Position numbers and translations under genes: made by a program | Assembly: GCA_002269645.1 (NCBI GenBank) | Contig: NIVC01001668.1 | Span: 1 to 64,000 of the forward strand | Length of the DNA: 64,000 nucleotides | Reading direction: 5' to 3' | DNA from: Macrostomum lignano | Lineage: Eukaryota | Notes under the pieces: generated by a model | Seen by the model: the letters and a program-made list of their open reading frames with translations, nothing else | What the model was told of the DNA's origin: nothing | Database searches by the model: none | Shown here: positions 1 through 64,000 of the stretch, piece after piece | How the letters are laid out: every line of letters starts with the position of its first letter | Position numbering within the stretch: the stretch's first letter is position 1

Positions 1-477
1 GTATGGATATTTATTGCATTATTACCGAAAACGGAGTTTCTGTTCGGTAATAAATTAATCAGTTCAGTTGGTACCCATATCCCTAAGGATATTGTTGGTG
101 GGAGGACAAGATAAGTGGATGCCCTTAGAGACGCAATCTGCATAAATTCTTTCTGCATGGTGTTGTGTTCCCTGTGACCTCAAGCTCAAGTAGCTTCTTT
201 TTTTCGCCGGAAAAGTTAATCTAATGGATTAATCGGTCCGTAGGTTTTCTAGTTTAGTCCTGCTGAGACTTGGATTTACCTTTATATCTCTGGCTAGGAA
301 TCATCATGATCTCGCCAATGTTTCTCGTTGATATTACGAAAATCAACGATTTTATAGAGAAAAATTTAGAACGGGGCGCTTATTACTAAGATACATGTAT
401 ATGCGTATTAGGAACAAAATCAAACTCGATGGGGGACACGCCCTGTGCGCCTCCCCCTATATCCGCTACCGATCTTT

Positions 478-1310
478 AGTCTCCTGACTCTCCTATCTAT
501 ATCTAGTCTCCCGATTGACTCTCCTATCCAAATCTAGTCACCGATTGACTCTCCAATCTATATCTAGTCTCCCGATTGACTCTGCTATCTATCTTTAGTC
601 TCCCGATTGACTCTCCTATCTATATCTAGTCTCCCGATTGACTCTCCTATCTATCTTTAGTCTCCCGATTGACTCTCCTATCTATATCTAGTCTCCCGAT
701 TGACTCTCCTATCTATATCTAGTCTCCCGATTGACTCTCCTATCTATATCTAGTCTCCCGATTGACTCTCCTATCTATATCTAGTCTCCGATTGACTCTC
801 CTATCTATATCTAGTCTCCCGATTGACTCTCCTATCTATCTTTAGTCTCCCGATTGACTCTCCTATCTATATCTAGTCTCCCGATTGACTCTCCTATCTA
901 TATCTAGTCTCCCGATTGACTCTCCTATCTATATCTAATCTCCCGATTGACTCTCCTATCTATCTTTAGTCTCCCGATTGACTCTCCTATCTATCTTTAG
1001 TCTCCGATTGACTCTCCTATCTATATCTAGTCTCTTGATTGACTCTCCTATCTATATCCTGTCTCCCGATTGACTCTCCTATCTATATCTAGTCTACCGA
1101 TTGACTCTTCTATCTATATCTAGTCTCCCGATTGACTCTCCTATCTATATCTAGTCTCCCGATTGACTCTCCTATCTATATTAATATTAGTCTCCCGATT
1201 GACTCTCTTATCTATAGTCTCCCGACTCCTATCTTTAGTTTCCTTTCTGTAGTCTCCCGAATCTAATACATGTATCTAGTCTCCAACTTTACTATCTCTA
1301 GTCTCCTAAA
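478..1310. repeat. Minisatellite, 31-bp unit (ctagtctcccgattgactctcctatctatat)
   Basis: Direct tandem array of >20 near-identical units, degenerating at both edges. Confidence 0.95.
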
Positions 1311-1404
1311 TCATATCTCTAGGTCTCCGACTTTCTTACCTCTAGTCTCCTGACTCGCCGATGCTCATTTCTCATCTCATCACCAGAGCAAAAGCGCAAC
1401 TCAC

Positions 1405-2200
1405 CACAGCTGACCCGTCGCTTCTGCCGCCACGATTTGATCATCTCCTGCTGCAGCCGGGTCGCCTCGCGAACGTCCATCACGTCGTCCATCGGATCGT
1501 CTTGGTGCGGCGGCGACAGGGCCTCGTCGGAGGAGGCCTGGTCTCCCGTCACCACCGGGTTGGGCAGCGAGGAGGCAGCCGCGGCGGCGGCAGCGGCTAC
1601 CGCGGCCGCGGCTGCTGAAGAAGCCGAAGTGCCTGTCGATGCCGCCACCGACGACTGCTGCTGGGTGCGGGCGGCGTTGGCAGACTGGAGACTTGATGCC
1701 GACGAGGTCAGCGGCAACGGCGCCGCGGCCGCCGCCGACCAGTTTGTAGCGCAGGCGGCGTGCATCGAGGATGTCAGCGGCCCCGCCAGGCTACTGCTCG
1801 CGGCTGCTGCAGCTGCGGCGGCGGCAGCTGCGGCGGCGGCTGCTGCAGCGGCTGATGGAGTTGAATTCTGTGACTGATGCTGCATCAGCGAGCTCATATT
1901 TGCTGAGTTGCTGAAGTTATAAGCCTGATGCTGATGCTGCTGGTTGTGATGAGGCTGCTGCTGTTGATGATGCTGGCTAGGGTGCAGTGGGTGCTGCTGC
2001 TGCAAAGGAAGCTGATGAAGCGCGCCGGGATGCTGCACGCACAGGCTGCAGAGACAGGGCCCAGCTGACGGATGCTGCTGGTGCTGTGAAAACAGCAGGT
2101 GATGCGGCTGAGCCGGAAACTGGTACTGCGGCTGATTGGCGGCCAGGAAACCTGCACCGGAAATGGGGCTCCAGGAGGACGTGCTAGACATGGCTGCCAT
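1405..2200 (-). CDS. First coding exon of an unidentified poly-Q/H/A-rich protein (gene continues leftward out of the window)
   Basis: ATG at 2200; GC-rich open frame with poly-Gln/His/Ala; GTGAGT donor at 1404-1399 right after ...KRRVSC. No recognisable domain. Confidence 0.6.
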
Positions 2201-3359
2201 TTGCTTTCAGTCAGTGATGAAGAGCTTTTGTTAATTGGGGGAAAACTTTGTATAATTAGAAGTGTCAACAAGGCGGGGAGTTGCGGAGCAAAGAGAAATT
2301 GATCCACAAACCACAATCCAACTGGATATTAACAGGTAGCGGCCAGGTAGTTGAGTTTGTTTTCTCTGCCTTTTCGCTCTCTCTCTCTCTAACTTGTCTT
2401 TCTTCTTTACACAGAGACGCCGACACGGAGCGAGTTGACTGTTTCTATATATTAAGTGAGTGAGACCACTTCAAGTTCTGCGCTCTTGGGCGGCGGACCA
2501 CCTATTTTAACACCCCCCCGCTGTGAGAGTGGGGTGTGGGGTTTCGGAGTCAGAAATTAGAGGAGGAGGTGCAGGACGGAGGTGGGGCGGCGGTGGCGGC
2601 GGCGGCAGCGGCGGTGGCGGCGGCGGCAGCGGACAAGAACAGAAGATCAAAGGAAGCCGCTCGGACGCTATTGGCTCCGCGCGCTGGGTATGAGGGGGGG
2701 GGGAGGGAGGGGAGGGAAGGGCAAGACTGGAGCGCGGCCCTCTAAACTATGAGAGTATCAGTGGCATTATGAGGTGGCGTGGCTTTTTGACCGCCGGCCC
2801 ACCTTTTCCTGGACTTGACTCTCTCCCCCTCTCTCTCTCTCCACCCCCTTTCTCCCTACCCCCCACCCAAGCGCCGGAGTCCGTTTGATCTCTGCCGCCT
2901 CATTAACAGACGAGTTTGCGGACCAGTGGCCCAGTGCTAGACTGCTAAAGCTAGGCTTGGGGAGGCCTGCCCGCCGGCGTATAACTGGCTAGGAGCTGAT
3001 TCAGCCAACCAAAAAAGGGCAGTTCTTCTAAAACCCTTCTAAAGCTGGACTATTGGAATTCTCCGCCCCGGGTCCCGTTGTGTGTGTGTGTTGGTCTTGG
3101 ACCCCCTGTCGGTTTTATATCACCTTTGGTTGGAGCCAGTGGAAGCCAAGCCTTGGGATTTGGCACAGCGCTAGAGAGGGGTTGAGGGTGCAGCTGTAAG
3201 CAACTGCATCCCCTTCCAAGTTCCTTTCAAGTTCCTTGAAGCCAAGGGGAACTAAAAAAGGCCTTAAAATTCCCCGACGTTACAGAGTACTTACAGACTA
3301 AAGACAAGAAGACCTCCCAAATTTATACTATTGCACTGGACTCTAAAAAGCAGCTGAAA

Positions 3360-3853
3360 TCCGAATGACACGCCTGAACTTCAAATGACACACTTGGAAT
3401 CCGAATGAAATAACCGGAATCCGAATGAAACAACCGGAATCCGAATAACACACCTGGAATCCTAATGACACATCTGAACTTTTAATGACACACCTGGAAT
3501 CATAATGGCACGCACACCTGGAACCCTAATGACACACCTGGAATACTAATGACACCTGGAATCCCAATGGTACACCTGAAATCCTAATGACACACCTGGA
3601 ATCCTAATGAAACACCTGAAAACTGGAATCCTAATGACACACCTGAAAACTGGAATCCTAATGACACACCTGAAAACTGGAATCCTAATGACACACCTGA
3701 AAACTGGAATCCTAATGACACACCTGAAAACTGGAATCCTAATGACACACCTGAAAACTGGAATCCAAATGACACACCTGAAAACTGGAATCCTAATGAC
3801 ACACCTGAAAACTGGAATCCTAATGACACACCTGAAAACTGGAATCCTAATGA
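3360..3853. repeat. Minisatellite, 27-bp unit (cctaatgacacacctgaaaactggaat)
   Basis: Tandem array; explains ORFs 3584-4075 and 3607-3924. Confidence 0.95.
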
Positions 3854-4560
3854 CGTTAGGTTTGCCGAGTTTCGCAGTGGCCGAGCGTCGCTTGAAGACG
3901 CAGCCCGGCCTGGGCGTCCTGTGACTGTGACTGCCACGTCGGATGCGGACGCAGCTGCTGTGCAGCAGCTGGTGGACGAGGACTCACGAGTGACGGTACA
4001 GCAAATAGCCACTGTCCTGGGTAACTCATCGGGAAGTGTCACCACAATGCTGCACAAGCGGTTGTGCCTGAGCAAGGTGTCCTCACGATGGGTCCCCCAT
4101 CACCTGACTGAGGGTTGAATGGTGCCGCTCCATGCTGCGCAGGTTCAACGGCGGCAGCTCAAACTCGGTGTCTGAGGTCGTGAGAGACCTGGGTGTACAG
4201 CTACGACCCTGAGTCCCAGCAGCAGTCGGCGCAGTTTCTGCAGCAGCAGCGAGTGCAGCAGCTCGGCCACTCGCCGTACAGCCCTGACCTCGCACCGTGC
4301 GACTTCTTCGTGTTCCCTGCGGTAAAGCGGCAGCTGAAAGGAACTCGATTTGAGTCGCCAGAGCAGGCTGTGCAGGCCTTCTGTGAGCGACTCGAGGGGA
4401 TCCCGCATTCCGAGTGGTGCAGCTGCTTTGTCACTTGGTTTACGAGGATGCAGAAGTGCATCGATGCTGCTGGGGACTACTTTGAGAAGTAGCGCACTGG
4501 GTTTTAGTTCTTGCTGCTAGTAGCCAGTCGTGTCCGGAAATTTATTGAACCCCCCTCGTA
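3854..4560 (+). mobile_element. Internally deleted mariner (Tc1/mariner, DD34D) transposon remnant
   Basis: Transposase motifs SLED..RPGRP, KVSSRWVPHHL, ETWVYSYDPE, YSPDLAPCDF and KCIDAAGDYFEK-stop; right TIR gtccggaaatttattgaacccccctcg followed by TA at 4559-4560; frameshifts, and the HDNA segment is missing. Confidence 0.9.
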
Positions 4561-6109
4561 ATTGACCGCTGGTTTAGTCAGTGCAGCCACGCGGCTAAAC
4601 GCCGAACAATTTCTGATAGAATATTTAGGGATATTCACAGAGATTTCACTAGAAGCTACCCATATTTTACAATATCAGAAAAAGCAGCAAACCTATGGGT
4701 GAAATTAATAGCGTGGCTGCTGCATACATAATCATAATTTTTGGAATATATAGCTTCATCAGCAGGAGCGCTGAGGCGATGGGGATGTGTATATAGGAAA
4801 AATTCTGAACGGGATTTTCGCACAGATTAAATCCAAAAACTAATCCCAGAAGCTCAAATTGGATTAAGGAAGCAATATATTGAAGCATCACTTTTTACGA
4901 CGCAACTCTCTCCTCCCCTCCCGTTACTGTCCCCTCCCCCCAATAAACAGTAATTAATTCTTGCATTTACAGCGCTATAAAATCAACACAGCCGTTTGCG
5001 CGGTGCAGCGCCTGAGCTCTCAATCCTTCCCGTTAATCCTTGCCGTCCTCGTTGACACTTCGGCTTTGGCCGCGGCTAGACTTGTATGGAAGGGACTTGG
5101 TAGCTAAGGACGCCTGGGGAACACTTGAAAAGGTACCAGTAGTTGCTAGCCCTAGAAGAGATTCCAAACGGGTTGCTAACGACACTAGAGCAGGTACCGA
5201 TCGAGCCTCGAGCCTCGGGCCTCTAGAGGGGTTCCAATGGGTTCTGTAATCCTGCAGTGTGTGGGATTCTGTAATCTTGCAGTGTGCGGGTACAGAATTA
5301 TAGAGATTTTTTACCCCAGCTGAGTATACAAGCAGCTCTATAATAGGATTATAACAAATTCCAAATCTGCATTCAGAAGCGCAAGATAAAATTATTTGCA
5401 AAATTTCATACGCAACAAGCCTACAAGTTCGAACAAGAGCATACAGCTGCTATCAGGAGTTATGCAACAATTGAAAAAGAATTTCATAGATCAAGTGACG
5501 TCTATGTAAGTGCAGGGCAATCAATATGGTTTAGAATACTCAAAGCTTTGAGCGGGTATGCATACAACATGCACATCGAGTTCATCTCCTCAAATCTGAA
5601 TCAAGCTTAGTTTCACTTGTTATCGAAATTAGCTTGATATCAACTGACAATGGAGGCAGATTACCTCTACAGGAAGGAAGGTTTGTGTGTATGCACATTT
5701 CTGTTCCAGATAAACAGTTCCGAATTCAGACTCCAGACTCCGCGATGACGATTCACAGTTTCACAAAGGTAAATAAAAATAGATCTCTAAATGCGCATAT
5801 ACTCGTAGCGGATCACCGGCCCAGCGCTACGTAGTGCGATTATAGAAAGCATGATGAAATGAAAATGAGTACACGAATGTTTGATCGAATTTTCCTACCG
5901 CAAGTGACGCAATGCAATTCACACCCGCACGCCCCGCGGTTTTCATCTCGTCTTAACTGTGGGCGATGTAATTTGCGTCCCAAGGCCCTGGCTTAGGCCG
6001 AGGAGGAGAGAGTGGAACGCTATGGCCACAGTTGGATTAAAGTTGCCCCCTGTTGACCACTGCATGCTTTCGGCGTTGGAAAAGAGAAAATGCGAAGTCA
6101 AAAAGGAAA

Positions 6110-7210
6110 GATGAGATGGCAGGAGAAGAGAAGAAAGGTGAGGAGAGGGGAGTTAAGTTAACATTGCTAACAGACGAGAGGGGAGGACTCGAGGAGAATA
6201 GGGAAGAGGAGTCGGGAAAGAAGAGTAGAGAAGGGGAAGAGGGGAGAGGAGAAGATAGGAGATGAGAGGAGAGGGGGGAGAGGGGAAGAGAAGAGAGAAG
6301 GAGAGAGGAGAGAAGGGGAGAGGAGAAAGAAGAGGAGAGAAGGGGAAGAGGGGAGAGGAGAAGATAGGAGATGAGAGGAGAGGGGGGAGAGGGGAAGAGA
6401 AGAGAGAAGGGGAGAGGAGAGAAGGGGAGAGGAGAGAAGGGGAGAAGAGGGAAGGGGAGAGGAGAGAAGGGGAGAAGAGGGAAGGGGAGAGGAGAGAAGG
6501 GGAGAAGAGAGAAGGGGAGAGGAGAGAAGGGGAGAAGAGAGAAGGGGAGAAGAGAGAAGGGGAGAGGAGAGAAGGGGAGAGGAGAGAAGGGGAGAAGAGA
6601 GAAGGGGAGAGAAGAGAAGGGGAGAAGAGAGAAGGGGAGAGGAGAGAAGGGGAGAAGAGAGAAGGGGAGAGGAGAGAAGGGGAGAAGAGAGAAGGGGAGA
6701 GGAGAGAAGGGGAGAAGAGAGAAGGGAGAGGAGAGAAGGGGAGAGGAGAGAAGGGGAGAAGAGAGAAGGGGAGAGGAGAGAAGGGGAGAGGAGAGAAGGG
6801 GAGAAGAGAGAAGGGGAGAGGAGAGAAGGGGAGAAGAGAGAAGGGGAGAGGAGAGAAGGGGAGAAGAGAGAAGGGGAGAAGAGAGAAGGGGAGAGGAGAG
6901 AAGGGGAGATATAAGAGAAGGGGAGAAGAGAGAAGGGGAGAGGAGAGAAGGGGAGAAGAGAGAAGGGGAGAAGAGAGAAGGGGAGAGGAGAGAAGGGGAG
7001 ATATAAGAGAAGGGGAGAAGAGAGAAGGGGAGAGAGAGAAGGGAGATATAAGAGAAGGGGAGATATAAGAGAAGGGAGAAGAGAGAAGGGGAGAGGAGAG
7101 AAGGGGAGAAGAGAGAAGGGGAGAAGAGAGAAGGGGAGAGGAGAGAAGGGAGATATAAGAGAAGGGGAGAAGAGAGAAGGGGAGAGGAGAGAAGGGGAGA
7201 TATAAGAGAA
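6110..7210. repeat. Purine-rich (GA) low-complexity / minisatellite tract
   Basis: Almost pure A/G tract built of gagaagggga-type units. Confidence 0.95.
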
Positions 7211-8059
7211 GCCTTCTCACAGTCTCACTGTAGGAAGTTGCATTTTTGACACTCGTGAATGCAAAAGCGCCGACGTTGAGTACCAAATTTGGGATAGATT
7301 GGCTTTGGGCCTGGCTGATAGATAAGTAAGTAAAGCGAGCAAAGTATGCTCAACGCTCAACTCAGACTTGAGCACAGAGAGGCATGCAGTAGGTCATGGG
7401 GGACTCATACGTCAGGGTCAGGGCACTCAAATTTTCGATCGTTGAGCTTGAGCAGCCGTTCTTAAGCCATACCCCGCCGGCCCCCGCCAGAGAATTTTAA
7501 ATTTTGAAAAGCTTCTGCTAGTACTAGCCTCTAGGGGAGTAGAAAATATAAATTTTATAGGTAGGTTAGGCAGGTAAGCGGCAAGGCAGGTCCAGAATCG
7601 GATGAATGGCTGCATATATGCTCGTATATGCTCCCCAGCCAGGGGAGGGGGCACAACACACCCACTCACACGAGGCAGAGTTTTTATGGCTTTATACGAC
7701 CCGCGTCTGGGGGGGGGGGCTGCACCATGGCGTCTCACAGGCAGCCCAGCTACACCCCCCTGTAGTTTAAGGCTTTGTGGCGGCTTTTGGACCCCCAGGT
7801 AGGGGTCATAAAAGTCTTAACGACTCCCGCATGAGGTCCTCTCTCCCAGTATGCTGCCGGGTTAGCTGCCTGTGTCCCTGCAGTGTCGCTCCTTGACTGG
7901 CTTTTAGTAGGGTTAGTTTTAGCAGCTAGTCTAGTAAGTGTATAATACTCGTAGAGATCGAAAGCGTTGTGTTTATGCATGTATTCGACGTTTTAAGTGC
8001 TCAAAATTATTAGCTATGAATTCTATCGATCTAATACTAAGACCTGAGTAGTTAGCACT

Positions 8060-8530
8060 ATTAGGGGCAATTTCTATGTTAAGGATTGGCGATTCTTTCA
8101 TTTCAGGGCGATTTCCATCTTGTGGATAGGCGATTCTTTCATTGATTTCAGGGGCGATTTCCATCGTGTAGATAGGCGATTCTATCTCATTTCAGAGGCG
8201 ATTTCCACCTTGTGGATTGGCGATTCTATCTCATTTCAGAGGCGATTTCCACCTTGTGGATTGGCGATTCTATCTCATTTCATAGTCGATTTCTATTTCG
8301 TGGATTGGCGATTCTCTTTCATCTCAAGGGCGATTTCTATTTTGTGGATTGGCGATTCTCTTTCATCTCAAGGGCGATTTCTATTTTGTGGATTGGCGAT
8401 TCTCTTTCATCTCAAGGGCGATTTCTATTTTGTGGATTAGCGATTCTCTTTTTATTTCAAGGGCGATTTCTATTTTGTGGATTGGCGATTCTCTTTTTAT
8501 CTCAAGGGCGATTTCTATTTTGTGGGTGAT
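8060..8530. repeat. Minisatellite, 44-bp unit
   Basis: Repeats of tcatctcaagggcgatttctattttgtggattggcgattctctt. Confidence 0.9.
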
Positions 8531-9289
8531 TCTCTGTTACATTGAAACATTTACTTTAAGAAACTTTTAACAATTAATATTTTAAATTTACTATCAAGTT
8601 TGCTGAATCGAACACTGACTAGACTACTGAAATAAGAAAAGATTAGTCAGTAGTATAGTGAGGCAATGATCAGAAAATCTCAAAAGTGAAAATAGCACAT
8701 TTTCAATTGAAGTGCTTATTTAACAGTTGAACATGCTCTCCAAATATAATATTTTGCCAGCTTTTTCATTGTATAATTGTACAAATAACAGGATGATACT
8801 ACTTAGTTACAACGAGTAGGCAGCTGAGAATTTTAATCATCGAATGCAAGTAGACAAGTAAATATCAGCTTATCTGAAATAAACAGCGCGCAGTCACGGT
8901 AAAGCTGATAAGAACGCACAAATTTTGGAATGGAAGACAAAAAATAAACAGAAGGTGAACAAACTAATCACAAATAGCAAGTATATAAAGCAACAACTTT
9001 TAAAGTCAGAATACATGACGAAATGAACAAACAAGTGCGAAAAACACTTAGTAAAAATTAAAATAAAGAAAGAAATCTTTCAGATTCATGTTTAATCGTA
9101 GATTCAACGGGGAAAATTCGATGCAAAATTCTCGCGCTAGAAAGGACTTAAGACAGGGTTCAGGGGTGGATTAGAGGTCAATATAAGGGTAGAGTAGAGA
9201 CGAATTCATGCTAGATTAGAGATGATTTTGAGGGGATATTAAAGACGATTCTTAGAAAGATCAAATACGATTTTTAAGGGAAATCAGGG

Positions 9290-9835
9290 ACGATTCTCAG
9301 TGGAGATTAGAGACGACTCTCAGGGTAGATTAGAGACGACTCTCAGGGGAGATTAGAGACGAATCTCAGGGGAGATTAGAGACGAATCTCAGGGGGAGAT
9401 TAGAGACGACTCTCAGAGGAGATTAGAGACGATTATCAGGGGAGGTTAGAGACGATTCTTAGCAAAGATTAGAGACGACTCTCAGGGAAGATTAGAGACG
9501 ACTCTCAGAAAAGATTAGAGACGATTATCAGGGAAGATTAGAGACAATTCTTAGCGGAGATTAGAGACGACTCATAAGGGGAGATTAGACACAATTCTTA
9601 GCGGAGATTAGAGACGACTCTCAGGGAAGATTAGAGACGACTCTCAGGGGAGATTAGAGACGACTTTCAGGGGAGATTAGAGATGATTATCAGGGAAGAT
9701 TAGAGACGATTCTTAGCGGAGATTAGAGACGACTCTCAAGGGGAGATTAGAGACGATTCTTAGCGGAGATTATAGACGACCCTCAGGGAGATCAGAAACG
9801 ATTCTCAGGGGAGATTAGACGCGACTCTCAGGGTA
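9290..9835. repeat. Minisatellite, 23-bp unit (gattagagacgactctcagggga)
   Basis: Tandem array. Confidence 0.9.
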
Positions 9836-9915
9836 GATTGTATTCTCAGGTCATCAAGATTCTAAATTAACCGGTCTCGTAAAGTCGCAACCGCAATCGA
9901 TAGCTAATGGATAAA

Positions 9916-10224
9916 TCAAAGATGAATATTATTGATCATTGCTCTCTCCAGATTGGCTGCTACTATCATCGGAGTTGCCAGGTGAAACAGCAGCCTCATT
10001 ATCGTTATTATTGTTGGCAGTGTTGGCCCATCAGCATTGGCGGCACTGCGGCCGGAGGCTGCGGCTGGAGATTTGGCGCCGAAATGAGCCGAGCGGTGGT
10101 GAAAGTAGGAGCGATCGGGCTGCTGGTGAACTGGCTGCGCTGTGTCTGCGGACTGCGACTGATGCTGCTGCTCCTGGGCGATTCGGCGATGGCGATTTGG
10201 TCGACGGCGAAATAGAGTGACTTC
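9916..10224 (-). CDS. VPS26: VPS26 last coding exon (EVTLFRRRP...)
   Basis: CAG acceptor at 10227-10225; joins YFKQQ|EVTLFRR, matching VPS26 YFKQQEIxLWRK; in-frame stop at 9918-9916. Confidence 0.75.
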   Translation of the reverse strand, partial: EVTLFRRRPNRHRRIAQEQQHQSQSADTAQPVHQQPDRSYFHHRSAHFGAKSPAAASGRSAANADGPTLPTIITIMRLLFHLATPMIVAANLERAMINNIHL

Positions 10225-10289
10225 CTGCGATTGGGTAGGCGGTGAGCGGTGGCCGTTTTTTCGAGTACTCGTTGCTTATGGGAGTGACA

Positions 10290-11070
10290 GGGGAGGCTGT
10301 GAAGTGACAGTGAAGGCTGTGGAGTGACAGTGAAGGCTGTGGAGTGACAGGAGGCTGTGGAGTCACAGGGAATGCTGTGGAGTGACAGGTGAGGCAGCAG
10401 GAAGACAGGTGAGACAGCAGGGAGACAGGTGAGACAGCAGGGAGACAGGTGAGGCAGCAGGAAGACAGGTGAGACAGCAGGGAGACAGGTGAGGCAGCAG
10501 GGAGACAGGTGAGGCAGCAGGGAGACAGGTGAGACAGCAGGGAGACAGGTGAGACAGCAGGGAGACACGTGAGGCAGCAGGGAGACAGGTGAGGCAGCAG
10601 GGAGACAGGTGAGGCAGCAGGGAGACAGGTGAGACAGTAGGGAGACAGGTGAGGCAGCAGGGAGACAGGTGAGACAGCAGGGAGACAGGTGAGACAGCAG
10701 GGAGACAGGTGAGGCAGCAGGGAGACAGGTGAGGCAGCAGGGAGACAGGTGAGGCAGCAGGGAGACAGGTGAGTCAGCAGGGAGACAGGTGAGACAGCAG
10801 GGAGACAGGTGAGGCAGCAGGGAGACAGGTGAGGCAGCAGGGAGACAGGTGAGGCAGCAGGGAGACAGGTGAGGCAGCAGGGAGACAGGTGAGACAGCAG
10901 GGAGACAGGTGAGGCAGCAGGGAGACAGGTGAGGCAGCAGGGAGACAGGTGAGGCTGCAGGAAGACAGGTGAGGCAGCAGGGAGACAGGTGAGACAGCAG
11001 GAAGACAGGTGAGACAGCAGGGAGACAGGTGAGGCAGCACGGAGACAGGTGAGGCAGCAGGGACAGGTGT
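10290..11070. repeat. Minisatellite, 20-bp unit (gggagacaggtgaggcagca) in a VPS26 intron
   Basis: Tandem array. Confidence 0.95.
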
Positions 11071-11143
11071 GACAGCAGATTGATGAGACAGTTAGGTAAT
11101 ACCGGAGTACCGCAATACCTAGCTAGAGAAGCACAACTCTCAC

Positions 11144-11627
11144 CTGCTGTTTAAAGTACCTCCTGTCCTCCTCATCGATAAGCACGAGATTAAGAAAGTA
11201 GCGCACAGAGAATCTCTTATTTACGTCTCGCATAGTAGGCGTGAGTTCGTAGCCACTGAGAAACAGCCTAATAGGTATAGTCTCGCCTTTCACCGGAGCT
11301 CCGTCCATGATTTCAAATTTGGCAACGGTCTCGCAGTCGCTCATACTGTTTGGCCCGACTCCAACTAACTCTCTGCGCAGAATTTGCACCTCCATGTGGC
11401 GCACCTTGATTCTAACTAAAAGGAAGTAGATTTTACCAATTATGGCGTCCTTCAAATGATATTTCGACTTGTTGTATTCGAATTCAATGTGCAGACAGTC
11501 CTCTATGCCGACTTCCATCTTGATGCCGCCAAGCGTGTCGGGGTACTGGGCCAGCGTGTGCACCAGGAAGTCCTGCTCTTTAACTAGATCGTTCAGCCGC
11601 TTAGTGACCGTGACTCTGATGAAGTAC
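11144..11627 (-). CDS. VPS26: VPS26 exon 4 (retromer subunit, arrestin fold)
   Basis: [46 protein letters not shown] and [19 protein letters not shown] are VPS26 signatures; CAG/GTGAG boundaries are in phase. Confidence 0.95.
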
Positions 11628-11791
11628 CTGATAAATTTATTATTGATAGCTAAGATATAGCCAATAGCTTGCAATACCTAGGAACCGTCTCGATGAAAAC
11701 GGTACCTTAGGCCAAGAAGCATCCCATGGAGTCGTTGCAGGGTAACACAGGTAAGATAGGATGAAAGAAGTGACTCTATACGACTCTAAAA

Positions 11792-12565
11792 CACAGATAG
11801 ATGGGCCACCCAGGCATATATACTTAGTAAAACAGCTTTCTACTTTCAGTTCAGTAGCAAAGAAGAATACATAAGCTATTTCATAAAAATAAAAGCAGCT
11901 TTGATAAGTTTAGAAGCCCAAGCTTGCAGGCGCGTAAACAGCTTGCTAATTGGTTCAGTAATAATGTACATTAGCCAGTCTACTGAAATGTACATGGCAG
12001 CTTTAGGCTGGAATTCCGAGACAGGCAATAAAAATTGGGGCGGGGAGTAGTTTGGAAAGGCGCGGTTGGAGGGTTTAAGCTAGGAGGGGTAAGAGCTAAT
12101 AAATTAAATGATCCTATCTAACCTACGAAGGGGGGCCGTAGCCCAGTGGTAGCGCAGGCTCTGGTGTGCCAGCGACCCAGGCTCGATTCCAAGTGCAGTC
12201 ACATTAATTTGGGGCTGAATTGGAATCTCGGCTTGGCTCTGCTCGTGCAATTAGCGGCCTTGAGAGCCAACCCCCCAAGGCGCAGTGAAGTGTACATGCC
12301 TAACGATAAAAAAAGTTAGGGCCGCTGTACACTCCTGTGTGAGTGTGTGCCTGCGTACGTATCCGCGCGCTTGTGTGCCTGCTCAGGGGAGTCGGCGGAA
12401 TGGGCAGTAATGCCTCTCGCCGGTTGTGTGCCTATGTCGCTTAAAGTGCGCCAGGGTGCACACAACCCCCCTGCCTCTAATAAAAAAATCTAACCTACTA
12501 CTGAACTGAAAGTAGCTTACACGCAAATGTGCTGAGTGGCCCATCTAGTTATTCTAGTATCGGTA
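11792..12565. mobile_element. Non-autonomous TIR element (P-like or hAT-like MITE), copy 1, interrupted by a SINE
   Basis: TIRs containing tagatgggcca/tggcccatcta; 8-bp TSD ctctaaaa (11784-11791 and 12566-12573); second copy at 25909-26359. Confidence 0.8.
12127..12487 (+). mobile_element. tRNA-derived SINE, copy 1
   Basis: A-box tagcccagtgg and B-box ggctcgattcc; A-rich tail; 11-bp TSD atctaacctac (12116-12126 and 12488-12498). Confidence 0.85.
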
Positions 12566-12838
12566 CTCTAAAACGACGAGATGTAAAAAAGTCGTCCGAG
12601 CGTGTCTGAGGCGTGCCAGAGTCGCTGTACGTAAAATCACTGAGTTTGCGTCTAAAGCGCATCTTCATCACTTTATGAATTCGAACTCCATGTAGTCTAC
12701 TTGAGTTAGCAGAAAGTTTAAGCGCTGACACAACGATTGTTGGGTGACTTAACGCTTTGATTCATCCCCAGATAGTCACCAAATGAGGTGTTAGCAATGA
12801 CTCATTTAGCGATTGTCGTACCAACTTGTTTGCCTTAC

Positions 12839-12995
12839 CTGAGCTTGACATTGACGCCAAAATAGCTCTCGTATGGTTTCTCAACGCTGACAAATTCGAA
12901 CTCCAGACAGCAGCTCTGAGTTAGAATGCCCGGCCTAGCCAGCTCCCTAGCCATAGACAGAAACTCGTGCTGGCTGCTACGATCGGAAAATTGCT
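12839..12995 (-). CDS. VPS26: VPS26 exon 3
   Basis: Encodes HEFLSMARELARPG...EKPYESYFGVNVKLR; CAG acceptor and GTAAGG donor, phases 1 and 2 consistent with neighbours. Confidence 0.9.
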
Positions 12996-13140
12996 CTGCG
13001 CGTTGTGTGAAACAGATTATATTACTATTAGTAAGACTAAATGCGAGTTGAAATTTTAAAAACTTACAAGAAACAATCGGATGAATTAAGAAAATTTCGA
13101 CCCAAATTTCAATAAGTTTAATGCGTTTGGTAAAATTATC

Positions 13141-13440
13141 CTAGTGGTCTAGTGCGGCGCTCTGGTGTACCAGCGGCCCAAGCTCGATTCAGATTAACGC
13201 CATTGAGGGGCCGAGGGCCAACCCCCAAGGCACAATGAAGTGTACATCCGGTAACATGCCTAACGATAAATAAAGTCACGGCAGCTGTGCACTCCTGTGT
13301 GTGTGTGTGCCTGTGCTTATGACTGCATGTGTGCCTGCTCAGGGGAGTCGGCGGAATGGGCAGCGATATGCCTCACGCTGGTTGTGTGACAATGTCGCTT
13401 AAAGTGCGCCAGGGTGCACACAACCCCCTGCCTCTAATAA
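13141..13440 (+). mobile_element. tRNA-derived SINE, copy 2 (slightly 5'-truncated)
   Basis: Shares body and 3' end (gctcaggggagtcggcggaatgggcag ... cacacaaccccctgcctctaataa) with copy 1. Confidence 0.8.
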
Positions 13441-13577
13441 GAGAAATAAAGAGATAAGATGAGAGGGGAGAGGAAAGAAGAGAGTTGAAGAGACATAGAC
13501 CGTGAGCAGGCTGGATAGAGAGGCTGCAAATGAAAGAGTATATATACTACATAAACAATAAATAACAACATTCTCAC

Positions 13578-13788
13578 CAATAAGTCCAAGCAGTTCAACC
13601 CTAATTCCATAGTGCTCCATCTTGCTCTGCTTCAATCGAATGTTAACCTTGCCGCTGACTGCTTCGCCATCAAAGTACACTGGGCAGGCCTCTTTTTTGC
13701 CACTATCCAGCAGAACGTCACCTTTTTGCCGGTCATCAGAGCCATCCAGATGGATTTCCAGGTCGGCACTCGGGCCGAAGAGAAAGTT
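13578..13788 (-). CDS. VPS26: VPS26 exon 2
   Basis: NFLFGPSADLEI...YFDGEAVSGKVNI...MEHYGIRVELLG; CAG acceptor at 13791-13789, GTGAG donor at 13577. Confidence 0.9.
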
Positions 13789-15949
13789 CTGTTTATTGTT
13801 TTTCATATATTAACAATGGATATGCGGCCAAGTGTTTAGCTAGCAGGTCAAATGATTACCACATTGGTTACTGTTCTGTTCTTCCTACTGAAATATATGA
13901 GCTCATACATAAAAATGATCAATTTTCTAATATATTTGCACATAGCTAGATTGAATAGGCTAAGTCAAGAATTGTAAATGCATGACTATGCAAAGTATAT
14001 TATCAAATGGGTTAAAGTCAAACAATTAGTTTGTATTAATTTCATGTCTTGATGTCTACAGTGTTTTATTCAAGTATATCACAGGTTATTTTGTTGAATC
14101 TTATCTAGATCTTAACTTTTGAAAAGAAAAAAGAAAATTTTTGTTAGACTATATCACTTTTTTCATATGGCATATAAGAGTGGAGATAAGACAATACCAA
14201 TGCATCTTTACTATATCATTAAAATACATTAATGTTTGACATCAGGCCAAAAAATTTGTCATGCCAGTTTCACACTATAAATTCAAATTTAGGGTGCCAA
14301 ATAAAATTTTGAGGTGCCAGGGTAACCATTTGGCACAAAAAACCTAGTTTAGCAGATTCTTTATGTTGTGCTGTGCACAGCCATTGTATACCACAAAATT
14401 ATTTATATATAATTATATATAATATAAAGTATAAGAGTAACTAAAAATATAAATCATGCCATTTCTATAACTTTTTAAACAAAAATATGTATGTTTGTTT
14501 TAGTTCACTTAGCCTGACTTAGGTCTATCCTATAGGCCAGGTGTGGATCCAGAAAATTTTGAATGGGGGCTGTGAATGAATGCCCTTTCTCCTCTTTTCC
14601 CTGGATTGAATTTAGCAATAGTTAGACAGTTTCTTGCTACTTGGACATGCTACCAGAAGTATTGTTGAAGTATATTCCTCATAGTAAGAAAATGATATTT
14701 TGCAATTGTAAAAAGTGCACATTTAATTATTTTTCAACTTATCTGTATGTCTATCTATCTATTATTGATTTTTTCAAGAAATGTCGAGCTAATTTTTTCA
14801 AATTACCTTTAAAAAATTTCTAATTTGTGGAGAGGATGCATAACTTTTTTTATAAAAAATTCAAATATGAAGTTGTTCAAACATTTAAAAAAAAGATTTT
14901 TTATTGCTTTTAATAGATGCTCTGTTTCTAAATTTAATAATGTTTAGTTCAACCATTTCGGCCTCTCTTTGGCCAATGGACAGTGTAGGATATATATTCA
15001 AAACAAAGCTAAAGGAGTTTTATGACCTTTCATGCAGTGGGCTTGCAATTTGTGGGGTTGGTTGAATTTCATAAGCTCAGACAGTGCCATAAGCTCACTC
15101 AGACCAGAAGTTAGTTATAGTTTAGTCCAATCACTCAGTCTAGATTGACCAGTAGATTAATACATGCGCTAATAGAAGATATATATATGCTACTAGAAGT
15201 ACAACATCTATAAAAATACAAGTATTATAGGAACTATTAGTACAACTTTGGAGACTTAATGGAGATTTTAATAAAGAGAAGTTTAGCCATGTGACAACTT
15301 AGTGGCAGTTTATAAGATTATATTAGAGACAGAAATAACCCTTACATCTCTTTCAATGTTTGAATTTTTTATTTGAATGCCTACCATTGGGGGCTTAGTG
15401 TCATAATATGAGCTATATTTACTATTTAGCAACATTGAAAAGTCATAGTTGCTATCACAGAAGATTATATCTATAGCTGCCCTTTTTGAAGATGCAGGTA
15501 AAGTCTATCTATCTTTGCAAGTGATACAACTTGCTATATTGTGGCAAGCTTGAGTTGAGAAATAAAGTGGGGCCGAGTGGATACAGTGTACAATATAAGG
15601 CCATAGTTTGGATCATATATTAGTGTATACCTGGTTAAATGCTAGAAAAATGATGAGATCTTGTTTATATGCAATGCCAGGTTTATGCACCAATACAAAA
15701 AATGTGTCATTTGACACAATGTATCTGCTGTATCATGTATGCTAGGATATACCCTGATGTATGCAAAAAATGGTAAGACCCTTATTATACACTGGGAAAT
15801 CCTAGCATACATATTGCTTTCCAAACTATAGGTGAGGGTTTTGTTGGATGAATTAAAGCTACCTAATCAGTTTTTTATATCGTTTTTAGAATAGTCTAAG
15901 AGAAATTGCTTACTAGAATATAGAGTGATTACTTTTCAATGTTGCTAAG

Positions 15950-16343
15950 TAGAGGTTGGATGGGATCCCAATCCTGATCCCGAAATCTCAGGATCCAGAG
16001 GAAAATTGGATTCCCGTGGGACTAGAATCCTGACCCTAAAAAACACGAGAAATGGGAATAGGTCTTTTTTTTAAATTTATAGAATTAGTGATTACTTGAA
16101 TGTATTTTGTTTTACCTTGTACTCATTACATTATTAATTTGTTGGTTACAAAACTTTGCATCAATTTTGTTGTATTCTACTTTATGATGTTGACATTTTA
16201 GCTCAATTTTGTTTAACTTTATATAGACCTATAAGCTACAATACACTAAAAGACCTGATCCCGATTCCCGAATCCTGATCCCGAGAAAAAAATTATACCC
16301 GATCCCGATCCCACCCGAAGATTTCAATCCTGTCTGACCTCTA
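15950..16343. mobile_element. hAT-type MITE
   Basis: TAGAGGT...ACCTCTA termini; 8-bp TSD ttgctaag (15942-15949 and 16344-16351). Confidence 0.8.
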
Positions 16344-16379
16344 TTGCTAAGTATATACAAGCATACACATGTGCGACTT

Positions 16380-16530
16380 TGGGAATCACCTGGCCGTTTC
16401 TATTGGCAATGGCAACACATACATGTAGGTCACTATTGGCTAAGAGCAGTCATGTGACTACTATTCCGTCCAATAGCAACTTACTTGTATATTTTGCCAA
16501 TAGAAATGGCCAAGTGAATCTCAAGGTTGT
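16380..16530. repeat. Palindromic dispersed repeat (related partial copy at about 17530-17600)
   Basis: ggccgtttctattggcaa ... ttgccaatagaaatggcc arms; core repeated near 17540. Confidence 0.6.
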
Positions 16531-16799
16531 GCCCAAGCATGTATAAGCAATACAAATTTTCATGCTTTCAATGTTTGATTTTTGAATTTTAATGCCCCTA
16601 TGAGGACTCTTTGAGGCCATAATAAGCTAGTTATAACTAAACTAAACTTGTATTGTTAAATGTTTCATATTATAATAAATATGCTTTCATGTTCATTTAA
16701 GTTGAAAAAATAATGAAACAAGCTGCTTTATAATTGCCAAATATTTTCCCTAATTCTAAGAAATTCCTAGTCTCTTAGAACAAATTTAGTAATAGTTAA

Positions 16800-17245
16800 G
16801 GCAGTTGTTATTTGTCCAGTGACCGGACGAATAGTGATGTGATTATTTGTCCAGTTACTTGATAATGGCCATGCTTTCCTATTTATCTGGTTAATACTAG
16901 ACAAATAGGCTTTTTATTATTTGTCCGGTTAAATTGATAATGCTAAAATATCTATTTTATAGAAACTACAAGGGTGAATATTCCTAGACTTCAAAGACTT
17001 CTTACTTGTATCTTGATTATTATGTTGTTATACTAGTGTATGTCTTATATGCCAAATTATGCCGAATTGAATACACTGCTTTCTTATGTACGTACACTAG
17101 TATACAACAAAAAAATATACATGAAAAGGTCTTAAAAATCTAGAATATTCATCACGAAACAAATAGCAATTTAAAAAATTAGCAATTTAACCGGACAAAT
17201 AATAAAAAGGCTATTTGTCCTGTCACCAGTCAAATAACAACTGCC
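16800..17245. mobile_element. MULE/Mutator-like (or Merlin-like) MITE
   Basis: TIR ggcagttgttatttg/caaataacaactgcc plus internal inverted blocks; 9-bp TSD aatagttaa (16791-16799 and 17246-17254). Confidence 0.8.
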
Positions 17246-18276
17246 AATAGTTAAAGCATACAAACAAACCTTAGAGATTTAGTATATTTGGATTATTCCC
17301 CCTAGTAGAACTTTTAGCTATCTTGCAGGATTATTCATTAAATTAACAAATTGACATGAAACTTTCCAAAAATGAATATTTTCATTATGCCAACATTTTA
17401 GAAGTGTTTAGAAGTGTCCATATTTGTTAGTTCAAGGACTAGGCAAACCTCTTGAGGTGGCACCATGCTTGGACGCAACCTAGGGATTTACCTAGGTTGA
17501 GAGTACTGAGAGTTAAGAGGGTTAAGAGTTGAGATAACTGGCTAAGAGTAGTCATGAGACTACTATTCTGTCCAATAGCAACTTATGTGTGTGTTGCCAA
17601 TAGAAACAGCCATGTCATTAAATTTCAATAAAATCGAAAATCAAATTTCGAAATCGAAATCGAAATTTGCTACTTTCAAAATCGAAATTGAAATCGAAAT
17701 TTTCCGAAATCGAAATTCAGAAAAACAAAGTTTAGTACAACCAACACTCACTTTTTGACTTTCGATTTACTGCTCATGCAAAACAAAATACATGTATGTT
17801 TAGCAGAAGTTAGTTTATTTTTAGCCACTAAATAAGTAGAATCCCTCATTGCCACTTTTAAATGCAAAAAAATTTTTCTACGCGAAAACTACATATACTT
17901 AGTTAGTTGTACATGTATAAAATTTACAGTTAAAATGTACATGTATGCATGTACATATATACACTGTAATATGCAAAAAATATGCAATATATCAGCAGAC
18001 GCTTTTGCAGCCTAAAGTGCAACAAAATTTATGAAAATTTATTTCCACAAACTACATATGTCCTACATGCATGGAACAGTTTTAACAAATTCAAATAGTT
18101 TTATATGTAAAAATCGTAATAATATCACCGATAAAAGACAGTAAAGAGTTCTAAAAAACGAAAATCAGGCAAAAATTTTGACTTCCAATTTTTTCCGAAA
18201 TCAAAATTCACTCTAAAAAAATCTGAATTTTGGAAAATCGAAATCGAAATCGAAATTTTGGAACATCTCTATTAGA

Positions 18277-19260
18277 CGTACCTTTTGGCGTGACGCCATG
18301 GTGTAAATCATAAAAACTGTAAAACTCATAAGAAAAATAAAAATTTAAAATTCCACGCAAACTATTCGTGTAAGTTTCTAAAAAAACTTAAACAAAAAAT
18401 ATGATGTTAACTAGTGCGTTGTATTTGGTGAGTGAAGCGGGTAAAGTAGAGGTGTTTATAATGTAGGCAAAAATGTATAACACGCAAAAAAGGTCATTTA
18501 TTGTCGTAAAGCCTAGAAAACCTGGCATAAGTTCCTAGGACCTTGGTGTACATTTCAGTATGAAGTGGTGTAGATTTTTTAGGGGGGACTTTTTATTCTG
18601 GCATATACCATGACATGATCCTAACTATGGCACCAGGGGCATGTGCCCCCCAGAAAATAAGTCCACATGGTAATTTTTAGTGCTTTTTCTGATTTTAGGT
18701 CTTATTTAGCAGCTTATAAAAGTACTTATGCCCCACTTGCCCTGTGCCCTCCTTAAATATTAGGCTCCACCACCCCCATAGTCAGGATGATATACATTAT
18801 GCCAGAAATTTCCGGCGTACAATTGAAAATTTTACTTTTTTGGCATACAATTAGCATAAAAAATGAGGCAAAATATATTTGGCGTACCTTTTGGTGTGAC
18901 GCCGTGGTGTAAATTTATAAATTATAAATTCTAAATAAATTATAAATTCATGATTTATAAAAATTTTAAATTCCACGCAAACTAATTGTGTAATTTTCTT
19001 AAAAAACTTAAACAAAAAATATGACGTTAACTAGAGCCTTGTATTTGGTGAGTGAAGCGGGTAAAGTAGAGGTGTTTATAAAGTAGGCAAAAATGTATAA
19101 CACACAAAAAAGGTCATTTATTGTTGCAAAGCCTAGAAAACCTGGCATAAGTTCCTAGGACCTTGGCGTACATTTCAGTATGAAGTGGCATAGATTTTTT
19201 AGGGGGGATTTTTATTCCGGCGTATACCATGACATGATCCTGACTATGGCGCCACCCCTG
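18277..19260. repeat. Direct duplication of a ~370-bp block (18277-18645 and 18883-19260)
   Basis: Both copies start cgtaccttttgg(c/t)gtgacgcc and are colinear to ...actatggc. Confidence 0.85.
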
Positions 19261-19700
19261 CTTAAAACCTCCCACAAATGGAATTTTAATGCCAAAACAC
19301 TTCTAATATGTTGGCATAATGAAAGTAATCATTTTTGGTAAGTTTCATGTCAATAGCTAAAAAATATGCAGACAGTGAATTTAATGAATGATTTTGATGG
19401 ATAGGCCTCTAGCCAAACTTTCAACTATAATGATTTGTTATAGCATTTAAGTAATTCAGATAATAATAGGGCCTAACCCCTACAGCTACAACAATATATA
19501 CATAACATTATGTACTTTACTACTAGCCTCCATAGTAGCTAGCCTGCCTCTAGCCAGCTGGTTTAGGCCTAACACATGTCTTGGCCTAGCCCAGCCCTAG
19601 CCATGGCTGTGCCTAATCCATGCCCCATGGCAATGAATAATTAAAACATTAGGCCTATTTTATGAACAATAAAAGGCCACATTACCAAAAGTTTACTTAC

Positions 19701-19706
19701 CATCAT
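19701..19706 (-). CDS. VPS26: VPS26 exon 1 coding part (ATG ATG only)
   Basis: aaaATGATG|GTAAGT on the minus strand; splices in phase 0 to NFLFG, giving MMNFLFG, comparable to the MSF..FG start of VPS26. Confidence 0.65.
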
Positions 19707-19709
19707 TTT

Positions 19710-20340
19710 GCCTCGTGGTATTACTGGTTGTATGAACTTGGAATGTAATTGATTGAAGCTTATTTAAAAACAGGAACTTATGAAAGTATTAGGGCCTAGG
19801 CCTACTGTTTTATAGTTAAAGATAGGCCCAAGTCAAGAGTTAGATTAAAATCAGTCGAACGAATTAGTCATTAGATGCCAGTTGGCCAGGGCAGTTAGAT
19901 TTAAGCGCCTTGATTAACAGTAATATGGTAGCGTAAGGTAGAAAGCAGGTGTGACTTGATTAATTAATGATTGAAACATGCATGAAATAGTACTATTGTT
20001 TTAATATATTCACCAAAAGTTCCGTAGAAACATCCTATAAAAGTAAAACACAGGTTAGTGATTTTTTTCTAAAATAAACATATCGTTTGCTTACGAGCTT
20101 TAAAATCATTGGAAAGCTTAATTTCTAAAAAGTAAATGAAGTAAATAGTTTCTATTAGTTTTATTCGATAATAAAATTTTCCACGAAAATTATCACAATA
20201 TTTTTATTGAATTAGATGCTCTCCGACATTTCCAGATTACGTACGTTTTTCAGATTTGTCAGCAGTATAGTTTTTGTGTTAGTTACTACATAATTCATTT
20301 TTGATTTGAATGAGGATAAACTTTCTGCTTTAACTGCAAT
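19710..20340. promoter_or_regulatory. Putative bidirectional promoter VPS26/Ras
   Basis: Inferred only from the head-to-head start codons at 19706 (-) and 20345/20351 (+). Confidence 0.5.
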
Positions 20341-20350
20341 TTGTATGACA

Positions 20351-20381
20351 ATGTCTGAATACAAAATTGTAGTTGTTGGTG
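20351..20381 (+). CDS. RAS: Ras GTPase exon 1 (MSEYKIVVVG)
   Basis: ATG, G1-loop start, GTAAGT donor at 20382; alternative ATG at 20345. Confidence 0.9.
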
Positions 20382-21229
20382 GTAAGTTATATCAATTCCT
20401 TGTTAGACTTTTACTGCTTTTTAGCTTTGCATCGACAGTAATGTTCTTTTTATAAATGAATGAACTTTATTTTTTATGTGAAATTAGATTCGATTTTACC
20501 TAAGGCAGTAAGCATAAAAGCAGACAGGAAATTTTCATGTTTTTATGAACTAGACCATGCTTTTTTGTTTGTTGCATAATATTCTAATGGGTTGACACTG
20601 ACTGTAATAAAGAAGTAATAACAATCAAATCTTAATTCTAAAGCTTTTTAAATGACATAAGGGAACATATTTTTTAATTTTTTTATTATGTTCAATAATT
20701 AGAATTAGAACTAAAATAGAATTATTAATTTGATTTATTAATAAATATTTATTTTCAATAATATTAAATAATTAAAATAAAAAATTATGTGACTTTATAA
20801 TAGAAAATATATTTTAGTTAAAATACTATTGCAATTATATCATATGCATTTAGGTAGGATGCAAGCATTTTAACTTATTTTCTTAGTATCTTGTGTTAGA
20901 CTTATTATGTTTGAATATAGCTAATTTGCTTGTATAGATATATTTTCCTAATCATGATACTTTGTATTAGAAAATATTTAATTAAATTTTATACCTAGGC
21001 CTAAAAACATTCATTTAAAATTTTAAAATATTTAAATTTAAACTTTGTATGACTGATTACTTACTAAACTATTTTTAGAAGAATAAATTTTGTTAAAGTT
21101 ATAACTTTATGTCAAATAAGTTTTAATTTTAACTTTCCTTTTTTGATTTCATGAGCGAAATTGAATTTTTAATCCATAGTTTATTTATGTTCATTCACTT
21201 AGTGCTATTATTCCCTAATTTGAATTTAA

Positions 21230-21400
<171 letters not shown>

Positions 21401-21539
21401 TAAGCAAAGTGCACGGTACTTTCACATTTTCAAATAAAAAAATGGAATTATAGCTTATTGGCTAAGAAGTTAATAATATATTGATAGTAAAAAAATGAAC
21501 TTTGACATCTGAAGAAATGGCACTTTGATTCCCTAGCAT

Positions 21540-22225
21540 AGGGGAGCACAAAAGTACCCTGAGCATAGAAGAGCGCAAAAGTACCCTGAGCATAGGGGAA
21601 TGCAGCAAAAGTCCCCTGAGTATAAGAGAAGGAGACAAAAGACCCCAGAGAATAGGGAAGGGCAAAAGTCCCCTAAGCATAGGTGAGGGCAAAAGTCCCC
21701 TAAGCATAGGTGAGGGCAAAAGTCCCCTAAGCATAGGTGAGGGCAAAAGTCCCCTAAGCATAGGTGAGGGCAAAAGTCCCCTAAGCATAGGTGAGGGCAA
21801 AAGTCCCCTAAGCATAGGTGAGGGCAAAAGTCCCCTAAGCATAGGTGAGGGCAAAAGTCCCCTAAGCATAGGTGAGGGCAAAAGTCCCCTAAGCATAGGT
21901 GAGGGCAAAAGTCCCCTAAGCATAGGTGAGGGCAAAAGTCCCCTAAGCATAGGTGAGGGCAAAAGTCCCCTAAGCATAGGTGAGGGCAAAAGTCCCCTAA
22001 GCATAGGTGAGGGCAAAAGTCCCCTAAGCATAGGTGAGGGCAAAAGTCCCCTAAGCATAGGTGAGGGCAAAAGTCCCCTAAGCATAGGTGAGGGCAAAAG
22101 TCCCCTAAGCATAGGTGAGGGCAAAAGTCCCCTAAGCATAGGTGAGGGCAAAAGTCCCCTAAGCATAGGTGAGGGCAAAAGTCCCCTAAGCATAGGTGAG
22201 GGCAAAAGTCCCCTGAGCATAGGTG
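21540..22225. repeat. Minisatellite, 27-bp unit (gggcaaaagtcccctaagcataggtga), Ras intron 2
   Basis: Highly homogeneous array. Confidence 0.95.
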
Positions 22226-22764
22226 GAGGGGTCAAATGGGGGTCACATCAAATTGTTCTACAAAGTGGTCTCACAAGCTACTTACTATCTGTAAGCTGTC
22301 AATGTTAAGTAAGCGTCTGTACTCAATAGTAATCAATCAGCGAGATGACTTTCGTGCATGCATTTTTTCCCATCAGATTTTCGATCATTTGTAATAATTT
22401 TTATCCTTAATTAGACTTATGCACTATAGAGACAGACTGACTGAGACTAATCAATTTTAGATTTACGGCCTTGTAAATGTATTACAAAATGTACTACAAA
22501 TACTGACAGGCTGAGCCAATTTTCTCTGACTGCTTGGATTAGTCAGTCTCCTTAACCTGTTCTTCTAGAATTTAGCAGGCTTAGGGTGAGTCTATTAACG
22601 AAAGCCAATGACGCATGTGCTCCGAAAGGGACTTTTGTGACGCTTGTGTTTGCACCTGTCGATAAAAATGACTAAAATGATAAATAGGAGATTTTGCGCA
22701 GGTGAACGCAACTCATGGCTTTTGTTGTTTGAAAATTGTTAGGAGTATAAGGGTAGAGGTAGAT

Positions 22765-23480
22765 GCATAGGAGAGATGCAGAGAGTGTAGGGAGAGATGC
22801 AGAGAGTGTCGGAAGAGATGCAGTGTCGGGAGAGATGCAGGGAGTGTCAGGAGAGATGCAGGGAGTGTCAGGAGAGATGCAGGGAGTGTCGGGAGAGATG
22901 CAGGGAGTGTCGGGAGAGATGCAGGGAGTGTCAGGAGAGATGCAGGGAGTGTGGGGGAGAGATGCAGGGAGTGTCGGGAGTGATGCAAAGTGTCAGGAGA
23001 GATGCAGGGAGTGTCGGGAGAGATGCAGGGAGTGTCGGGAGAGATGCAGTGAGTGTCGGGGAGAGATGCAGGGAGTGATGCAGTGTCAGGAGAGATGCAG
23101 GGAGTGTCGGGAGAGATGCAGGGAGTGTCGGGAGAGATGCAGGGAGTGTCGGGAGAGATGCAGGGAGTGTCGGAAGAGATGCAGGGAGTGTCGGGAGAGA
23201 TGCAGGGAGTGTCGGGAGATGCAGGGAGTGTCGGGAGAGATGCAGGGAGTGTCGGGAGAGATGCAGTGAGTGTCGGGGAGAGATGCAGGGAGTGATGCAG
23301 TGTCAGGAGAGATTCAGGGAGTGTCGGGAGAGATGCAGGGAGTGTCGGGAGAGATGCAGGGAGTGTCGGGAGAGATGCAGGGAGTGTCGGGAGAGATGCA
23401 GGGAGTGTCGGGAGAGATGCAGGGAGTGTCGGGAGAGATGCAGGGAATGTCGGGAGAGATGCAGGGAGTGTCGGGAGATG
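22765..23480. repeat. Minisatellite, 21-bp unit (gagagatgcagggagtgtcgg)
   Basis: Tandem array. Confidence 0.95.
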
Positions 23481-23914
23481 CAGGGCATGTTGCAGGAAGC
23501 TTGTGTAGCTATTTTTATATCTTAGGTTGCTCATTTGCTTTTTGCCTCAGCCATCCACTTTAAGGCTTGGCCCTCTGTGTGAGGATGAATATGCAAATGG
23601 GAATTTGTTGCCTCCCGCGGGCCAGCGCTAATTGCTTTTTTGCCTCGTTTTTTCATATGCTATTTCTGGCCGTTTAGAGTCCCAACTCCATTATGTCGGT
23701 TTTCAGCTTGTCTAGAATTTTCCCAAGGGAAAGAATTTTGTAATTTAGTTAGCCGGACACTAGCCCAGCTTTCATGTTCGGTAATATAATTGCTACATTT
23801 TTTTCAAACCACCTAGTCCCCGGCCCTGCCGGCTGCCCGGACATAGTCCTTCCATGCTAGCTGGCTGCGTAGTCCTCCCGGCGATGGACTTTTGATTGAG
23901 TCTTCTGGCCTCCC

Positions 23915-24255
23915 CAAATGCTCAGGGGTCTTTTGCCCCCGCCTATGCTCAGGGGTCTTTTGCCCTCCGCCTATGCTCAGGGGTCTTTTGCCCCCGCCTA
24001 TGCTCAGGGGTCTTTTGCCCCCGCCTATGCTCAGGGGTCTTTTGCCCCCGCCTATGCTCAGGGGTCTTTTGCCCCCGCCTATGCTCAGGGGTCTTTTGCC
24101 CCCGCCTCTGCTCAGGGGTCTTTTGCCCCCGCCTCTGCTCAGGGGTCTTTTGCCCCCGCCTCTGCTCAGGGGTCTTTTGCCCTCCACCTATGCTCAGGAG
24201 TCTTTTGCCCTCCGCCTATGCTCAGGGGTCTTTTGCCCTCCCCCTATGCTCAGTG
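23915..24255. repeat. Minisatellite, 27-bp unit, inverted relative of the 21540-22225 array
   Basis: Unit cctatgctcaggggtcttttgcccccg is a reverse-complement variant of the first array. Confidence 0.9.
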
Positions 24256-25064
24256 CTCAGGATTTGAATCGTCTCCATTTCCTGAAATGTTTTATCATTC
24301 ATTTTTATAGCAGAATTAAACCGGATTGACTGACTTCCAGTTAATCCGGTTTCTGCTACAATATACTATAGAAGCCTAAACGCAGACTGCCATGGAAAAG
24401 ACTACTACGTGCTCATGAGGTTGCTGCTGTTTGCTCCTGTCGTTTTTTTGTCAGTTTTAGACTGCCACTTCTATGAATACTAGGGAGGAAGGGGGAGAGA
24501 GGGAGAAGGGACTGCATGGTGACAAAAAATCCTTGGCCCTGGACCCTGGATTAGCATTTATCTGCAGTATACCTTACTGCATGTGTTTTGTACTTTTTTC
24601 TACAGTATTGGATTGCATTATTGCTATTTGCGAAGTCTCTCTCTCTCTCCCTTTCTGCTATTAGTCCTGTTACTCTGCTCCAGGGTCTCGGTGAATTAAT
24701 TGATTGATAGAATCAATTTATGGCTCTTAGCTCTTACATTTTTTCTTGTATCCCGGACATCATTCTGGATGCGGAATGTACTTTAGTAGTTATATTATCT
24801 CTTATCTATTGTTTCACTTTAAAAGTTCCCGGCTGTCGCGAGGGTGTTAATTAAGACAGTAGTACTACAGGTAGTTATATAAGCGTACCTATTGTTCTGT
24901 TGTCTTTTTGCAACAAAAAAGCTATTATATCGTAAGCTATTAGCTTCGTTGCTTTTAGAAGTAAAAATTATAACAGAGGGAAAAATTTGCATAAAAATTG
25001 ACGCGCAGAGGGCTGTTTAGGACGGAAAAATTGGCCCATAGTCGCCATTGCATTTGCTATGGAA

Positions 25065-25425
25065 TTCTCTGCTTTTCTTCCCTTGGAACTCTTGGGGCTG
25101 TTCTTTCCTGGGAACTCTTGGCTGTTCTTCCCTTGGAACTCTTGGCTGTTCTTCCCTGGGAACTCTTGGCTGTTTTTCCCTTGGAACTTTTGGCTGTTCT
25201 TCCCTGGGAACTCTTGGCTGTTCTTCCCTGGGAACTCTTGGCTGTTCTTCCCTTGGAACTCTTGGCTGTTCTTCCTTTGGAACGCCTGGCTGTTCTTCCT
25301 TTGGAACGCCTGGCTGTTCTTCCTTTGGAACTATTGGCTGTTCTATCTTCCCTGGGAACTCTCGGCTGTTCTTCCCTGGGAACTCTTGGCTGTTCTTCCC
25401 TTGGAACTCTTGGCTGTCTTGGAAC
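25065..25425. repeat. Minisatellite, 24-bp unit (tcttggctgttcttccctgggaac)
   Basis: Tandem array upstream of the Ras exon 3 acceptor. Confidence 0.9.
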
Positions 25426-25500
25426 TCCACTCTGTCCCCTCTCGAAACTTCACTCTGTCCGCTCTCGGAACTCCACTTTGTCCCCCCGCCCCCCCCGCAG

Positions 25501-25879
25501 CGCCATGCGAGACCAGTACATGCGCACTGGCGAAGGCTTTCTATGCGTGTTCGCCGTTAATAATCCAAAATCATTCGACGACATCGAGCAATACCGCGAA
25601 CAGATCAAACGCGTGAAAGACGCCGAAGAAGTGCCCCTAGTGCTGGTTGGCAACAAGACGGATTTACACGGTCGCACGGTGGACGTTCGCACAGCCAAGC
25701 ACCTGGCTGACGAGTTCGGCATTCCCTACGTTGAGACCAGCGCTAAGACGCGCCAAGGAGTCGACGACGCCTTCTATACTCTGGTGCGCGAGATTCGCAA
25801 ATTCAAAGAGCGCGGCGGCGATAAACGGCGCCGCGGCGGCAAAAGATCAAAGGCCCGGCTGAGGTGCAGTCTGATGTAA
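25501..25879 (+). CDS. RAS: Ras GTPase exon 3 (full protein 190 aa, CAAX = CSLM)
   Basis: [23 protein letters not shown], polybasic tail and CSLM-stop; total spliced CDS 573 nt is in frame. Confidence 0.97.
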
Positions 25880-25908
25880 ATTGTTTTTTATCGGACCTTC
25901 GTTGAACC

Positions 25909-26359
25909 CACACTAGAATAACTTGATGGGCCAGTCAGCACATTTGCGTGTAAGCTACTTTCAGTTCAGTAGTAGGTTAGATAGGAGCATTTTAATGTAT
26001 TTTTAAAGCCAAGGCTTCAAGCTTTAATTTATTGGCTCTTAACCCCCCCCAGCTTATACCCTCCAACCGCGCCTTTCCAAACTACTCCCCGCCCGGCCCC
26101 AATTTTTATTGGCTTTCTCGGAATTCCAGCCTAAAGCTGCCATGTACATTTCAGTGAACTGGCTAATGTACATTATTGCTGAACCAATTAGCAAGTTGTT
26201 TACGCCTGCAAGCTTGGGCATCTAAACTTATCAAAGCCATTTCAGCTGCCTTTATTTTTATAAAATAGCTTGCATATTCTTCTTTGCTACTGAAAGTAGA
26301 AAGCTGTTTTACTAAGTATACATGCCTGAGTGGCCCATCTAGTTATTTTAGTATCTGTG
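25909..26359. mobile_element. P-like/hAT-like MITE, copy 2 (uninterrupted, opposite orientation to copy 1)
   Basis: CACA...TGTG termini; 8-bp TSD gttgaacc (25901-25908 and 26360-26367). Confidence 0.85.
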
Positions 26360-26844
26360 GTTGAACCTGAAGCTATTATGTCTATTAATTTAGCACCTGT
26401 ACTTTCTAGTCCAGAATTAGTGATCTGGTTGGCCTTGACTTGACTTGAGATATTCAAGTTGGTTTTTTATCTATTATCGTTTTAATAAACGATATTTTGA
26501 GCATCAACTATTGCAGTTTCAAATTTGAGCAGTGCTTAAGTCTGCTTAGAGCATAGTTTTTCTACTTAAGTTCTCGTAAATAATTGCATATTTTAGGTTT
26601 CTAAAAATATGTTTTCTGTTTTCTCCTGGGTCCAATTAACGACCGTTGCATATGCAATTATTTTATCAATTTTTGTTATCTTGGTGCACAGTATTGCACA
26701 CTAATTATGCGCAATCTTTTTTCTTTGGTAGGTTATATACATTATTTACTGCTTGTTGAATGTTGAGAATAATATAATATTTTTATTTCGCGCCCAAAAG
26801 TTTATCACTTTGGCTTACTAGTGCAGTTGCCTAAATCTCCCCAC

Positions 26845-27325
26845 CCCATCCGCAAATGTCTCCATCCCGAATCTCCCCATCCCAAAATCTCCCCATCCCA
26901 AATCTCCCATCGTAAATCTCTCCTCATCCACAAATCTCCCCACCCCAAAAATCCCTATCCCCAAATCTCCCCATCCCCAAATCTCCCCATCCCAAATCTC
27001 CCCTTCCATCCCCAAATCTCCCCATTCCCGAATCTCCCCATTCCCGAATCTCCCCATTCCCGAATCTCCCCATCTCAAATCTCCCCTGCCAAATCTCCCC
27101 ATCCACAAATCTTCCCATCCCAAATATCCCTGCCAAATCTCCCCATCCACAAATCTTCTCATCCACAAATCTCCCCATCCCAAATCTCCCCATCCCAAAT
27201 CTCCCCATCCCAAATCTCCCCATCCCAAATCTCCCCATTCCAAATCTCCCCATCCTAAATCTCTCCTCATCCACAAATCTCCTCATCCCCAAATCTCCCC
27301 ATTCCCAAATCTCCCCTGCCAAATC
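26845..27325. repeat. Minisatellite, 15-bp unit (ccccatcccaaatct)
   Basis: Tandem array just left of the Polinton end. Confidence 0.9.
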
Positions 27326-27365
27326 TGAAGTTCTTTGCCATTTTGGCGCAGAAATTGAAAACGGT

Positions 27366-28948
27366 AGTAGTATTATTAAATTACACGCACCCCACATTTT
27401 TACATGTAAAAATGAATATAGTCCCCACCTACACTCGAACTGTAATACGCCTCCGTCAGTTCGAGCTAACGAACGAAACGCAACTCGCCCAAGCCGGCGT
27501 TCGATAAGGTACAAATCTTAGCTTTCTTATCTTAATACGACACACTAACCAACACTAGCGTTCTCCCAAAAGAAATATTGAATTCAAAGTCCAATTCTTC
27601 CTTAGCCTTGGCCATTTATTTCTGCAAAGTATATTTGACTGAATTCGCCGCAAGTCCATACGCATTAAAAACGAGTAAGCAAATTACCGCAATCTAATAC
27701 GCAGATAGTTCATCGCGAAAGAACGCAAACGATTATAACAGCGCTTAAACAGATTCTCGGCGCCACCACCACTAATCATGCTCGCTAGAAAATCCTTCAA
27801 ACCACCACCACGATGCAGTTTAAAGTATAAATAAAACAAAACCCATATACCACAGTGCAGACTTGTTGGTTCTTGAATAGCAAAACGCGAATATTCCCAA
27901 TTTCCCCCTCCACAATTCCGTATAAACCACCGACGTATTAACTCACATGGATTTAACCCCAAGGAATCGAAATACTCTCCCTTCCTAGAGCCCCTCCTAC
28001 CCAACCTAAAACCCCCCACCCATAACAAAACCCAATGAGAACCCGGCAAATTTGAAGTATCGGTATTCACGATCAGAAAATAATGCCTTCTGTCTCTCGG
28101 GATTCGCGGGATACTACTCAACAAATCGACAGGAAAAATACCCAAAAAACAAACGTCTTTAAAACCGTTACATAGAATAATCACAACACGTTGCAAGAAC
28201 AAGTTCGTTACACCTTCGCCTCGCCTCATTTCCAAGCGGTTCCTGGCACAACGTCCCGCAGTTCGGTAATCTGTAGTTGCTTGTCGAAAACACCACCGAA
28301 AATAACGTTATAGACCTCCGCTGTAGCCGTTCCAAAACGCATCTCCAGTCGGACATTCCCTTCCTTATATAATTGTACCGCCGGCGCAACTCCCCCGTCA
28401 GATCCTAACGAATACGCGAGTATCGTATACCCTCCGTTGTAGTCCGCCATCGAGAACCCCAAATCCCGTCCTTGTAAATACAAACCCAGTTGTTGACGCA
28501 GAGTTGTATACTCCTTTGCACAATCCCCTGTGAAGTCGAATTGACTAGGCCGTGTCGGTACCGCCTCACCATTTACGTAAACTCCAACGCTGATCAAATT
28601 CGCATGCACGAAATTGAACGGATTTGTCGCCAGACTTCCATTAAATGCAGTATTTCCAACGACTACCACCAGCAAAAGACGTGGCACTCCGCTCGGAAAC
28701 AGATTTTCGTGCGTATGGCTTAACGACCCTTGCGGTATTGTGAACGTACCCAATGATAAACTGCGATGAGGGTACAAGGCATTATGGGTCTTCAAACCAT
28801 GTGCATGGGCTCCAATCACACTGGCAGATGGCTGAACATACCGCAAACGAAGCTCCGCACTCTGAATCTCAACCTCGTAATCCTTTAACACTGCCTCACC
28901 AATCTGTGCGGCACTTAACACGAATTTGCTCTTTGCCGGTAGTAACTT
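27366..28948. repeat. Left arm of the 1583-bp inverted repeat
   Basis: Reverse complement of 41384-42966; four substitutions found by eye (27419, 27467, 27842, 28370). Confidence 0.95.
27684..28235 (-). CDS. Adenain-like cysteine maturation protease
   Basis: NTD..GSHW, YFDSLG and IQ..SLHCG give the H-D-Q-C catalytic set. Confidence 0.95.
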   Translation of the reverse strand: MEMRRGEGVTNLFLQRVVIILCNGFKDVCFLGIFPVDLLSSIPRIPRDRRHYFLIVNTDTSNLPGSHWVLLWVGGFRLGRRGSRKGEYFDSLGLNPCELIRRWFIRNCGGGNWEYSRFAIQEPTSLHCGIWVLFYLYFKLHRGGGLKDFLASMISGGGAENLFKRCYNRLRSFAMNYLRIRLR

Positions 28949-29548
28949 TATCCGCAAAGGCGTCTTTGACAACAAATACCGTGGCTGACGAAATAGATCC
29001 AAAAACAAAGGCCCTGAAACCGTACAAGTTCTCCCACCCGCAATTAGTGCCTGTCGCTTCACTCGCCCAACGTTCGCGACGCCGGTGGCATTCATTTTTC
29101 CAGCAGTGTCCTTGTAAAATCCCCAGGCAGCCAATCCGCCGTCTTGTCCCAACCGACCATACTCCAAAAGCGTCAGAAGCATGGCCTTGTACGGATACAT
29201 GAAGCTCCCGCCTTCAACGACCGTATCTCCTATCCGCAATTGCACGTCTTCGAACAGCGTACTCACCACCATGTTATTCAGACAGACATAGTTTTTCGCA
29301 GCATCCACAGCCCCTCCACTCTCGTCTACTACTCGGATTCCAACAGTTAGAACTGTTTCTTGTAAGTCGACATACAAATCTCCAGCCGGTACAATCTCGA
29401 ACTCAATTGGCCCTCCTTGCGTAATCCCATGTTGAGGCTGTATATCCGTGTAGCGACTGTCCACAACACTGAATTGTACTGGTGGGCTGTCAAATAACGT
29501 CAACTCACTTTTCAATCCAGCGACGTCAGGCCCCAACAACTGATCCAT
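28226..29548 (-). CDS. Major capsid protein (double jelly-roll, hexon-like)
   Basis: 440 aa; KSELTLFDSPPVQ, GPIEF, VDLQET, LDLFRQPRYL and NPFNF motifs typical of Polinton MCP. Confidence 0.93.
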   Translation of the reverse strand: MDQLLGPDVAGLKSELTLFDSPPVQFSVVDSRYTDIQPQHGITQGGPIEFEIVPAGDLYVDLQETVLTVGIRVVDESGGAVDAAKNYVCLNNMVVSTLFEDVQLRIGDTVVEGGSFMYPYKAMLLTLLEYGRLGQDGGLAAWGFYKDTAGKMNATGVANVGRVKRQALIAGGRTCTVSGPLFLDLFRQPRYLLSKTPLRIKLLPAKSKFVLSAAQIGEAVLKDYEVEIQSAELRLRYVQPSASVIGAHAHGLKTHNALYPHRSLSLGTFTIPQGSLSHTHENLFPSGVPRLLLVVVVGNTAFNGSLATNPFNFVHANLISVGVYVNGEAVPTRPSQFDFTGDCAKEYTTLRQQLGLYLQGRDLGFSMADYNGGYTILAYSLGSDGGVAPAVQLYKEGNVRLEMRFGTATAEVYNVIFGGVFDKQLQITELRDVVPGTAWK

Positions 29549-29941
29549 CTACTTGCCAAACAAACTGAATAACTTTTTAGTCGTGGCGCTCGGCTTTTTC
29601 TTTTTACGTATGCGTCTAACTCGCCGACCACGTCCAACCTGTTTTTTTACCGCAGGTGTCTTTCTGCTTATACCCTTTTTCCTGACTCGTCGTCGCTTAA
29701 CCACAACTGGTCCATCAGTAGTCGTCAATCTACGTTTCTTACCCATTCCAATCGTCTTCTTCAGGAAGCTTAAACCGCCCTCTACTAAATCCTTCCGAGC
29801 TCTACGTAGCACGGGATATATCACTCTCTCTGTTAAATTCGTCAAATATCCGTATCCCTCGTACACAGGTATCGAACTCGACCCACCACCCGTCCGCGGC
29901 TGTGTACTAGGTCCCGAATAGAATGCAAAAACCGGATCCAT
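29549..29941 (-). CDS. Basic Arg/Lys-rich putative core (pVII-like) protein
   Basis: 130 aa; basic C-terminal half; QPRTGGG..PVYEGYG N-terminus; abuts the MCP start. Confidence 0.65.
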   Translation of the reverse strand: MDPVFAFYSGPSTQPRTGGGSSSIPVYEGYGYLTNLTERVIYPVLRRARKDLVEGGLSFLKKTIGMGKKRRLTTTDGPVVVKRRRVRKKGISRKTPAVKKQVGRGRRVRRIRKKKKPSATTKKLFSLFGK

Positions 29942-29970
29942 GAATGCCGAGCGAAACTATACGTCAAAAT

Positions 29971-31113
29971 CTACTTAAAGTGCTTTGCTAATACCCGTGC
30001 TGTCTCTTTATCTAGATCTGATTCAGCCAACCACTGACCTCTCGAGTCGGGCATTCCCTCCCACTTGACAAAATATCGCCTGCCCTTCTTCCCCATACGC
30101 TCAACACGCTCGACCCGATCAATTTTAACAACCTCCGCCTCAGGTTCAGCCACTAGAAGCAGTTCACCTTGGTTGAATCGACCCTCCAACACTGTCGAAT
30201 CGTCCTCGGGGTCTAACAGACCATAAGACGGTGGCTTCGTAGAATACACCCGATGAATTCGATACACCCTATTACTCCATGTCGTTGTGTAACCCTTCTC
30301 AAATTTTCCCTTTTGACGTGCAAGTCGTACCCAATCACCAACCTTAAAACGCGGAATAGGCCTCACATCGTCGCCATACAACTCCTCCCACACCATGCCC
30401 TGCAGATGGCCATCCGCACTCACATCAATGGGGCTACGACCATTTAAACTGCGGTGTGGAGAGTTATTCAACGCAAGCTCTAATTTTGGTAGAACATCAA
30501 ACCACCGGGCCAGATTTCGAGTCCGAAATAGTCGTAGTAATCGCTCCTTCACGGTGCGTATCAATCGCTCAGCCATGCTCGCTTTGTAGGTACTCTGACT
30601 TACGAAAAATCGTACGCCCTCACGCTTTAACATCGACTGAGTTTCTCGCCCAAGAAACTCTCGACCAGCATCGCCTTGTAAGTACAGCGGTTTAAACCCC
30701 GTGCGGAATATCTCATACAATACACGGCTCACCTCACTTGGCTTCTTCGTCTTCAAAGCTCTCAAGCGAGCCAACCTAGTGAAACAGTCGACTAATACGA
30801 GGATGTACCTGTAACCACGGTTTTCGTCCTGATATTGCGGTAAGTCTGCCAAATCAATCTGCATTTGAAATTTTGCAACGGGCGGTAGTTGTATTTTCGG
30901 AGTTTTGAACTTCCGATTCGACTTCTGGAACAGATGTATCTCCTTCGTCCTACGCACCCACTTGTCAACAACAGCCTTGGCTTTTTTTTGCGTTAACTCC
31001 GGATACCTCCGCCTCAAAACTCGTATAAATTGCTTCTTATTACCACTAAACGCAGTAGGGCGTTCCAAGTCGAAAAATGCCACGTCCAGAAACTTAAAAA
31101 AAATCGCTTCCAT
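29971..31113 (-). CDS. Retroviral-type (rve) integrase with C-terminal chromodomain
   Basis: QIDLAD / QGDAGREF / AERLIRT DDE triad; YFVKWEG..QW chromodomain. Confidence 0.95.
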   Translation of the reverse strand: MEAIFFKFLDVAFFDLERPTAFSGNKKQFIRVLRRRYPELTQKKAKAVVDKWVRRTKEIHLFQKSNRKFKTPKIQLPPVAKFQMQIDLADLPQYQDENRGYRYILVLVDCFTRLARLRALKTKKPSEVSRVLYEIFRTGFKPLYLQGDAGREFLGRETQSMLKREGVRFFVSQSTYKASMAERLIRTVKERLLRLFRTRNLARWFDVLPKLELALNNSPHRSLNGRSPIDVSADGHLQGMVWEELYGDDVRPIPRFKVGDWVRLARQKGKFEKGYTTTWSNRVYRIHRVYSTKPPSYGLLDPEDDSTVLEGRFNQGELLLVAEPEAEVVKIDRVERVERMGKKGRRYFVKWEGMPDSRGQWLAESDLDKETARVLAKHFK

Positions 31114-31140
31114 CCTCCGTATTAGCGGCTCTCCAAATTT

Positions 31141-31314
31141 TTATGATGCAGAACCCACATTAGTATTGCAACAGTTAAAACTTGCCTTTACCGTTACGTC
31201 TCCGTCAGGCTCCTCTGCGCGCAGTACGCGTTCCAATAAATTCGCAATGCAACCACCCTCCCCCAAAAAACAAATTCTAAAACGCTTGTACAACCACTGA
31301 AACACATTCGCCAT
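31141..31314 (-). CDS. Small 57-aa ORF (MANVFQWLYKRFRICFLG...NCCNTNVGSAS), unknown function
   Basis: ATG-to-TAA ORF filling the gap between neighbouring co-oriented genes; below the ORF-track cutoff. Confidence 0.45.
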   Translation of the reverse strand: MANVFQWLYKRFRICFLGEGGCIANLLERVLRAEEPDGDVTVKASFNCCNTNVGSAS

Positions 31315-31357
31315 CCCCAGACTCGATATATTTCACGTAAAATACAATGCTTATACA

Positions 31358-32029
31358 TTACGCTAGAGTCTCATAATCTTCCAAGGCTTGCAAGTCCCCA
31401 CCGCGCGACTCTGACTCGGGAGTAGGTTCCATGGGTGTTCCTTCCTCCAGAACGTTTCGCATATGCCGCCCTAGCATCGACGGTGGAATTGATTCCCTGC
31501 GAAGCAGTGAGACGAAACGTTCCAGCTCTGCCGCCGGAGGCGATCTCCCTCGTTTCAATGGTTGGTCGCGAGTGACATACTCTACTAGCTCGTCAAAATC
31601 TCCTCCTCCAATCTCATTCGCAGCACCTGTCAGCCTTGCCTTCAGACGGTCGAAACGTGGTTGTACATTACGGGGGAGTCGCCTCCCCTTCTCGGTCTCA
31701 CCCTCCGTCGGGCCATCATGACCAACGGATGAGCGAACCTCTGGCGGGGTCTCACCATTCTTATTGTACAGAGACCGCGTTTGTAGCAACCGACTCTCCA
31801 AATCAGTTCTTTCCAACTGTGCGGTTGTAGGCTGCAGACTAGTCGATTCACCAATCTCCCGGTCAAGCCTATTCATCTCACCTTGCATTTCAACAATATT
31901 CTTACCCAAAGCGTCCACAGGTCCGTCCAATACTCCCGTCCTTCGCTCATCTTTCGCCGTACATTCCAAATAAGCCTGCAACGGCAGCAAAACCATTCGC
32001 TGAAGAGTTCCTCCTCTATTGACTGGCAT
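31358..32029 (-). CDS. Hypothetical Polinton protein (223 aa, coiled-coil N-terminal half)
   Basis: Co-oriented, tightly packed ORF with ATG; no motif recognised. Confidence 0.75.
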   Translation of the reverse strand: MPVNRGGTLQRMVLLPLQAYLECTAKDERRTGVLDGPVDALGKNIVEMQGEMNRLDREIGESTSLQPTTAQLERTDLESRLLQTRSLYNKNGETPPEVRSSVGHDGPTEGETEKGRRLPRNVQPRFDRLKARLTGAANEIGGGDFDELVEYVTRDQPLKRGRSPPAAELERFVSLLRRESIPPSMLGRHMRNVLEEGTPMEPTPESESRGGDLQALEDYETLA

Positions 32030-32030
32030 A

Positions 32031-32468
32031 TTACCTACGCCGTCCGGCCCGAATTGCTCGAACTAGATTTGCCGTCCCCGCAGCCGTACCGGCCAATCCC
32101 GATGTAATCCCTAGAGCCGTGCCAATGGCTGGCAAAGCAGAAATTATCGGAGCAAGAAACGGCAGGAAACCACCACGCTGTACCAAAATTTCCTTCCTGG
32201 CTCTAGTTGATTTTTTCTCCTTCAACAATTCTTGTATCGGTTTCCGATAGCGTTCTAAACGTTTCTTGTCACACGACTTTAACGGCACGCGTCCTTTTAC
32301 GATATTCAAAAGAAACTCAACCAGGCAACGCACCTCGCCCGGACTTAAACTTCGCAGAAATCGCTTGCGCTGGTCCAATCCCCGAAGCCTCGCGACAACT
32401 TGCAATAGGAAGGCACACTGGGACAATGATCGCGCGCTTTGTACGCTCTTTTCTGTCAGCCCGGTCAT
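32031..32468 (-). CDS. Putative virion protein with an adenovirus pX/Mu-like hydrophobic C-terminus
   Basis: QRGG-FLPFLAPIISALPAIG resembles the adenovirus pX segment MRGG-ILPLLIPLIAAAIG. Confidence 0.65.
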   Translation of the reverse strand: MTGLTEKSVQSARSLSQCAFLLQVVARLRGLDQRKRFLRSLSPGEVRCLVEFLLNIVKGRVPLKSCDKKRLERYRKPIQELLKEKKSTRARKEILVQRGGFLPFLAPIISALPAIGTALGITSGLAGTAAGTANLVRAIRAGRRR

Positions 32469-32512
32469 TGTCTATCATGCCTTCTACTGATTCCGACTGT
32501 ACTTGCTTATAA

Positions 32513-33469
32513 TCAATCGTCTCGTACCCTGAAGTGCAGCACAGCAATCACATGGCTTCCATCAGGGAAATTCAAATCTTGCCCCCGTTGGTCGGCCAGA
32601 CGAATGGAGATCTCATTAATGTAGCTCCGATTTGTCCGCAAGTAATATGGCGTCTGCAAAGCATTTCCGTCTCGTCGAAATATTCCGTTCTTTTCCTGGC
32701 GAAACTCAACCACGCGAAGTAGCGGAACCTGACGACTTCCAACCATTTGATATTCAACAATGTCGCTATAGCAGTACATGTAAACACTCCGCAGTATCGC
32801 TTCGGGTATTCTATCCAAATAGACCTTCGTCAGACCCCACGCACGATTTTTCCTCCAATACTCAACCACCTCCTTTAACGTATCCCCGGCAGGCCGTATT
32901 ACCTGCGTACTCTTCATCCAGACGGCGAAACCAGGTTCCAAGACAGCACGAAAATCGTACCAATTCGAATCTAATATACCTGCCTCGTCCATTGCATTCG
33001 TTATGTTCGTCCAGGATTCACCCGCCGCATCCGCGGGTTGGGTGCGTCCGTCGTGAGCTGTCAAACCCCACGTACTGAAACCAAAGCATGTCAAAAAACT
33101 CCTTGGCAGTTCAATGCCCATACGTCGGCTGCCGGAATTTCGCAAATACCAAACATATGCTTTAGTAGCCGGCGTCCACGACAAGTGTACCTCCAAATCA
33201 TCGGCCTGCCAGACCTTACCCAAGAAGACTTCATCTGTTTTCTCGATAATTTTCTCGATGTTGCAATAATATATCACCTTCACCTCTTCTCGAAGTTCCG
33301 CCGAGGAAGTTTCCGCCGGCGGGCTGTTACATAGCAAATCCACCAAAGCCACTTCATACTTCCCAGCCGGCGCTAGATTCAATGGTGTAGTTAGCCGCAC
33401 CCGAAACTCGTGCGCAGAATTGGTCGGATAACTACGATCGTTTGACGGAATAAACACAAAGAAACTCAT
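32513..33469 (-). CDS. Minor capsid protein (penton-like)
   Basis: PSN...N....FRVRL..PL.L...YEVAL N-terminus; YCYSDIV..Q.VG...VPLLRVV and I.IRL.DQ.G C-terminus. Confidence 0.88.
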   Translation of the reverse strand: MSFFVFIPSNDRSYPTNSAHEFRVRLTTPLNLAPAGKYEVALVDLLCNSPPAETSSAELREEVKVIYYCNIEKIIEKTDEVFLGKVWQADDLEVHLSWTPATKAYVWYLRNSGSRRMGIELPRSFLTCFGFSTWGLTAHDGRTQPADAAGESWTNITNAMDEAGILDSNWYDFRAVLEPGFAVWMKSTQVIRPAGDTLKEVVEYWRKNRAWGLTKVYLDRIPEAILRSVYMYCYSDIVEYQMVGSRQVPLLRVVEFRQEKNGIFRRDGNALQTPYYLRTNRSYINEISIRLADQRGQDLNFPDGSHVIAVLHFRVRDD

Positions 33470-33499
33470 AATCTCACCCCATAAGCTGTAGCCGCTTCC

Positions 33500-34213
33500 T
33501 CAAAACTTGCTTATAATATCCTCCTCCTTGATAGTCTCCGGACGCATATAAACAACCTGGTGAGTGTCACTCGGAAAGACATTCGTCCGTATGCGTATCA
33601 TATCCGGCGTGTCCTGTCGTAAGTCTATGAAGAGATAGCTGAAGGCCTTGTCACCCGTCGCGTCGTCATAAGCCTGCACCAGAAATCTACTAGCTCGGGG
33701 GTACATCTGCCGACCCAAATGTTCAACGGCGCTACGATCCCTAACATTTCGGCTTAAACAGATATAACTCGTCGATAAACTTCTTTTTCTTGCCTCAGGA
33801 TCCGCAGGGTCAAACAAATTTTGGCACAAATAAAGACAAGTCAATGGCGTATGATGAGCCAATTTGGTGAATACAGCGGTAAAAGCGCGTTGCTTTGCAA
33901 CTTCACCCTGCAAATCATCAACAACGACTAAATCGTGCGGCTTGAATCTAGCCAACAACTGATCGGGGAATCCCTGTACGAAGTGACATTCGCCACTTCC
34001 ACCCAATGTCCAACATTCTCGAACTCGTTTTTCCTCAGACGAATGTAACTCTGTACCGTGACACCAAATTAGACGCCTTGGTACTACTCGAAACAGACCC
34101 AAGCGCTCCCTTACCAGTCGAAGCACCCATTCAGTCTTTCCCGAATTCGAAGGACCTGCGACGATAAACGTCGAGTCATGAGCAAATCGCAAGTCGAATG
34201 TACGCCTGTCCAT
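33500..34213 (-). CDS. FtsK/A32-like packaging ATPase
   Basis: Walker A GPSNSGKT, Walker B VVVDD, LCQNLF and Q.YP motifs; first ATG at 34213. Confidence 0.93.
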   Translation of the reverse strand: MDRRTFDLRFAHDSTFIVAGPSNSGKTEWVLRLVRERLGLFRVVPRRLIWCHGTELHSSEEKRVRECWTLGGSGECHFVQGFPDQLLARFKPHDLVVVDDLQGEVAKQRAFTAVFTKLAHHTPLTCLYLCQNLFDPADPEARKRSLSTSYICLSRNVRDRSAVEHLGRQMYPRASRFLVQAYDDATGDKAFSYLFIDLRQDTPDMIRIRTNVFPSDTHQVVYMRPETIKEEDIISKF

Positions 34214-34214
34214 T

Positions 34215-34670
34215 CTAGGCACCCAAACGCTGTTTTACGTTCATAACACGGGATACCAGTTTTGCGGCCAAACGTTCCCCCCACTTAGTTGTAGGATCCG
34301 CAGCAATCTCTCGAGCTCCTGCTTCGAGTTGTTGATCGGCCTTTGAACGCTCTGCCACGTCCGAGTGCTTCTCGTATGCCAGGTCGTGTAAGAGACACAA
34401 TTTATCGAGCCGATTCTTCCCAGTATCGCCCCGCGCTAAACGTTCTCTCAATCTGGTCCCGGGGCCGCAGAATTGGTAACCCCCCGGCAAATGAAGCTCC
34501 CCTGGGAGATGATTTATTACCCAATTAACAATACCAAACCCCGTCTGACCTCGACGACGAGATTTCTTAGCTCGAGTCGACTTTGCTGCTGTCGAACGCA
34601 CTCGCTTCTTCTTCTTCTGTCGGCCTTGTGTTCCCATCCCACTTAATTGTACCAAAAGAACCAATTGCAT
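34215..34670 (-). CDS. Parvovirus-type phospholipase A2 domain protein (PLA2X)
   Basis: YQFCGPG Ca-binding loop, LDKLCLLHDLAY (HD), downstream AD; basic N-terminus; first ATG at 34670. Confidence 0.9.
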   Translation of the reverse strand: MQLVLLVQLSGMGTQGRQKKKKRVRSTAAKSTRAKKSRRRGQTGFGIVNWVINHLPGELHLPGGYQFCGPGTRLRERLARGDTGKNRLDKLCLLHDLAYEKHSDVAERSKADQQLEAGAREIAADPTTKWGERLAAKLVSRVMNVKQRLGA

Positions 34671-34783
34671 TTGCTTATACACACAGTGGTTAAATCCACG
34701 AGCAGTATATTGTATTAATAATCAAAGTGACAAGCCGCCACCAATTCCCACCACCGACCGACGGGCTCCGGGCGTGACCAGCA

Positions 34784-35401
34784 TCACATGTTAGTGCTGC
34801 CCATGCCACCCGTCTCGCGAACCGCCACCGGCTCCGGTTGTCGGTGCCACACCCCCGGCAGCTGGCCCTCGCGAGCTCGACCGACTTCTACCGGGGGCGT
34901 GACGCAGCGCTCCAGAATCAATTGGGCCACGCTGGTGGCACACGACAGATGAACTTTCTCATCTGACGTGTTGTGCAGGATCACGCGGAGTTCCCCGGTA
35001 TAGTCCGGGTCAACCACGCCACCCTGCACATTTAGGCCTCGGTTGGCCCAACTGGACCGGCTCGCTATCCGACCATAGGTGCCCGGCGGCAGCATCACCC
35101 GGAGGCCGGTGCGAATGATGGCCGTGTCAAAGGCTTCCACAGTGCGGTCTTCGCACGTGGCTAGGTCGTAGCCCACCGACCCGGCCGTAGCTCGCCGAGG
35201 CATCACTGCCCCGGCATCCGTGAGCACTACGCGCAGCGGGACCGTCGAGCAAGAGTCGGAGCTCATAGTGGCTGCGGGATCATAGTTCATCTTATGCTTA
35301 GGAGGTTCTTCGTCCTCTAAAATAAGTCTAGTACTACCCGCGTAATCCTCGTCCCAATCAAAAAAACTAAGCCTAGTACTAATCCCCTGCACTGCCATCA
35401 T
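34784..35401 (-). CDS. dut: dUTPase with acidic N-terminal extension
   Basis: Five motifs: VGYDL, GRIASRSS, GVVDPDYTGE, VAQLI and RETGGMGST; ATG 4 nt after a strong polypyrimidine-AG. Confidence 0.92.
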   Translation of the reverse strand: MMAVQGISTRLSFFDWDEDYAGSTRLILEDEEPPKHKMNYDPAATMSSDSCSTVPLRVVLTDAGAVMPRRATAGSVGYDLATCEDRTVEAFDTAIIRTGLRVMLPPGTYGRIASRSSWANRGLNVQGGVVDPDYTGELRVILHNTSDEKVHLSCATSVAQLILERCVTPPVEVGRAREGQLPGVWHRQPEPVAVRETGGMGSTNM

Positions 35402-35526
35402 AGGCCTAGAAAAACGAAGAGAAAGAAGGAAAGGCGGATTCTTGCATATACATTCGATAATTGCGCGCATATATTGTGTGCAGAAAAAGCATAAACAGAC
35501 AGAAAACAGAGAGCGGAGAGAACAAG

Positions 35527-38500
35527 TCAAGTCAACCGCCAATGACCAAATGGGAGGGATGAGTAGGGATCGAGCCAGGCTCGCTTCGTGTCGAAGAAGC
35601 TAAGCGCCTGCTTGCGCTGCTCAAGAAGATAAATCTTCTGTCGTCGCGAAGTAATCGTCCGCATCGTTACATGCTCCAAAACTCGATCCTTCAACACACT
35701 CAAAAATACATTGTGCTTCATACCTCTTACAATCGACTTCGACACGCCCTTGCAACGCACAATCTGACAGAGGCTTTCCTTTGCATACACCATTGAATAG
35801 TTTTTCGGGCGTAGAAATGCAAACTCCAACAGTGTACAACCGGAAACTTCATCTTTCCAGGCCATTAACTTCCCTTTATACTTTGTTGTATAAAGCGGAT
35901 GAGAAGGTGGATAATTACTAGTGTCTAACACACCGCACTCCACCAAGTCTTTAAACAATGTCTCCTGAGGACTCGTCTCCGGGTCGGCCATAACCAATGC
36001 CAGGATCAAACTATCCGTATCTCCACCAAGCACGCGGGCAGAAGCAAGCGACCTATGGCATTGAATCCTTGAATAGAAAAACTCGTAGACAAATGTTTTC
36101 GCAAGGTCCAGAATAGCGCTACCAATCAGAATTGGCTTGTTTAGCAATACTCGACGAGGAGTCAAACTCACGCCCGCTAGACGATCTGTATACAGAATCA
36201 CGTCCATAAACTCCTCTTTAGCGACATACGTTTCCAACTTCTCGGCAGTAGTACACATGCGATAGCTGAGTCGGTCTCGAACTCGCTGCAGAAACTTGCC
36301 GTACACAGCATTGTTCAATAGTTTAAAGAAATCTCGATCGAAATCGCTAGTCGCCTCAGACCGCCGACGAATATTATGTTCAATATATTCCTGTAGAATA
36401 GGACCTTCTACGAATTCGAGAACACGATTAACCCGCGTCACGCGCATGCCTAACTCGAGGTAAAGACGCAATGCTCGATGATGTACAATGTACCCTGTTT
36501 TATGCGTAACAGAGCCAATTAGTTTCCTTGTCGGAGAAGTGAATCGTTTTACGTCCTCGTATACCTCCGCATTCCTCTTCCTGGGATCAAGCTGGCGTTG
36601 CAGACAAACCCAATCCTGCTTCATATGCTCGGTTAAATAGGCACTATCAATTCTTTCATGGCCAATAGCCAGAGGTAGATCGGCAGTTGAGTCGTGCAAA
36701 AACTTTGGGTAGTAAAGATCGACATTCAATAACGCCCCTCGTCCATTCGAGCAATAGCTAGACAACCAAGCCAAAAACTTGCTCGACTTGTTCGGATTTT
36801 CCAACTCAGCTGCCTCATCATCAACTGATAGATTTTCAATCACTTCACGGGGCAACCAACGATAGGCCTTATACGGCAGCGCCTGCACCATACAACTGGC
36901 ATAAAGAGAATTAGCATCAAGGTAGGCCAAGTGAGTGCCATACGGTGCATTCCGCCGTAGTTCTCTTAAATTGTCGTCGTCGTCATCCAGCTGCCGACGA
37001 CATTCTTCTACCATTGGATTATTTGCCGTAGTAAGATGGCGAGTGCCAAAACTGAACCCACCTCGAATCGAAGCTTCAACCTCGGAGTACATACGAGCGT
37101 CTGTAAACAACTCGATCGGCTTCTTCACCTTCAACAGACACGCAGCCAGACTATACATTGGCGATCCGAGAAAATGACACACATCCAAACCGTATTCTCG
37201 AATTGCAGTCCGACGAAAACTCTCAAATACGTCGCATAACAGTAGTACATCCAACAGTAAATACGCAGTCAGATAGTCACGCAAATTGGCACAATCAAAC
37301 TCTTGCCAACTCTGCTGAGCGCGTGTGTACTCCTCCTTAGAACACTCTTGCCGGGTCATTGCGTCGTAAAACAAATCTCGCGATGGCAGTTCAGTCACAC
37401 TGTCCAACTTCTCTTCAGAGTCCAAGTAACAATACGGAAACACTCCCTTCTGCTGCAGAGTAGACAGTTGGAGTTTAGGATAAACATTCAGCAAATCTCG
37501 ACAGTGTACCAATTGTTCCTGCGTCAAACGGTTTGCCAGACTAGCTAGACTTGTCGACAAGTACGCAAACGTGTCCTTGAAGCAGATTTCAAACCAAACA
37601 AAATTCTTCTTCTTCTGCTTTTGTTGCTGCGGCCGTTGACTGCCAACCAGCAGCGGTACCTTGAACTTTAATGAAAACGTCTTAAACCGTTCCCTAGACT
37701 CGGGAAGAACGTGCAGTTGAACGTCGTCTTCTCCACTAAACACATTGTACACCTCACGAACAATTATTTTACCGTCATATCCTCGAAGATTGTGCAGGTA
37801 GACGATAATTCGATAGCGCTGCAGGGCAAGTTTTCGATTGCACGACATGCAAGCCATTCCACGTGGAAGACCACTCAAATGACAATGATCCCAGACTTGA
37901 GACTCGTCAGCGGAAAACTCGCGACGACAGACGTAGCATCGATCTGTGCTAGGACGCTGACCTAGATACTTTCTAAGCATTGGTCTATAAGTCATCTTGC
38001 TAGTCGCATTAGTTACTTCGAATGCAAGCTCGCGCAGAGCCAAGAGAAACCTGCCAATACAATCTGTTGTGCCAGGCGTAGAATAAAACAACTTGCATGG
38101 AGTATTGTATCTGCTCAACAAATCCTCCCTCGTTACACTATCCAAATCCGGATCGACAACCAAACGAAAGGCCACACAAACGGGCACGTGAATTTGTAAA
38201 ACATGGCTGTTAGCCGTAGGCACTGGCAGGCCCTTGACGAGGCCCCCCGATGCCTTTTCAACAGGTACAAGTAGACTCTCAATATCAGCATAAACCAAAT
38301 ACAGCGGCGGCAGTCGAGTCTCGTAGGCTGAAAAAGACAAAAATGCTTTGCCCTCCTCTGGTAAAACCTCCTCCGTGACTGGCTTTGGCGTTCGAATGAA
38401 GCCGCCGCCGCCGCCGCCGCCTGGTTGCTCCTCCGTCGTCTGGCCACACACGTGTTCTTTCAAGATATAATCCCAAGACGTGGTGTGAATAAAGCTCGCC

Positions 38501-39975
38501 AGACATTCAGGACAATAGCGCCGGCGTTTAGCACGAGAACTCAACAGCCTATCCAGATTTAGCACCGCCATGTAGTGTCCATACTTGAATTCTGCGTAAG
38601 GTGGTATGAACAGACAATTGACTGGCGCAAGGTCACCAGTGGAACGACGAAAATTAAAAAACAGCACGGCAGTATTCGTGGCATGACTCCAGACAAACAC
38701 ACGCATCAGTCTAATTCGAGGGTTCAGCCGGCAAAACTTTCTGTAGCTCCCAATTGAGTGACGAGTCACTCCGGCGCGCGTAAATCGAAAGCTTTTCAGC
38801 CAAGGCCTGTAAGACGCCTTTCGCCTTTTACGGGCTTGCCCTTCGACCTGTGAGGAAAAGACGCTCGACACGACAGCATACATAAAACAATCATGCTGAT
38901 CTGCTCGGTGCGGGCGTAGAAACAAAACCGCTCCCGGCATACGACCAACAGCCAGTGGAACGCGGAATGGAACGGAACGGGTCGGAGCGGATTCTGTTGG
39001 ACCGCCGCCCGCCTGCGCGCCCGCCGCCGCCGCCGCCACGCCCGCCGCCACCACCACCGCCGCCCCGCCACCCGCTCCCCACACGTCCTGCTGCTGCTGC
39101 CGACGACTGCTAGTGTTCGACTGTAGTAGTAGATATTTTCGGCGGAATATGCACAGCATAACGTCGACCTTGACAACGCCGAGGAACTTCCAGTTACTAC
39201 CTCGGGACTGAAAGTTGTCTAATTTAGCTACCAGATCGTTTGTTGTCTCGCTGTACCATTGGTTGAAAACGTCCTCAGAGAGAAGAAGTACACGGCGGCC
39301 GGCGGCTGGAGCATTCGCATCGAAGGAGACCATAACGACTTTGGAATTGAAGAAGGGCGCGATTACTTCTACCTCTTCGTTGTGGGGGGATTCACCAGCA
39401 GCCGTGTCATTGGCGGGGGGATAACGGGTACGATACATTTTTACATTAAGATGTATACATGTACGGAGTAAACAGTCCGCAGATCCGAGAGAGTTAAAAA
39501 GACGAAAAACTGGAACTTGCAGTTGTGGAAGTAACTCGCTGGGTGGTTCGGTATCGCCATCGTCCTCGTCCAGCAGAGGCGTGAACGTCAGAAAGTTCGC
39601 CCGACCTCGGTGTGCGGACTCGGTATGTTGTACCGACCAGCCTGGTGGAGTGTCCTCTTCGATTAGCCGACGCACTGGTTCTCGAAGTAAAAGTTGGTCT
39701 GGTTGATAGCACGAGCCATTGTGCGAGTGCCCATGGAGGGCGGCTTGACTGTTGAATCTCTGCCGGCACACGGGGCATCTGATTTGTTTCGTCGTCGTCG
39801 TCGACGGCTGGAATGGTGTTGGCGATTGTTGGCGACGGGGTGGTTGTGATAATCGCCTAAATAGTTTGCTCGGTGGTAAAAATAAGGAAGGAATGCACAG
39901 CCTTAAGTTTGGTGGACAGTCCAAAAATGTCCTCCGCCGCGTGGTTAAACTGTATTTTACTTTGCAGAGATACAA
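35527..39975 (-). CDS. polB: Protein-primed family B DNA polymerase with N-terminal Zn finger, terminal-protein/vOTU region and endonuclease-VII insertion
   Basis: YADIES exonuclease motif, DHCH..G..RG..C..CN EndoVII, DANSLY, KLLNNAVYGK, GGDTDS, RPKNY; ORF starts at TTG and the first ATG is codon 180. Confidence 0.97.
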   Translation of the reverse strand: MYLCKVKYSLTTRRRTFLDCPPNLRLCIPSLFLPPSKLFRRLSQPPRRQQSPTPFQPSTTTTKQIRCPVCRQRFNSQAALHGHSHNGSCYQPDQLLLREPVRRLIEEDTPPGWSVQHTESAHRGRANFLTFTPLLDEDDGDTEPPSELLPQLQVPVFRLFNSLGSADCLLRTCIHLNVKMYRTRYPPANDTAAGESPHNEEVEVIAPFFNSKVVMVSFDANAPAAGRRVLLLSEDVFNQWYSETTNDLVAKLDNFQSRGSNWKFLGVVKVDVMLCIFRRKYLLLQSNTSSRRQQQQDVWGAGGGAAVVVAAGVAAAAAGAQAGGGPTESAPTRSVPFRVPLAVGRMPGAVLFLRPHRADQHDCFMYAVVSSVFSSQVEGQARKRRKASYRPWLKSFRFTRAGVTRHSIGSYRKFCRLNPRIRLMRVFVWSHATNTAVLFFNFRRSTGDLAPVNCLFIPPYAEFKYGHYMAVLNLDRLLSSRAKRRRYCPECLASFIHTTSWDYILKEHVCGQTTEEQPGGGGGGGFIRTPKPVTEEVLPEEGKAFLSFSAYETRLPPLYLVYADIESLLVPVEKASGGLVKGLPVPTANSHVLQIHVPVCVAFRLVVDPDLDSVTREDLLSRYNTPCKLFYSTPGTTDCIGRFLLALRELAFEVTNATSKMTYRPMLRKYLGQRPSTDRCYVCRREFSADESQVWDHCHLSGLPRGMACMSCNRKLALQRYRIIVYLHNLRGYDGKIIVREVYNVFSGEDDVQLHVLPESRERFKTFSLKFKVPLLVGSQRPQQQKQKKKNFVWFEICFKDTFAYLSTSLASLANRLTQEQLVHCRDLLNVYPKLQLSTLQQKGVFPYCYLDSEEKLDSVTELPSRDLFYDAMTRQECSKEEYTRAQQSWQEFDCANLRDYLTAYLLLDVLLLCDVFESFRRTAIREYGLDVCHFLGSPMYSLAACLLKVKKPIELFTDARMYSEVEASIRGGFSFGTRHLTTANNPMVEECRRQLDDDDDNLRELRRNAPYGTHLAYLDANSLYASCMVQALPYKAYRWLPREVIENLSVDDEAAELENPNKSSKFLAWLSSYCSNGRGALLNVDLYYPKFLHDSTADLPLAIGHERIDSAYLTEHMKQDWVCLQRQLDPRKRNAEVYEDVKRFTSPTRKLIGSVTHKTGYIVHHRALRLYLELGMRVTRVNRVLEFVEGPILQEYIEHNIRRRSEATSDFDRDFFKLLNNAVYGKFLQRVRDRLSYRMCTTAEKLETYVAKEEFMDVILYTDRLAGVSLTPRRVLLNKPILIGSAILDLAKTFVYEFFYSRIQCHRSLASARVLGGDTDSLILALVMADPETSPQETLFKDLVECGVLDTSNYPPSHPLYTTKYKGKLMAWKDEVSGCTLLEFAFLRPKNYSMVYAKESLCQIVRCKGVSKSIVRGMKHNVFLSVLKDRVLEHVTMRTITSRRQKIYLLEQRKQALSFFDTKRAWLDPYSSLPFGHWRLT

Positions 39976-40268
39976 TTATGTAGACAATTTGAATATTTAG
40001 GAATGAACAGCAGGCTAGTAAGTAGTAGGTCGTTGATGGTGGTTGAAAGAATAGAATCGTATAACTTAGTCAATGGTAGTGTTTTTAGGGGTCTGAATCA
40101 GTTCGAATGGATCATCATGATAAACAAAAATCGTTGGGTACGCATGGGAATTTTACCTTCAGGTAGTAATAGTGGTAGGTGGTGTTTTTTCAACTTGGTA
40201 GGGGCTCGGTTGAATTTAGGTGTTTATTACTACAGCAGAAAATCGTTGTTGTTAATATCAAGTGCATG

Positions 40269-41069
40269 TCAGAGCTCACGACGAATGATGCCGCCAACAA
40301 GATGGGCTAGATCGGTCGTAGATGTATCCGATCTGATTAGAATTTCGTGTACGTTCGAGTAGTCCTGGTAGTGTCGTGTAAACGCCTCGTCTAGCGATCG
40401 TAGATAGTCCAGGGAGATGCCAGTCTCCTCACCGCTGCGTCCGCGCTGCGCGATGCGTTGAATGGCCAACTCCGGGTCAATGCGCAGGTAAATAAGCGTC
40501 GTGTTCGCGCCGGTAAAGGGTACCCCAGTCGCTTCGAGGACGTCTAGTTGGCGCTGAGCAATCGCCCATTCGGTGTCAGACAGCGAGCCTTGACGGTGTA
40601 GTACGTCTTGGAATGCTCGAGCCGACCCGAGGCAGCGGTCGAGGATAACCACCTTGTTGTTGGATTGTTGGTTAACCTCATTCCGGACCTGGGTGGTAAC
40701 ACAAGATTGGCAAAAGTAGCTATACCGTGCGTGTCTTTCGACATTGGTTGTACATGCAGTAGGAGCTATACGAAAGGAATTGCTAGATACTATAGTACCA
40801 CTTACTTTGCTGTCTCTGTCGAGCAAGTCGTGGGAGACGTGCTGTTGGAATGCGACGGCCGGAAGCTCGCCTCGATAGAATGACTGAAGCAGATTTACCG
40901 AGTCCGGGAGGAGCGGGTGTCGCGCGTACTGGTGAACAGGCTCGGGACCGAAGACGGCTTTGTCGGCCCAACCCTCGAGGCGGGAGGTGAGAGCCAGTTC
41001 TCGAAGCAACGTCGACTTCCCGGCACCGATTACGCCCTCCAGGAGAAAAATGCGAGACTGGCTCGTCAT
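40269..41069 (-). CDS. Deoxynucleoside kinase (dNK family) with a probable intron at 40689-40805
   Basis: LEGVIGAGKST P-loop, PEPV, ILDRCLGS, IYLR..PE....RI..RGR..E lid, YL..L...F. Confidence 0.88.
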   Translation of the reverse strand: MTSQSRIFLLEGVIGAGKSTLLRELALTSRLEGWADKAVFGPEPVHQYARHPLLPDSVNLLQSFYRGELPAVAFQQHVSHDLLDRDSKVSGTIVSSNSFRIAPTACTTNVERHARYSYFCQSCVTTQVRNEVNQQSNNKVVILDRCLGSARAFQDVLHRQGSLSDTEWAIAQRQLDVLEATGVPFTGANTTLIYLRIDPELAIQRIAQRGRSGEETGISLDYLRSLDEAFTRHYQDYSNVHEILIRSDTSTTDLAHLVGGIIRREL

Positions 41070-41114
41070 ATTGGCTAGAATTGGAACAAATTCTGGTTTC
41101 GGAGCGGCTTCCTG

Positions 41115-41383
41115 ACACAATTGTTTAACAATGTTGATCATTTCTAAAATCTGGCTAGTAGTCTTTGCACCTATTATAACGATCTTAAGGGAAAGAAAAA
41201 TATTGCACACCGTCCTATTGAGTGGAGCAGTACTACGGAGGGTGATGGCTTGTGGGAATATCTCCGCGTCGTAATACAGCCGAGCTGTGTGAAACGGCCC
41301 GATAAATTTTTTCAGGGTCGAAAATTTGAGTCCAGGATAGTGGAGCAGACCAACGGTTGTAGAGCTGATTATACGAATCGATG
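41115..41383 (-). CDS. TATA-binding-protein-like repeat, 5'-truncated, in frame with the dNK
   Basis: YDAEIFPQAITLR...TVCNIFLSLKIVIIGAKT aligns by eye with TBP YEPELFPGLIYR...LLIFVSGKIVITGAK. Confidence 0.65.
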
Positions 41384-42106
41384 AAGTTACTACCGGCAAA
41401 GAGCAAATTCGTGTTAAGTGCCGCACAGATTGGTGAGGCAGTGTTAAAGGATTACGAGGTTGAGATTCAGAGTGCGGAGCTTCGTTTGCGGTATGTTCAG
41501 CCATCTGCCAGTGTGATTGGAGCCCATGCACATGGTTTGAAGACCCATAATGCCTTGTACCCTCATCGCAGTTTATCATTGGGTACGTTCACAATACCGC
41601 AAGGGTCGTTAAGCCATACGCACGAAAATCTGTTTCCGAGCGGAGTGCCACGTCTTTTGCTGGTGGTAGTCGTTGGAAATACTGCATTTAATGGAAGTCT
41701 GGCGACAAATCCGTTCAATTTCGTGCATGCGAATTTGATCAGCGTTGGAGTTTACGTAAATGGTGAGGCGGTACCGACACGGCCTAGTCAATTCGACTTC
41801 ACAGGGGATTGTGCAAAGGAGTATACAACTCTGCGTCAACAACTGGGTTTGTATTTACAAGGACGGGATTTGGGGTTCTCGATGGCGGACTACAACGGAG
41901 GGTATACGATACTCGCGTATTCGTTAGGATCTGACGGGGGAGTTGCGCCGGCGGTACAATTGTATAAGGAAGGGAATGTCCGACTGGAGATGCGTTTTGG
42001 AACGGCTACAGCGGAGGTCTATAACGTTATTTTCGGTGGTGTTTTCGACAAGCAACTACAGATTACCGAACTGCGGGACGTTGTGCCAGGAACCGCTTGG
42101 AAATGA
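41381..42106 (+). pseudogene. Duplicated C-terminal 241 aa of the major capsid protein
   Basis: Protein identical to the MCP C-terminal half; ATG formed at the repeat junction. Confidence 0.8.
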
Positions 42107-42966
42107 GGCGAGGCGAAGGTGTAACGAACTTGTTCTTGCAACGTGTTGTGATTATTCTATGTAACGGTTTTAAAGACGTTTGTTTTTTGGGTATTTTTCC
42201 TGTCGATTTGTTGAGTAGTATCCCGCGAATCCCGAGAGACAGAAGGCATTATTTTCTGATCGTGAATACCGATACTTCAAATTTGCCGGGTTCTCATTGG
42301 GTTTTGTTATGGGTGGGGGGTTTTAGGTTGGGTAGGAGGGGCTCTAGGAAGGGAGAGTATTTCGATTCCTTGGGGTTAAATCCATGTGAGTTAATACGTC
42401 GGTGGTTTATACGGAATTGTGGAGGGGGAAATTGGGAATATTCGCGTTTTGCTATTCAAGAACCAACAAGTCTGCACTGTGGTATATGGATTTTGTTTTA
42501 TTTATACTTTAAACTGCATCGTGGTGGTGGTTTGAAGGATTTTCTGGCGAGCATGATTAGTGGTGGTGGCGCCGAGAATCTGTTTAAGCGCTGTTATAAT
42601 CGTTTGCGTTCTTTCGCGATGAACTATCTGCGTATTAGATTGCGGTAATTTGCTTACTCGTTTTTAATGCGTATGGACTTGCGGCGAATTCAGTCAAATA
42701 TACTTTGCAGAAATAAATGGCCAAGGCTAAGGAAGAATTGGACTTTGAATTCAATATTTCTTTTGGGAGAACGCTAGTGTTGGTTAGTGTGTCGTATTAA
42801 GATAAGAAAGCTAAGATTTGTACCTTATCGAACGCCGGCTTGGGCGAGTTGCGTTTCGTTCGTTGGCTCGAACTGACGGAGGCGTATTACAGTTCGAGTG
42901 TAGGTGGGGACTGTATTCATTTTTACATGTAAAAATGTGGGGTGCGTGTAATTTAATAATACTACT
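41384..42966. repeat. Right arm of the 1583-bp inverted repeat
   Basis: Ends ...aataatACTACT; coordinates mirror the left arm exactly. Confidence 0.95.
42097..42648 (+). CDS. Second full copy of the adenain-like protease (one V/I difference)
   Basis: Identical to 27684-28235 except WVL vs WIL. Confidence 0.9.
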   Translation: MEMRRGEGVTNLFLQRVVIILCNGFKDVCFLGIFPVDLLSSIPRIPRDRRHYFLIVNTDTSNLPGSHWVLLWVGGFRLGRRGSRKGEYFDSLGLNPCELIRRWFIRNCGGGNWEYSRFAIQEPTSLHCGIWILFYLYFKLHRGGGLKDFLASMISGGGAENLFKRCYNRLRSFAMNYLRIRLR

Positions 42967-43879
42967 AGTGTCATATAACTTGAAAGCGACACTTATTATA
43001 ATCCTGCGTGCCATTAGTCTTGTGGCTGCAGCCAGGTCCGTGACTAGCTATCTATTAATGGCGTGAAGCATTCCCGGTGGCAGTGAAATTAGATATTGAA
43101 CAAATGGCCTCTGTCTATGCATAATCGCTACTGGCTTAGCTAAGGTATTGGATTTATGCTGGCTGTCAGGGCCTTCTGTCTGCTAACATGGGCGTGGTCC
43201 CTCAGTGAATTGGATTTTCTGCCCTGCCCTCCCCTTTTTCCATCCTCATCTGTCCCTGATTAGAAATCTTCCCCTTTGCAGCCTACATATCGGGTTTAGC
43301 GTTGCCTGCCCCATCATGCAGAGGATTTGTGGGATCTGCGAGAGCGCTGGTCAGTATTGGGCGGGGCGATGCTGGTACGACAGGGATTAGAGAGAGAGAG
43401 GGGGGTGAGGATCACAAATATACCTATATAGTCTATAAGATCAATCTACTTTAGAATTGGGGTTCTCATAGCGTTGAAATTTGCATTTTTATTTTAAAAA
43501 TACTATAGACGATAGGAGCTTATTATTATTTTTTTTTATAAAATTCCGCTATCTGCCTCGCTCCCGGCCCCTGAACTTGACTGACAGGCGATCCCTAATG
43601 CGCTCACTATTTTTAGTTCGCCGCTGCTCAACAGAGACACAAGACGACTTAAAAGGCAAACAGGGCAGAGGAGAGGAGAAGGCAAAGAAAAAAACTGACT
43701 GACTGTGTTGCAATCATTTGAGCACTTCTCTCTGGGCGCTCGTTCCGTCGACTGGTTGAATCTTCTCTCTGCAGCTTAATTATAGAGCTGCCACCGGCTG
43801 TTCCCTGGGGAGGCAGGCAGGGGCTACCGCTCAGCTCAGCTCACATCGTTTTTTTGAGTGCCGGTCCGTGTGAGCAGCC

Positions 43880-63026
<19,147 letters not shown>

Positions 63027-63169
63027 CGCTCAGAGTTTATGTATTTGCTGCGTGTGACTACTTAGTGGGCAGTAGTTTAAAAGTATTCTGGCTGCGGTTT
63101 TTAAATTATAATTATTTAGCGTTTTTTGCTTTGCAATTTTTTGTTTTCTTCACTCATCCACTCATACTG

Positions 63170-64000
63170 GTTTAGCGATGCTCCTAACAGTTTAGCAATG
63201 CTCATAACAGTTTAGCGATGCTCATGCTCATAACAGTTTAGCGATGCTCATGCTCATAACAGTTTAGCAATGCTCATAATAGTTTAGCAATGCTCATAAC
63301 AGTTTAGCGATGCTCATAACAGTTTAGCAATGCTCATAACAGTTTAGCGATGCTCATGCTCATAACAGTTTAGCGTTGCTCATAACAGTTTAGCGATGCT
63401 CATAACAGTTTAGCGATGCTCATAACAGTTTAGCAATGTGCAAAACAGTTTAGCGATGCTCATAACAGTTTAGCGATGCTCATAACAGTTTAGCAATGTG
63501 CATAACAGTTTAGCGATGCTCATAGCAGTTTAGCGATGCTCATAGCAGTTTAGCGATGCTCCTAGCAGTTTAGCGATGCTCATAGCAGTTTAGCGATGCT
63601 CATAGCAGTTTAGCGATGCTCCTAGCAGTTTAGCGATGCTCATAGCAGTTTAGCGATGCTCATAGCAGTTTAGCGATGCTCATAGCAGTTTAGCGATGCT
63701 CCTAGCAGTTTAGCGATTATCCTAGCAGTTTAGCGATGCTCATAGCAGTTTAGCGATGCTCCTAGCAGTTTAGCGATGCTCATAGCAGTTTAGCGATGCT
63801 CCTAGCAGTTTAGCGATGCTCATAGCAGTTTAGCGATGCTCCTAGCAGTTTAGCGATGCTCATAGCAGTTTAGCGATGCTCATAACAGTTTAGCGATGCT
63901 CATAACAGTTTAGCAATGTGCATAACAGTTTAGCGATGCTCATAGCAGTTTAGCGATGCTCATAGCAGTTTAGCGATGCTCATAGCAGTTTAGCGATGCT
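63170..64000. repeat. Minisatellite, 20-bp unit (gtttagcgatgctcatagca), runs off the window
   Basis: Tandem array. Confidence 0.95.

What the first reader, a model, noticed from the sequence alone, without database searches (positions are those of the whole stretch)
27366..42966. Intact-looking endogenous Polinton/adintovirus with its own nucleotide-metabolism and transcription-factor module
Seen: every core ORF (adenain, MCP, penton, ATPase, integrase, PolB, PLA2) is uninterrupted and keeps its catalytic residues; all genes lie on one strand, often abutting or overlapping. Beyond the core there is a dUTPase, a deoxynucleoside kinase and a TBP-like domain, clustered around PolB. Known: the animal Polinton core is PolB/INT/ATPase/PRO/MCP/mCP plus a few small virion proteins; dUTPase, dNK and TBP are typical of larger DNA viruses. 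Inference: a possibly still-active virus lineage with a replication-support module for dNTP supply and transcription initiation.
Basis: partly seen in the sequence, partly recalled or inferred. Interest (0 to 1): 0.85.

Follow-up and report, generated by a model that had tools for sequence, protein, structure and literature searches.

The report
Flatworm Polintons with own TATA-binding protein
Virus-like Polinton elements in a flatworm genome carry their own divergent TATA-binding protein in a spliced block of replication genes, and two element lineages with different versions of this protein have different DNA boxes in front of their capsid genes, so the elements likely run their own early-to-late gene switch on the host's RNA polymerase; the copy in this window is a truncated, rearranged one.

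Summary
The element is a real Polinton; its proteins match database entries named Macrostomum lignano (flatworm). Core ORFs, dUTPase and dNK are open. The copy is not intact: a 1.6-kb inverted copy of the left end replaces about 6 kb of right arm and cuts the TBP gene in half. Seven sister copies carry the full arm: a giant-virus-type ssDNA-binding protein (SSB), then a two-repeat TBP (fold confirmed), dNK and PolB. Contigs of probable RNA runs show splicing, including SSB-to-TBP; TBP and most PolBs lack their own ATG and start at conserved splice acceptors. TBP is under purifying selection and present in every sampled family of this clade, and a second, distant Polinton clade has its own TBP. 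Late genes carry TATAAGC in clade A (27 sense sites, about 2 expected, none antisense or early) and TTAAGAA in clade B (26 sense, 0 antisense), with no cross-use. Best reading: an element-encoded TBP drives late transcription; binding is untested. Ten literature searches found no animal Polinton TBP, but this scan noted Polinton TBPs with a TATAAAC box in other genomes. dUTPase and ssDNA-binding labels already appear in published adintovirus maps.

The parts
27360..27365 (+). 6-bp target site AACGGT of a different insertion (assembly mis-join; its partner is the right flank of G000:C297)
   Evidence: empty site in C532, 100% identical
27366..27429 (.). true terminal inverted repeat, ~64 bp, begins AGTAGTA
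27684..28229 (-). adenain-like cysteine protease (His, Asp, Gln, Cys motifs read by eye)
   Evidence: no Pfam hit
28226..29548 (-). major capsid protein candidate, 440 aa
   Evidence: 65-75% identity within clade A, ~30% to clade B and to metagenome contigs where it sits beside a protease; no Pfam or PDB sequence hit
29549..29941 (-). 130-aa basic protein (putative virion core protein); contains a TATAAGC site at 29672
29971..31113 (-). retrovirus-like integrase with C-terminal chromodomain
31141..31314 (-).
31358..32029 (-). 223-aa conserved ORF of unknown function
32031..32468 (-). 145-aa protein with adenovirus pX-like C-terminus; TATAAGC box 43 nt upstream (32511)
   Evidence: E 1e-4, below cut-off
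32513..33469 (-). minor capsid (penton) candidate; TATAAGC box 46 nt upstream (33515)
   Evidence: no Pfam hit
33500..34213 (-). A32/FtsK-like packaging ATPase (Walker A and B present)
   Evidence: weak
34215..34670 (-). PLA2-like virion protein; TATAAGC box at 34679, ~42 nt before the second ATG
34784..35470 (-). dUTPase, five motifs present by eye
   Evidence: 1e-26
35527..39807 (-). protein-primed PolB, 1,426 codons from a conserved splice acceptor (TTCCAG): zinc finger, OTU-like Cys/His, endonuclease VII-like insert, exonuclease and polymerase motifs
40269..41069 (-). deoxynucleoside kinase with own ATG behind a splice acceptor and a 117-nt in-frame intron (40689-40805)
   Evidence: (3 of 3 probable RNA runs, not the DNA run)
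41070..41383 (-). second repeat of the TBP gene, in frame with dNK; first repeat, acceptor, SSB and early promoter deleted in this copy
41380..41383 (.). rearrangement junction with 3-nt microhomology (ATC) between TBP and MCP
41384..42966 (+). inverted duplicate of the left end (3' half of MCP, whole protease, terminus) replacing ~6.1 kb of right arm
42967..42972 (+). 6-bp target site AGTGTC; its partner is the left flank of G000:C356
   Evidence: empty sites in C282, C1592

Best explanation
This is a rearranged copy of a young flatworm Polinton family whose full-length members carry a spliced block of SSB, TBP, dNK and PolB genes followed by capsid-region genes that share a non-canonical TATAAGC box, and the element's TBP likely binds that box and likely recruits host RNA polymerase II to switch on late genes. 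Shown: gene identities and order, SSB and TBP folds, splicing, conservation, box enrichment, and a different box in a second clade with a different TBP. Inferred: (1) host TFIID starts the early unit at an ordinary TATA box ~100 nt before the SSB ATG; (2) alternative splicing from a conserved donor in the SSB tail, or the host spliced leader ending in AUG, supplies the start codon that TBP and PolB lack; (3) SSB, PolB, dNK and dUTPase support protein-primed strand-displacement replication and dNTP supply; (4) the viral TBP, with no viral polymerase or recognised TFIIB, redirects host Pol II to late genes; (5) the window copy arose by a template switch during replication and was then integrated, so it would need a full-length helper.
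For: TBP: full two-repeat match to PDB TBPs, E 7e-9; Pfam TBP in 8 of 9 members; model pLDDT 93; Foldseek to human TBP TM 0.75 at 17% identity. Second-repeat Phe pair and stirrup Glu invariant in 9 of 9; first repeat altered to YP.G, a change shared with clade B and a third type. dN/dS about 0.14 (TBP), 0.10 (dNK), 0.11 (SSB exon 1) for one family pair, 0.20-0.25 for three clade-B TBP pairs. SSB: best fold match ASFV CP312R, Z 12.2, rmsd 4.2 over 183 residues, then Enc34 SSB and T7 gp2.5, Z 7.7; Atlas neighbours DUF2738/DUF5871/Pox_I3. Splicing: canonical introns in contigs of X11, X12, X16 and none in DNA run X9; SSB-to-TBP joint in X12. GTRAG donor at the same SSB position and phase-0 AG before TBP in 7 of 8 copies scanned (not found in C3805); TTCCAG before the PolB zinc finger in 4 of 5 families, with an ATG there in the fifth. 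Box: TATAAGC 27 late-sense, 0 late-antisense, 0 early in 5 families, 2.1 expected in late regions; clade B TTAAGAA 26 sense, 0 antisense in 5 copies, ~3 expected, no TATAAGC; clade A late regions have 0 sense TTAAGAA. Spacing to the ATG is 41-55 nt for penton, pX, PLA2 and the small ORF in most families. Rearranged copy: target sites pair C356-left with window-right, empty sites join those flanks, and the window's first 7,136 aligned nt have 0 mismatches to C356.
Against: No binding, promoter or start-site data. The boxes were found and counted on the same copies; C2529 and C889 share nearly the same capsid module (MCP dS 0.07), so clade A gives 4 independent points, and the 5 clade-B copies are related. 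One recurring site lies inside the 130-aa gene in the same reading frame (Ile-Ser), so protein constraint could explain it. ATPase, p223 and protease have no box within 100 nt in most families. In clade B the TBP gene itself sits behind the box in 4 of 4 copies shown, which does not fit a simple early-then-late order. The C1975 SSB promoter reads TATAAGG, close to the late box. The SSB-to-TBP joint is in 1 of 3 probable RNA runs at depth 5; no joint into PolB and no spliced-leader end was among the rows shown; the runs' RNA status is a guess. The SSB model has pLDDT only 60. The TBP tree has only 3 cellular rows and long branches meet. No TFIIB-like gene was looked for by family search.
Confidence: 0.6

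Rival explanations
1. The boxes are read by host TFIID/TRF or by a helper virus, and the viral TBP is a decoy that binds host TFIIB or TBP regulators to dampen host transcription.
For: TATAAG is close to a canonical TATA box, and wild-type TBP has been crystallised on TATA variants (entry titles). The first-repeat Phe pair is altered while the acidic stirrup is kept. Both boxes share a TAAG core, which resembles a baculovirus late motif (recalled).
Against: The box changes with the TBP lineage in the same host, with no cross-use; clade B's TTAAGAA lacks TATA; no helper virus was seen.
Confidence: 0.2
2. The SSB-TBP fusion acts in replication, bending or marking the AT-rich termini or coupling late transcription to replicating DNA, rather than as a free promoter factor.
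For: In clade A TBP has no ATG and the only observed route to it is splicing from the SSB tail; it lies between SSB and PolB; the right terminus of C297 contains TATAAAA.
Against: Clade-B TBP is a free protein with its own ATG in the capsid cassette; the boxes lie before late genes, not at termini.
Confidence: 0.12
3. The 1.6-kb inverted end and TBP truncation are an assembly artefact, and every real copy is full length.
For: The assembly demonstrably swaps flanks among these copies: 0 of 3 contigs with both ends have matching target sites. The junction is in 1 of 8 copies. No read across it was examined.
Against: The AGTGTC site has a left-type end on both sides and its flanks join in two empty sites; the inverted arm has 3 private variants and differs from the left arm at 5 positions, so it is not a mirrored read; the junction has microhomology.
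Confidence: 0.12
4. The accessory genes are passengers recently captured from the host with no role in the element.
For: dNK is absent from one family and its in-frame fusion to TBP is limited to the window's family.
Against: Purifying selection, fixed position across families at 45-60% PolB identity, 17-28% identity to cellular TBPs, element TBPs on one side of the tree.
Confidence: 0.03

Closest known systems
Polintons/Mavericks; Alpha adintoviruses of Starrett et al. 2021 (PMC8502044; passages, section 3.4 and Suppl. Fig S2 text read)
   Same: pPolB, chromodomain integrase, ATPase, protease, capsid candidates, PLA2-like gene, terminal repeats, 6-bp target duplication. 'dUTPase' and 'SSDBP' labels occur in their adintovirus maps.
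   Different: No TBP or kinase label in the readable supplement text; their TBP label is in the figure of related elements from non-animal datasets. No spliced early unit or late box was seen in the passages read.
TBP-like factors and T7 gp2.5-type SSBs of Nucleocytoviricota (ASFV B263R-like TBP, ASFV CP312R, DUF2738/DUF5871, Pox_I3)
   Same: Same folds; TBP, SSB, dNK and dUTPase together are typical of these viruses (general knowledge).
   Different: Those viruses mostly encode their own RNA polymerase (general knowledge); here none is present, the genome is ~20 kb, integrated and spliced. Identity 6-21%, so the donor is not resolved.
Adenovirus E2 transcription unit (recalled)
   Same: One promoter, ssDNA-binding protein first, polymerase downstream receiving its start codon by splicing.
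   Different: Adenoviral DBP is not an OB-fold SSB (recalled); adenoviruses use host TBP and have no integrase.
Cellular TBP/TRF (PF00352)
   Same: Two-repeat saddle, second-repeat Phe pair, acidic stirrup.
   Different: No N-terminal extension, first repeat altered, 17% identity to human TBP; clade-A form has no start codon of its own.
Polinton TBPs noted earlier in this scan (e1-8072120, e1-7879962, e1-9894833)
   Same: Element-encoded short TBP; a shared box before capsid genes.
   Different: Other genomes, TATAAAC box, some with TFIIB; no look-alike by sequence. Here two TBP/box pairs occur in one host, with SSB, dNK and splicing.

Membership tests
Polinton/Maverick | protein-primed family B polymerase | tested here: met
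   PF03175 3e-20, motifs located
Polinton/Maverick | retrovirus-like integrase | tested here: met
   rve 5e-7 (below cut-off) plus chromodomain; DDE by eye
Polinton/Maverick | terminal inverted repeats starting AG and 6-bp target duplication | tested here: met
   ~64-bp repeat; 5 target sites each found twice; matched within one contig in C2529, C889, C1975
Polinton/Maverick | packaging ATPase and adenovirus-type protease | tested here: met
   Walker motifs and weak Pox_A32 hit; protease catalytic motifs by eye only
Polinton/Maverick | double jelly-roll major and single jelly-roll minor capsid proteins | tested here: inconclusive
   no Pfam or PDB sequence hit; not folded; assigned by size, position and conservation
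Alpha adintovirus | PolB with N-terminal OTU-like domain | tested here: inconclusive
   Cys and His motifs present; no OTU profile hit
Alpha adintovirus | PLA2-like virion gene and chromodomain integrase | tested here: met
   PF08398 1e-8, PF00385 1.5e-5
Alpha adintovirus | hexon reciprocally recognisable by BLASTP with the Mayetiola reference | not tested
   reference sequence not fetched
TBP family | two-repeat saddle fold | tested here: met
   (full-length sister copy; the window keeps one repeat)
TBP family | two DNA-intercalating Phe pairs | tested here: not met
   second-repeat pair invariant; first-repeat pair replaced; residue roles recalled
TBP family | binds TATA-like DNA and TFIIB | not testable with these tools
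   stirrup Glu invariant; no binding test
T7 gp2.5/NCLDV-type SSB | OB fold with acidic C-terminal tail | tested here: met
   Z 12.2 to CP312R; acidic tail in sequences; model pLDDT 60
Deoxynucleoside kinase (PF01712) | P-loop, catalytic Glu, Gln, Arg and LID arginines | tested here: met
   alignment to Drosophila dNK; Pfam 1e-25
Autonomous, replication-competent virus | free linear genomes and virions | not testable with these tools
   only integrated copies and contigs seen

The most novel reading that the evidence does not exclude
Animal Polintons run a complete early-late programme with one captured basal factor: an adenovirus-E2-like spliced early unit makes SSB, TBP, dNK and PolB, the host's spliced-leader AUG or the SSB exon supplies the start codon of polymerase and TBP, and each lineage's TBP has evolved its own promoter code (TATAAGC versus TTAAGAA), giving orthogonal viral transcription circuits inside one host nucleus.
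Probability: 0.4. Interest if true: 0.88.

Novelty: new variant of a known kind. Interest (0 to 1): 0.72.

Why it matters
How Polintons time capsid expression without their own RNA polymerase is open. Two coexisting lineages with different TBPs and mutually exclusive late boxes give a ready swap experiment, in a species for which transgenesis is reported (PMC8629364). If confirmed, it shows TBP specificity can be rewired to non-TATA boxes, links giant-virus TBP/SSB modules to 20-kb integrating elements, and shows that Polinton genes can be missed by ORF callers because they begin at splice acceptors. The swapped flanks also warn that single assembled copies of young elements can mislead.

Tried and rejected
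TBP-dNK fusion as the family's key novelty: rejected as general; it is in frame only in the window's family, dNK has its own ATG and acceptor, and no other fusion appeared among 6 hits (lengths 260-828 only) or the best 150 of 884. Long 1.6-kb terminal repeat as a family trait: rejected. Relatives with context outside the host: TBP patterns found none in viral contigs or metagenomes; MCP patterns found none in viral contigs and 9 short metagenome contigs at 27-40% identity with no TBP or SSB profile hit, too short (1.6-6 kb) to show absence. Exact look-up of 10 proteins, six of them started at the predicted acceptors: 0 of 10 found, uninformative. Spliced-leader ends: none among the 23 loose ends shown, 30 not shown. 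No run was on record as RNA. MCP profile against PDB: no hit. Complex prediction with host TFIIB was not run: a textbook pair, and DNA cannot be included. Origin of dNK and dUTPase was not resolved (no tree built). Literature searches; subscription papers are not covered, and two slide files of the PMC8502044 supplement could not be read and may bear on novelty.
Full report
Observation. The region holds open minus-strand ORFs for the Polinton core plus dUTPase and a TBP-like/dNK ORF. Pfam supports dUTPase, dNK, PolB, PLA2 and the chromodomain well, integrase, ATPase and TBP weakly, and gives nothing for the protease or the two capsid candidates; an MCP profile also finds nothing in PDB, so those names rest on motifs, size, order and conservation. 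The ends form a 1,588-nt inverted repeat containing the whole protease and half the MCP, so not all genes are on one strand.

The copy is rearranged. The TBP/dNK stretch has 8 near-identical matches in G000. All 7 others leave the window sequence at 41383. Four were read to their right ends: they carry a further ~6.1 kb, full length is about 20 kb, and the true terminal repeat is ~64 bp. Five 6-bp target sites each occur twice, but none of the 3 contigs with both ends has a matching pair, so the assembly swaps flanks. Empty sites join the window's left flank to C297's right flank, and C356's left flank to the window's right flank. The window's first 7,136 aligned nt have no mismatch to C356. 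So the AGTGTC insertion has left-type ends on both sides. The junction has 3 nt of microhomology, and the inverted arm differs from the left arm at 5 sites, 2 shared with sister copies. I infer a template switch before integration. No read across the junction was examined.

Host and age. The closest database proteins are named Macrostomum lignano. Young copies differ by 0-86 substitutions over 1.7-20 kb aligned, and one empty site is 100% identical to the flanks, so integration is recent. Sister copies show frameshifts in the assembly; whether these are real was not established.

The full module. In full-length copies the ORF has two TBP repeats in frame with dNK. A profile of 9 such TBPs matches PDB TBPs over the whole core (E 7e-9), 8 of 9 hit Pfam TBP, the model has pLDDT 93 and matches human TBP at TM 0.75, 17% identity and giant-virus TBP-like proteins at 6-21%. 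Upstream lies a two-exon gene whose spliced database form folds (pLDDT 60) like ASFV CP312R (Z 12.2, rmsd 4.2, 183 aligned), Enc34 SSB and T7 gp2.5 (Z 7.7), in line with Atlas neighbours: an SSB. dNK keeps the motifs of Drosophila dNK. The order SSB-TBP-(dNK)-PolB-dUTPase-PLA2-ATPase-penton-pX-p223-integrase-p130-MCP-protease recurs in families with 45-60% PolB identity. dNK is absent from the C84 family; the TBP-dNK fusion is only in the window's family. dN/dS is about 0.14, 0.10 and 0.11 for TBP, dNK and SSB exon 1 between C2529 and C889. Of the best 150 of 884 representative hits, 4 match the TBP part, all unnamed.

Expression and splicing. Twenty of 24 listed runs hold the element; none is on record as RNA. 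Contigs of 4 of them were laid on C362's right 10 kb. Three guessed to be RNA show canonical introns that the DNA run lacks: the SSB intron (3 of 3), a 117-nt in-frame dNK intron (3 of 3) and a joint from the SSB tail to the TBP acceptor (1 of 3, depth 5). The long SSB contigs of X11 and X12 end 65-40 nt downstream of a TATAAAA ~100 nt before the SSB ATG. The SSB donor (GTRAG) and a phase-0 AG directly before TBP's first strand were found in 7 of 8 copies scanned. PolB has TTCCAG in phase 0 before its zinc finger in 4 of 5 families; the fifth has an ATG there. PMC8629364 (parts 1-2 of 4 read) gives a 35-nt spliced leader ending in ATG and a [T/C]TNCAG acceptor motif, so either the leader or the SSB exon could supply the start; both are in frame and my data do not separate them. 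The dNK database model starting right after its acceptor leans towards trans-splicing there. The likeness to adenovirus E2 is recalled.

A second clade and the boxes. A Pfam TBP search gives 330 candidates, 150 scored; 9 of 10 sampled non-host loci lie near a PolB ~30% identical to the window's, mostly in a different layout. Their TBP has its own ATG and is ~28% identical to host TBP. All element TBPs share YP.G in repeat 1 and fall on one side of a tree against 3 cellular rows (98/96, long branches), which suggests but does not show one origin. Earlier notes of this scan reported a TATAAAC box in other genomes and prompted a motif search. In 48 upstream regions of clade-A late genes the top words were TATAAG/ATAAGC. 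TATAAGC occurs 27 times on the sense strand after PolB, never antisense and never in the early part, against 2.1 and 2.6 expected. Clade B has TTAAGAA 26 times sense, 0 antisense, ~3 expected, and no TATAAGC; clade-A late regions have no sense TTAAGAA. Caveats: discovery and test share data, families are not independent, one site may be protein-driven, several late genes lack a nearby box, and clade-B TBP itself sits behind the box.

Mechanism. Most likely (0.6) the early unit is started by host TFIID, the element's TBP then binds the lineage's box and draws host Pol II to late genes. By recalled TBP-DNA geometry the second repeat reads the 5' half of the box and the first repeat the 3' half; here the second-repeat Phe pair and stirrup Glu are invariant and the first repeat is altered, matching TATAAGC's 3' deviation. 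This is inference. Rivals: decoy TBP with host- or helper-read boxes (0.2); replication-coupled SSB-TBP (0.12); passengers (0.03). Separately, the window's rearrangement may be an artefact (0.12).

What is known. PMC8502044 (passages, section 3.4, supplement search and Fig S2 text) and its preprint (passages) list TBP and dUTPase in figures of related elements from non-animal datasets, and dUTPase and SSDBP in adintovirus maps; two slide files were unreadable. PMC11071296 (passages) mentions kinase- and dUTPase-like genes in bidnaviruses. A 2026 preprint on these viruses has none of six terms searched; PMC12220804 had hits only in references. Ten searches (other papers seen as listings only) found no animal Polinton TBP or late box. 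This scan has 39 notes on Polinton TBPs in at least 3 other genomes, none in this genome or similar by sequence.

Verdict. A Polinton by the features tested, a new variant of a known kind. The given copy is defective, but the family-level finding is stronger than reported: SSB-TBP-dNK-PolB spliced early unit and two TBP/box pairs in one host. Interest 0.72.

Noticed in passing
L033:5890-7650 (+), right arm of full-length copies: A gene on the opposite strand with at least 8 short introns, spliced in probable RNA runs X11 and X12; low-complexity product of unknown function.
   Followed up: partly
L033:8791-9201 (-): 128-aa coiled-coil plus hydrophobic-helix ORF near the right end, with a 69-nt intron joint beside it in 3 of 3 probable RNA runs; weak homolog in C1975.
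   Followed up: no
G000:C2529 versus C889: Capsid genes nearly identical (MCP dS 0.07) while TBP, dNK and SSB have dS above 1.2: the early module was swapped between lineages.
   Followed up: partly
G000, genome-wide: Pfam TBP search gives 330 candidates, 150 scored and all over cut-off; 12 rows are host TBP and a TRF-like gene in triplicate; 9 of 10 sampled other loci lie near a Polinton PolB.
   Followed up: partly
L083:4992-5849: Clade B has a 285-aa ORF with an exonuclease-like DxQG motif (by eye; no Pfam hit) overlapping its TBP gene.
   Followed up: no
L093:5388-5984: A third TBP type (C1769) near ATPase- and pX-like remnants, also with the YP.G first repeat.
   Followed up: partly
P0011 and P0039: A dNK and a TBP from unnamed Logan contigs with the same count and length (2 contigs, longest 4,232), so probably adjacent separate genes in another sample.
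   Followed up: no
P0009: The NCBI model of the window family's dNK is 5'-partial and starts one codon before the ATG, two bases after the AG acceptor, as expected if its transcript begins there after leader trimming.
   Followed up: partly
window:25505-25879 (+) and 43880-43960 (+): Host flanks: a Ras-family coding stretch (Pfam 1e-28) and an exon resembling a phosphatidylinositol transfer protein start (recalled); they come from different insertion sites.
   Followed up: no
G000:C1637, C105, C322: Internally deleted copies bounded by terminal motifs or lacking most of the middle occur in sister families.
   Followed up: no

What the first reader, a model, noticed from the sequence alone, without database searches (positions are those of the whole stretch)
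27366..42966. Gene-containing 1583-bp inverted repeat with no target-site duplication
Seen: 27366-28948 and 41384-42966 are mirror copies (four substitutions found), containing the whole protease and the 3' half of MCP. The 6-bp flanks (aacggt vs agtgtc) do not match, although Polinton integrases normally create 6-bp TSDs. The junction has imperfect microhomology (GATAAAGTT vs GATGAAGTT). Inference: either two independent copies fused back-to-back by deletion or recombination, or template-switch end repair followed by rearrangement, or an assembly join between two loci. The native right end is missing.
Basis: partly seen in the sequence, partly recalled or inferred. Interest (0 to 1): 0.72.

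Follow-up and report, generated by a model that had tools for sequence, protein, structure and literature searches.

The report
Two flatworm Polinton insertions joined
The long mirror repeat is real, but it is not this virus-like element's normal end: one copy lost its usual end and gained a duplicate of the other, and the stretch seems to join two separate insertions, by recombination or by an assembly error.

Summary
The 1583-bp inverted repeat exists (5 substitutions, not 4; no target-site duplication, TSD) around a 15.6-kb Polinton/Maverick in a Macrostomum lignano-like genome. It is not the family's native TIR. In 4 of 4 sequencing runs laid, the dominant contig leaves the window at 41383 into different DNA, and the junction cuts a TBP-like gene, removing about its first 90-100 residues. 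The flanks appear to belong to two insertions. The left junction is seen in 3 runs; in one it has no right-arm partner, and in two a flank fitting its own 6-bp TSD is suggested. Differences from run contigs rise about tenfold right of ~37.5 kb (15/4443 versus 3/9063 bp). Best reading: copy B gained a duplicated capsid-protease end by a template switch at a 3-nt microhomology. The window then switches from young copy A to B inside their shared middle, by ectopic recombination or assembler misjoin; short contigs cannot tell which. No listed contig bridges the inner junction, though rare forms are pruned. TIR regeneration and TSD-less chimeras have precedent (EMALE virophages, Galileo). A one-off rearrangement of a known kind of element; modest interest.

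The parts
27360..27365 (+). Left 6-bp flank (target site of copy A)
   Evidence: Sequence; this junction is seen as a loose end in run X3 and as a member of the 3-contig loose-end consensus in X1 and X13
27366..28948 (.). Left arm: the family's normal capsid/protease end, starting AGTAGT
   Evidence: run contigs carry its letters at 42490, 42546 and 42865 in 4 of 4 runs
27684..28229 (-). Adenain-like maturation protease, 181 aa
   Evidence: ORF; no Pfam hit; weak match to ASFV S273R protease, E 0.039; His/Asp/Gln-Cys motifs seen by eye
28226..29548 (-). Double jelly-roll major capsid protein, 440 aa, intact
   Evidence: 103 homologs incl. Maverick-type 'F54H12.2-like' proteins; model pLDDT 92; Foldseek top hit Sputnik MCP E 3e-16
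29549..29941 (-). Small basic ORF, 130 aa (core-protein-like; inferred from composition)
   Evidence: no Pfam hit
29971..31113 (-). rve integrase with chromodomain, 380 aa
   Evidence: PF00665 E 5e-7, PF00385 E 1.5e-5
31358..32029 (-). ORF of 223 aa, no family found
32031..32468 (-). ORF of 145 aa with adenovirus protein X-like tail
   Evidence: PF05829 E 1.3e-4, under the curated cut-off
32513..33469 (-). Probable minor capsid protein, 318 aa (label from position and recalled motif, not tested)
   Evidence: ORF; no Pfam hit
33500..34213 (-). Packaging ATPase, 237 aa
   Evidence: Pox_A32 E 0.023, weak; Walker A motif seen by eye
34215..34670 (-). Parvovirus-like PLA2 domain protein, 151 aa
   Evidence: PF08398 E 1.3e-8
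34784..35470 (-). dUTPase, 228 aa
   Evidence: PF00692 E 1e-26
35527..39438 (-). Protein-primed DNA polymerase B with endonuclease VII-like segment, 1303 aa
   Evidence: PF03175 E 2e-20, PF02945 E 5e-8
37299..37947 (.). Approximate zone where the window changes from near-identity with run contigs (copy A type) to a more diverged type (copy B)
   Evidence: Tables 3 and 8; Fisher tests; limits are rough
40269..41069 (-). Deoxynucleoside kinase domain, with an in-frame 126-nt GT..AG segment that an annotated model splices out
   Evidence: PF01712 E 5e-24; P0001 lacks these 42 residues
41066..41381 (-). 3' half of a TBP-like gene, in frame with the kinase, cut at its 5' side by the junction
   Evidence: PF00352 E 6e-4; matches residues 88-176 of P0004 and 104-196 of P0005, both TBP-family; Atlas first hit TBP, 0.91
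41380..41384 (.). Inner junction 41383|41384, non-homologous, with 3 shared nt just before it
   Evidence: other copies go on differently behind 41383 in 4 of 4 runs
41381..42106 (+). Junction-born 241-aa ORF: MCP residues 201-440 behind a new ATG; starts inside a strand of the first jelly roll
   Evidence: model strand 198-204; exact protein not in the protein collection
42103..42648 (+). Second protease copy, intact, one residue different
41384..42966 (.). Right arm: duplicate of the capsid/protease end, ending ACTACT
   Evidence: its letters at 42490, 42546, 42865 are in no listed contig of 4 runs
42967..42972 (+). Right 6-bp flank (target site of copy B)
   Evidence: a host contig piece of run X14 appears to begin exactly at 42967 (table 3)

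Best explanation
The window is a composite of two insertions of one young Polinton/Maverick family. Step 1 (inferred): in copy B the normal end upstream of the genes was lost and replaced by a copy of the capsid-protease end. DNA synthesis running in from that end for 1583 bp switched template at a 3-nt microhomology into the TBP-like gene, during strand-displacement replication or during repair of a break in the chromosome. Step 2 (inferred): the window runs from the flank and first ~10 kb of a very young, ordinary copy A into copy B somewhere near 37.3-37.9 kb, inside the more than 12 kb that the two share at about 99.7% identity. That gives unmatched flanks (no TSD) and arms that differ at 5 sites. 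The switch is either ectopic homologous recombination or a misjoin by the assembler; I put the misjoin at about 70 in 100 of this reading. Shown: the repeat, the missing TSD, the cut gene, the different usual end, the reality of the left junction. Inferred: two loci, the place of the switch, the mechanism of the junction.
For: (1) In 4 of 4 runs a deep contig covers 569-770 bp up to 41383 and then goes on with 255 or more unlike letters; the MCP contig runs unbroken through 28949/41384. (2) The junction removes about 87-103 N-terminal residues of a TBP-like protein, judged by its two full-length relatives. (3) X3 has one unbranched terminal contig (42434-42967) that runs into the window's LEFT flank and carries left-arm letters. 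(4) The 3-contig consensus behind 42967 matches the left flank at 17 of 30 (X1) and 18 of 30 (X13) letters, counted by hand; a member gives 16.8, a non-member 8.0, P(>=17) 5e-5. Its first five letters are what results if the third contig carries the TSD mate of the left flank; a random flank gives this 1.0-1.7% of the time (post hoc). (5) Differences from run contigs: 3 in 9063 bp left versus 15 in 4443 bp right (p 1.5e-5); without the arm 2/7480 vs 11/2860 (X14), 0/6753 vs 5/2429 (X13), 2/6051 vs 8/2671 (X1). (6) An X14 host contig piece appears to begin at 42967; if the left flank abutted the right flank in the empty site it would begin at 42966, since both bases are T. (7) Precedent: regenerated TIRs on truncated EMALEs (PMC8547959), TIR extension and TSD-less chimeras in Galileo (PMC3573991); 36% of one public M. 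lignano assembly lies in scaffolds chimeric between subgenomes (bioRxiv 10.1101/2023.04.19.537444).
Against: No listed contig bridges 41383|41384 or 42966|42967 and none carries right-arm letters, so copy B is not directly seen in any run (370 pieces, 225 difference rows and 44 loose ends were not shown; contigs drop rare forms). The mosaic test used only the long pieces that one search listed (X14 7, X13 6, X1 7, plus the arm), left X3 out, and compares with majority letters of a multi-copy family, so a recombinant copy A or uneven polishing could mimic it. Points 4 and 6 rest on 1-5 letters. It needs two events where the direct-fusion rival needs one. The published chimerism figure concerns homeologous switches, and I do not know which assembly the window comes from.
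Confidence: 0.55

Rival explanations
1. Direct fusion at the junction: copy A runs all the way to 41383 and was joined in one step to the middle of the MCP gene of an oppositely oriented copy B, by deletion between neighbouring copies or by microhomology-mediated break-induced replication.
For: One event explains the junction, the missing TSD and the 5 arm differences; flanks behave as two target sites; 3-nt microhomology.
Against: The excess of differences starts about 3.5 kb inside the junction and has the same order as in the right arm. An end fitting A's TSD seems to persist in X1 and X13, though on another chromosome copy this would be allowed. Two insertions of a low-copy family side by side are unlikely a priori (inference).
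Confidence: 0.25
2. Single locus: one copy regenerated its end by copying its own other end, and the TSD was later lost by a deletion of adjacent host DNA.
For: Same junction chemistry; precedent for TIR regeneration (PMC8547959, PMC3573991).
Against: The right arm differs from run contigs at 4 sites and the left arm at 1 (inferred from piece counts), which fits poorly with self-copying; both termini are intact to the last base, so a deletion would have to stop exactly at the terminus; X3 shows the left insertion without a second arm.
Confidence: 0.09
3. The inner junction itself is an artefact (chimeric long read or bad contig join); no copy B with this junction exists.
For: No listed contig bridges the junction in 4 of 4 runs; neither junction-born protein is in the protein collection (but none of the 8 window proteins asked about was).
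Against: The join is non-homologous, without N or simple repeat; ORFs on both sides are free of frameshifts; the arm differences are 5 of 5 transitions; overlap assemblers join at homology (general knowledge).
Confidence: 0.09
4. The 1583-bp gene-containing repeat is the native TIR of the family.
For: Length is near the upper range reported for Polintons (100-1500 bp, PMC10748475; 46-1447 bp in vertebrates, PMC8097293).
Against: 4 of 4 runs continue differently at 41383; the junction cuts two genes.
Confidence: 0.02

Closest known systems
Polintons/Mavericks of animals (adintoviruses; PMC8097293, PMC8502044)
   Same: pPolB, rve integrase, double jelly-roll MCP, protease, ATPase, PLA2 and protein X-like genes, (AGT)2//(ACT)2 termini; all genes on one strand, as reported for Xenopus tropicalis elements.
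   Different: Carries dUTPase, deoxynucleoside kinase and TBP-like genes; this copy has a gene-containing duplicated end and no TSD, so it fails the 'intact' definition of PMC8097293.
Truncated EMALE virophages with regenerated TIRs (PMC8547959, section 10)
   Same: Integrated capsid-encoding element whose TIR arose after a truncation.
   Different: 3 of 33 elements in a protist; the passages read do not say that whole genes lie in the regenerated TIR.
Galileo extended-TIR and chimeric copies (PMC3573991)
   Same: Internal sequence recruited into the TIR by repair from the other end; chimeric copies with non-matching flanks, where the authors also weigh assembly error.
   Different: A cut-and-paste P-element-type transposon without polymerase or capsid; recruited sequence is not a capsid gene.
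Copy-back / snap-back defective viral genomes (recalled; listings only)
   Same: A template switch gives a genome with two copies of one end.
   Different: Usually short and helper-dependent; here polymerase, integrase and a whole MCP remain.

Membership tests
Polinton/Maverick | Protein-primed DNA polymerase B | tested here: met
   PF03175 E 2e-20, 1303-aa ORF
Polinton/Maverick | Retroviral-type integrase | tested here: met
   PF00665 E 5e-7 (just under the curated cut-off) plus chromodomain
Polinton/Maverick | Double jelly-roll major capsid protein | tested here: met
Polinton/Maverick | Packaging ATPase and adenain-like protease | tested here: inconclusive
   Only weak hits: Pox_A32 E 0.023, S273R E 0.039; motifs and positions fit
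Polinton/Maverick | Minor capsid protein | not tested
   318-aa ORF without Pfam hit; not folded
Polinton/Maverick | Terminal motif (AGT)2//(ACT)2 | tested here: met
   motif as in PMC8097293 section 7
Intact Polinton insertion | 6-bp target-site duplication | tested here: not met
   Other family ends show flanks that fit as TSD mates (CTTGTT in X13, AACAA in X14; 5 of 6 letters visible)
Intact Polinton insertion | Native TIR shared by family members | tested here: not met
   4 of 4 runs continue differently at 41383
Element with regenerated/extended TIR | Internal sequence duplicated into the other end, cutting native sequence there | tested here: met
Chimeric copy (two insertions) | Each flank has its own TSD mate elsewhere | tested here: inconclusive
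   Suggested for the left flank (1-2% by chance, post hoc); not seen for the right flank
Assembly misjoin | No long read phases the left flank with the junction | not testable with these tools

The most novel reading that the evidence does not exclude
Copy B is a copy-back Polinton that was mobile in this form: a genome with two identical capsid-protease ends (1.58-kb TIRs), made by template switching during protein-primed replication, which kept polymerase, integrase and a whole capsid gene, lost the first half of its TBP-like gene, gained a second protease and a 241-aa half-capsid ORF, and was integrated with its own TSD. It would be a genomic record of panhandle-type end regeneration in an animal Polinton, in a laboratory model animal where it can be tested.
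Probability: 0.2. Interest if true: 0.55.

Novelty: new variant of a known kind. Interest (0 to 1): 0.3.

Why it matters
If the junction is real, it shows how Polinton TIRs can grow by swallowing genes, which bears on their wide length range and on the assumed panhandle replication. It also warns that TIR-finding pipelines can report a composite of two insertions as one 'complete' element with a long TIR. Apart from the repeat, the window documents a young Polinton family with unbroken core genes in a regeneration model flatworm; searches for Macrostomum lignano + Polinton (1 paper, unrelated by its listing) and adintovirus + flatworm (0) found no description, but Repbase and subscription papers were not searchable.

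Tried and rejected
A search for longer proteins with the TBP-like remnant found none among 61 candidates. Exact look-up found none of 8 window proteins, junction-born or not, so it says nothing on the junction. The first 111 residues of P0002 are not in the window and gave no usable Atlas hit; their origin stays open. Host genes do not test contiguity: Ras ends left of the element and the PITP-domain gene starts right of it. Contig depth was not used as copy number, as the tool warns; arm depth is 0.7-1.6 times core depth and an internally deleted derivative (joint 28985-34237 in X13, X14) confounds it. Rejected: the new ATG as a sign of selection, since two of its three letters lie in the shared GAT, the ORF starts inside a strand of jelly roll 1, and 7 of 9 coding differences tested from 37947 to 42546 are non-synonymous. 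Rejected: a shifted TSD.
Full report
Observation. The repeat is real: 27366-28948 and 41384-42966 are reverse complements over 1583 bp with 5 substitutions, all transitions. It holds the whole protease ORF and MCP codons 201-440. The ends read AGTAGT...ACTACT, the motif given for vertebrate Mavericks (PMC8097293, section 7 read). The 6-bp flanks differ and no shifted duplication exists. The window has no N.

What the element is. Between the ends lie, all on the minus strand, a protease, a double jelly-roll MCP (103 homologs; model pLDDT 92; best structural match Sputnik MCP, E 3e-16), an rve integrase with chromodomain, a protein X-like ORF, a probable minor capsid protein (untested), an ATPase, a PLA2-domain protein, dUTPase, a 1303-aa pPolB and a deoxynucleoside kinase. 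This is a Polinton/Maverick. Kinase segments identical to the window's are labelled Macrostomum lignano in NCBI and UniRef, so the host is that flatworm or very close to it. Host genes on either side are a Ras gene and a PITP-domain gene (the second label rests on recalled motifs).

The repeat is not native. I laid 4 of the 18 runs found on 28949-44040. In 4 of 4 a deep contig follows the window for 569-770 bp up to 41383 and then continues with unlike DNA, 267 to 408 letters to the contig's end; the same 30 letters are shown for all four. Read by eye, they hold no stop in the frame of the gene that is cut there. That gene is TBP-like: the remnant hits PF00352 (E 6e-4; Atlas 0.91) and aligns to residues 88-176 and 104-196 of two TBP-family proteins of 182 and 208 aa (2 hits), so about the first half is missing. 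In all four runs the MCP contig passes unbroken through the other breakpoint. Contigs that match only the last ~64 bp (from 42903) in X1, X13 and X14 are a candidate for a short, imperfect native TIR; this was not settled.

The junction. The join makes an ATG in frame with MCP 201-440, but this ORF starts inside strand 198-204 of the first jelly roll, and I see no sign of selection (7 of 9 coding differences tested from 37947 to 42546 are non-synonymous). No listed contig bridges the junction. This is not proof of absence: 370 pieces were not shown and contigs drop rare forms.

Two insertions. In X3 a single contig covers 42434-42967 with left-arm letters and runs into the window's left flank: the left insertion exists in an independent sample with no sign of a second arm. 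In X1 and X13 the consensus of three loose ends behind 42967 matches the left flank at 17 and 18 of 30 letters (hand count; member 16.8, non-member 8.0). X13 and X14 show two further flanks that fit as mates of a 6-bp TSD (5 letters visible). Given those, the first five consensus letters are what the left flank's own TSD mate would give; a random flank does so 1.0-1.7% of the time (post hoc). An X14 host piece appears to start at 42967, one base later than if the two flanks abutted in an empty site. These last points rest on few letters.

A mosaic. Against run contigs the window differs at 3 of 9063 bp left of 36.7 kb and 15 of 4443 bp from 37.9 kb on (p 1.5e-5). Leaving the arm out, the contrast holds in each of three runs (p 3e-5, 1.3e-3, 1.8e-3). 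The tests used only the long pieces listed, left X3 out because its contigs differ more throughout that part, and compare with majority letters. Taken at face value, the left ~10 kb come from a very young copy A, and the rest, including both sides of the junction, from a more diverged copy B.

How it most likely arose. B gained a duplicate of its capsid-protease end by a template switch at the 3-nt homology, during strand-displacement replication or break repair (inferred; an internal inversion would give the same junction but needs two breakpoints). The window then passes from A to B in their shared middle, by ectopic recombination or assembler misjoin (confidence 0.55 for this composite; misjoin somewhat favoured). 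Rivals: direct A-B fusion at the junction (0.25), single locus with lost TSD (0.09), artefactual junction (0.09), native TIR (0.02).

Comparison with what is known. Polinton TIRs of 100-1500 bp and TSDs of 5-8 bp (PMC10748475, passages) and 46-1447 bp (PMC8097293) make the length itself unremarkable. Three of 33 EMALE virophages are truncated yet flanked by TIRs that 'must have regenerated' (PMC8547959, passages and section 10). Galileo shows TIR extension by repair from the other end, and 12 chimeric copies with non-matching flanks (PMC3573991, passages). TSDs flank only 58% of elements in two integrase-rich PLV clusters (PMC12220804, passages). In one public M. lignano assembly 36% of the length is in scaffolds chimeric between subgenomes (bioRxiv 10.1101/2023.04.19.537444, passages); which assembly this window comes from is unknown to me. 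TBP-like and dUTPase genes are named in figure legends for related MELD viruses (PMC8502044, passages), so they have precedent. Passages of PMC9356565, PMC5730564, PMC12801592 and PMC10675990 added nothing on the repeat; the two M. lignano papers among them hold no 'Polinton' or 'Maverick'. Searches (listings, plus the papers named) showed no report of a Polinton TIR holding capsid and protease genes; supplements were not read and may list such cases.

Verdict. Observation confirmed; interpretation partly supported. A one-off rearranged, probably composite copy of a known kind of element, possibly in part an assembly product. Interest 0.3; 0.55 if B proves to be a mobile copy-back form (probability about 0.2).

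Noticed in passing
window 40269-41381 (-): A TBP-like domain is in frame with a deoxynucleoside kinase; the kinase holds an in-frame 126-nt GT..AG segment that an annotated M. lignano model splices out, and X3 contigs show skips at 40632-40665 and 40688-40815 (short sides, 24 letters).
   Followed up: partly
window 28985-34237: Runs X13 and X14 show a joint skipping 5251 bp: an internally deleted derivative lacking most virion genes and the integrase.
   Followed up: no
window 34500-41383: In run X3 contig depth is 78-222 over the dUTPase-polymerase-kinase-TBP part against 34 over the capsid part, with more differences; perhaps a higher-copy derivative of that half.
   Followed up: no
window 42905-42940: X1, X13 and X14 hold a terminal variant that skips 34 bp between two short G-rich direct repeats, with its own flank.
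   Followed up: partly
window 21300-25879 (+): Ras-family gene: exon with the DPTIEDSY motif at about 21302 and a 3' exon at 25505-25879 (PF00071 E 1e-28).
   Followed up: partly
window 43880-52800 (+): PITP-domain (rdgB/PITPNM-like; label recalled) gene starting 913 bp right of the element, with exons near 46959, 47414 and 52718.
   Followed up: partly
window 3591-4492 (+): Broken mariner-like transposase fragments next to a 27-bp minisatellite (label from recalled motifs such as YSPDLAP).
   Followed up: no
window 1319-2200 (-): 293-aa ORF rich in Ala, Gln and His runs, no Pfam hit; probably an exon of a host regulator.
   Followed up: no
window 1-64000: Very dense mini- and microsatellites (65 TRF rows); one minisatellite ends 40 bp left of the element.
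   Followed up: no
window 42967-42992: The right flank opens with a 6-bp inverted repeat 14 nt apart, and its first three letters equal the element's terminal AGT; probably chance.
   Followed up: no

Follow-up and report, generated by a model that had tools for sequence, protein, structure and literature searches.

The window analysed here, a 64,000-nucleotide stretch of the Macrostomum lignano genome, contains a rearranged Polinton/Maverick copy (Table 1). Genes recognized in this element by Pfam include a family B DNA polymerase primed by protein (pPolB; DNA_pol_B_2, E 3.5e-20), a dUTPase, a PLA2-domain protein, a putative packaging ATPase (Pox_A32, E 0.024) and an integrase with a chromodomain (rve, E 5.3e-7, 30.3 bits against a cut-off of 32.6), and a protein-X-like gene is also present. 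No Pfam match was obtained for the ORFs that we label, from their motifs, as putative capsid and protease genes; the gene order, including the ATPase, capsid and protease genes, is conserved across families. Terminal inverted repeats starting with AGTAGT were found at both ends of two further copies (C362 and C297), with a 64-bp match. A 6-bp target-site duplication was absent, the flanks differing in all three copies that have both ends (window, C362 and C297), possibly reflecting recombined or mosaic-assembled copies.

Table 1 Features of the rearranged element in the window, with position, strand and basis of assignment.
Feature	Position	Strand	Basis
Rearranged Polinton/Maverick copy, AGTAGT termini	27366..42966	.	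Gene content, termini
TATAAGGA box before putative protease gene, inside capsid ORF	28362..28369	-	
TATAAGCA box before putative major capsid gene, inside upstream basic-protein ORF	29665..29672	-	
TATAAGCA box between PZ-like gene and integrase, no long ORF within 220 nt (window's family)	31348..31355	-	
TATAAGCA box before protein-X-like gene	32504..32511	-	
TATAAGCA box before putative minor capsid gene	33508..33515	-	
TATAAGCA box before PLA2-domain gene	34672..34679	-	
pPolB; acceptor ends at 39808	35527..39807	-	Pfam DNA_pol_B_2; leader loose end on L061
Deoxynucleoside kinase (dNK), own ATG at 41069, in frame with the TBP exon in the window's family	40269..41069	-	Pfam dNK
In-frame GT-AG dNK intron, 117 nt	40689..40805	-	RNA joint on a copy; identical window sequence
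TBP second (C-terminal) repeat with short linker, truncated remnant of a two-repeat exon	41070..41383	-	Pfam, PDB, other copies
Candidate splice acceptor, 5 nt before dNK ATG	41075..41090	-	Sequence; use unseen in RNA
Inverted duplicate of the left end: terminus, protease-like gene, 3' half of capsid gene	41380..42966	+	Inverted repeat with 27365-28952
First 68 ORF codons, antisense to the capsid gene of the inverted arm, non-TBP	41384..41588	-	Peptide start, junction mapping

Upstream of the kinase gene (PF01712, match with P-loop, 85.5 bits), the reading frame is free of stops, and the peptide quoted in the earlier note agrees letter for letter with ORF 40269-41588 (-) up to the kinase ATG. 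The bounds of the segment in question required a small correction: in-frame codons begin at 41384 or 41381, not at 41383, where the note had placed the start. In a Pfam search of the 105-aa segment, the TATA-binding protein (TBP) family was the sole match (E 6.4e-4), its 20.0 bits lying under the curated cut-off of 22.9 bits for PF00352, and all 31 PDB sequence matches were TBP or TBP-containing chains (best E 2.7e-4). These matches, together with the full saddle in other copies, identify the segment as the second TBP repeat, in agreement with the earlier proposal of half a saddle.

The loss of the first repeat, which had been suspected at this same junction, is explained by the inverted arm, which in the assembled sequence joins the TBP segment at 41384|41383. 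The arm forms a 1.59-kb inverted repeat with the left end (27365-28952 versus 41380-42967; 6 differences in 1587 nt) and stands in place of ~6.1 kb of the right end, where copy C362 has 6.1 kb of other sequence. Since this inverted left-end copy adjoins the junction, the ORF opens with 68 codons that run antisense to the capsid gene; the antisense ORF 28744-29202 has the same peptide start. A two-repeat saddle is thus absent from the window copy, in which repeat 2 stands alone and repeat 1 is replaced by the inverted arm. With the upstream gene, here termed upX, and the splice acceptor also missing, this copy probably makes no working TBP.

C362 measures ~21.1 kb between its AGTAGT termini, the 6.1 kb missing from the window included. 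Compared with the window, this copy (L013) has an insertion of ~0.8 kb, with an assembly gap, in its protein-X-like gene. The right end that is absent from the window carries a multi-intron gene on the opposite strand with several GT-AG joints (L061:5339-6912, +), and a second spliced gene lies close to the terminus (L061:8023-8093, -). Inverted capsid/integrase blocks and internal deletions are frequent in other families as well (L103 (C1704), L110 (C3805), L067, L073, L074, L018, L019).

A DNA search of the animal's own genome gave 11 matches, comprising the window, seven copies at 97-99% identity and three decayed fragments at 82%. The upstream sequence could be recovered from these copies as had been hoped: all seven near-identical copies possess the first TBP repeat and its acceptor, with both repeats in a single open frame in three and repeat 1 frameshifted in four, and the frame from repeat 2 into dNK is open in every one of them. 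The full 181-aa domain scored 29.7 bits against the Pfam TBP profile, above the cut-off; among representatives of the five other families described below, three passed the cut-off, one fell under it and one gave no match. AlphaFold, supplied with a 103-sequence alignment that included cellular TBPs, modelled the full TBP with a pLDDT of 96.6 and a pTM of 0.87, and in a Foldseek search with this model ranks 1-44 were all TBPs (TM 0.67-0.76). The modelling shows that the full gene in other copies adopts the two-repeat TBP saddle. A single-sequence AlphaFold run of the TBP-dNK protein failed to fold (pLDDT 40.5) and was not used.

Taken alone, the window fragment, with its score under the Pfam cut-off, would be compatible with a chance resemblance or a decayed piece of the host TBP. 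For the family, this explanation is refuted by the full saddle, the conserved synteny and the residues that are invariant in six families; with an identity of 19-22% to the host TBP and a separate clade in the tree, its probability is negligible.

The wider distribution of the gene was then assembled from several searches. A protein search of the genome returned 77 matches from 86 candidates, and PF00352 run over the genome returned 330 candidates, of which 150 were scored. In the fetched contexts, six Polinton families share the gene order upX - TBP - (dNK) - pPolB - dUTPase - virion genes, and their TBPs show 29-40% identity. Word-seeded protein searches with the TBP domain and its alignment found nothing, though relatives exist according to a profile search of 1.84 billion representatives, which yielded four close relatives (E below 1e-30) and 115 weaker matches. 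In a quick tree of 103 sequences, which left out 16 longer or shorter matches and contained no named giant-virus sequence, the Polinton TBP family forms a single clade (SH-aLRT 96). Host TBP/TRF falls outside this clade, as does a second TBP lineage, which a different Polinton group in this genome carries; within the clade, C2529 and C889 are sister families among the six. The closest TBP pair, C2529/C1090, differs at 4 synonymous and 9 non-synonymous sites, with no clear signal of purifying selection. More than 20 near-identical copies make up the C753/C593 family, and the two that were mapped lack most of pPolB and have an open TBP frame.

The second Polinton group (L056, L057, L077-L080, L098, L099; e.g. 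G000:C414:266190-266444), which bears the different TBP lineage, has a pPolB that is ~30% identical and convergent with the other genes, and in the copies read its TBP has its own ATG and overlaps the end of the upstream ORF. Outside the flatworm, a large group of unnamed divergent TBPs (P0005-P0119; ~150-210 aa) with an R-P-x-M-type first loop was found on short metagenome or run contigs, and a 47-member group of unnamed divergent TBPs has in common with the Polinton family an R-P-x-M-type loop in repeat 1. The P0005-P0119 group is probably viral. Cluster look-ups of 20 proteins from the divergent clade led to two clusters with a name, one of them a plant TBP and the other labelled generically as TBP; IMG/VR gave three loci, the one examined being a giant-virus-type contig; and a metagenome scan with P0006 found none. 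Among the fold matches in BFVD are proteins of giant viruses, asfarviruses, iridoviruses and ascoviruses, and the clusters that lie nearest in the Atlas are half viral.

The earlier note had further supposed that intact members might encode either a full TBP or a TBP-dNK fusion. A full TBP is indeed encoded, while an open fusion frame is confined to the window's family, one of six, where all eight copies have it; because these copies are 97-100% alike, they represent one event. TBP and dNK are separated by a stop or a frame change in three other families and by a stop 55 nt before the kinase match in one, and the C753/C593 family has no dNK. In C1704/C1975, C1680/C3758/C3805 and a deletion copy, C322, the frame meets a stop 37-104 nt ahead of the kinase match; in C2529/C1090 and C889, TBP reads through dNK in another frame, and codon differences in this read-through tail number 0 synonymous and 16 non-synonymous, compared with 12 and 4 in the dNK frame. 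At the 3' end of TBP, the read-through families showed neither a conserved donor nor an AATAAA by which the protein could terminate ahead of dNK. Acceptors resembling the window's candidate site lie immediately upstream of the dNK ATG in those other families with dNK that were inspected.

For transcript evidence, contigs were searched from three runs of three studies, taken to be RNA by guess as none is recorded as such, with one DNA run as comparison. The joint of the 117-nt dNK intron was present in all three presumed-RNA runs and absent from the DNA run. Alignments of dNK in other families are ~40 codons shorter, so this intron looks like a family-specific gain.

A selected bifunctional TBP-dNK protein that couples nucleotide salvage to promoter binding would account for the frame being open throughout the window's family, for an intron that preserves this frame and for presumed-RNA contigs from three studies that span the TBP-dNK join. 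We nevertheless consider it very unlikely, since the fusion is missing from five of the six families, dNK retains its own acceptor and ATG, and the out-of-frame read-through tails of the sister families are unconstrained. Most likely, one family lost the stop codon and tolerated the resulting fusion, and, judged by sequence conservation, the constant partner of TBP is upX, reached upstream via a conserved donor, and not the kinase.

In none of the six families does an ATG precede the TBP fold, and the first in-frame ATG lies 60-129 nt inside it. A pyrimidine-rich phase-0 acceptor ends right before TBP residue 1 in all six, being the most pyrimidine-rich of 4-12 nearby sites in five families and the third in the sixth. 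Upstream lies upX (L061:3523-4482, -), which has two exons, a conserved N-terminal domain and a low-complexity tail. This tail contains a single in-frame GTRAG donor in phase 0 with the motif K-x-L|V-S (E-Q-L|V-S in L070), located 259-619 nt upstream of the TBP acceptor and found in six of six families and 11 of 12 loci; the twelfth locus, lacking a placed pair, is a decayed copy whose acceptor was not placed. The unspliced upX tail is partly conserved too. No Pfam or PDB match was found for upX, and in the Atlas it was associated exclusively with viral clusters bearing DUF2738/DUF5871 (0.87-0.94, low recognition), a weak pointer; DUF2738 presumably has a role in binding single-stranded DNA.

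Given the missing ATG, the phase-0 acceptor and the conserved phase-0 donor in upX, a spliced upX-TBP protein is the likely product, and from the intron we infer two isoforms, upX and upX-TBP. The early region is transcribed and spliced, as neighbouring introns are joined in presumed-RNA contigs, including a 90-nt upX intron that is removed in two of the three presumed-RNA runs and not in the DNA run. No joint at the TBP acceptor was among those listed for the three presumed-RNA runs, which were searched as contigs, a form that drops rare transcripts, and contigs of X11 and X12 span the proposed upX-TBP intron unspliced.

A different kind of start was observed for pPolB, whose frame has no ATG for more than 100 codons. 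On one contig, in one of the three runs (run X12, copy L061, L061:1408), the host spliced leader is joined to the pPolB acceptor in phase 0, so that the leader AUG is in frame with pPolB. The acceptor lies directly before the gene in four of the six families, and the other two have an ATG there. The leader letters match the published M. lignano leader (excerpted text of PMC8629364) and occur 58 times in the genome; a GT donor follows the leader in both tandem-array loci read and in none of six dispersed loci. L081-L086 are dispersed copies of the 3' part of the leader that lack a GT donor and are probably inserted reverse-transcribed copies. Rfam gave no match for the leader genes.

That the leader AUG also starts TBP was our first reading, which was demoted when the conserved upX donor was discovered. 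A stand-alone TBP, with its start codon supplied by the 3'-terminal AUG of the host leader trans-spliced onto the phase-0 acceptor, is the main rival for the protein start because the leader is joined at pPolB, leader loci with a GT donor exist in the genome and flatworm leader AUGs start some ORFs (excerpts of PMC9851317 and PMC12582326); since flatworm acceptors are shared by cis- and trans-splicing (excerpts of PMC12582326), it could coexist with the cis form. However, the TBP acceptor has a paired phase-0 cis donor upstream in every family, and predominant trans-splicing requires an unpaired acceptor (available passages of PMC8629364); moreover, no leader was present at the TBP acceptor among the loose ends listed for the three presumed-RNA runs. 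We consider a leader-started TBP unlikely.

The predicted DNA-facing surface was compared residue by residue between 12 family proteins and the host TBP, using yeast numbering, in which 25 of 25 positions matched the host TBP letters. In canonical TBP, the C-terminal pair of phenylalanines produces the kink at the 5' TA step, and the N-terminal pair the one at the 3' end. The four intercalating phenylalanines are not all present in the family: F99 is replaced by proline in 11 of 11 proteins and F116 by tyrosine in all 12, as are V122 by threonine, V161 by threonine and L205 by asparagine, while L114 is glutamine in 11 of 12. A change of N159 to serine or threonine is shared, and both central asparagines are lost. 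F190, F207, R196, K211 and E188 are kept in all 12 proteins. On this pattern of residues, the family gene is best described as a divergent TBP rather than a canonical one, and the retained C-terminal pair combined with an altered N-terminal pair would fit a target in which the 5' TATA is preserved and the 3' half differs. The C-terminal stirrup remains acidic, with E186 present as Asp in eight proteins and as Asn or Ser in four; E188 corresponds to the main TFIIB-contact glutamate (excerpts of PMC10005294).

A box of the TATAAG type, first spotted by eye and counted afterwards, precedes most virion genes. On the sense strand of the virion-gene half, five families together contain 36 TATAAG sites compared with a simulated mean of 6.5 (maximum 14 in 200 runs), and 18 occurrences of TATAAGCA compared with 0.4 (maximum 3); the early half contains four TATAAG sites, three of them before dUTPase. 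Information in the box spans 8-9 bases. In most cases, 43-55 nt separate the box from the minor-capsid or protein-X gene and ~158 nt from the capsid gene (124 nt for the window's family); the protease gene has one 134-140 nt upstream in three of the five families, with none seen in the other two, and the ATPase gene has its own box in one of five. Several sites fall in Tyr-Lys codons of overlapping ORFs, and the sequence that follows the box showed no clear initiator motif. Because near-invariant changes on the DNA face coincide with a TATAAG(C/T)-type box before most virion genes, the sequences suggest that the viral TBP may act as a late-gene switch.

The same residues can also be read as those of a decoy or repressor that would occupy host TFIIB, NC2, Mot1 or TAF surfaces, or silence promoters, with the box being read by host TBP or by a helper-virus polymerase. 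The box includes ATAAG, a sequence contained in baculovirus late promoters, which it thereby resembles, and the family has lost one of the four intercalating phenylalanines and carries a tyrosine for another; TRF2, which misses such a residue, does not bind TATA (excerpts of PMC10005294). This alternative is improbable, however. The DNA-face changes are fixed across proteins that share 30-40% identity, a pattern more readily explained by selection for new contacts than by decay; T directly precedes 36 of 49 ATAAG sites; and in the host's second Polinton group with a TBP, TATAAG occurs 0-1 times per 10 kb on the sense strand, with none before the ATPase or capsid genes.

We consider it moderately probable that these Polintons encode an alternatively spliced upX-TBP that activates late genes through a private TATAAG box, the dNK fusion of one family being accidental. 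An early transcript would yield upX alone when the intron is kept, or upX-TBP when it is removed. The viral TBP domain would then bind the TATAAG(C/T)-type box, which host TBP would read poorly, and recruit host TFIIB and RNA polymerase II via the stirrup glutamate that it has kept. In the window's family, the C-terminus would be extended by dNK for want of a stop, giving a protein of ~710 aa in total, probably a tolerated accident; a separate dNK is likely produced as well, using the acceptor and ATG of that gene.

More tentatively, and rather less confidently than the splicing and activator model itself, animal Polintons may use host RNA polymerase II for an early-to-late programme of their own, in which a spliced, rewired upX-TBP reads a private TATAAGC promoter ignored by host TBP and pPolB takes its start codon from the host leader, the elements being part of a wide, undescribed clade of viral TBPs.

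Compared with cellular TBP and TRF proteins (PF00352), the Polinton protein shares the two-repeat saddle of ~180 aa, with structural similarity to solved TBPs in the range given above, as well as the C-terminal phenylalanine pair and the main TFIIB-contact glutamate. It differs in its low identity (16-22%), the proline and tyrosine at positions 99 and 116, a polar DNA face devoid of the central asparagines, the absence of a start codon of its own and its location on a mobile element. Divergent virus-encoded TBPs are already known from giant viruses and mirusviruses, as far as the excerpted literature goes. The TBP-like proteins of Nucleocytoviricota and mirusviruses are likewise divergent and virus-encoded, yet those viruses are large, whereas the Polinton is a 21-kb integrating element. 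Most nucleocytoviruses encode their own RNA polymerase; no RNA polymerase or TFIIB gene was found among the examined ORFs of the 21-kb Polinton.

The gene content otherwise resembles that of known Polintons/Mavericks (adintoviruses), as represented in the available text of Starrett 2021 (PMC8502044), in pPolB, the chromodomain integrase, the ATPase, the PLA2 domain, the protein-X-like gene and the AGTAGT termini. In that text, the legend of Fig. 5, which belongs to the part on non-animal datasets, names a TBP-like gene for MELD viruses and elements related to them; the available passages mention no splicing, promoter box or function. The accessible part of the supplement file (~4.0 million characters) held no TBP match, and in the portions available TATA did not occur in PMC8097293, nor TBP or TATA in bioRxiv 10.64898/2026.06.19.733378. 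Within the literature found, as far as its accessible text extends and with subscription journals, Repbase entries and preprint supplements outside its scope, no TBP in an animal Polinton/Maverick was encountered, the MELD-virus legend being the one mention of TBP; the earlier note's impression that none was known there is in line with this.

Parallels exist for both proposed modes of expression. For the leader-started pPolB, the precedent is found in flatworm spliced-leader ORFs (Cheng 2006, as cited in excerpts of PMC9851317 and PMC12582326), where the leader-terminal AUG likewise stands in frame with a gene that has no near start codon; the recipient here is a viral polymerase gene. For upX-TBP, one N-terminus combined with two C-termini by retention or removal of an intron resembles other small DNA viruses. 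Polyomavirus small/large T and adenovirus L4 22K/33K are both products of alternative splicing; in the flatworm Polinton, by contrast, the spliced-on part would be a whole basal transcription factor fold.

This TBP gene is easily missed, as the one public gene model found (a UniRef match) splices the TBP out. If true, a polymerase start codon supplied by the leader would tie the elements to hosts whose leaders end in AUG. The protein may represent a natural altered-specificity TBP, in which fixed changes on the minor-groove face go together with a TATA variant that contains G/C. A dedicated TBP with a matching box would make it directly testable how Polintons, which encode no RNA polymerase, set the timing of their capsid genes; a laboratory flatworm in which the early region of the element is transcribed and spliced is a host well suited to such a test.

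What the first reader, a model, noticed from the sequence alone, without database searches (positions are those of the whole stretch)
40689..40805. Stop-free 117-nt spliceosomal intron hidden inside the viral kinase
Seen: on the minus strand AGCAAA|GTAAGT at 40805 and ttgtgttaccacccAG|G at 40689 bound exactly 39 codons (phase 0); the segment looks more AT-rich than its flanks. Removing it gives AVAFQQHVSHDLLDRDSK-VRNEVNQQSNNKVVILDRCLGS and a 227-aa protein, restoring the short spacing between the FQ helix and the (E/D)RS motif seen in dNKs. Inference: the element uses the host spliceosome; because retention keeps the frame, two isoforms are possible.
Basis: partly seen in the sequence, partly recalled or inferred. 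Interest (0 to 1): 0.7.

Follow-up and report, generated by a model that had tools for sequence, protein, structure and literature searches.

The report
Polinton borrows flatworm's start codon
The intron in this virus-like transposon's kinase gene is real and is spliced out in flatworm RNA, and the neighbouring DNA-polymerase gene has no start codon of its own for its first 123 codons and likely takes it from the host's spliced-leader RNA, which would make the element's replication depend on a flatworm-specific RNA-processing step.

Summary
The intron is real. 40689-40805 (minus strand) is a 117-nt GTAAGT...CAG phase-0 intron in the deoxynucleoside kinase of an endogenous Polinton. The host is Macrostomum lignano by the database label of the matching protein. 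The exact joint appears in 6 of 7 RNA-like runs (4 studies) and not in a DNA-like run, and NCBI already holds the spliced protein. A second, intron-retaining isoform is not supported: 3 of 8 copies have a 116-nt intron, and sister families lack the intron.

The larger result lies next door. RNA contigs carry the host spliced leader (SL), which ends in AUG, at the dUTPase (2 runs) and polymerase (1 run) acceptors. The polymerase frame runs 123 conserved codons upstream of its first ATG. These encode a zinc finger and part of a predicted terminal-protein domain, in frame with the SL's AUG. Four of six Polinton families here have no ATG at this start, only an in-frame TTCCAG acceptor; the other two have ATG. 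Translation is not shown. The scan found SL capping of Polinton genes earlier, in sea squirts. An SL-donated polymerase start was not in my literature searches.

The parts
40689..40805 (-). 117-nt GT-AG (U2-type) phase-0 intron in the kinase gene
   Evidence: present in 8 of 8 full-length family-A copies (117 nt in 5, 116 nt in 3)
40806..41069 (-). kinase coding exon 1 (ATG at 41069, P-loop)
   Evidence: (PF01712 88 bits, cut-off 27)
40269..40688 (-). kinase coding exon 2 to the stop codon
41075..41076 (-). likely SL acceptor AG, 5 nt before the kinase ATG (inferred; no leader letters seen here)
   Evidence: X7 and X9 contigs (one study) stop at 41075 with 6 unshown extra letters; P0001 starts one codon before the Met; YAG lies 2-3 nt before the kinase ATG in families B, C, D
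39908..39908 (-). poly(A) site of the kinase mRNA, 100 nt upstream of the polymerase acceptor
   Evidence: 21 untemplated T in X7 and X9; genome downstream not A-rich; distance
39808..39813 (-). TTCCAG trans-splice acceptor of the polymerase gene; host SL joined here, in frame
   Evidence: 24-nt loose end in X2 equals the published SL end (PMC8629364); X17 runs through with no loose end
39439..39807 (-). 123-codon polymerase extension without any ATG: C2H2 finger plus first half of a predicted terminal-protein domain
35527..39438 (-). rest of the protein-primed DNA polymerase ORF from its first genomic ATG
   Evidence: PF03175 73.5 bits
35272..35273 (-). SL acceptor of the dUTPase gene (ATG at 35266, ORF ends 34784; poly(A) at 34670)
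   Evidence: 21-nt SL loose end in X2 and X7, two studies; PF00692
27366..41383 (-). endogenous Polinton, family A: kinase, pPolB, dUTPase, PLA2-like, ATPase, PX-like, integrase, capsid, protease; AGTAGT terminus at 27366
41380..42966 (+). inverted second copy of the element's other end (protease and half the capsid gene; 6 mismatches in 1587 nt) replacing the normal left arm; likely assembly mix-up or recombination
   Evidence: 7 of 7 sister copies diverge from the window at 41383

Best explanation
The 117-nt segment is an ordinary GT-AG intron that is removed from the kinase mRNA of an endogenous flatworm Polinton, and the same element's DNA-polymerase gene has no ATG for its first 123 conserved codons and likely takes its start codon from the host spliced leader that is joined in frame at that point. 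Shown: intron removal; SL joined at the dUTPase and polymerase acceptors; poly(A) 100 nt upstream of the polymerase acceptor; no in-frame ATG in the extension; ATG and acceptor alternate at the homologous position across six families. Inferred: kinase, polymerase and dUTPase are processed like a host operon. The kinase mRNA is SL-capped, cis-spliced and polyadenylated, and the downstream RNA is then capped by SL trans-splicing. For kinase and dUTPase the SL's AUG is out of frame and stops after two codons, so their own ATG is used. For the polymerase the SL's AUG is the initiator. Predicted: the extension supplies a zinc finger and about half of the terminal-protein domain that primes replication, so starting at the first genomic ATG would give a broken primer domain. 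The intron was probably gained once in family A as a pure insertion, and its 3n length is incidental.
For: Intron: joints in 6 of 7 RNA-like runs, none in X17; NCBI protein lacks it; ends match the host consensus GT[G/A]AG and CAG (PMC8629364). Gain: 10 of 10 kinase frames from sister families and 4 of 4 host-type kinase frames have no intron there, and the spliced protein has about the same local length; the intron occurs only in the 8 copies. SL: loose ends equal the published SL end. Start codon: frame open 179 codons above ATG 39438 with no ATG. Acceptor-to-first-Cys distance is 30, 27 or 24 nt in the 8 family-A copies and 12 nt in B, D, F, always a multiple of 3. Alignment A1 reads 'MP' in C and E and '-P' in A, B, D, F. 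Extension is under purifying selection (B vs D pS 0.75, pN 0.20). In the model, Met124 falls inside strand 112-128 of a sheet-and-two-helix domain that fits the TP/D1 description (PMC11161782 section 6). Best fold hits are adintovirus and MELD polymerase proteins (E 1e-8, 3e-5). Flatworm SL AUG is a known initiator for host genes (PMC9851317 passages).
Against: SL at the polymerase acceptor was listed in only 1 of 7 RNA-like runs, in one contig. X3 and X8 contigs run through the site, and 5 loose ends were not shown. No RNA was laid on families B-F. No translation evidence exists. Family D has one in-frame ATG 36 codons above its acceptor. Family A has four ACG codons just after the acceptor, a possible non-AUG start. 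The model is middling (mean pLDDT 69, six sequences) and had no PDB match at E<=0.001, so the terminal-protein call rests on topology. The kinase tree puts family A as sister to the other families at only 86/90, so gain versus loss rests on distant outgroups. Exon changes in diverged copies are also mostly non-synonymous (4 synonymous, 10 not, in L006), which weakens the intron-versus-exon contrast.
Confidence: 0.8

Rival explanations
1. One reading: the stop-free 3n intron is alternatively retained and gives a second, functional 266-aa kinase isoform.
For: 117 nt and stop-free in 5 of 8 copies. The site is a loop of variable length among solved kinases. Intron-containing contigs exist in X8, and X1 contigs break at the intron edge.
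Against: 116 nt in 3 of 8 copies; no synonymous bias inside the intron; X2, X3, X7 and X9 assemble straight through the spliced joint; the X8 retained contigs listed match the frameshifting copies; no relative has the insert.
Confidence: 0.1
2. The polymerase extension is translated, but its start comes from a non-AUG codon or an unseen upstream cis exon; the SL joint at 39808 is a minor side product.
For: Near-cognate codons lie next to the acceptor. The SL joint is seen in one run only. Three GT[A/G]AG donors lie upstream, inside the kinase gene.
Against: No cis joint into 39808 was listed in 7 RNA-like runs. The acceptor sits exactly at the codon where family C and E have ATG in B, D and F, and stays in frame through three length variants in A.
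Confidence: 0.12
3. Families A, B, D and F simply lost the true start codon and make a shortened polymerase from the first genomic ATG, or are dead.
For: Many copies are damaged: open frames of 201-563 aa in 7 of 8 family-A copies.
Against: The ATG-less extension is conserved at about 46-50% identity across families and under purifying selection. Family A has near-identical dispersed copies. The first ATG falls at different places in each family and, in A, mid-strand in the model.
Confidence: 0.05
4. The intron is an introner-type transposon, a decayed group I intron, or intronised coding sequence.
For: Introners occur in Maverick-like elements of dinoflagellates (PMC11957031, part 1 read). 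Scan notes report group I introns in other Polintons of this genome (unchecked). 3n, stop-free length is typical of intronisation (recalled).
Against: Only 8 hits in the genome, all at the homologous site. No Rfam match at E<=0.1 in 26000-44000. No flanking repeat beyond GT and no similarity to the element stretches tested. No coding sequence is missing relative to intronless homologues.
Confidence: 0.04

Closest known systems
Flatworm SL 3'-terminal AUG used as initiator (Schistosoma mansoni; Cheng et al. 2006, seen only as cited in PMC9851317 and PMC12582326 passages)
   Same: The SL ends in AUG, is joined in frame, and the gene lacks its own ATG.
   Different: Described for host genes. Here the recipient is the replication polyprotein of a virus-like mobile element, with sister families that keep their own ATG at the same position.
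SL-resolved operons of Macrostomum lignano (PMC8629364, passages and Results part 1)
   Same: Same 35-nt SL end, [T/C]TNCAG acceptor motif, about 100-nt spacing between genes.
   Different: The passages read do not mention viral or Polinton genes ('viral' 0 hits).
Vertebrate Mavericks (PMC8097293, passages) and nematode Mavericks (10.1101/2022.07.12.499685, passages)
   Same: pPolB, integrase, ATPase, protease, capsid and terminal repeats. Nematode elements carry intron-bearing cargo genes near the left end.
   Different: Core genes are reported as intronless, and neither text has a hit for 'splic'. The kinase here is shared by five of six local families and is intronless except in A, so it does not look like a freshly captured intron-bearing host gene.
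Polinton pPolB with TP-vOTU-polymerase architecture (PMC11161782, passages and section 6)
   Same: Predicted beta-sheet with two helices and a conserved Gly-Ser loop before the last strand at the N-terminus.
   Different: A C2H2 finger precedes it, and its first half has no genomic start codon in four families.
Deoxynucleoside kinase family (PF01712; Drosophila dNK 1j90, human dCK)
   Same: P-loop, EP, FQ helix, (E/D)R and lid motifs align.
   Different: ERS reads DRC; activity and substrate range untested; forms its own clade (100/100) apart from host kinases.

Membership tests
U2 spliceosomal intron | GT...AG ends matching host donor and acceptor consensus | tested here: met
   GTAAGT; 72% pyrimidine tract then CAG; host motifs
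U2 spliceosomal intron | Precisely removed in RNA, present in DNA | tested here: met
   8 of 8 genomic copies keep it
U2 spliceosomal intron | Lariat, branch point, spliceosome dependence | not testable with these tools
   needs lariat sequencing or snRNP knock-down
Introner | Copies at unrelated genomic sites | tested here: not met
   8 hits, all homologous (the search gives lower bounds)
Group I intron | RF00028-type core | tested here: not met
   0 Rfam matches at E<=0.1
Intronised exon | Spliced protein shorter than intronless homologues at the site | tested here: not met
   about the same local length
SL trans-spliced gene | Host SL joined at a 3' splice site, not templated at the locus | tested here: met
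   35272 (X2, X7) and 39808 (X2); not in X17 at 39808 or in 8 genomic copies
SL trans-spliced gene | SL on the kinase mRNA (41075) | tested here: inconclusive
   contigs end there with 6 letters not displayed
SL trans-spliced gene | Trimethyl cap | not testable with these tools
   needs cap immunoprecipitation
SL-AUG-initiated ORF | SL AUG in frame and no genomic ATG for a conserved coding stretch | tested here: met
   (family D has one distant upstream ATG)
SL-AUG-initiated ORF | Translation actually starts at the SL AUG | not testable with these tools
   no ribosome profiling or proteomics available
Polinton/Maverick | pPolB and RVE integrase | tested here: met
   PF03175 over cut-off; rve E 5e-7, just under cut-off, plus chromodomain
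Polinton/Maverick | Double jelly-roll capsid, packaging ATPase, protease | tested here: inconclusive
   capsid: Atlas 0.98 to clusters where 24-30% carry PF21738; ATPase: Pox_A32 E 0.023; protease named by eye from motifs, no Pfam hit
Polinton/Maverick | Terminal inverted repeats with AGT ends | tested here: met
   64-bp TIR in 2 sister copies, elements 20.3 and 21.1 kb; the window copy's left end is rearranged
Polinton/Maverick | 6-bp target-site duplication | tested here: not met
   0 of 3 copies match their own flanks, but the window's right flank equals C297's left flank, suggesting swapped flanks
Deoxynucleoside kinase (PF01712) | Profile match above curated cut-off | tested here: met
   88.2 bits against 27
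Deoxynucleoside kinase (PF01712) | Nucleoside phosphorylation | not testable with these tools
   enzyme assay needed

The most novel reading that the evidence does not exclude
Several flatworm Polinton lineages have outsourced the start codon of their terminal-protein/DNA-polymerase polyprotein to the host's spliced-leader RNA. Replication then depends on a phylum-specific trans-splicing event, and the trait has switched more than once: the two families with their own ATG do not group together in the polymerase tree (weak support).
Probability: 0.7. Interest if true: 0.75.

Novelty: new variant of a known kind. Interest (0 to 1): 0.62.

Why it matters
The intron alone is a modest result: a lineage-specific intron gain in a mobile element, already implicit in a public annotation. 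The polymerase result is more surprising. A virus-like element would rely on a host RNA for the first codon of its replication protein. That gives a concrete molecular reason for host fidelity in a group known for horizontal jumps, and a natural comparison, since sister families in one genome either have or lack their own ATG. It may also link element activity to stem cells, where most specific genes are trans-spliced (85%, PMC8629364 passage); this link is inference. Practically, ATG-based annotation truncates these polymerases by about 120 residues and halves the predicted terminal-protein domain.

Tried and rejected
No RNA holder is listed as RNA on record; run types are guesses, though poly(A) tails, SL and spliced joints show RNA content. 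The 436-aa kinase ORF from 41579 is rejected: that ATG lies in the rearranged segment, and sister copies differ there. The 94-aa ORF 39494-39778, at first taken as the target of the SL site, has no counterpart in families B-D and overlaps the polymerase extension in another frame. The 24-nt SL motif has 58 exact genomic matches; none of the 6 inspected has a GT donor after the AUG, so SL RNA genes were not located. Searches for outside relatives gave little: near-length search of the polymerase N-terminus, 0 hits; shorter proteins, 1 fused gene model from the same species that uses the same intron donor; viral contigs, one 18-residue kinase match and no polymerase relative. So the trees have no close outgroup. 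The search of 50%-identity representatives could not be run, and the wide structural search of the PDB was not obtained. PHROGs added nothing for the capsid or protease. Atlas look-alikes of the extension were only small zinc-finger clusters, with recognition below threshold. An 'AUGA' stop-start overlap after the SL AUG at kinase and dUTPase is not conserved in the sister kinases and was not pursued. Rows dropped: 5 of 46 loci (L111 mislocated; L114, L115, L125, L126 without an intact first Cys pair).

Full report
Observation. On the minus strand 40689-40805 is 117 nt, starts GTAAGT, ends CCACCCAG, lies between codons and has no stop in the kinase frame. It is AT-richer than both exons and lacks their codon-position pattern. 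The ORF is a deoxynucleoside kinase (PF01712, 88 bits). The top database hit, P0001, labelled Macrostomum lignano, is identical except that it lacks exactly these 39 residues. I laid 8 of the 24 listed runs. The exact joint is present in X1, X2, X7 and X3, X8, X9: 6 of 7 RNA-like runs, 4 studies. X5 shows the same intron removed from a damaged copy type, weakly. X17, which behaves as DNA, reads through the intron with no joint.

Two isoforms? The genome search gave 12 matches, 8 full-length, all with the intron. It is 117 nt in 5 and 116 nt in 3. In the most diverged intact copy the intron differs at 9 of 117 positions against 14 of 684 in the exons (p=0.003). Read in the kinase frame, 8 of 8 and 6 of 6 intron changes in two copies are non-synonymous; exon changes are also mostly non-synonymous (4:10 and 4:5), so this contrast is modest. 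Stop-free status arises in 14% of shuffles. X2, X3, X7 and X9 assemble straight through the spliced joint. X8 holds both forms, and its listed intron-containing contigs carry variants of the 116-nt copies. Contigs cannot measure retention, and the site is a loop of variable length among solved kinases, so a minor retained form is not excluded. Nothing suggests it is selected.

Origin of the intron. The element is a Polinton. Sister copies are 20-21 kb with 64-bp terminal repeats; the window copy's left arm is replaced by an inverted copy of the other end. Three sister families checked have the same gene order, kinase-pPolB-dUTPase-PLA2-ATPase. Ten of 10 kinase frames from families B, C, D, F and 4 of 4 host-type kinase frames cross the site without an intron, and the spliced protein has about the same local length. 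So the intron is an insertion, not intronised coding sequence. It has no copies at other sites, no Rfam match and no flanking repeat beyond GT. One gain in family A is the simplest reading, but family A is sister to the rest at only 86/90 and the outgroups are distant.

Spliced leader. One search lists the same loose end at 35272 (X2 and X7, 21 nt) and 39808 (X2, 24 nt). It equals the 3' end of the published M. lignano SL, which ends in AUG (PMC8629364). Both sites follow CAG. The kinase contigs of X7 and X9 run from a poly(A) at 39908 to 41075, just after an AG, with 6 letters not displayed; an SL there is inferred. Sister kinases have YAG 2-3 nt before the ATG, but the background for a YAG within 5 nt is 13%, and several other genes of family A also meet it, so this motif alone is weak. 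The kinase poly(A) lies 100 nt above the polymerase acceptor, matching the host operon spacing of about 100 bp.

The polymerase start. The acceptor at 39808 is 369 nt above the first polymerase ATG, in frame. The frame is open for 179 codons above that ATG and contains no ATG. The 123 codons after the acceptor encode a C2H2-like finger (below Pfam cut-off) and a region conserved at 41-50% identity in five other families. I examined 46 loci around the 75 matches and scored 41. Family A (8 loci) has TTCCAG 30, 27 or 24 nt before the first Cys. B (2, plus L071), D (2) and F (2) have it 12 nt before. All are in frame with the SL AUG. A, B and F have no upstream in-frame ATG; D has one 40 codons before the Cys. 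Families C (3) and E (24) have their own ATG five codons before the Cys, the codon where B, D and F have CAG. The alignment reads 'MP' against '-P'. B against D gives pS 0.75 and pN 0.20 over the ATG-less stretch. The unrooted polymerase tree pairs C with F at 83/89, not with E, which weakly suggests more than one switch. An AlphaFold model (mean pLDDT 69) shows a sheet with two helices. Residue 124, the first genomic Met, lies inside a strand, and a Gly-Ser loop conserved in all six families precedes the last strand. This fits the terminal-protein fold described in PMC11161782 (section 6). Fold hits are adintovirus and MELD polymerase proteins; there is no PDB hit.

Mechanism. Shown: intron removal, SL joints at two genes, the poly(A) site, the missing ATG and its alternation with an acceptor. 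Inferred: operon-like processing; SL AUG as the polymerase initiator (about 0.8); dependence of protein-primed replication on that event. The weakest link is that the SL joint at the polymerase was listed in one contig of one run, and no RNA was tested for families B-F.

What is known. SL AUG initiation is known for flatworm host genes: in frame in 28% of S. mansoni trans-spliced transcripts (PMC9851317 passages citing Cheng 2006, which I did not read; PMC12582326 passages). Vertebrate Mavericks are reported intron-free (PMC8097293 passages). Nematode Mavericks have intronless core genes and intron-bearing cargo (10.1101/2022.07.12.499685 passages). Dinoflagellate elements carry introners (PMC11957031, part 1 of 4). 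PMC8502044, PMC10748475 and PMC12220804 (passages) gave nothing on spliceosomal or trans-splicing in these elements. Eight literature searches (listings only, apart from the papers named) showed no paper on Macrostomum Polintons or on a virus or transposon taking its start codon from an SL. The library lacks most subscription journals and I opened no supplements; repeat-library annotations or trans-spliced gene lists there could already hold these sites. Earlier scan notes (unchecked) report SL capping of Polinton genes in sea squirts and spliced zinc-finger leaders on other Polinton polymerases. My SL reading was noted, before those look-ups. None of the notes listed describes an SL-donated polymerase start.

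Verdict. Observation confirmed; interpretation partly supported. The intron alone would rate about 0.3. The SL-donated start codon of the polymerase raises the locus to 0.62: a new variant of a known kind.

Noticed in passing
window 41380-42966 and 27366-28952: 1587-nt inverted repeat with 6 mismatches holding the protease and half the capsid gene. It replaces about 5.7 kb of left arm seen in sister copies. The window's right flank (6 bp) equals the left flank of the copy on C297, pointing to collapsed assembly or recombination between copies.
   Followed up: partly
window 28087-28635 (-): One X1 contig (depth 4.7) skips 549 nt with GT..AG ends from the capsid gene into the protease gene; the donor is non-consensus. 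Single weak observation.
   Followed up: partly
window 27598, 31289, 34670, 39908: Four poly(A) sites in X7 divide the element into transcript blocks.
   Followed up: no
L092-L110 (family E, e.g. G000:C340): A high-copy Polinton family (at least 22 loci with identical start context) that keeps its own polymerase ATG and showed no kinase hit in the copy checked.
   Followed up: partly
L049, L051, L053 (left arm of sister copies): About 5 kb upstream of the kinase with a conserved 219-221-aa ORF and other short ORFs, uncharacterised; RNA contigs continue into it.
   Followed up: no
L043-L048: Genomic copies of the SL 3' end not followed by a GT donor (58 exact matches in all), perhaps retro-copied trans-spliced RNAs or a repeat carrying the leader.
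   Followed up: no
L009/L059 (G000:C255) and L010-L012: Partial kinase copies that match only from about the exon-2 boundary onward (residue 91-94), with unrelated AT-rich sequence upstream.
   Followed up: partly
window 43880-45117 and 61060-62970: Host exons flanking the element; the downstream ORF has PITM/LNS2 domains, so the element may sit inside a host lipid-transfer gene.
   Followed up: no
window 35527-39438: The polymerase carries an endonuclease VII-like (HNH) insert at residues 496-537, as reported for nematode pPolB2 (PMC10748475 passage).
   Followed up: no
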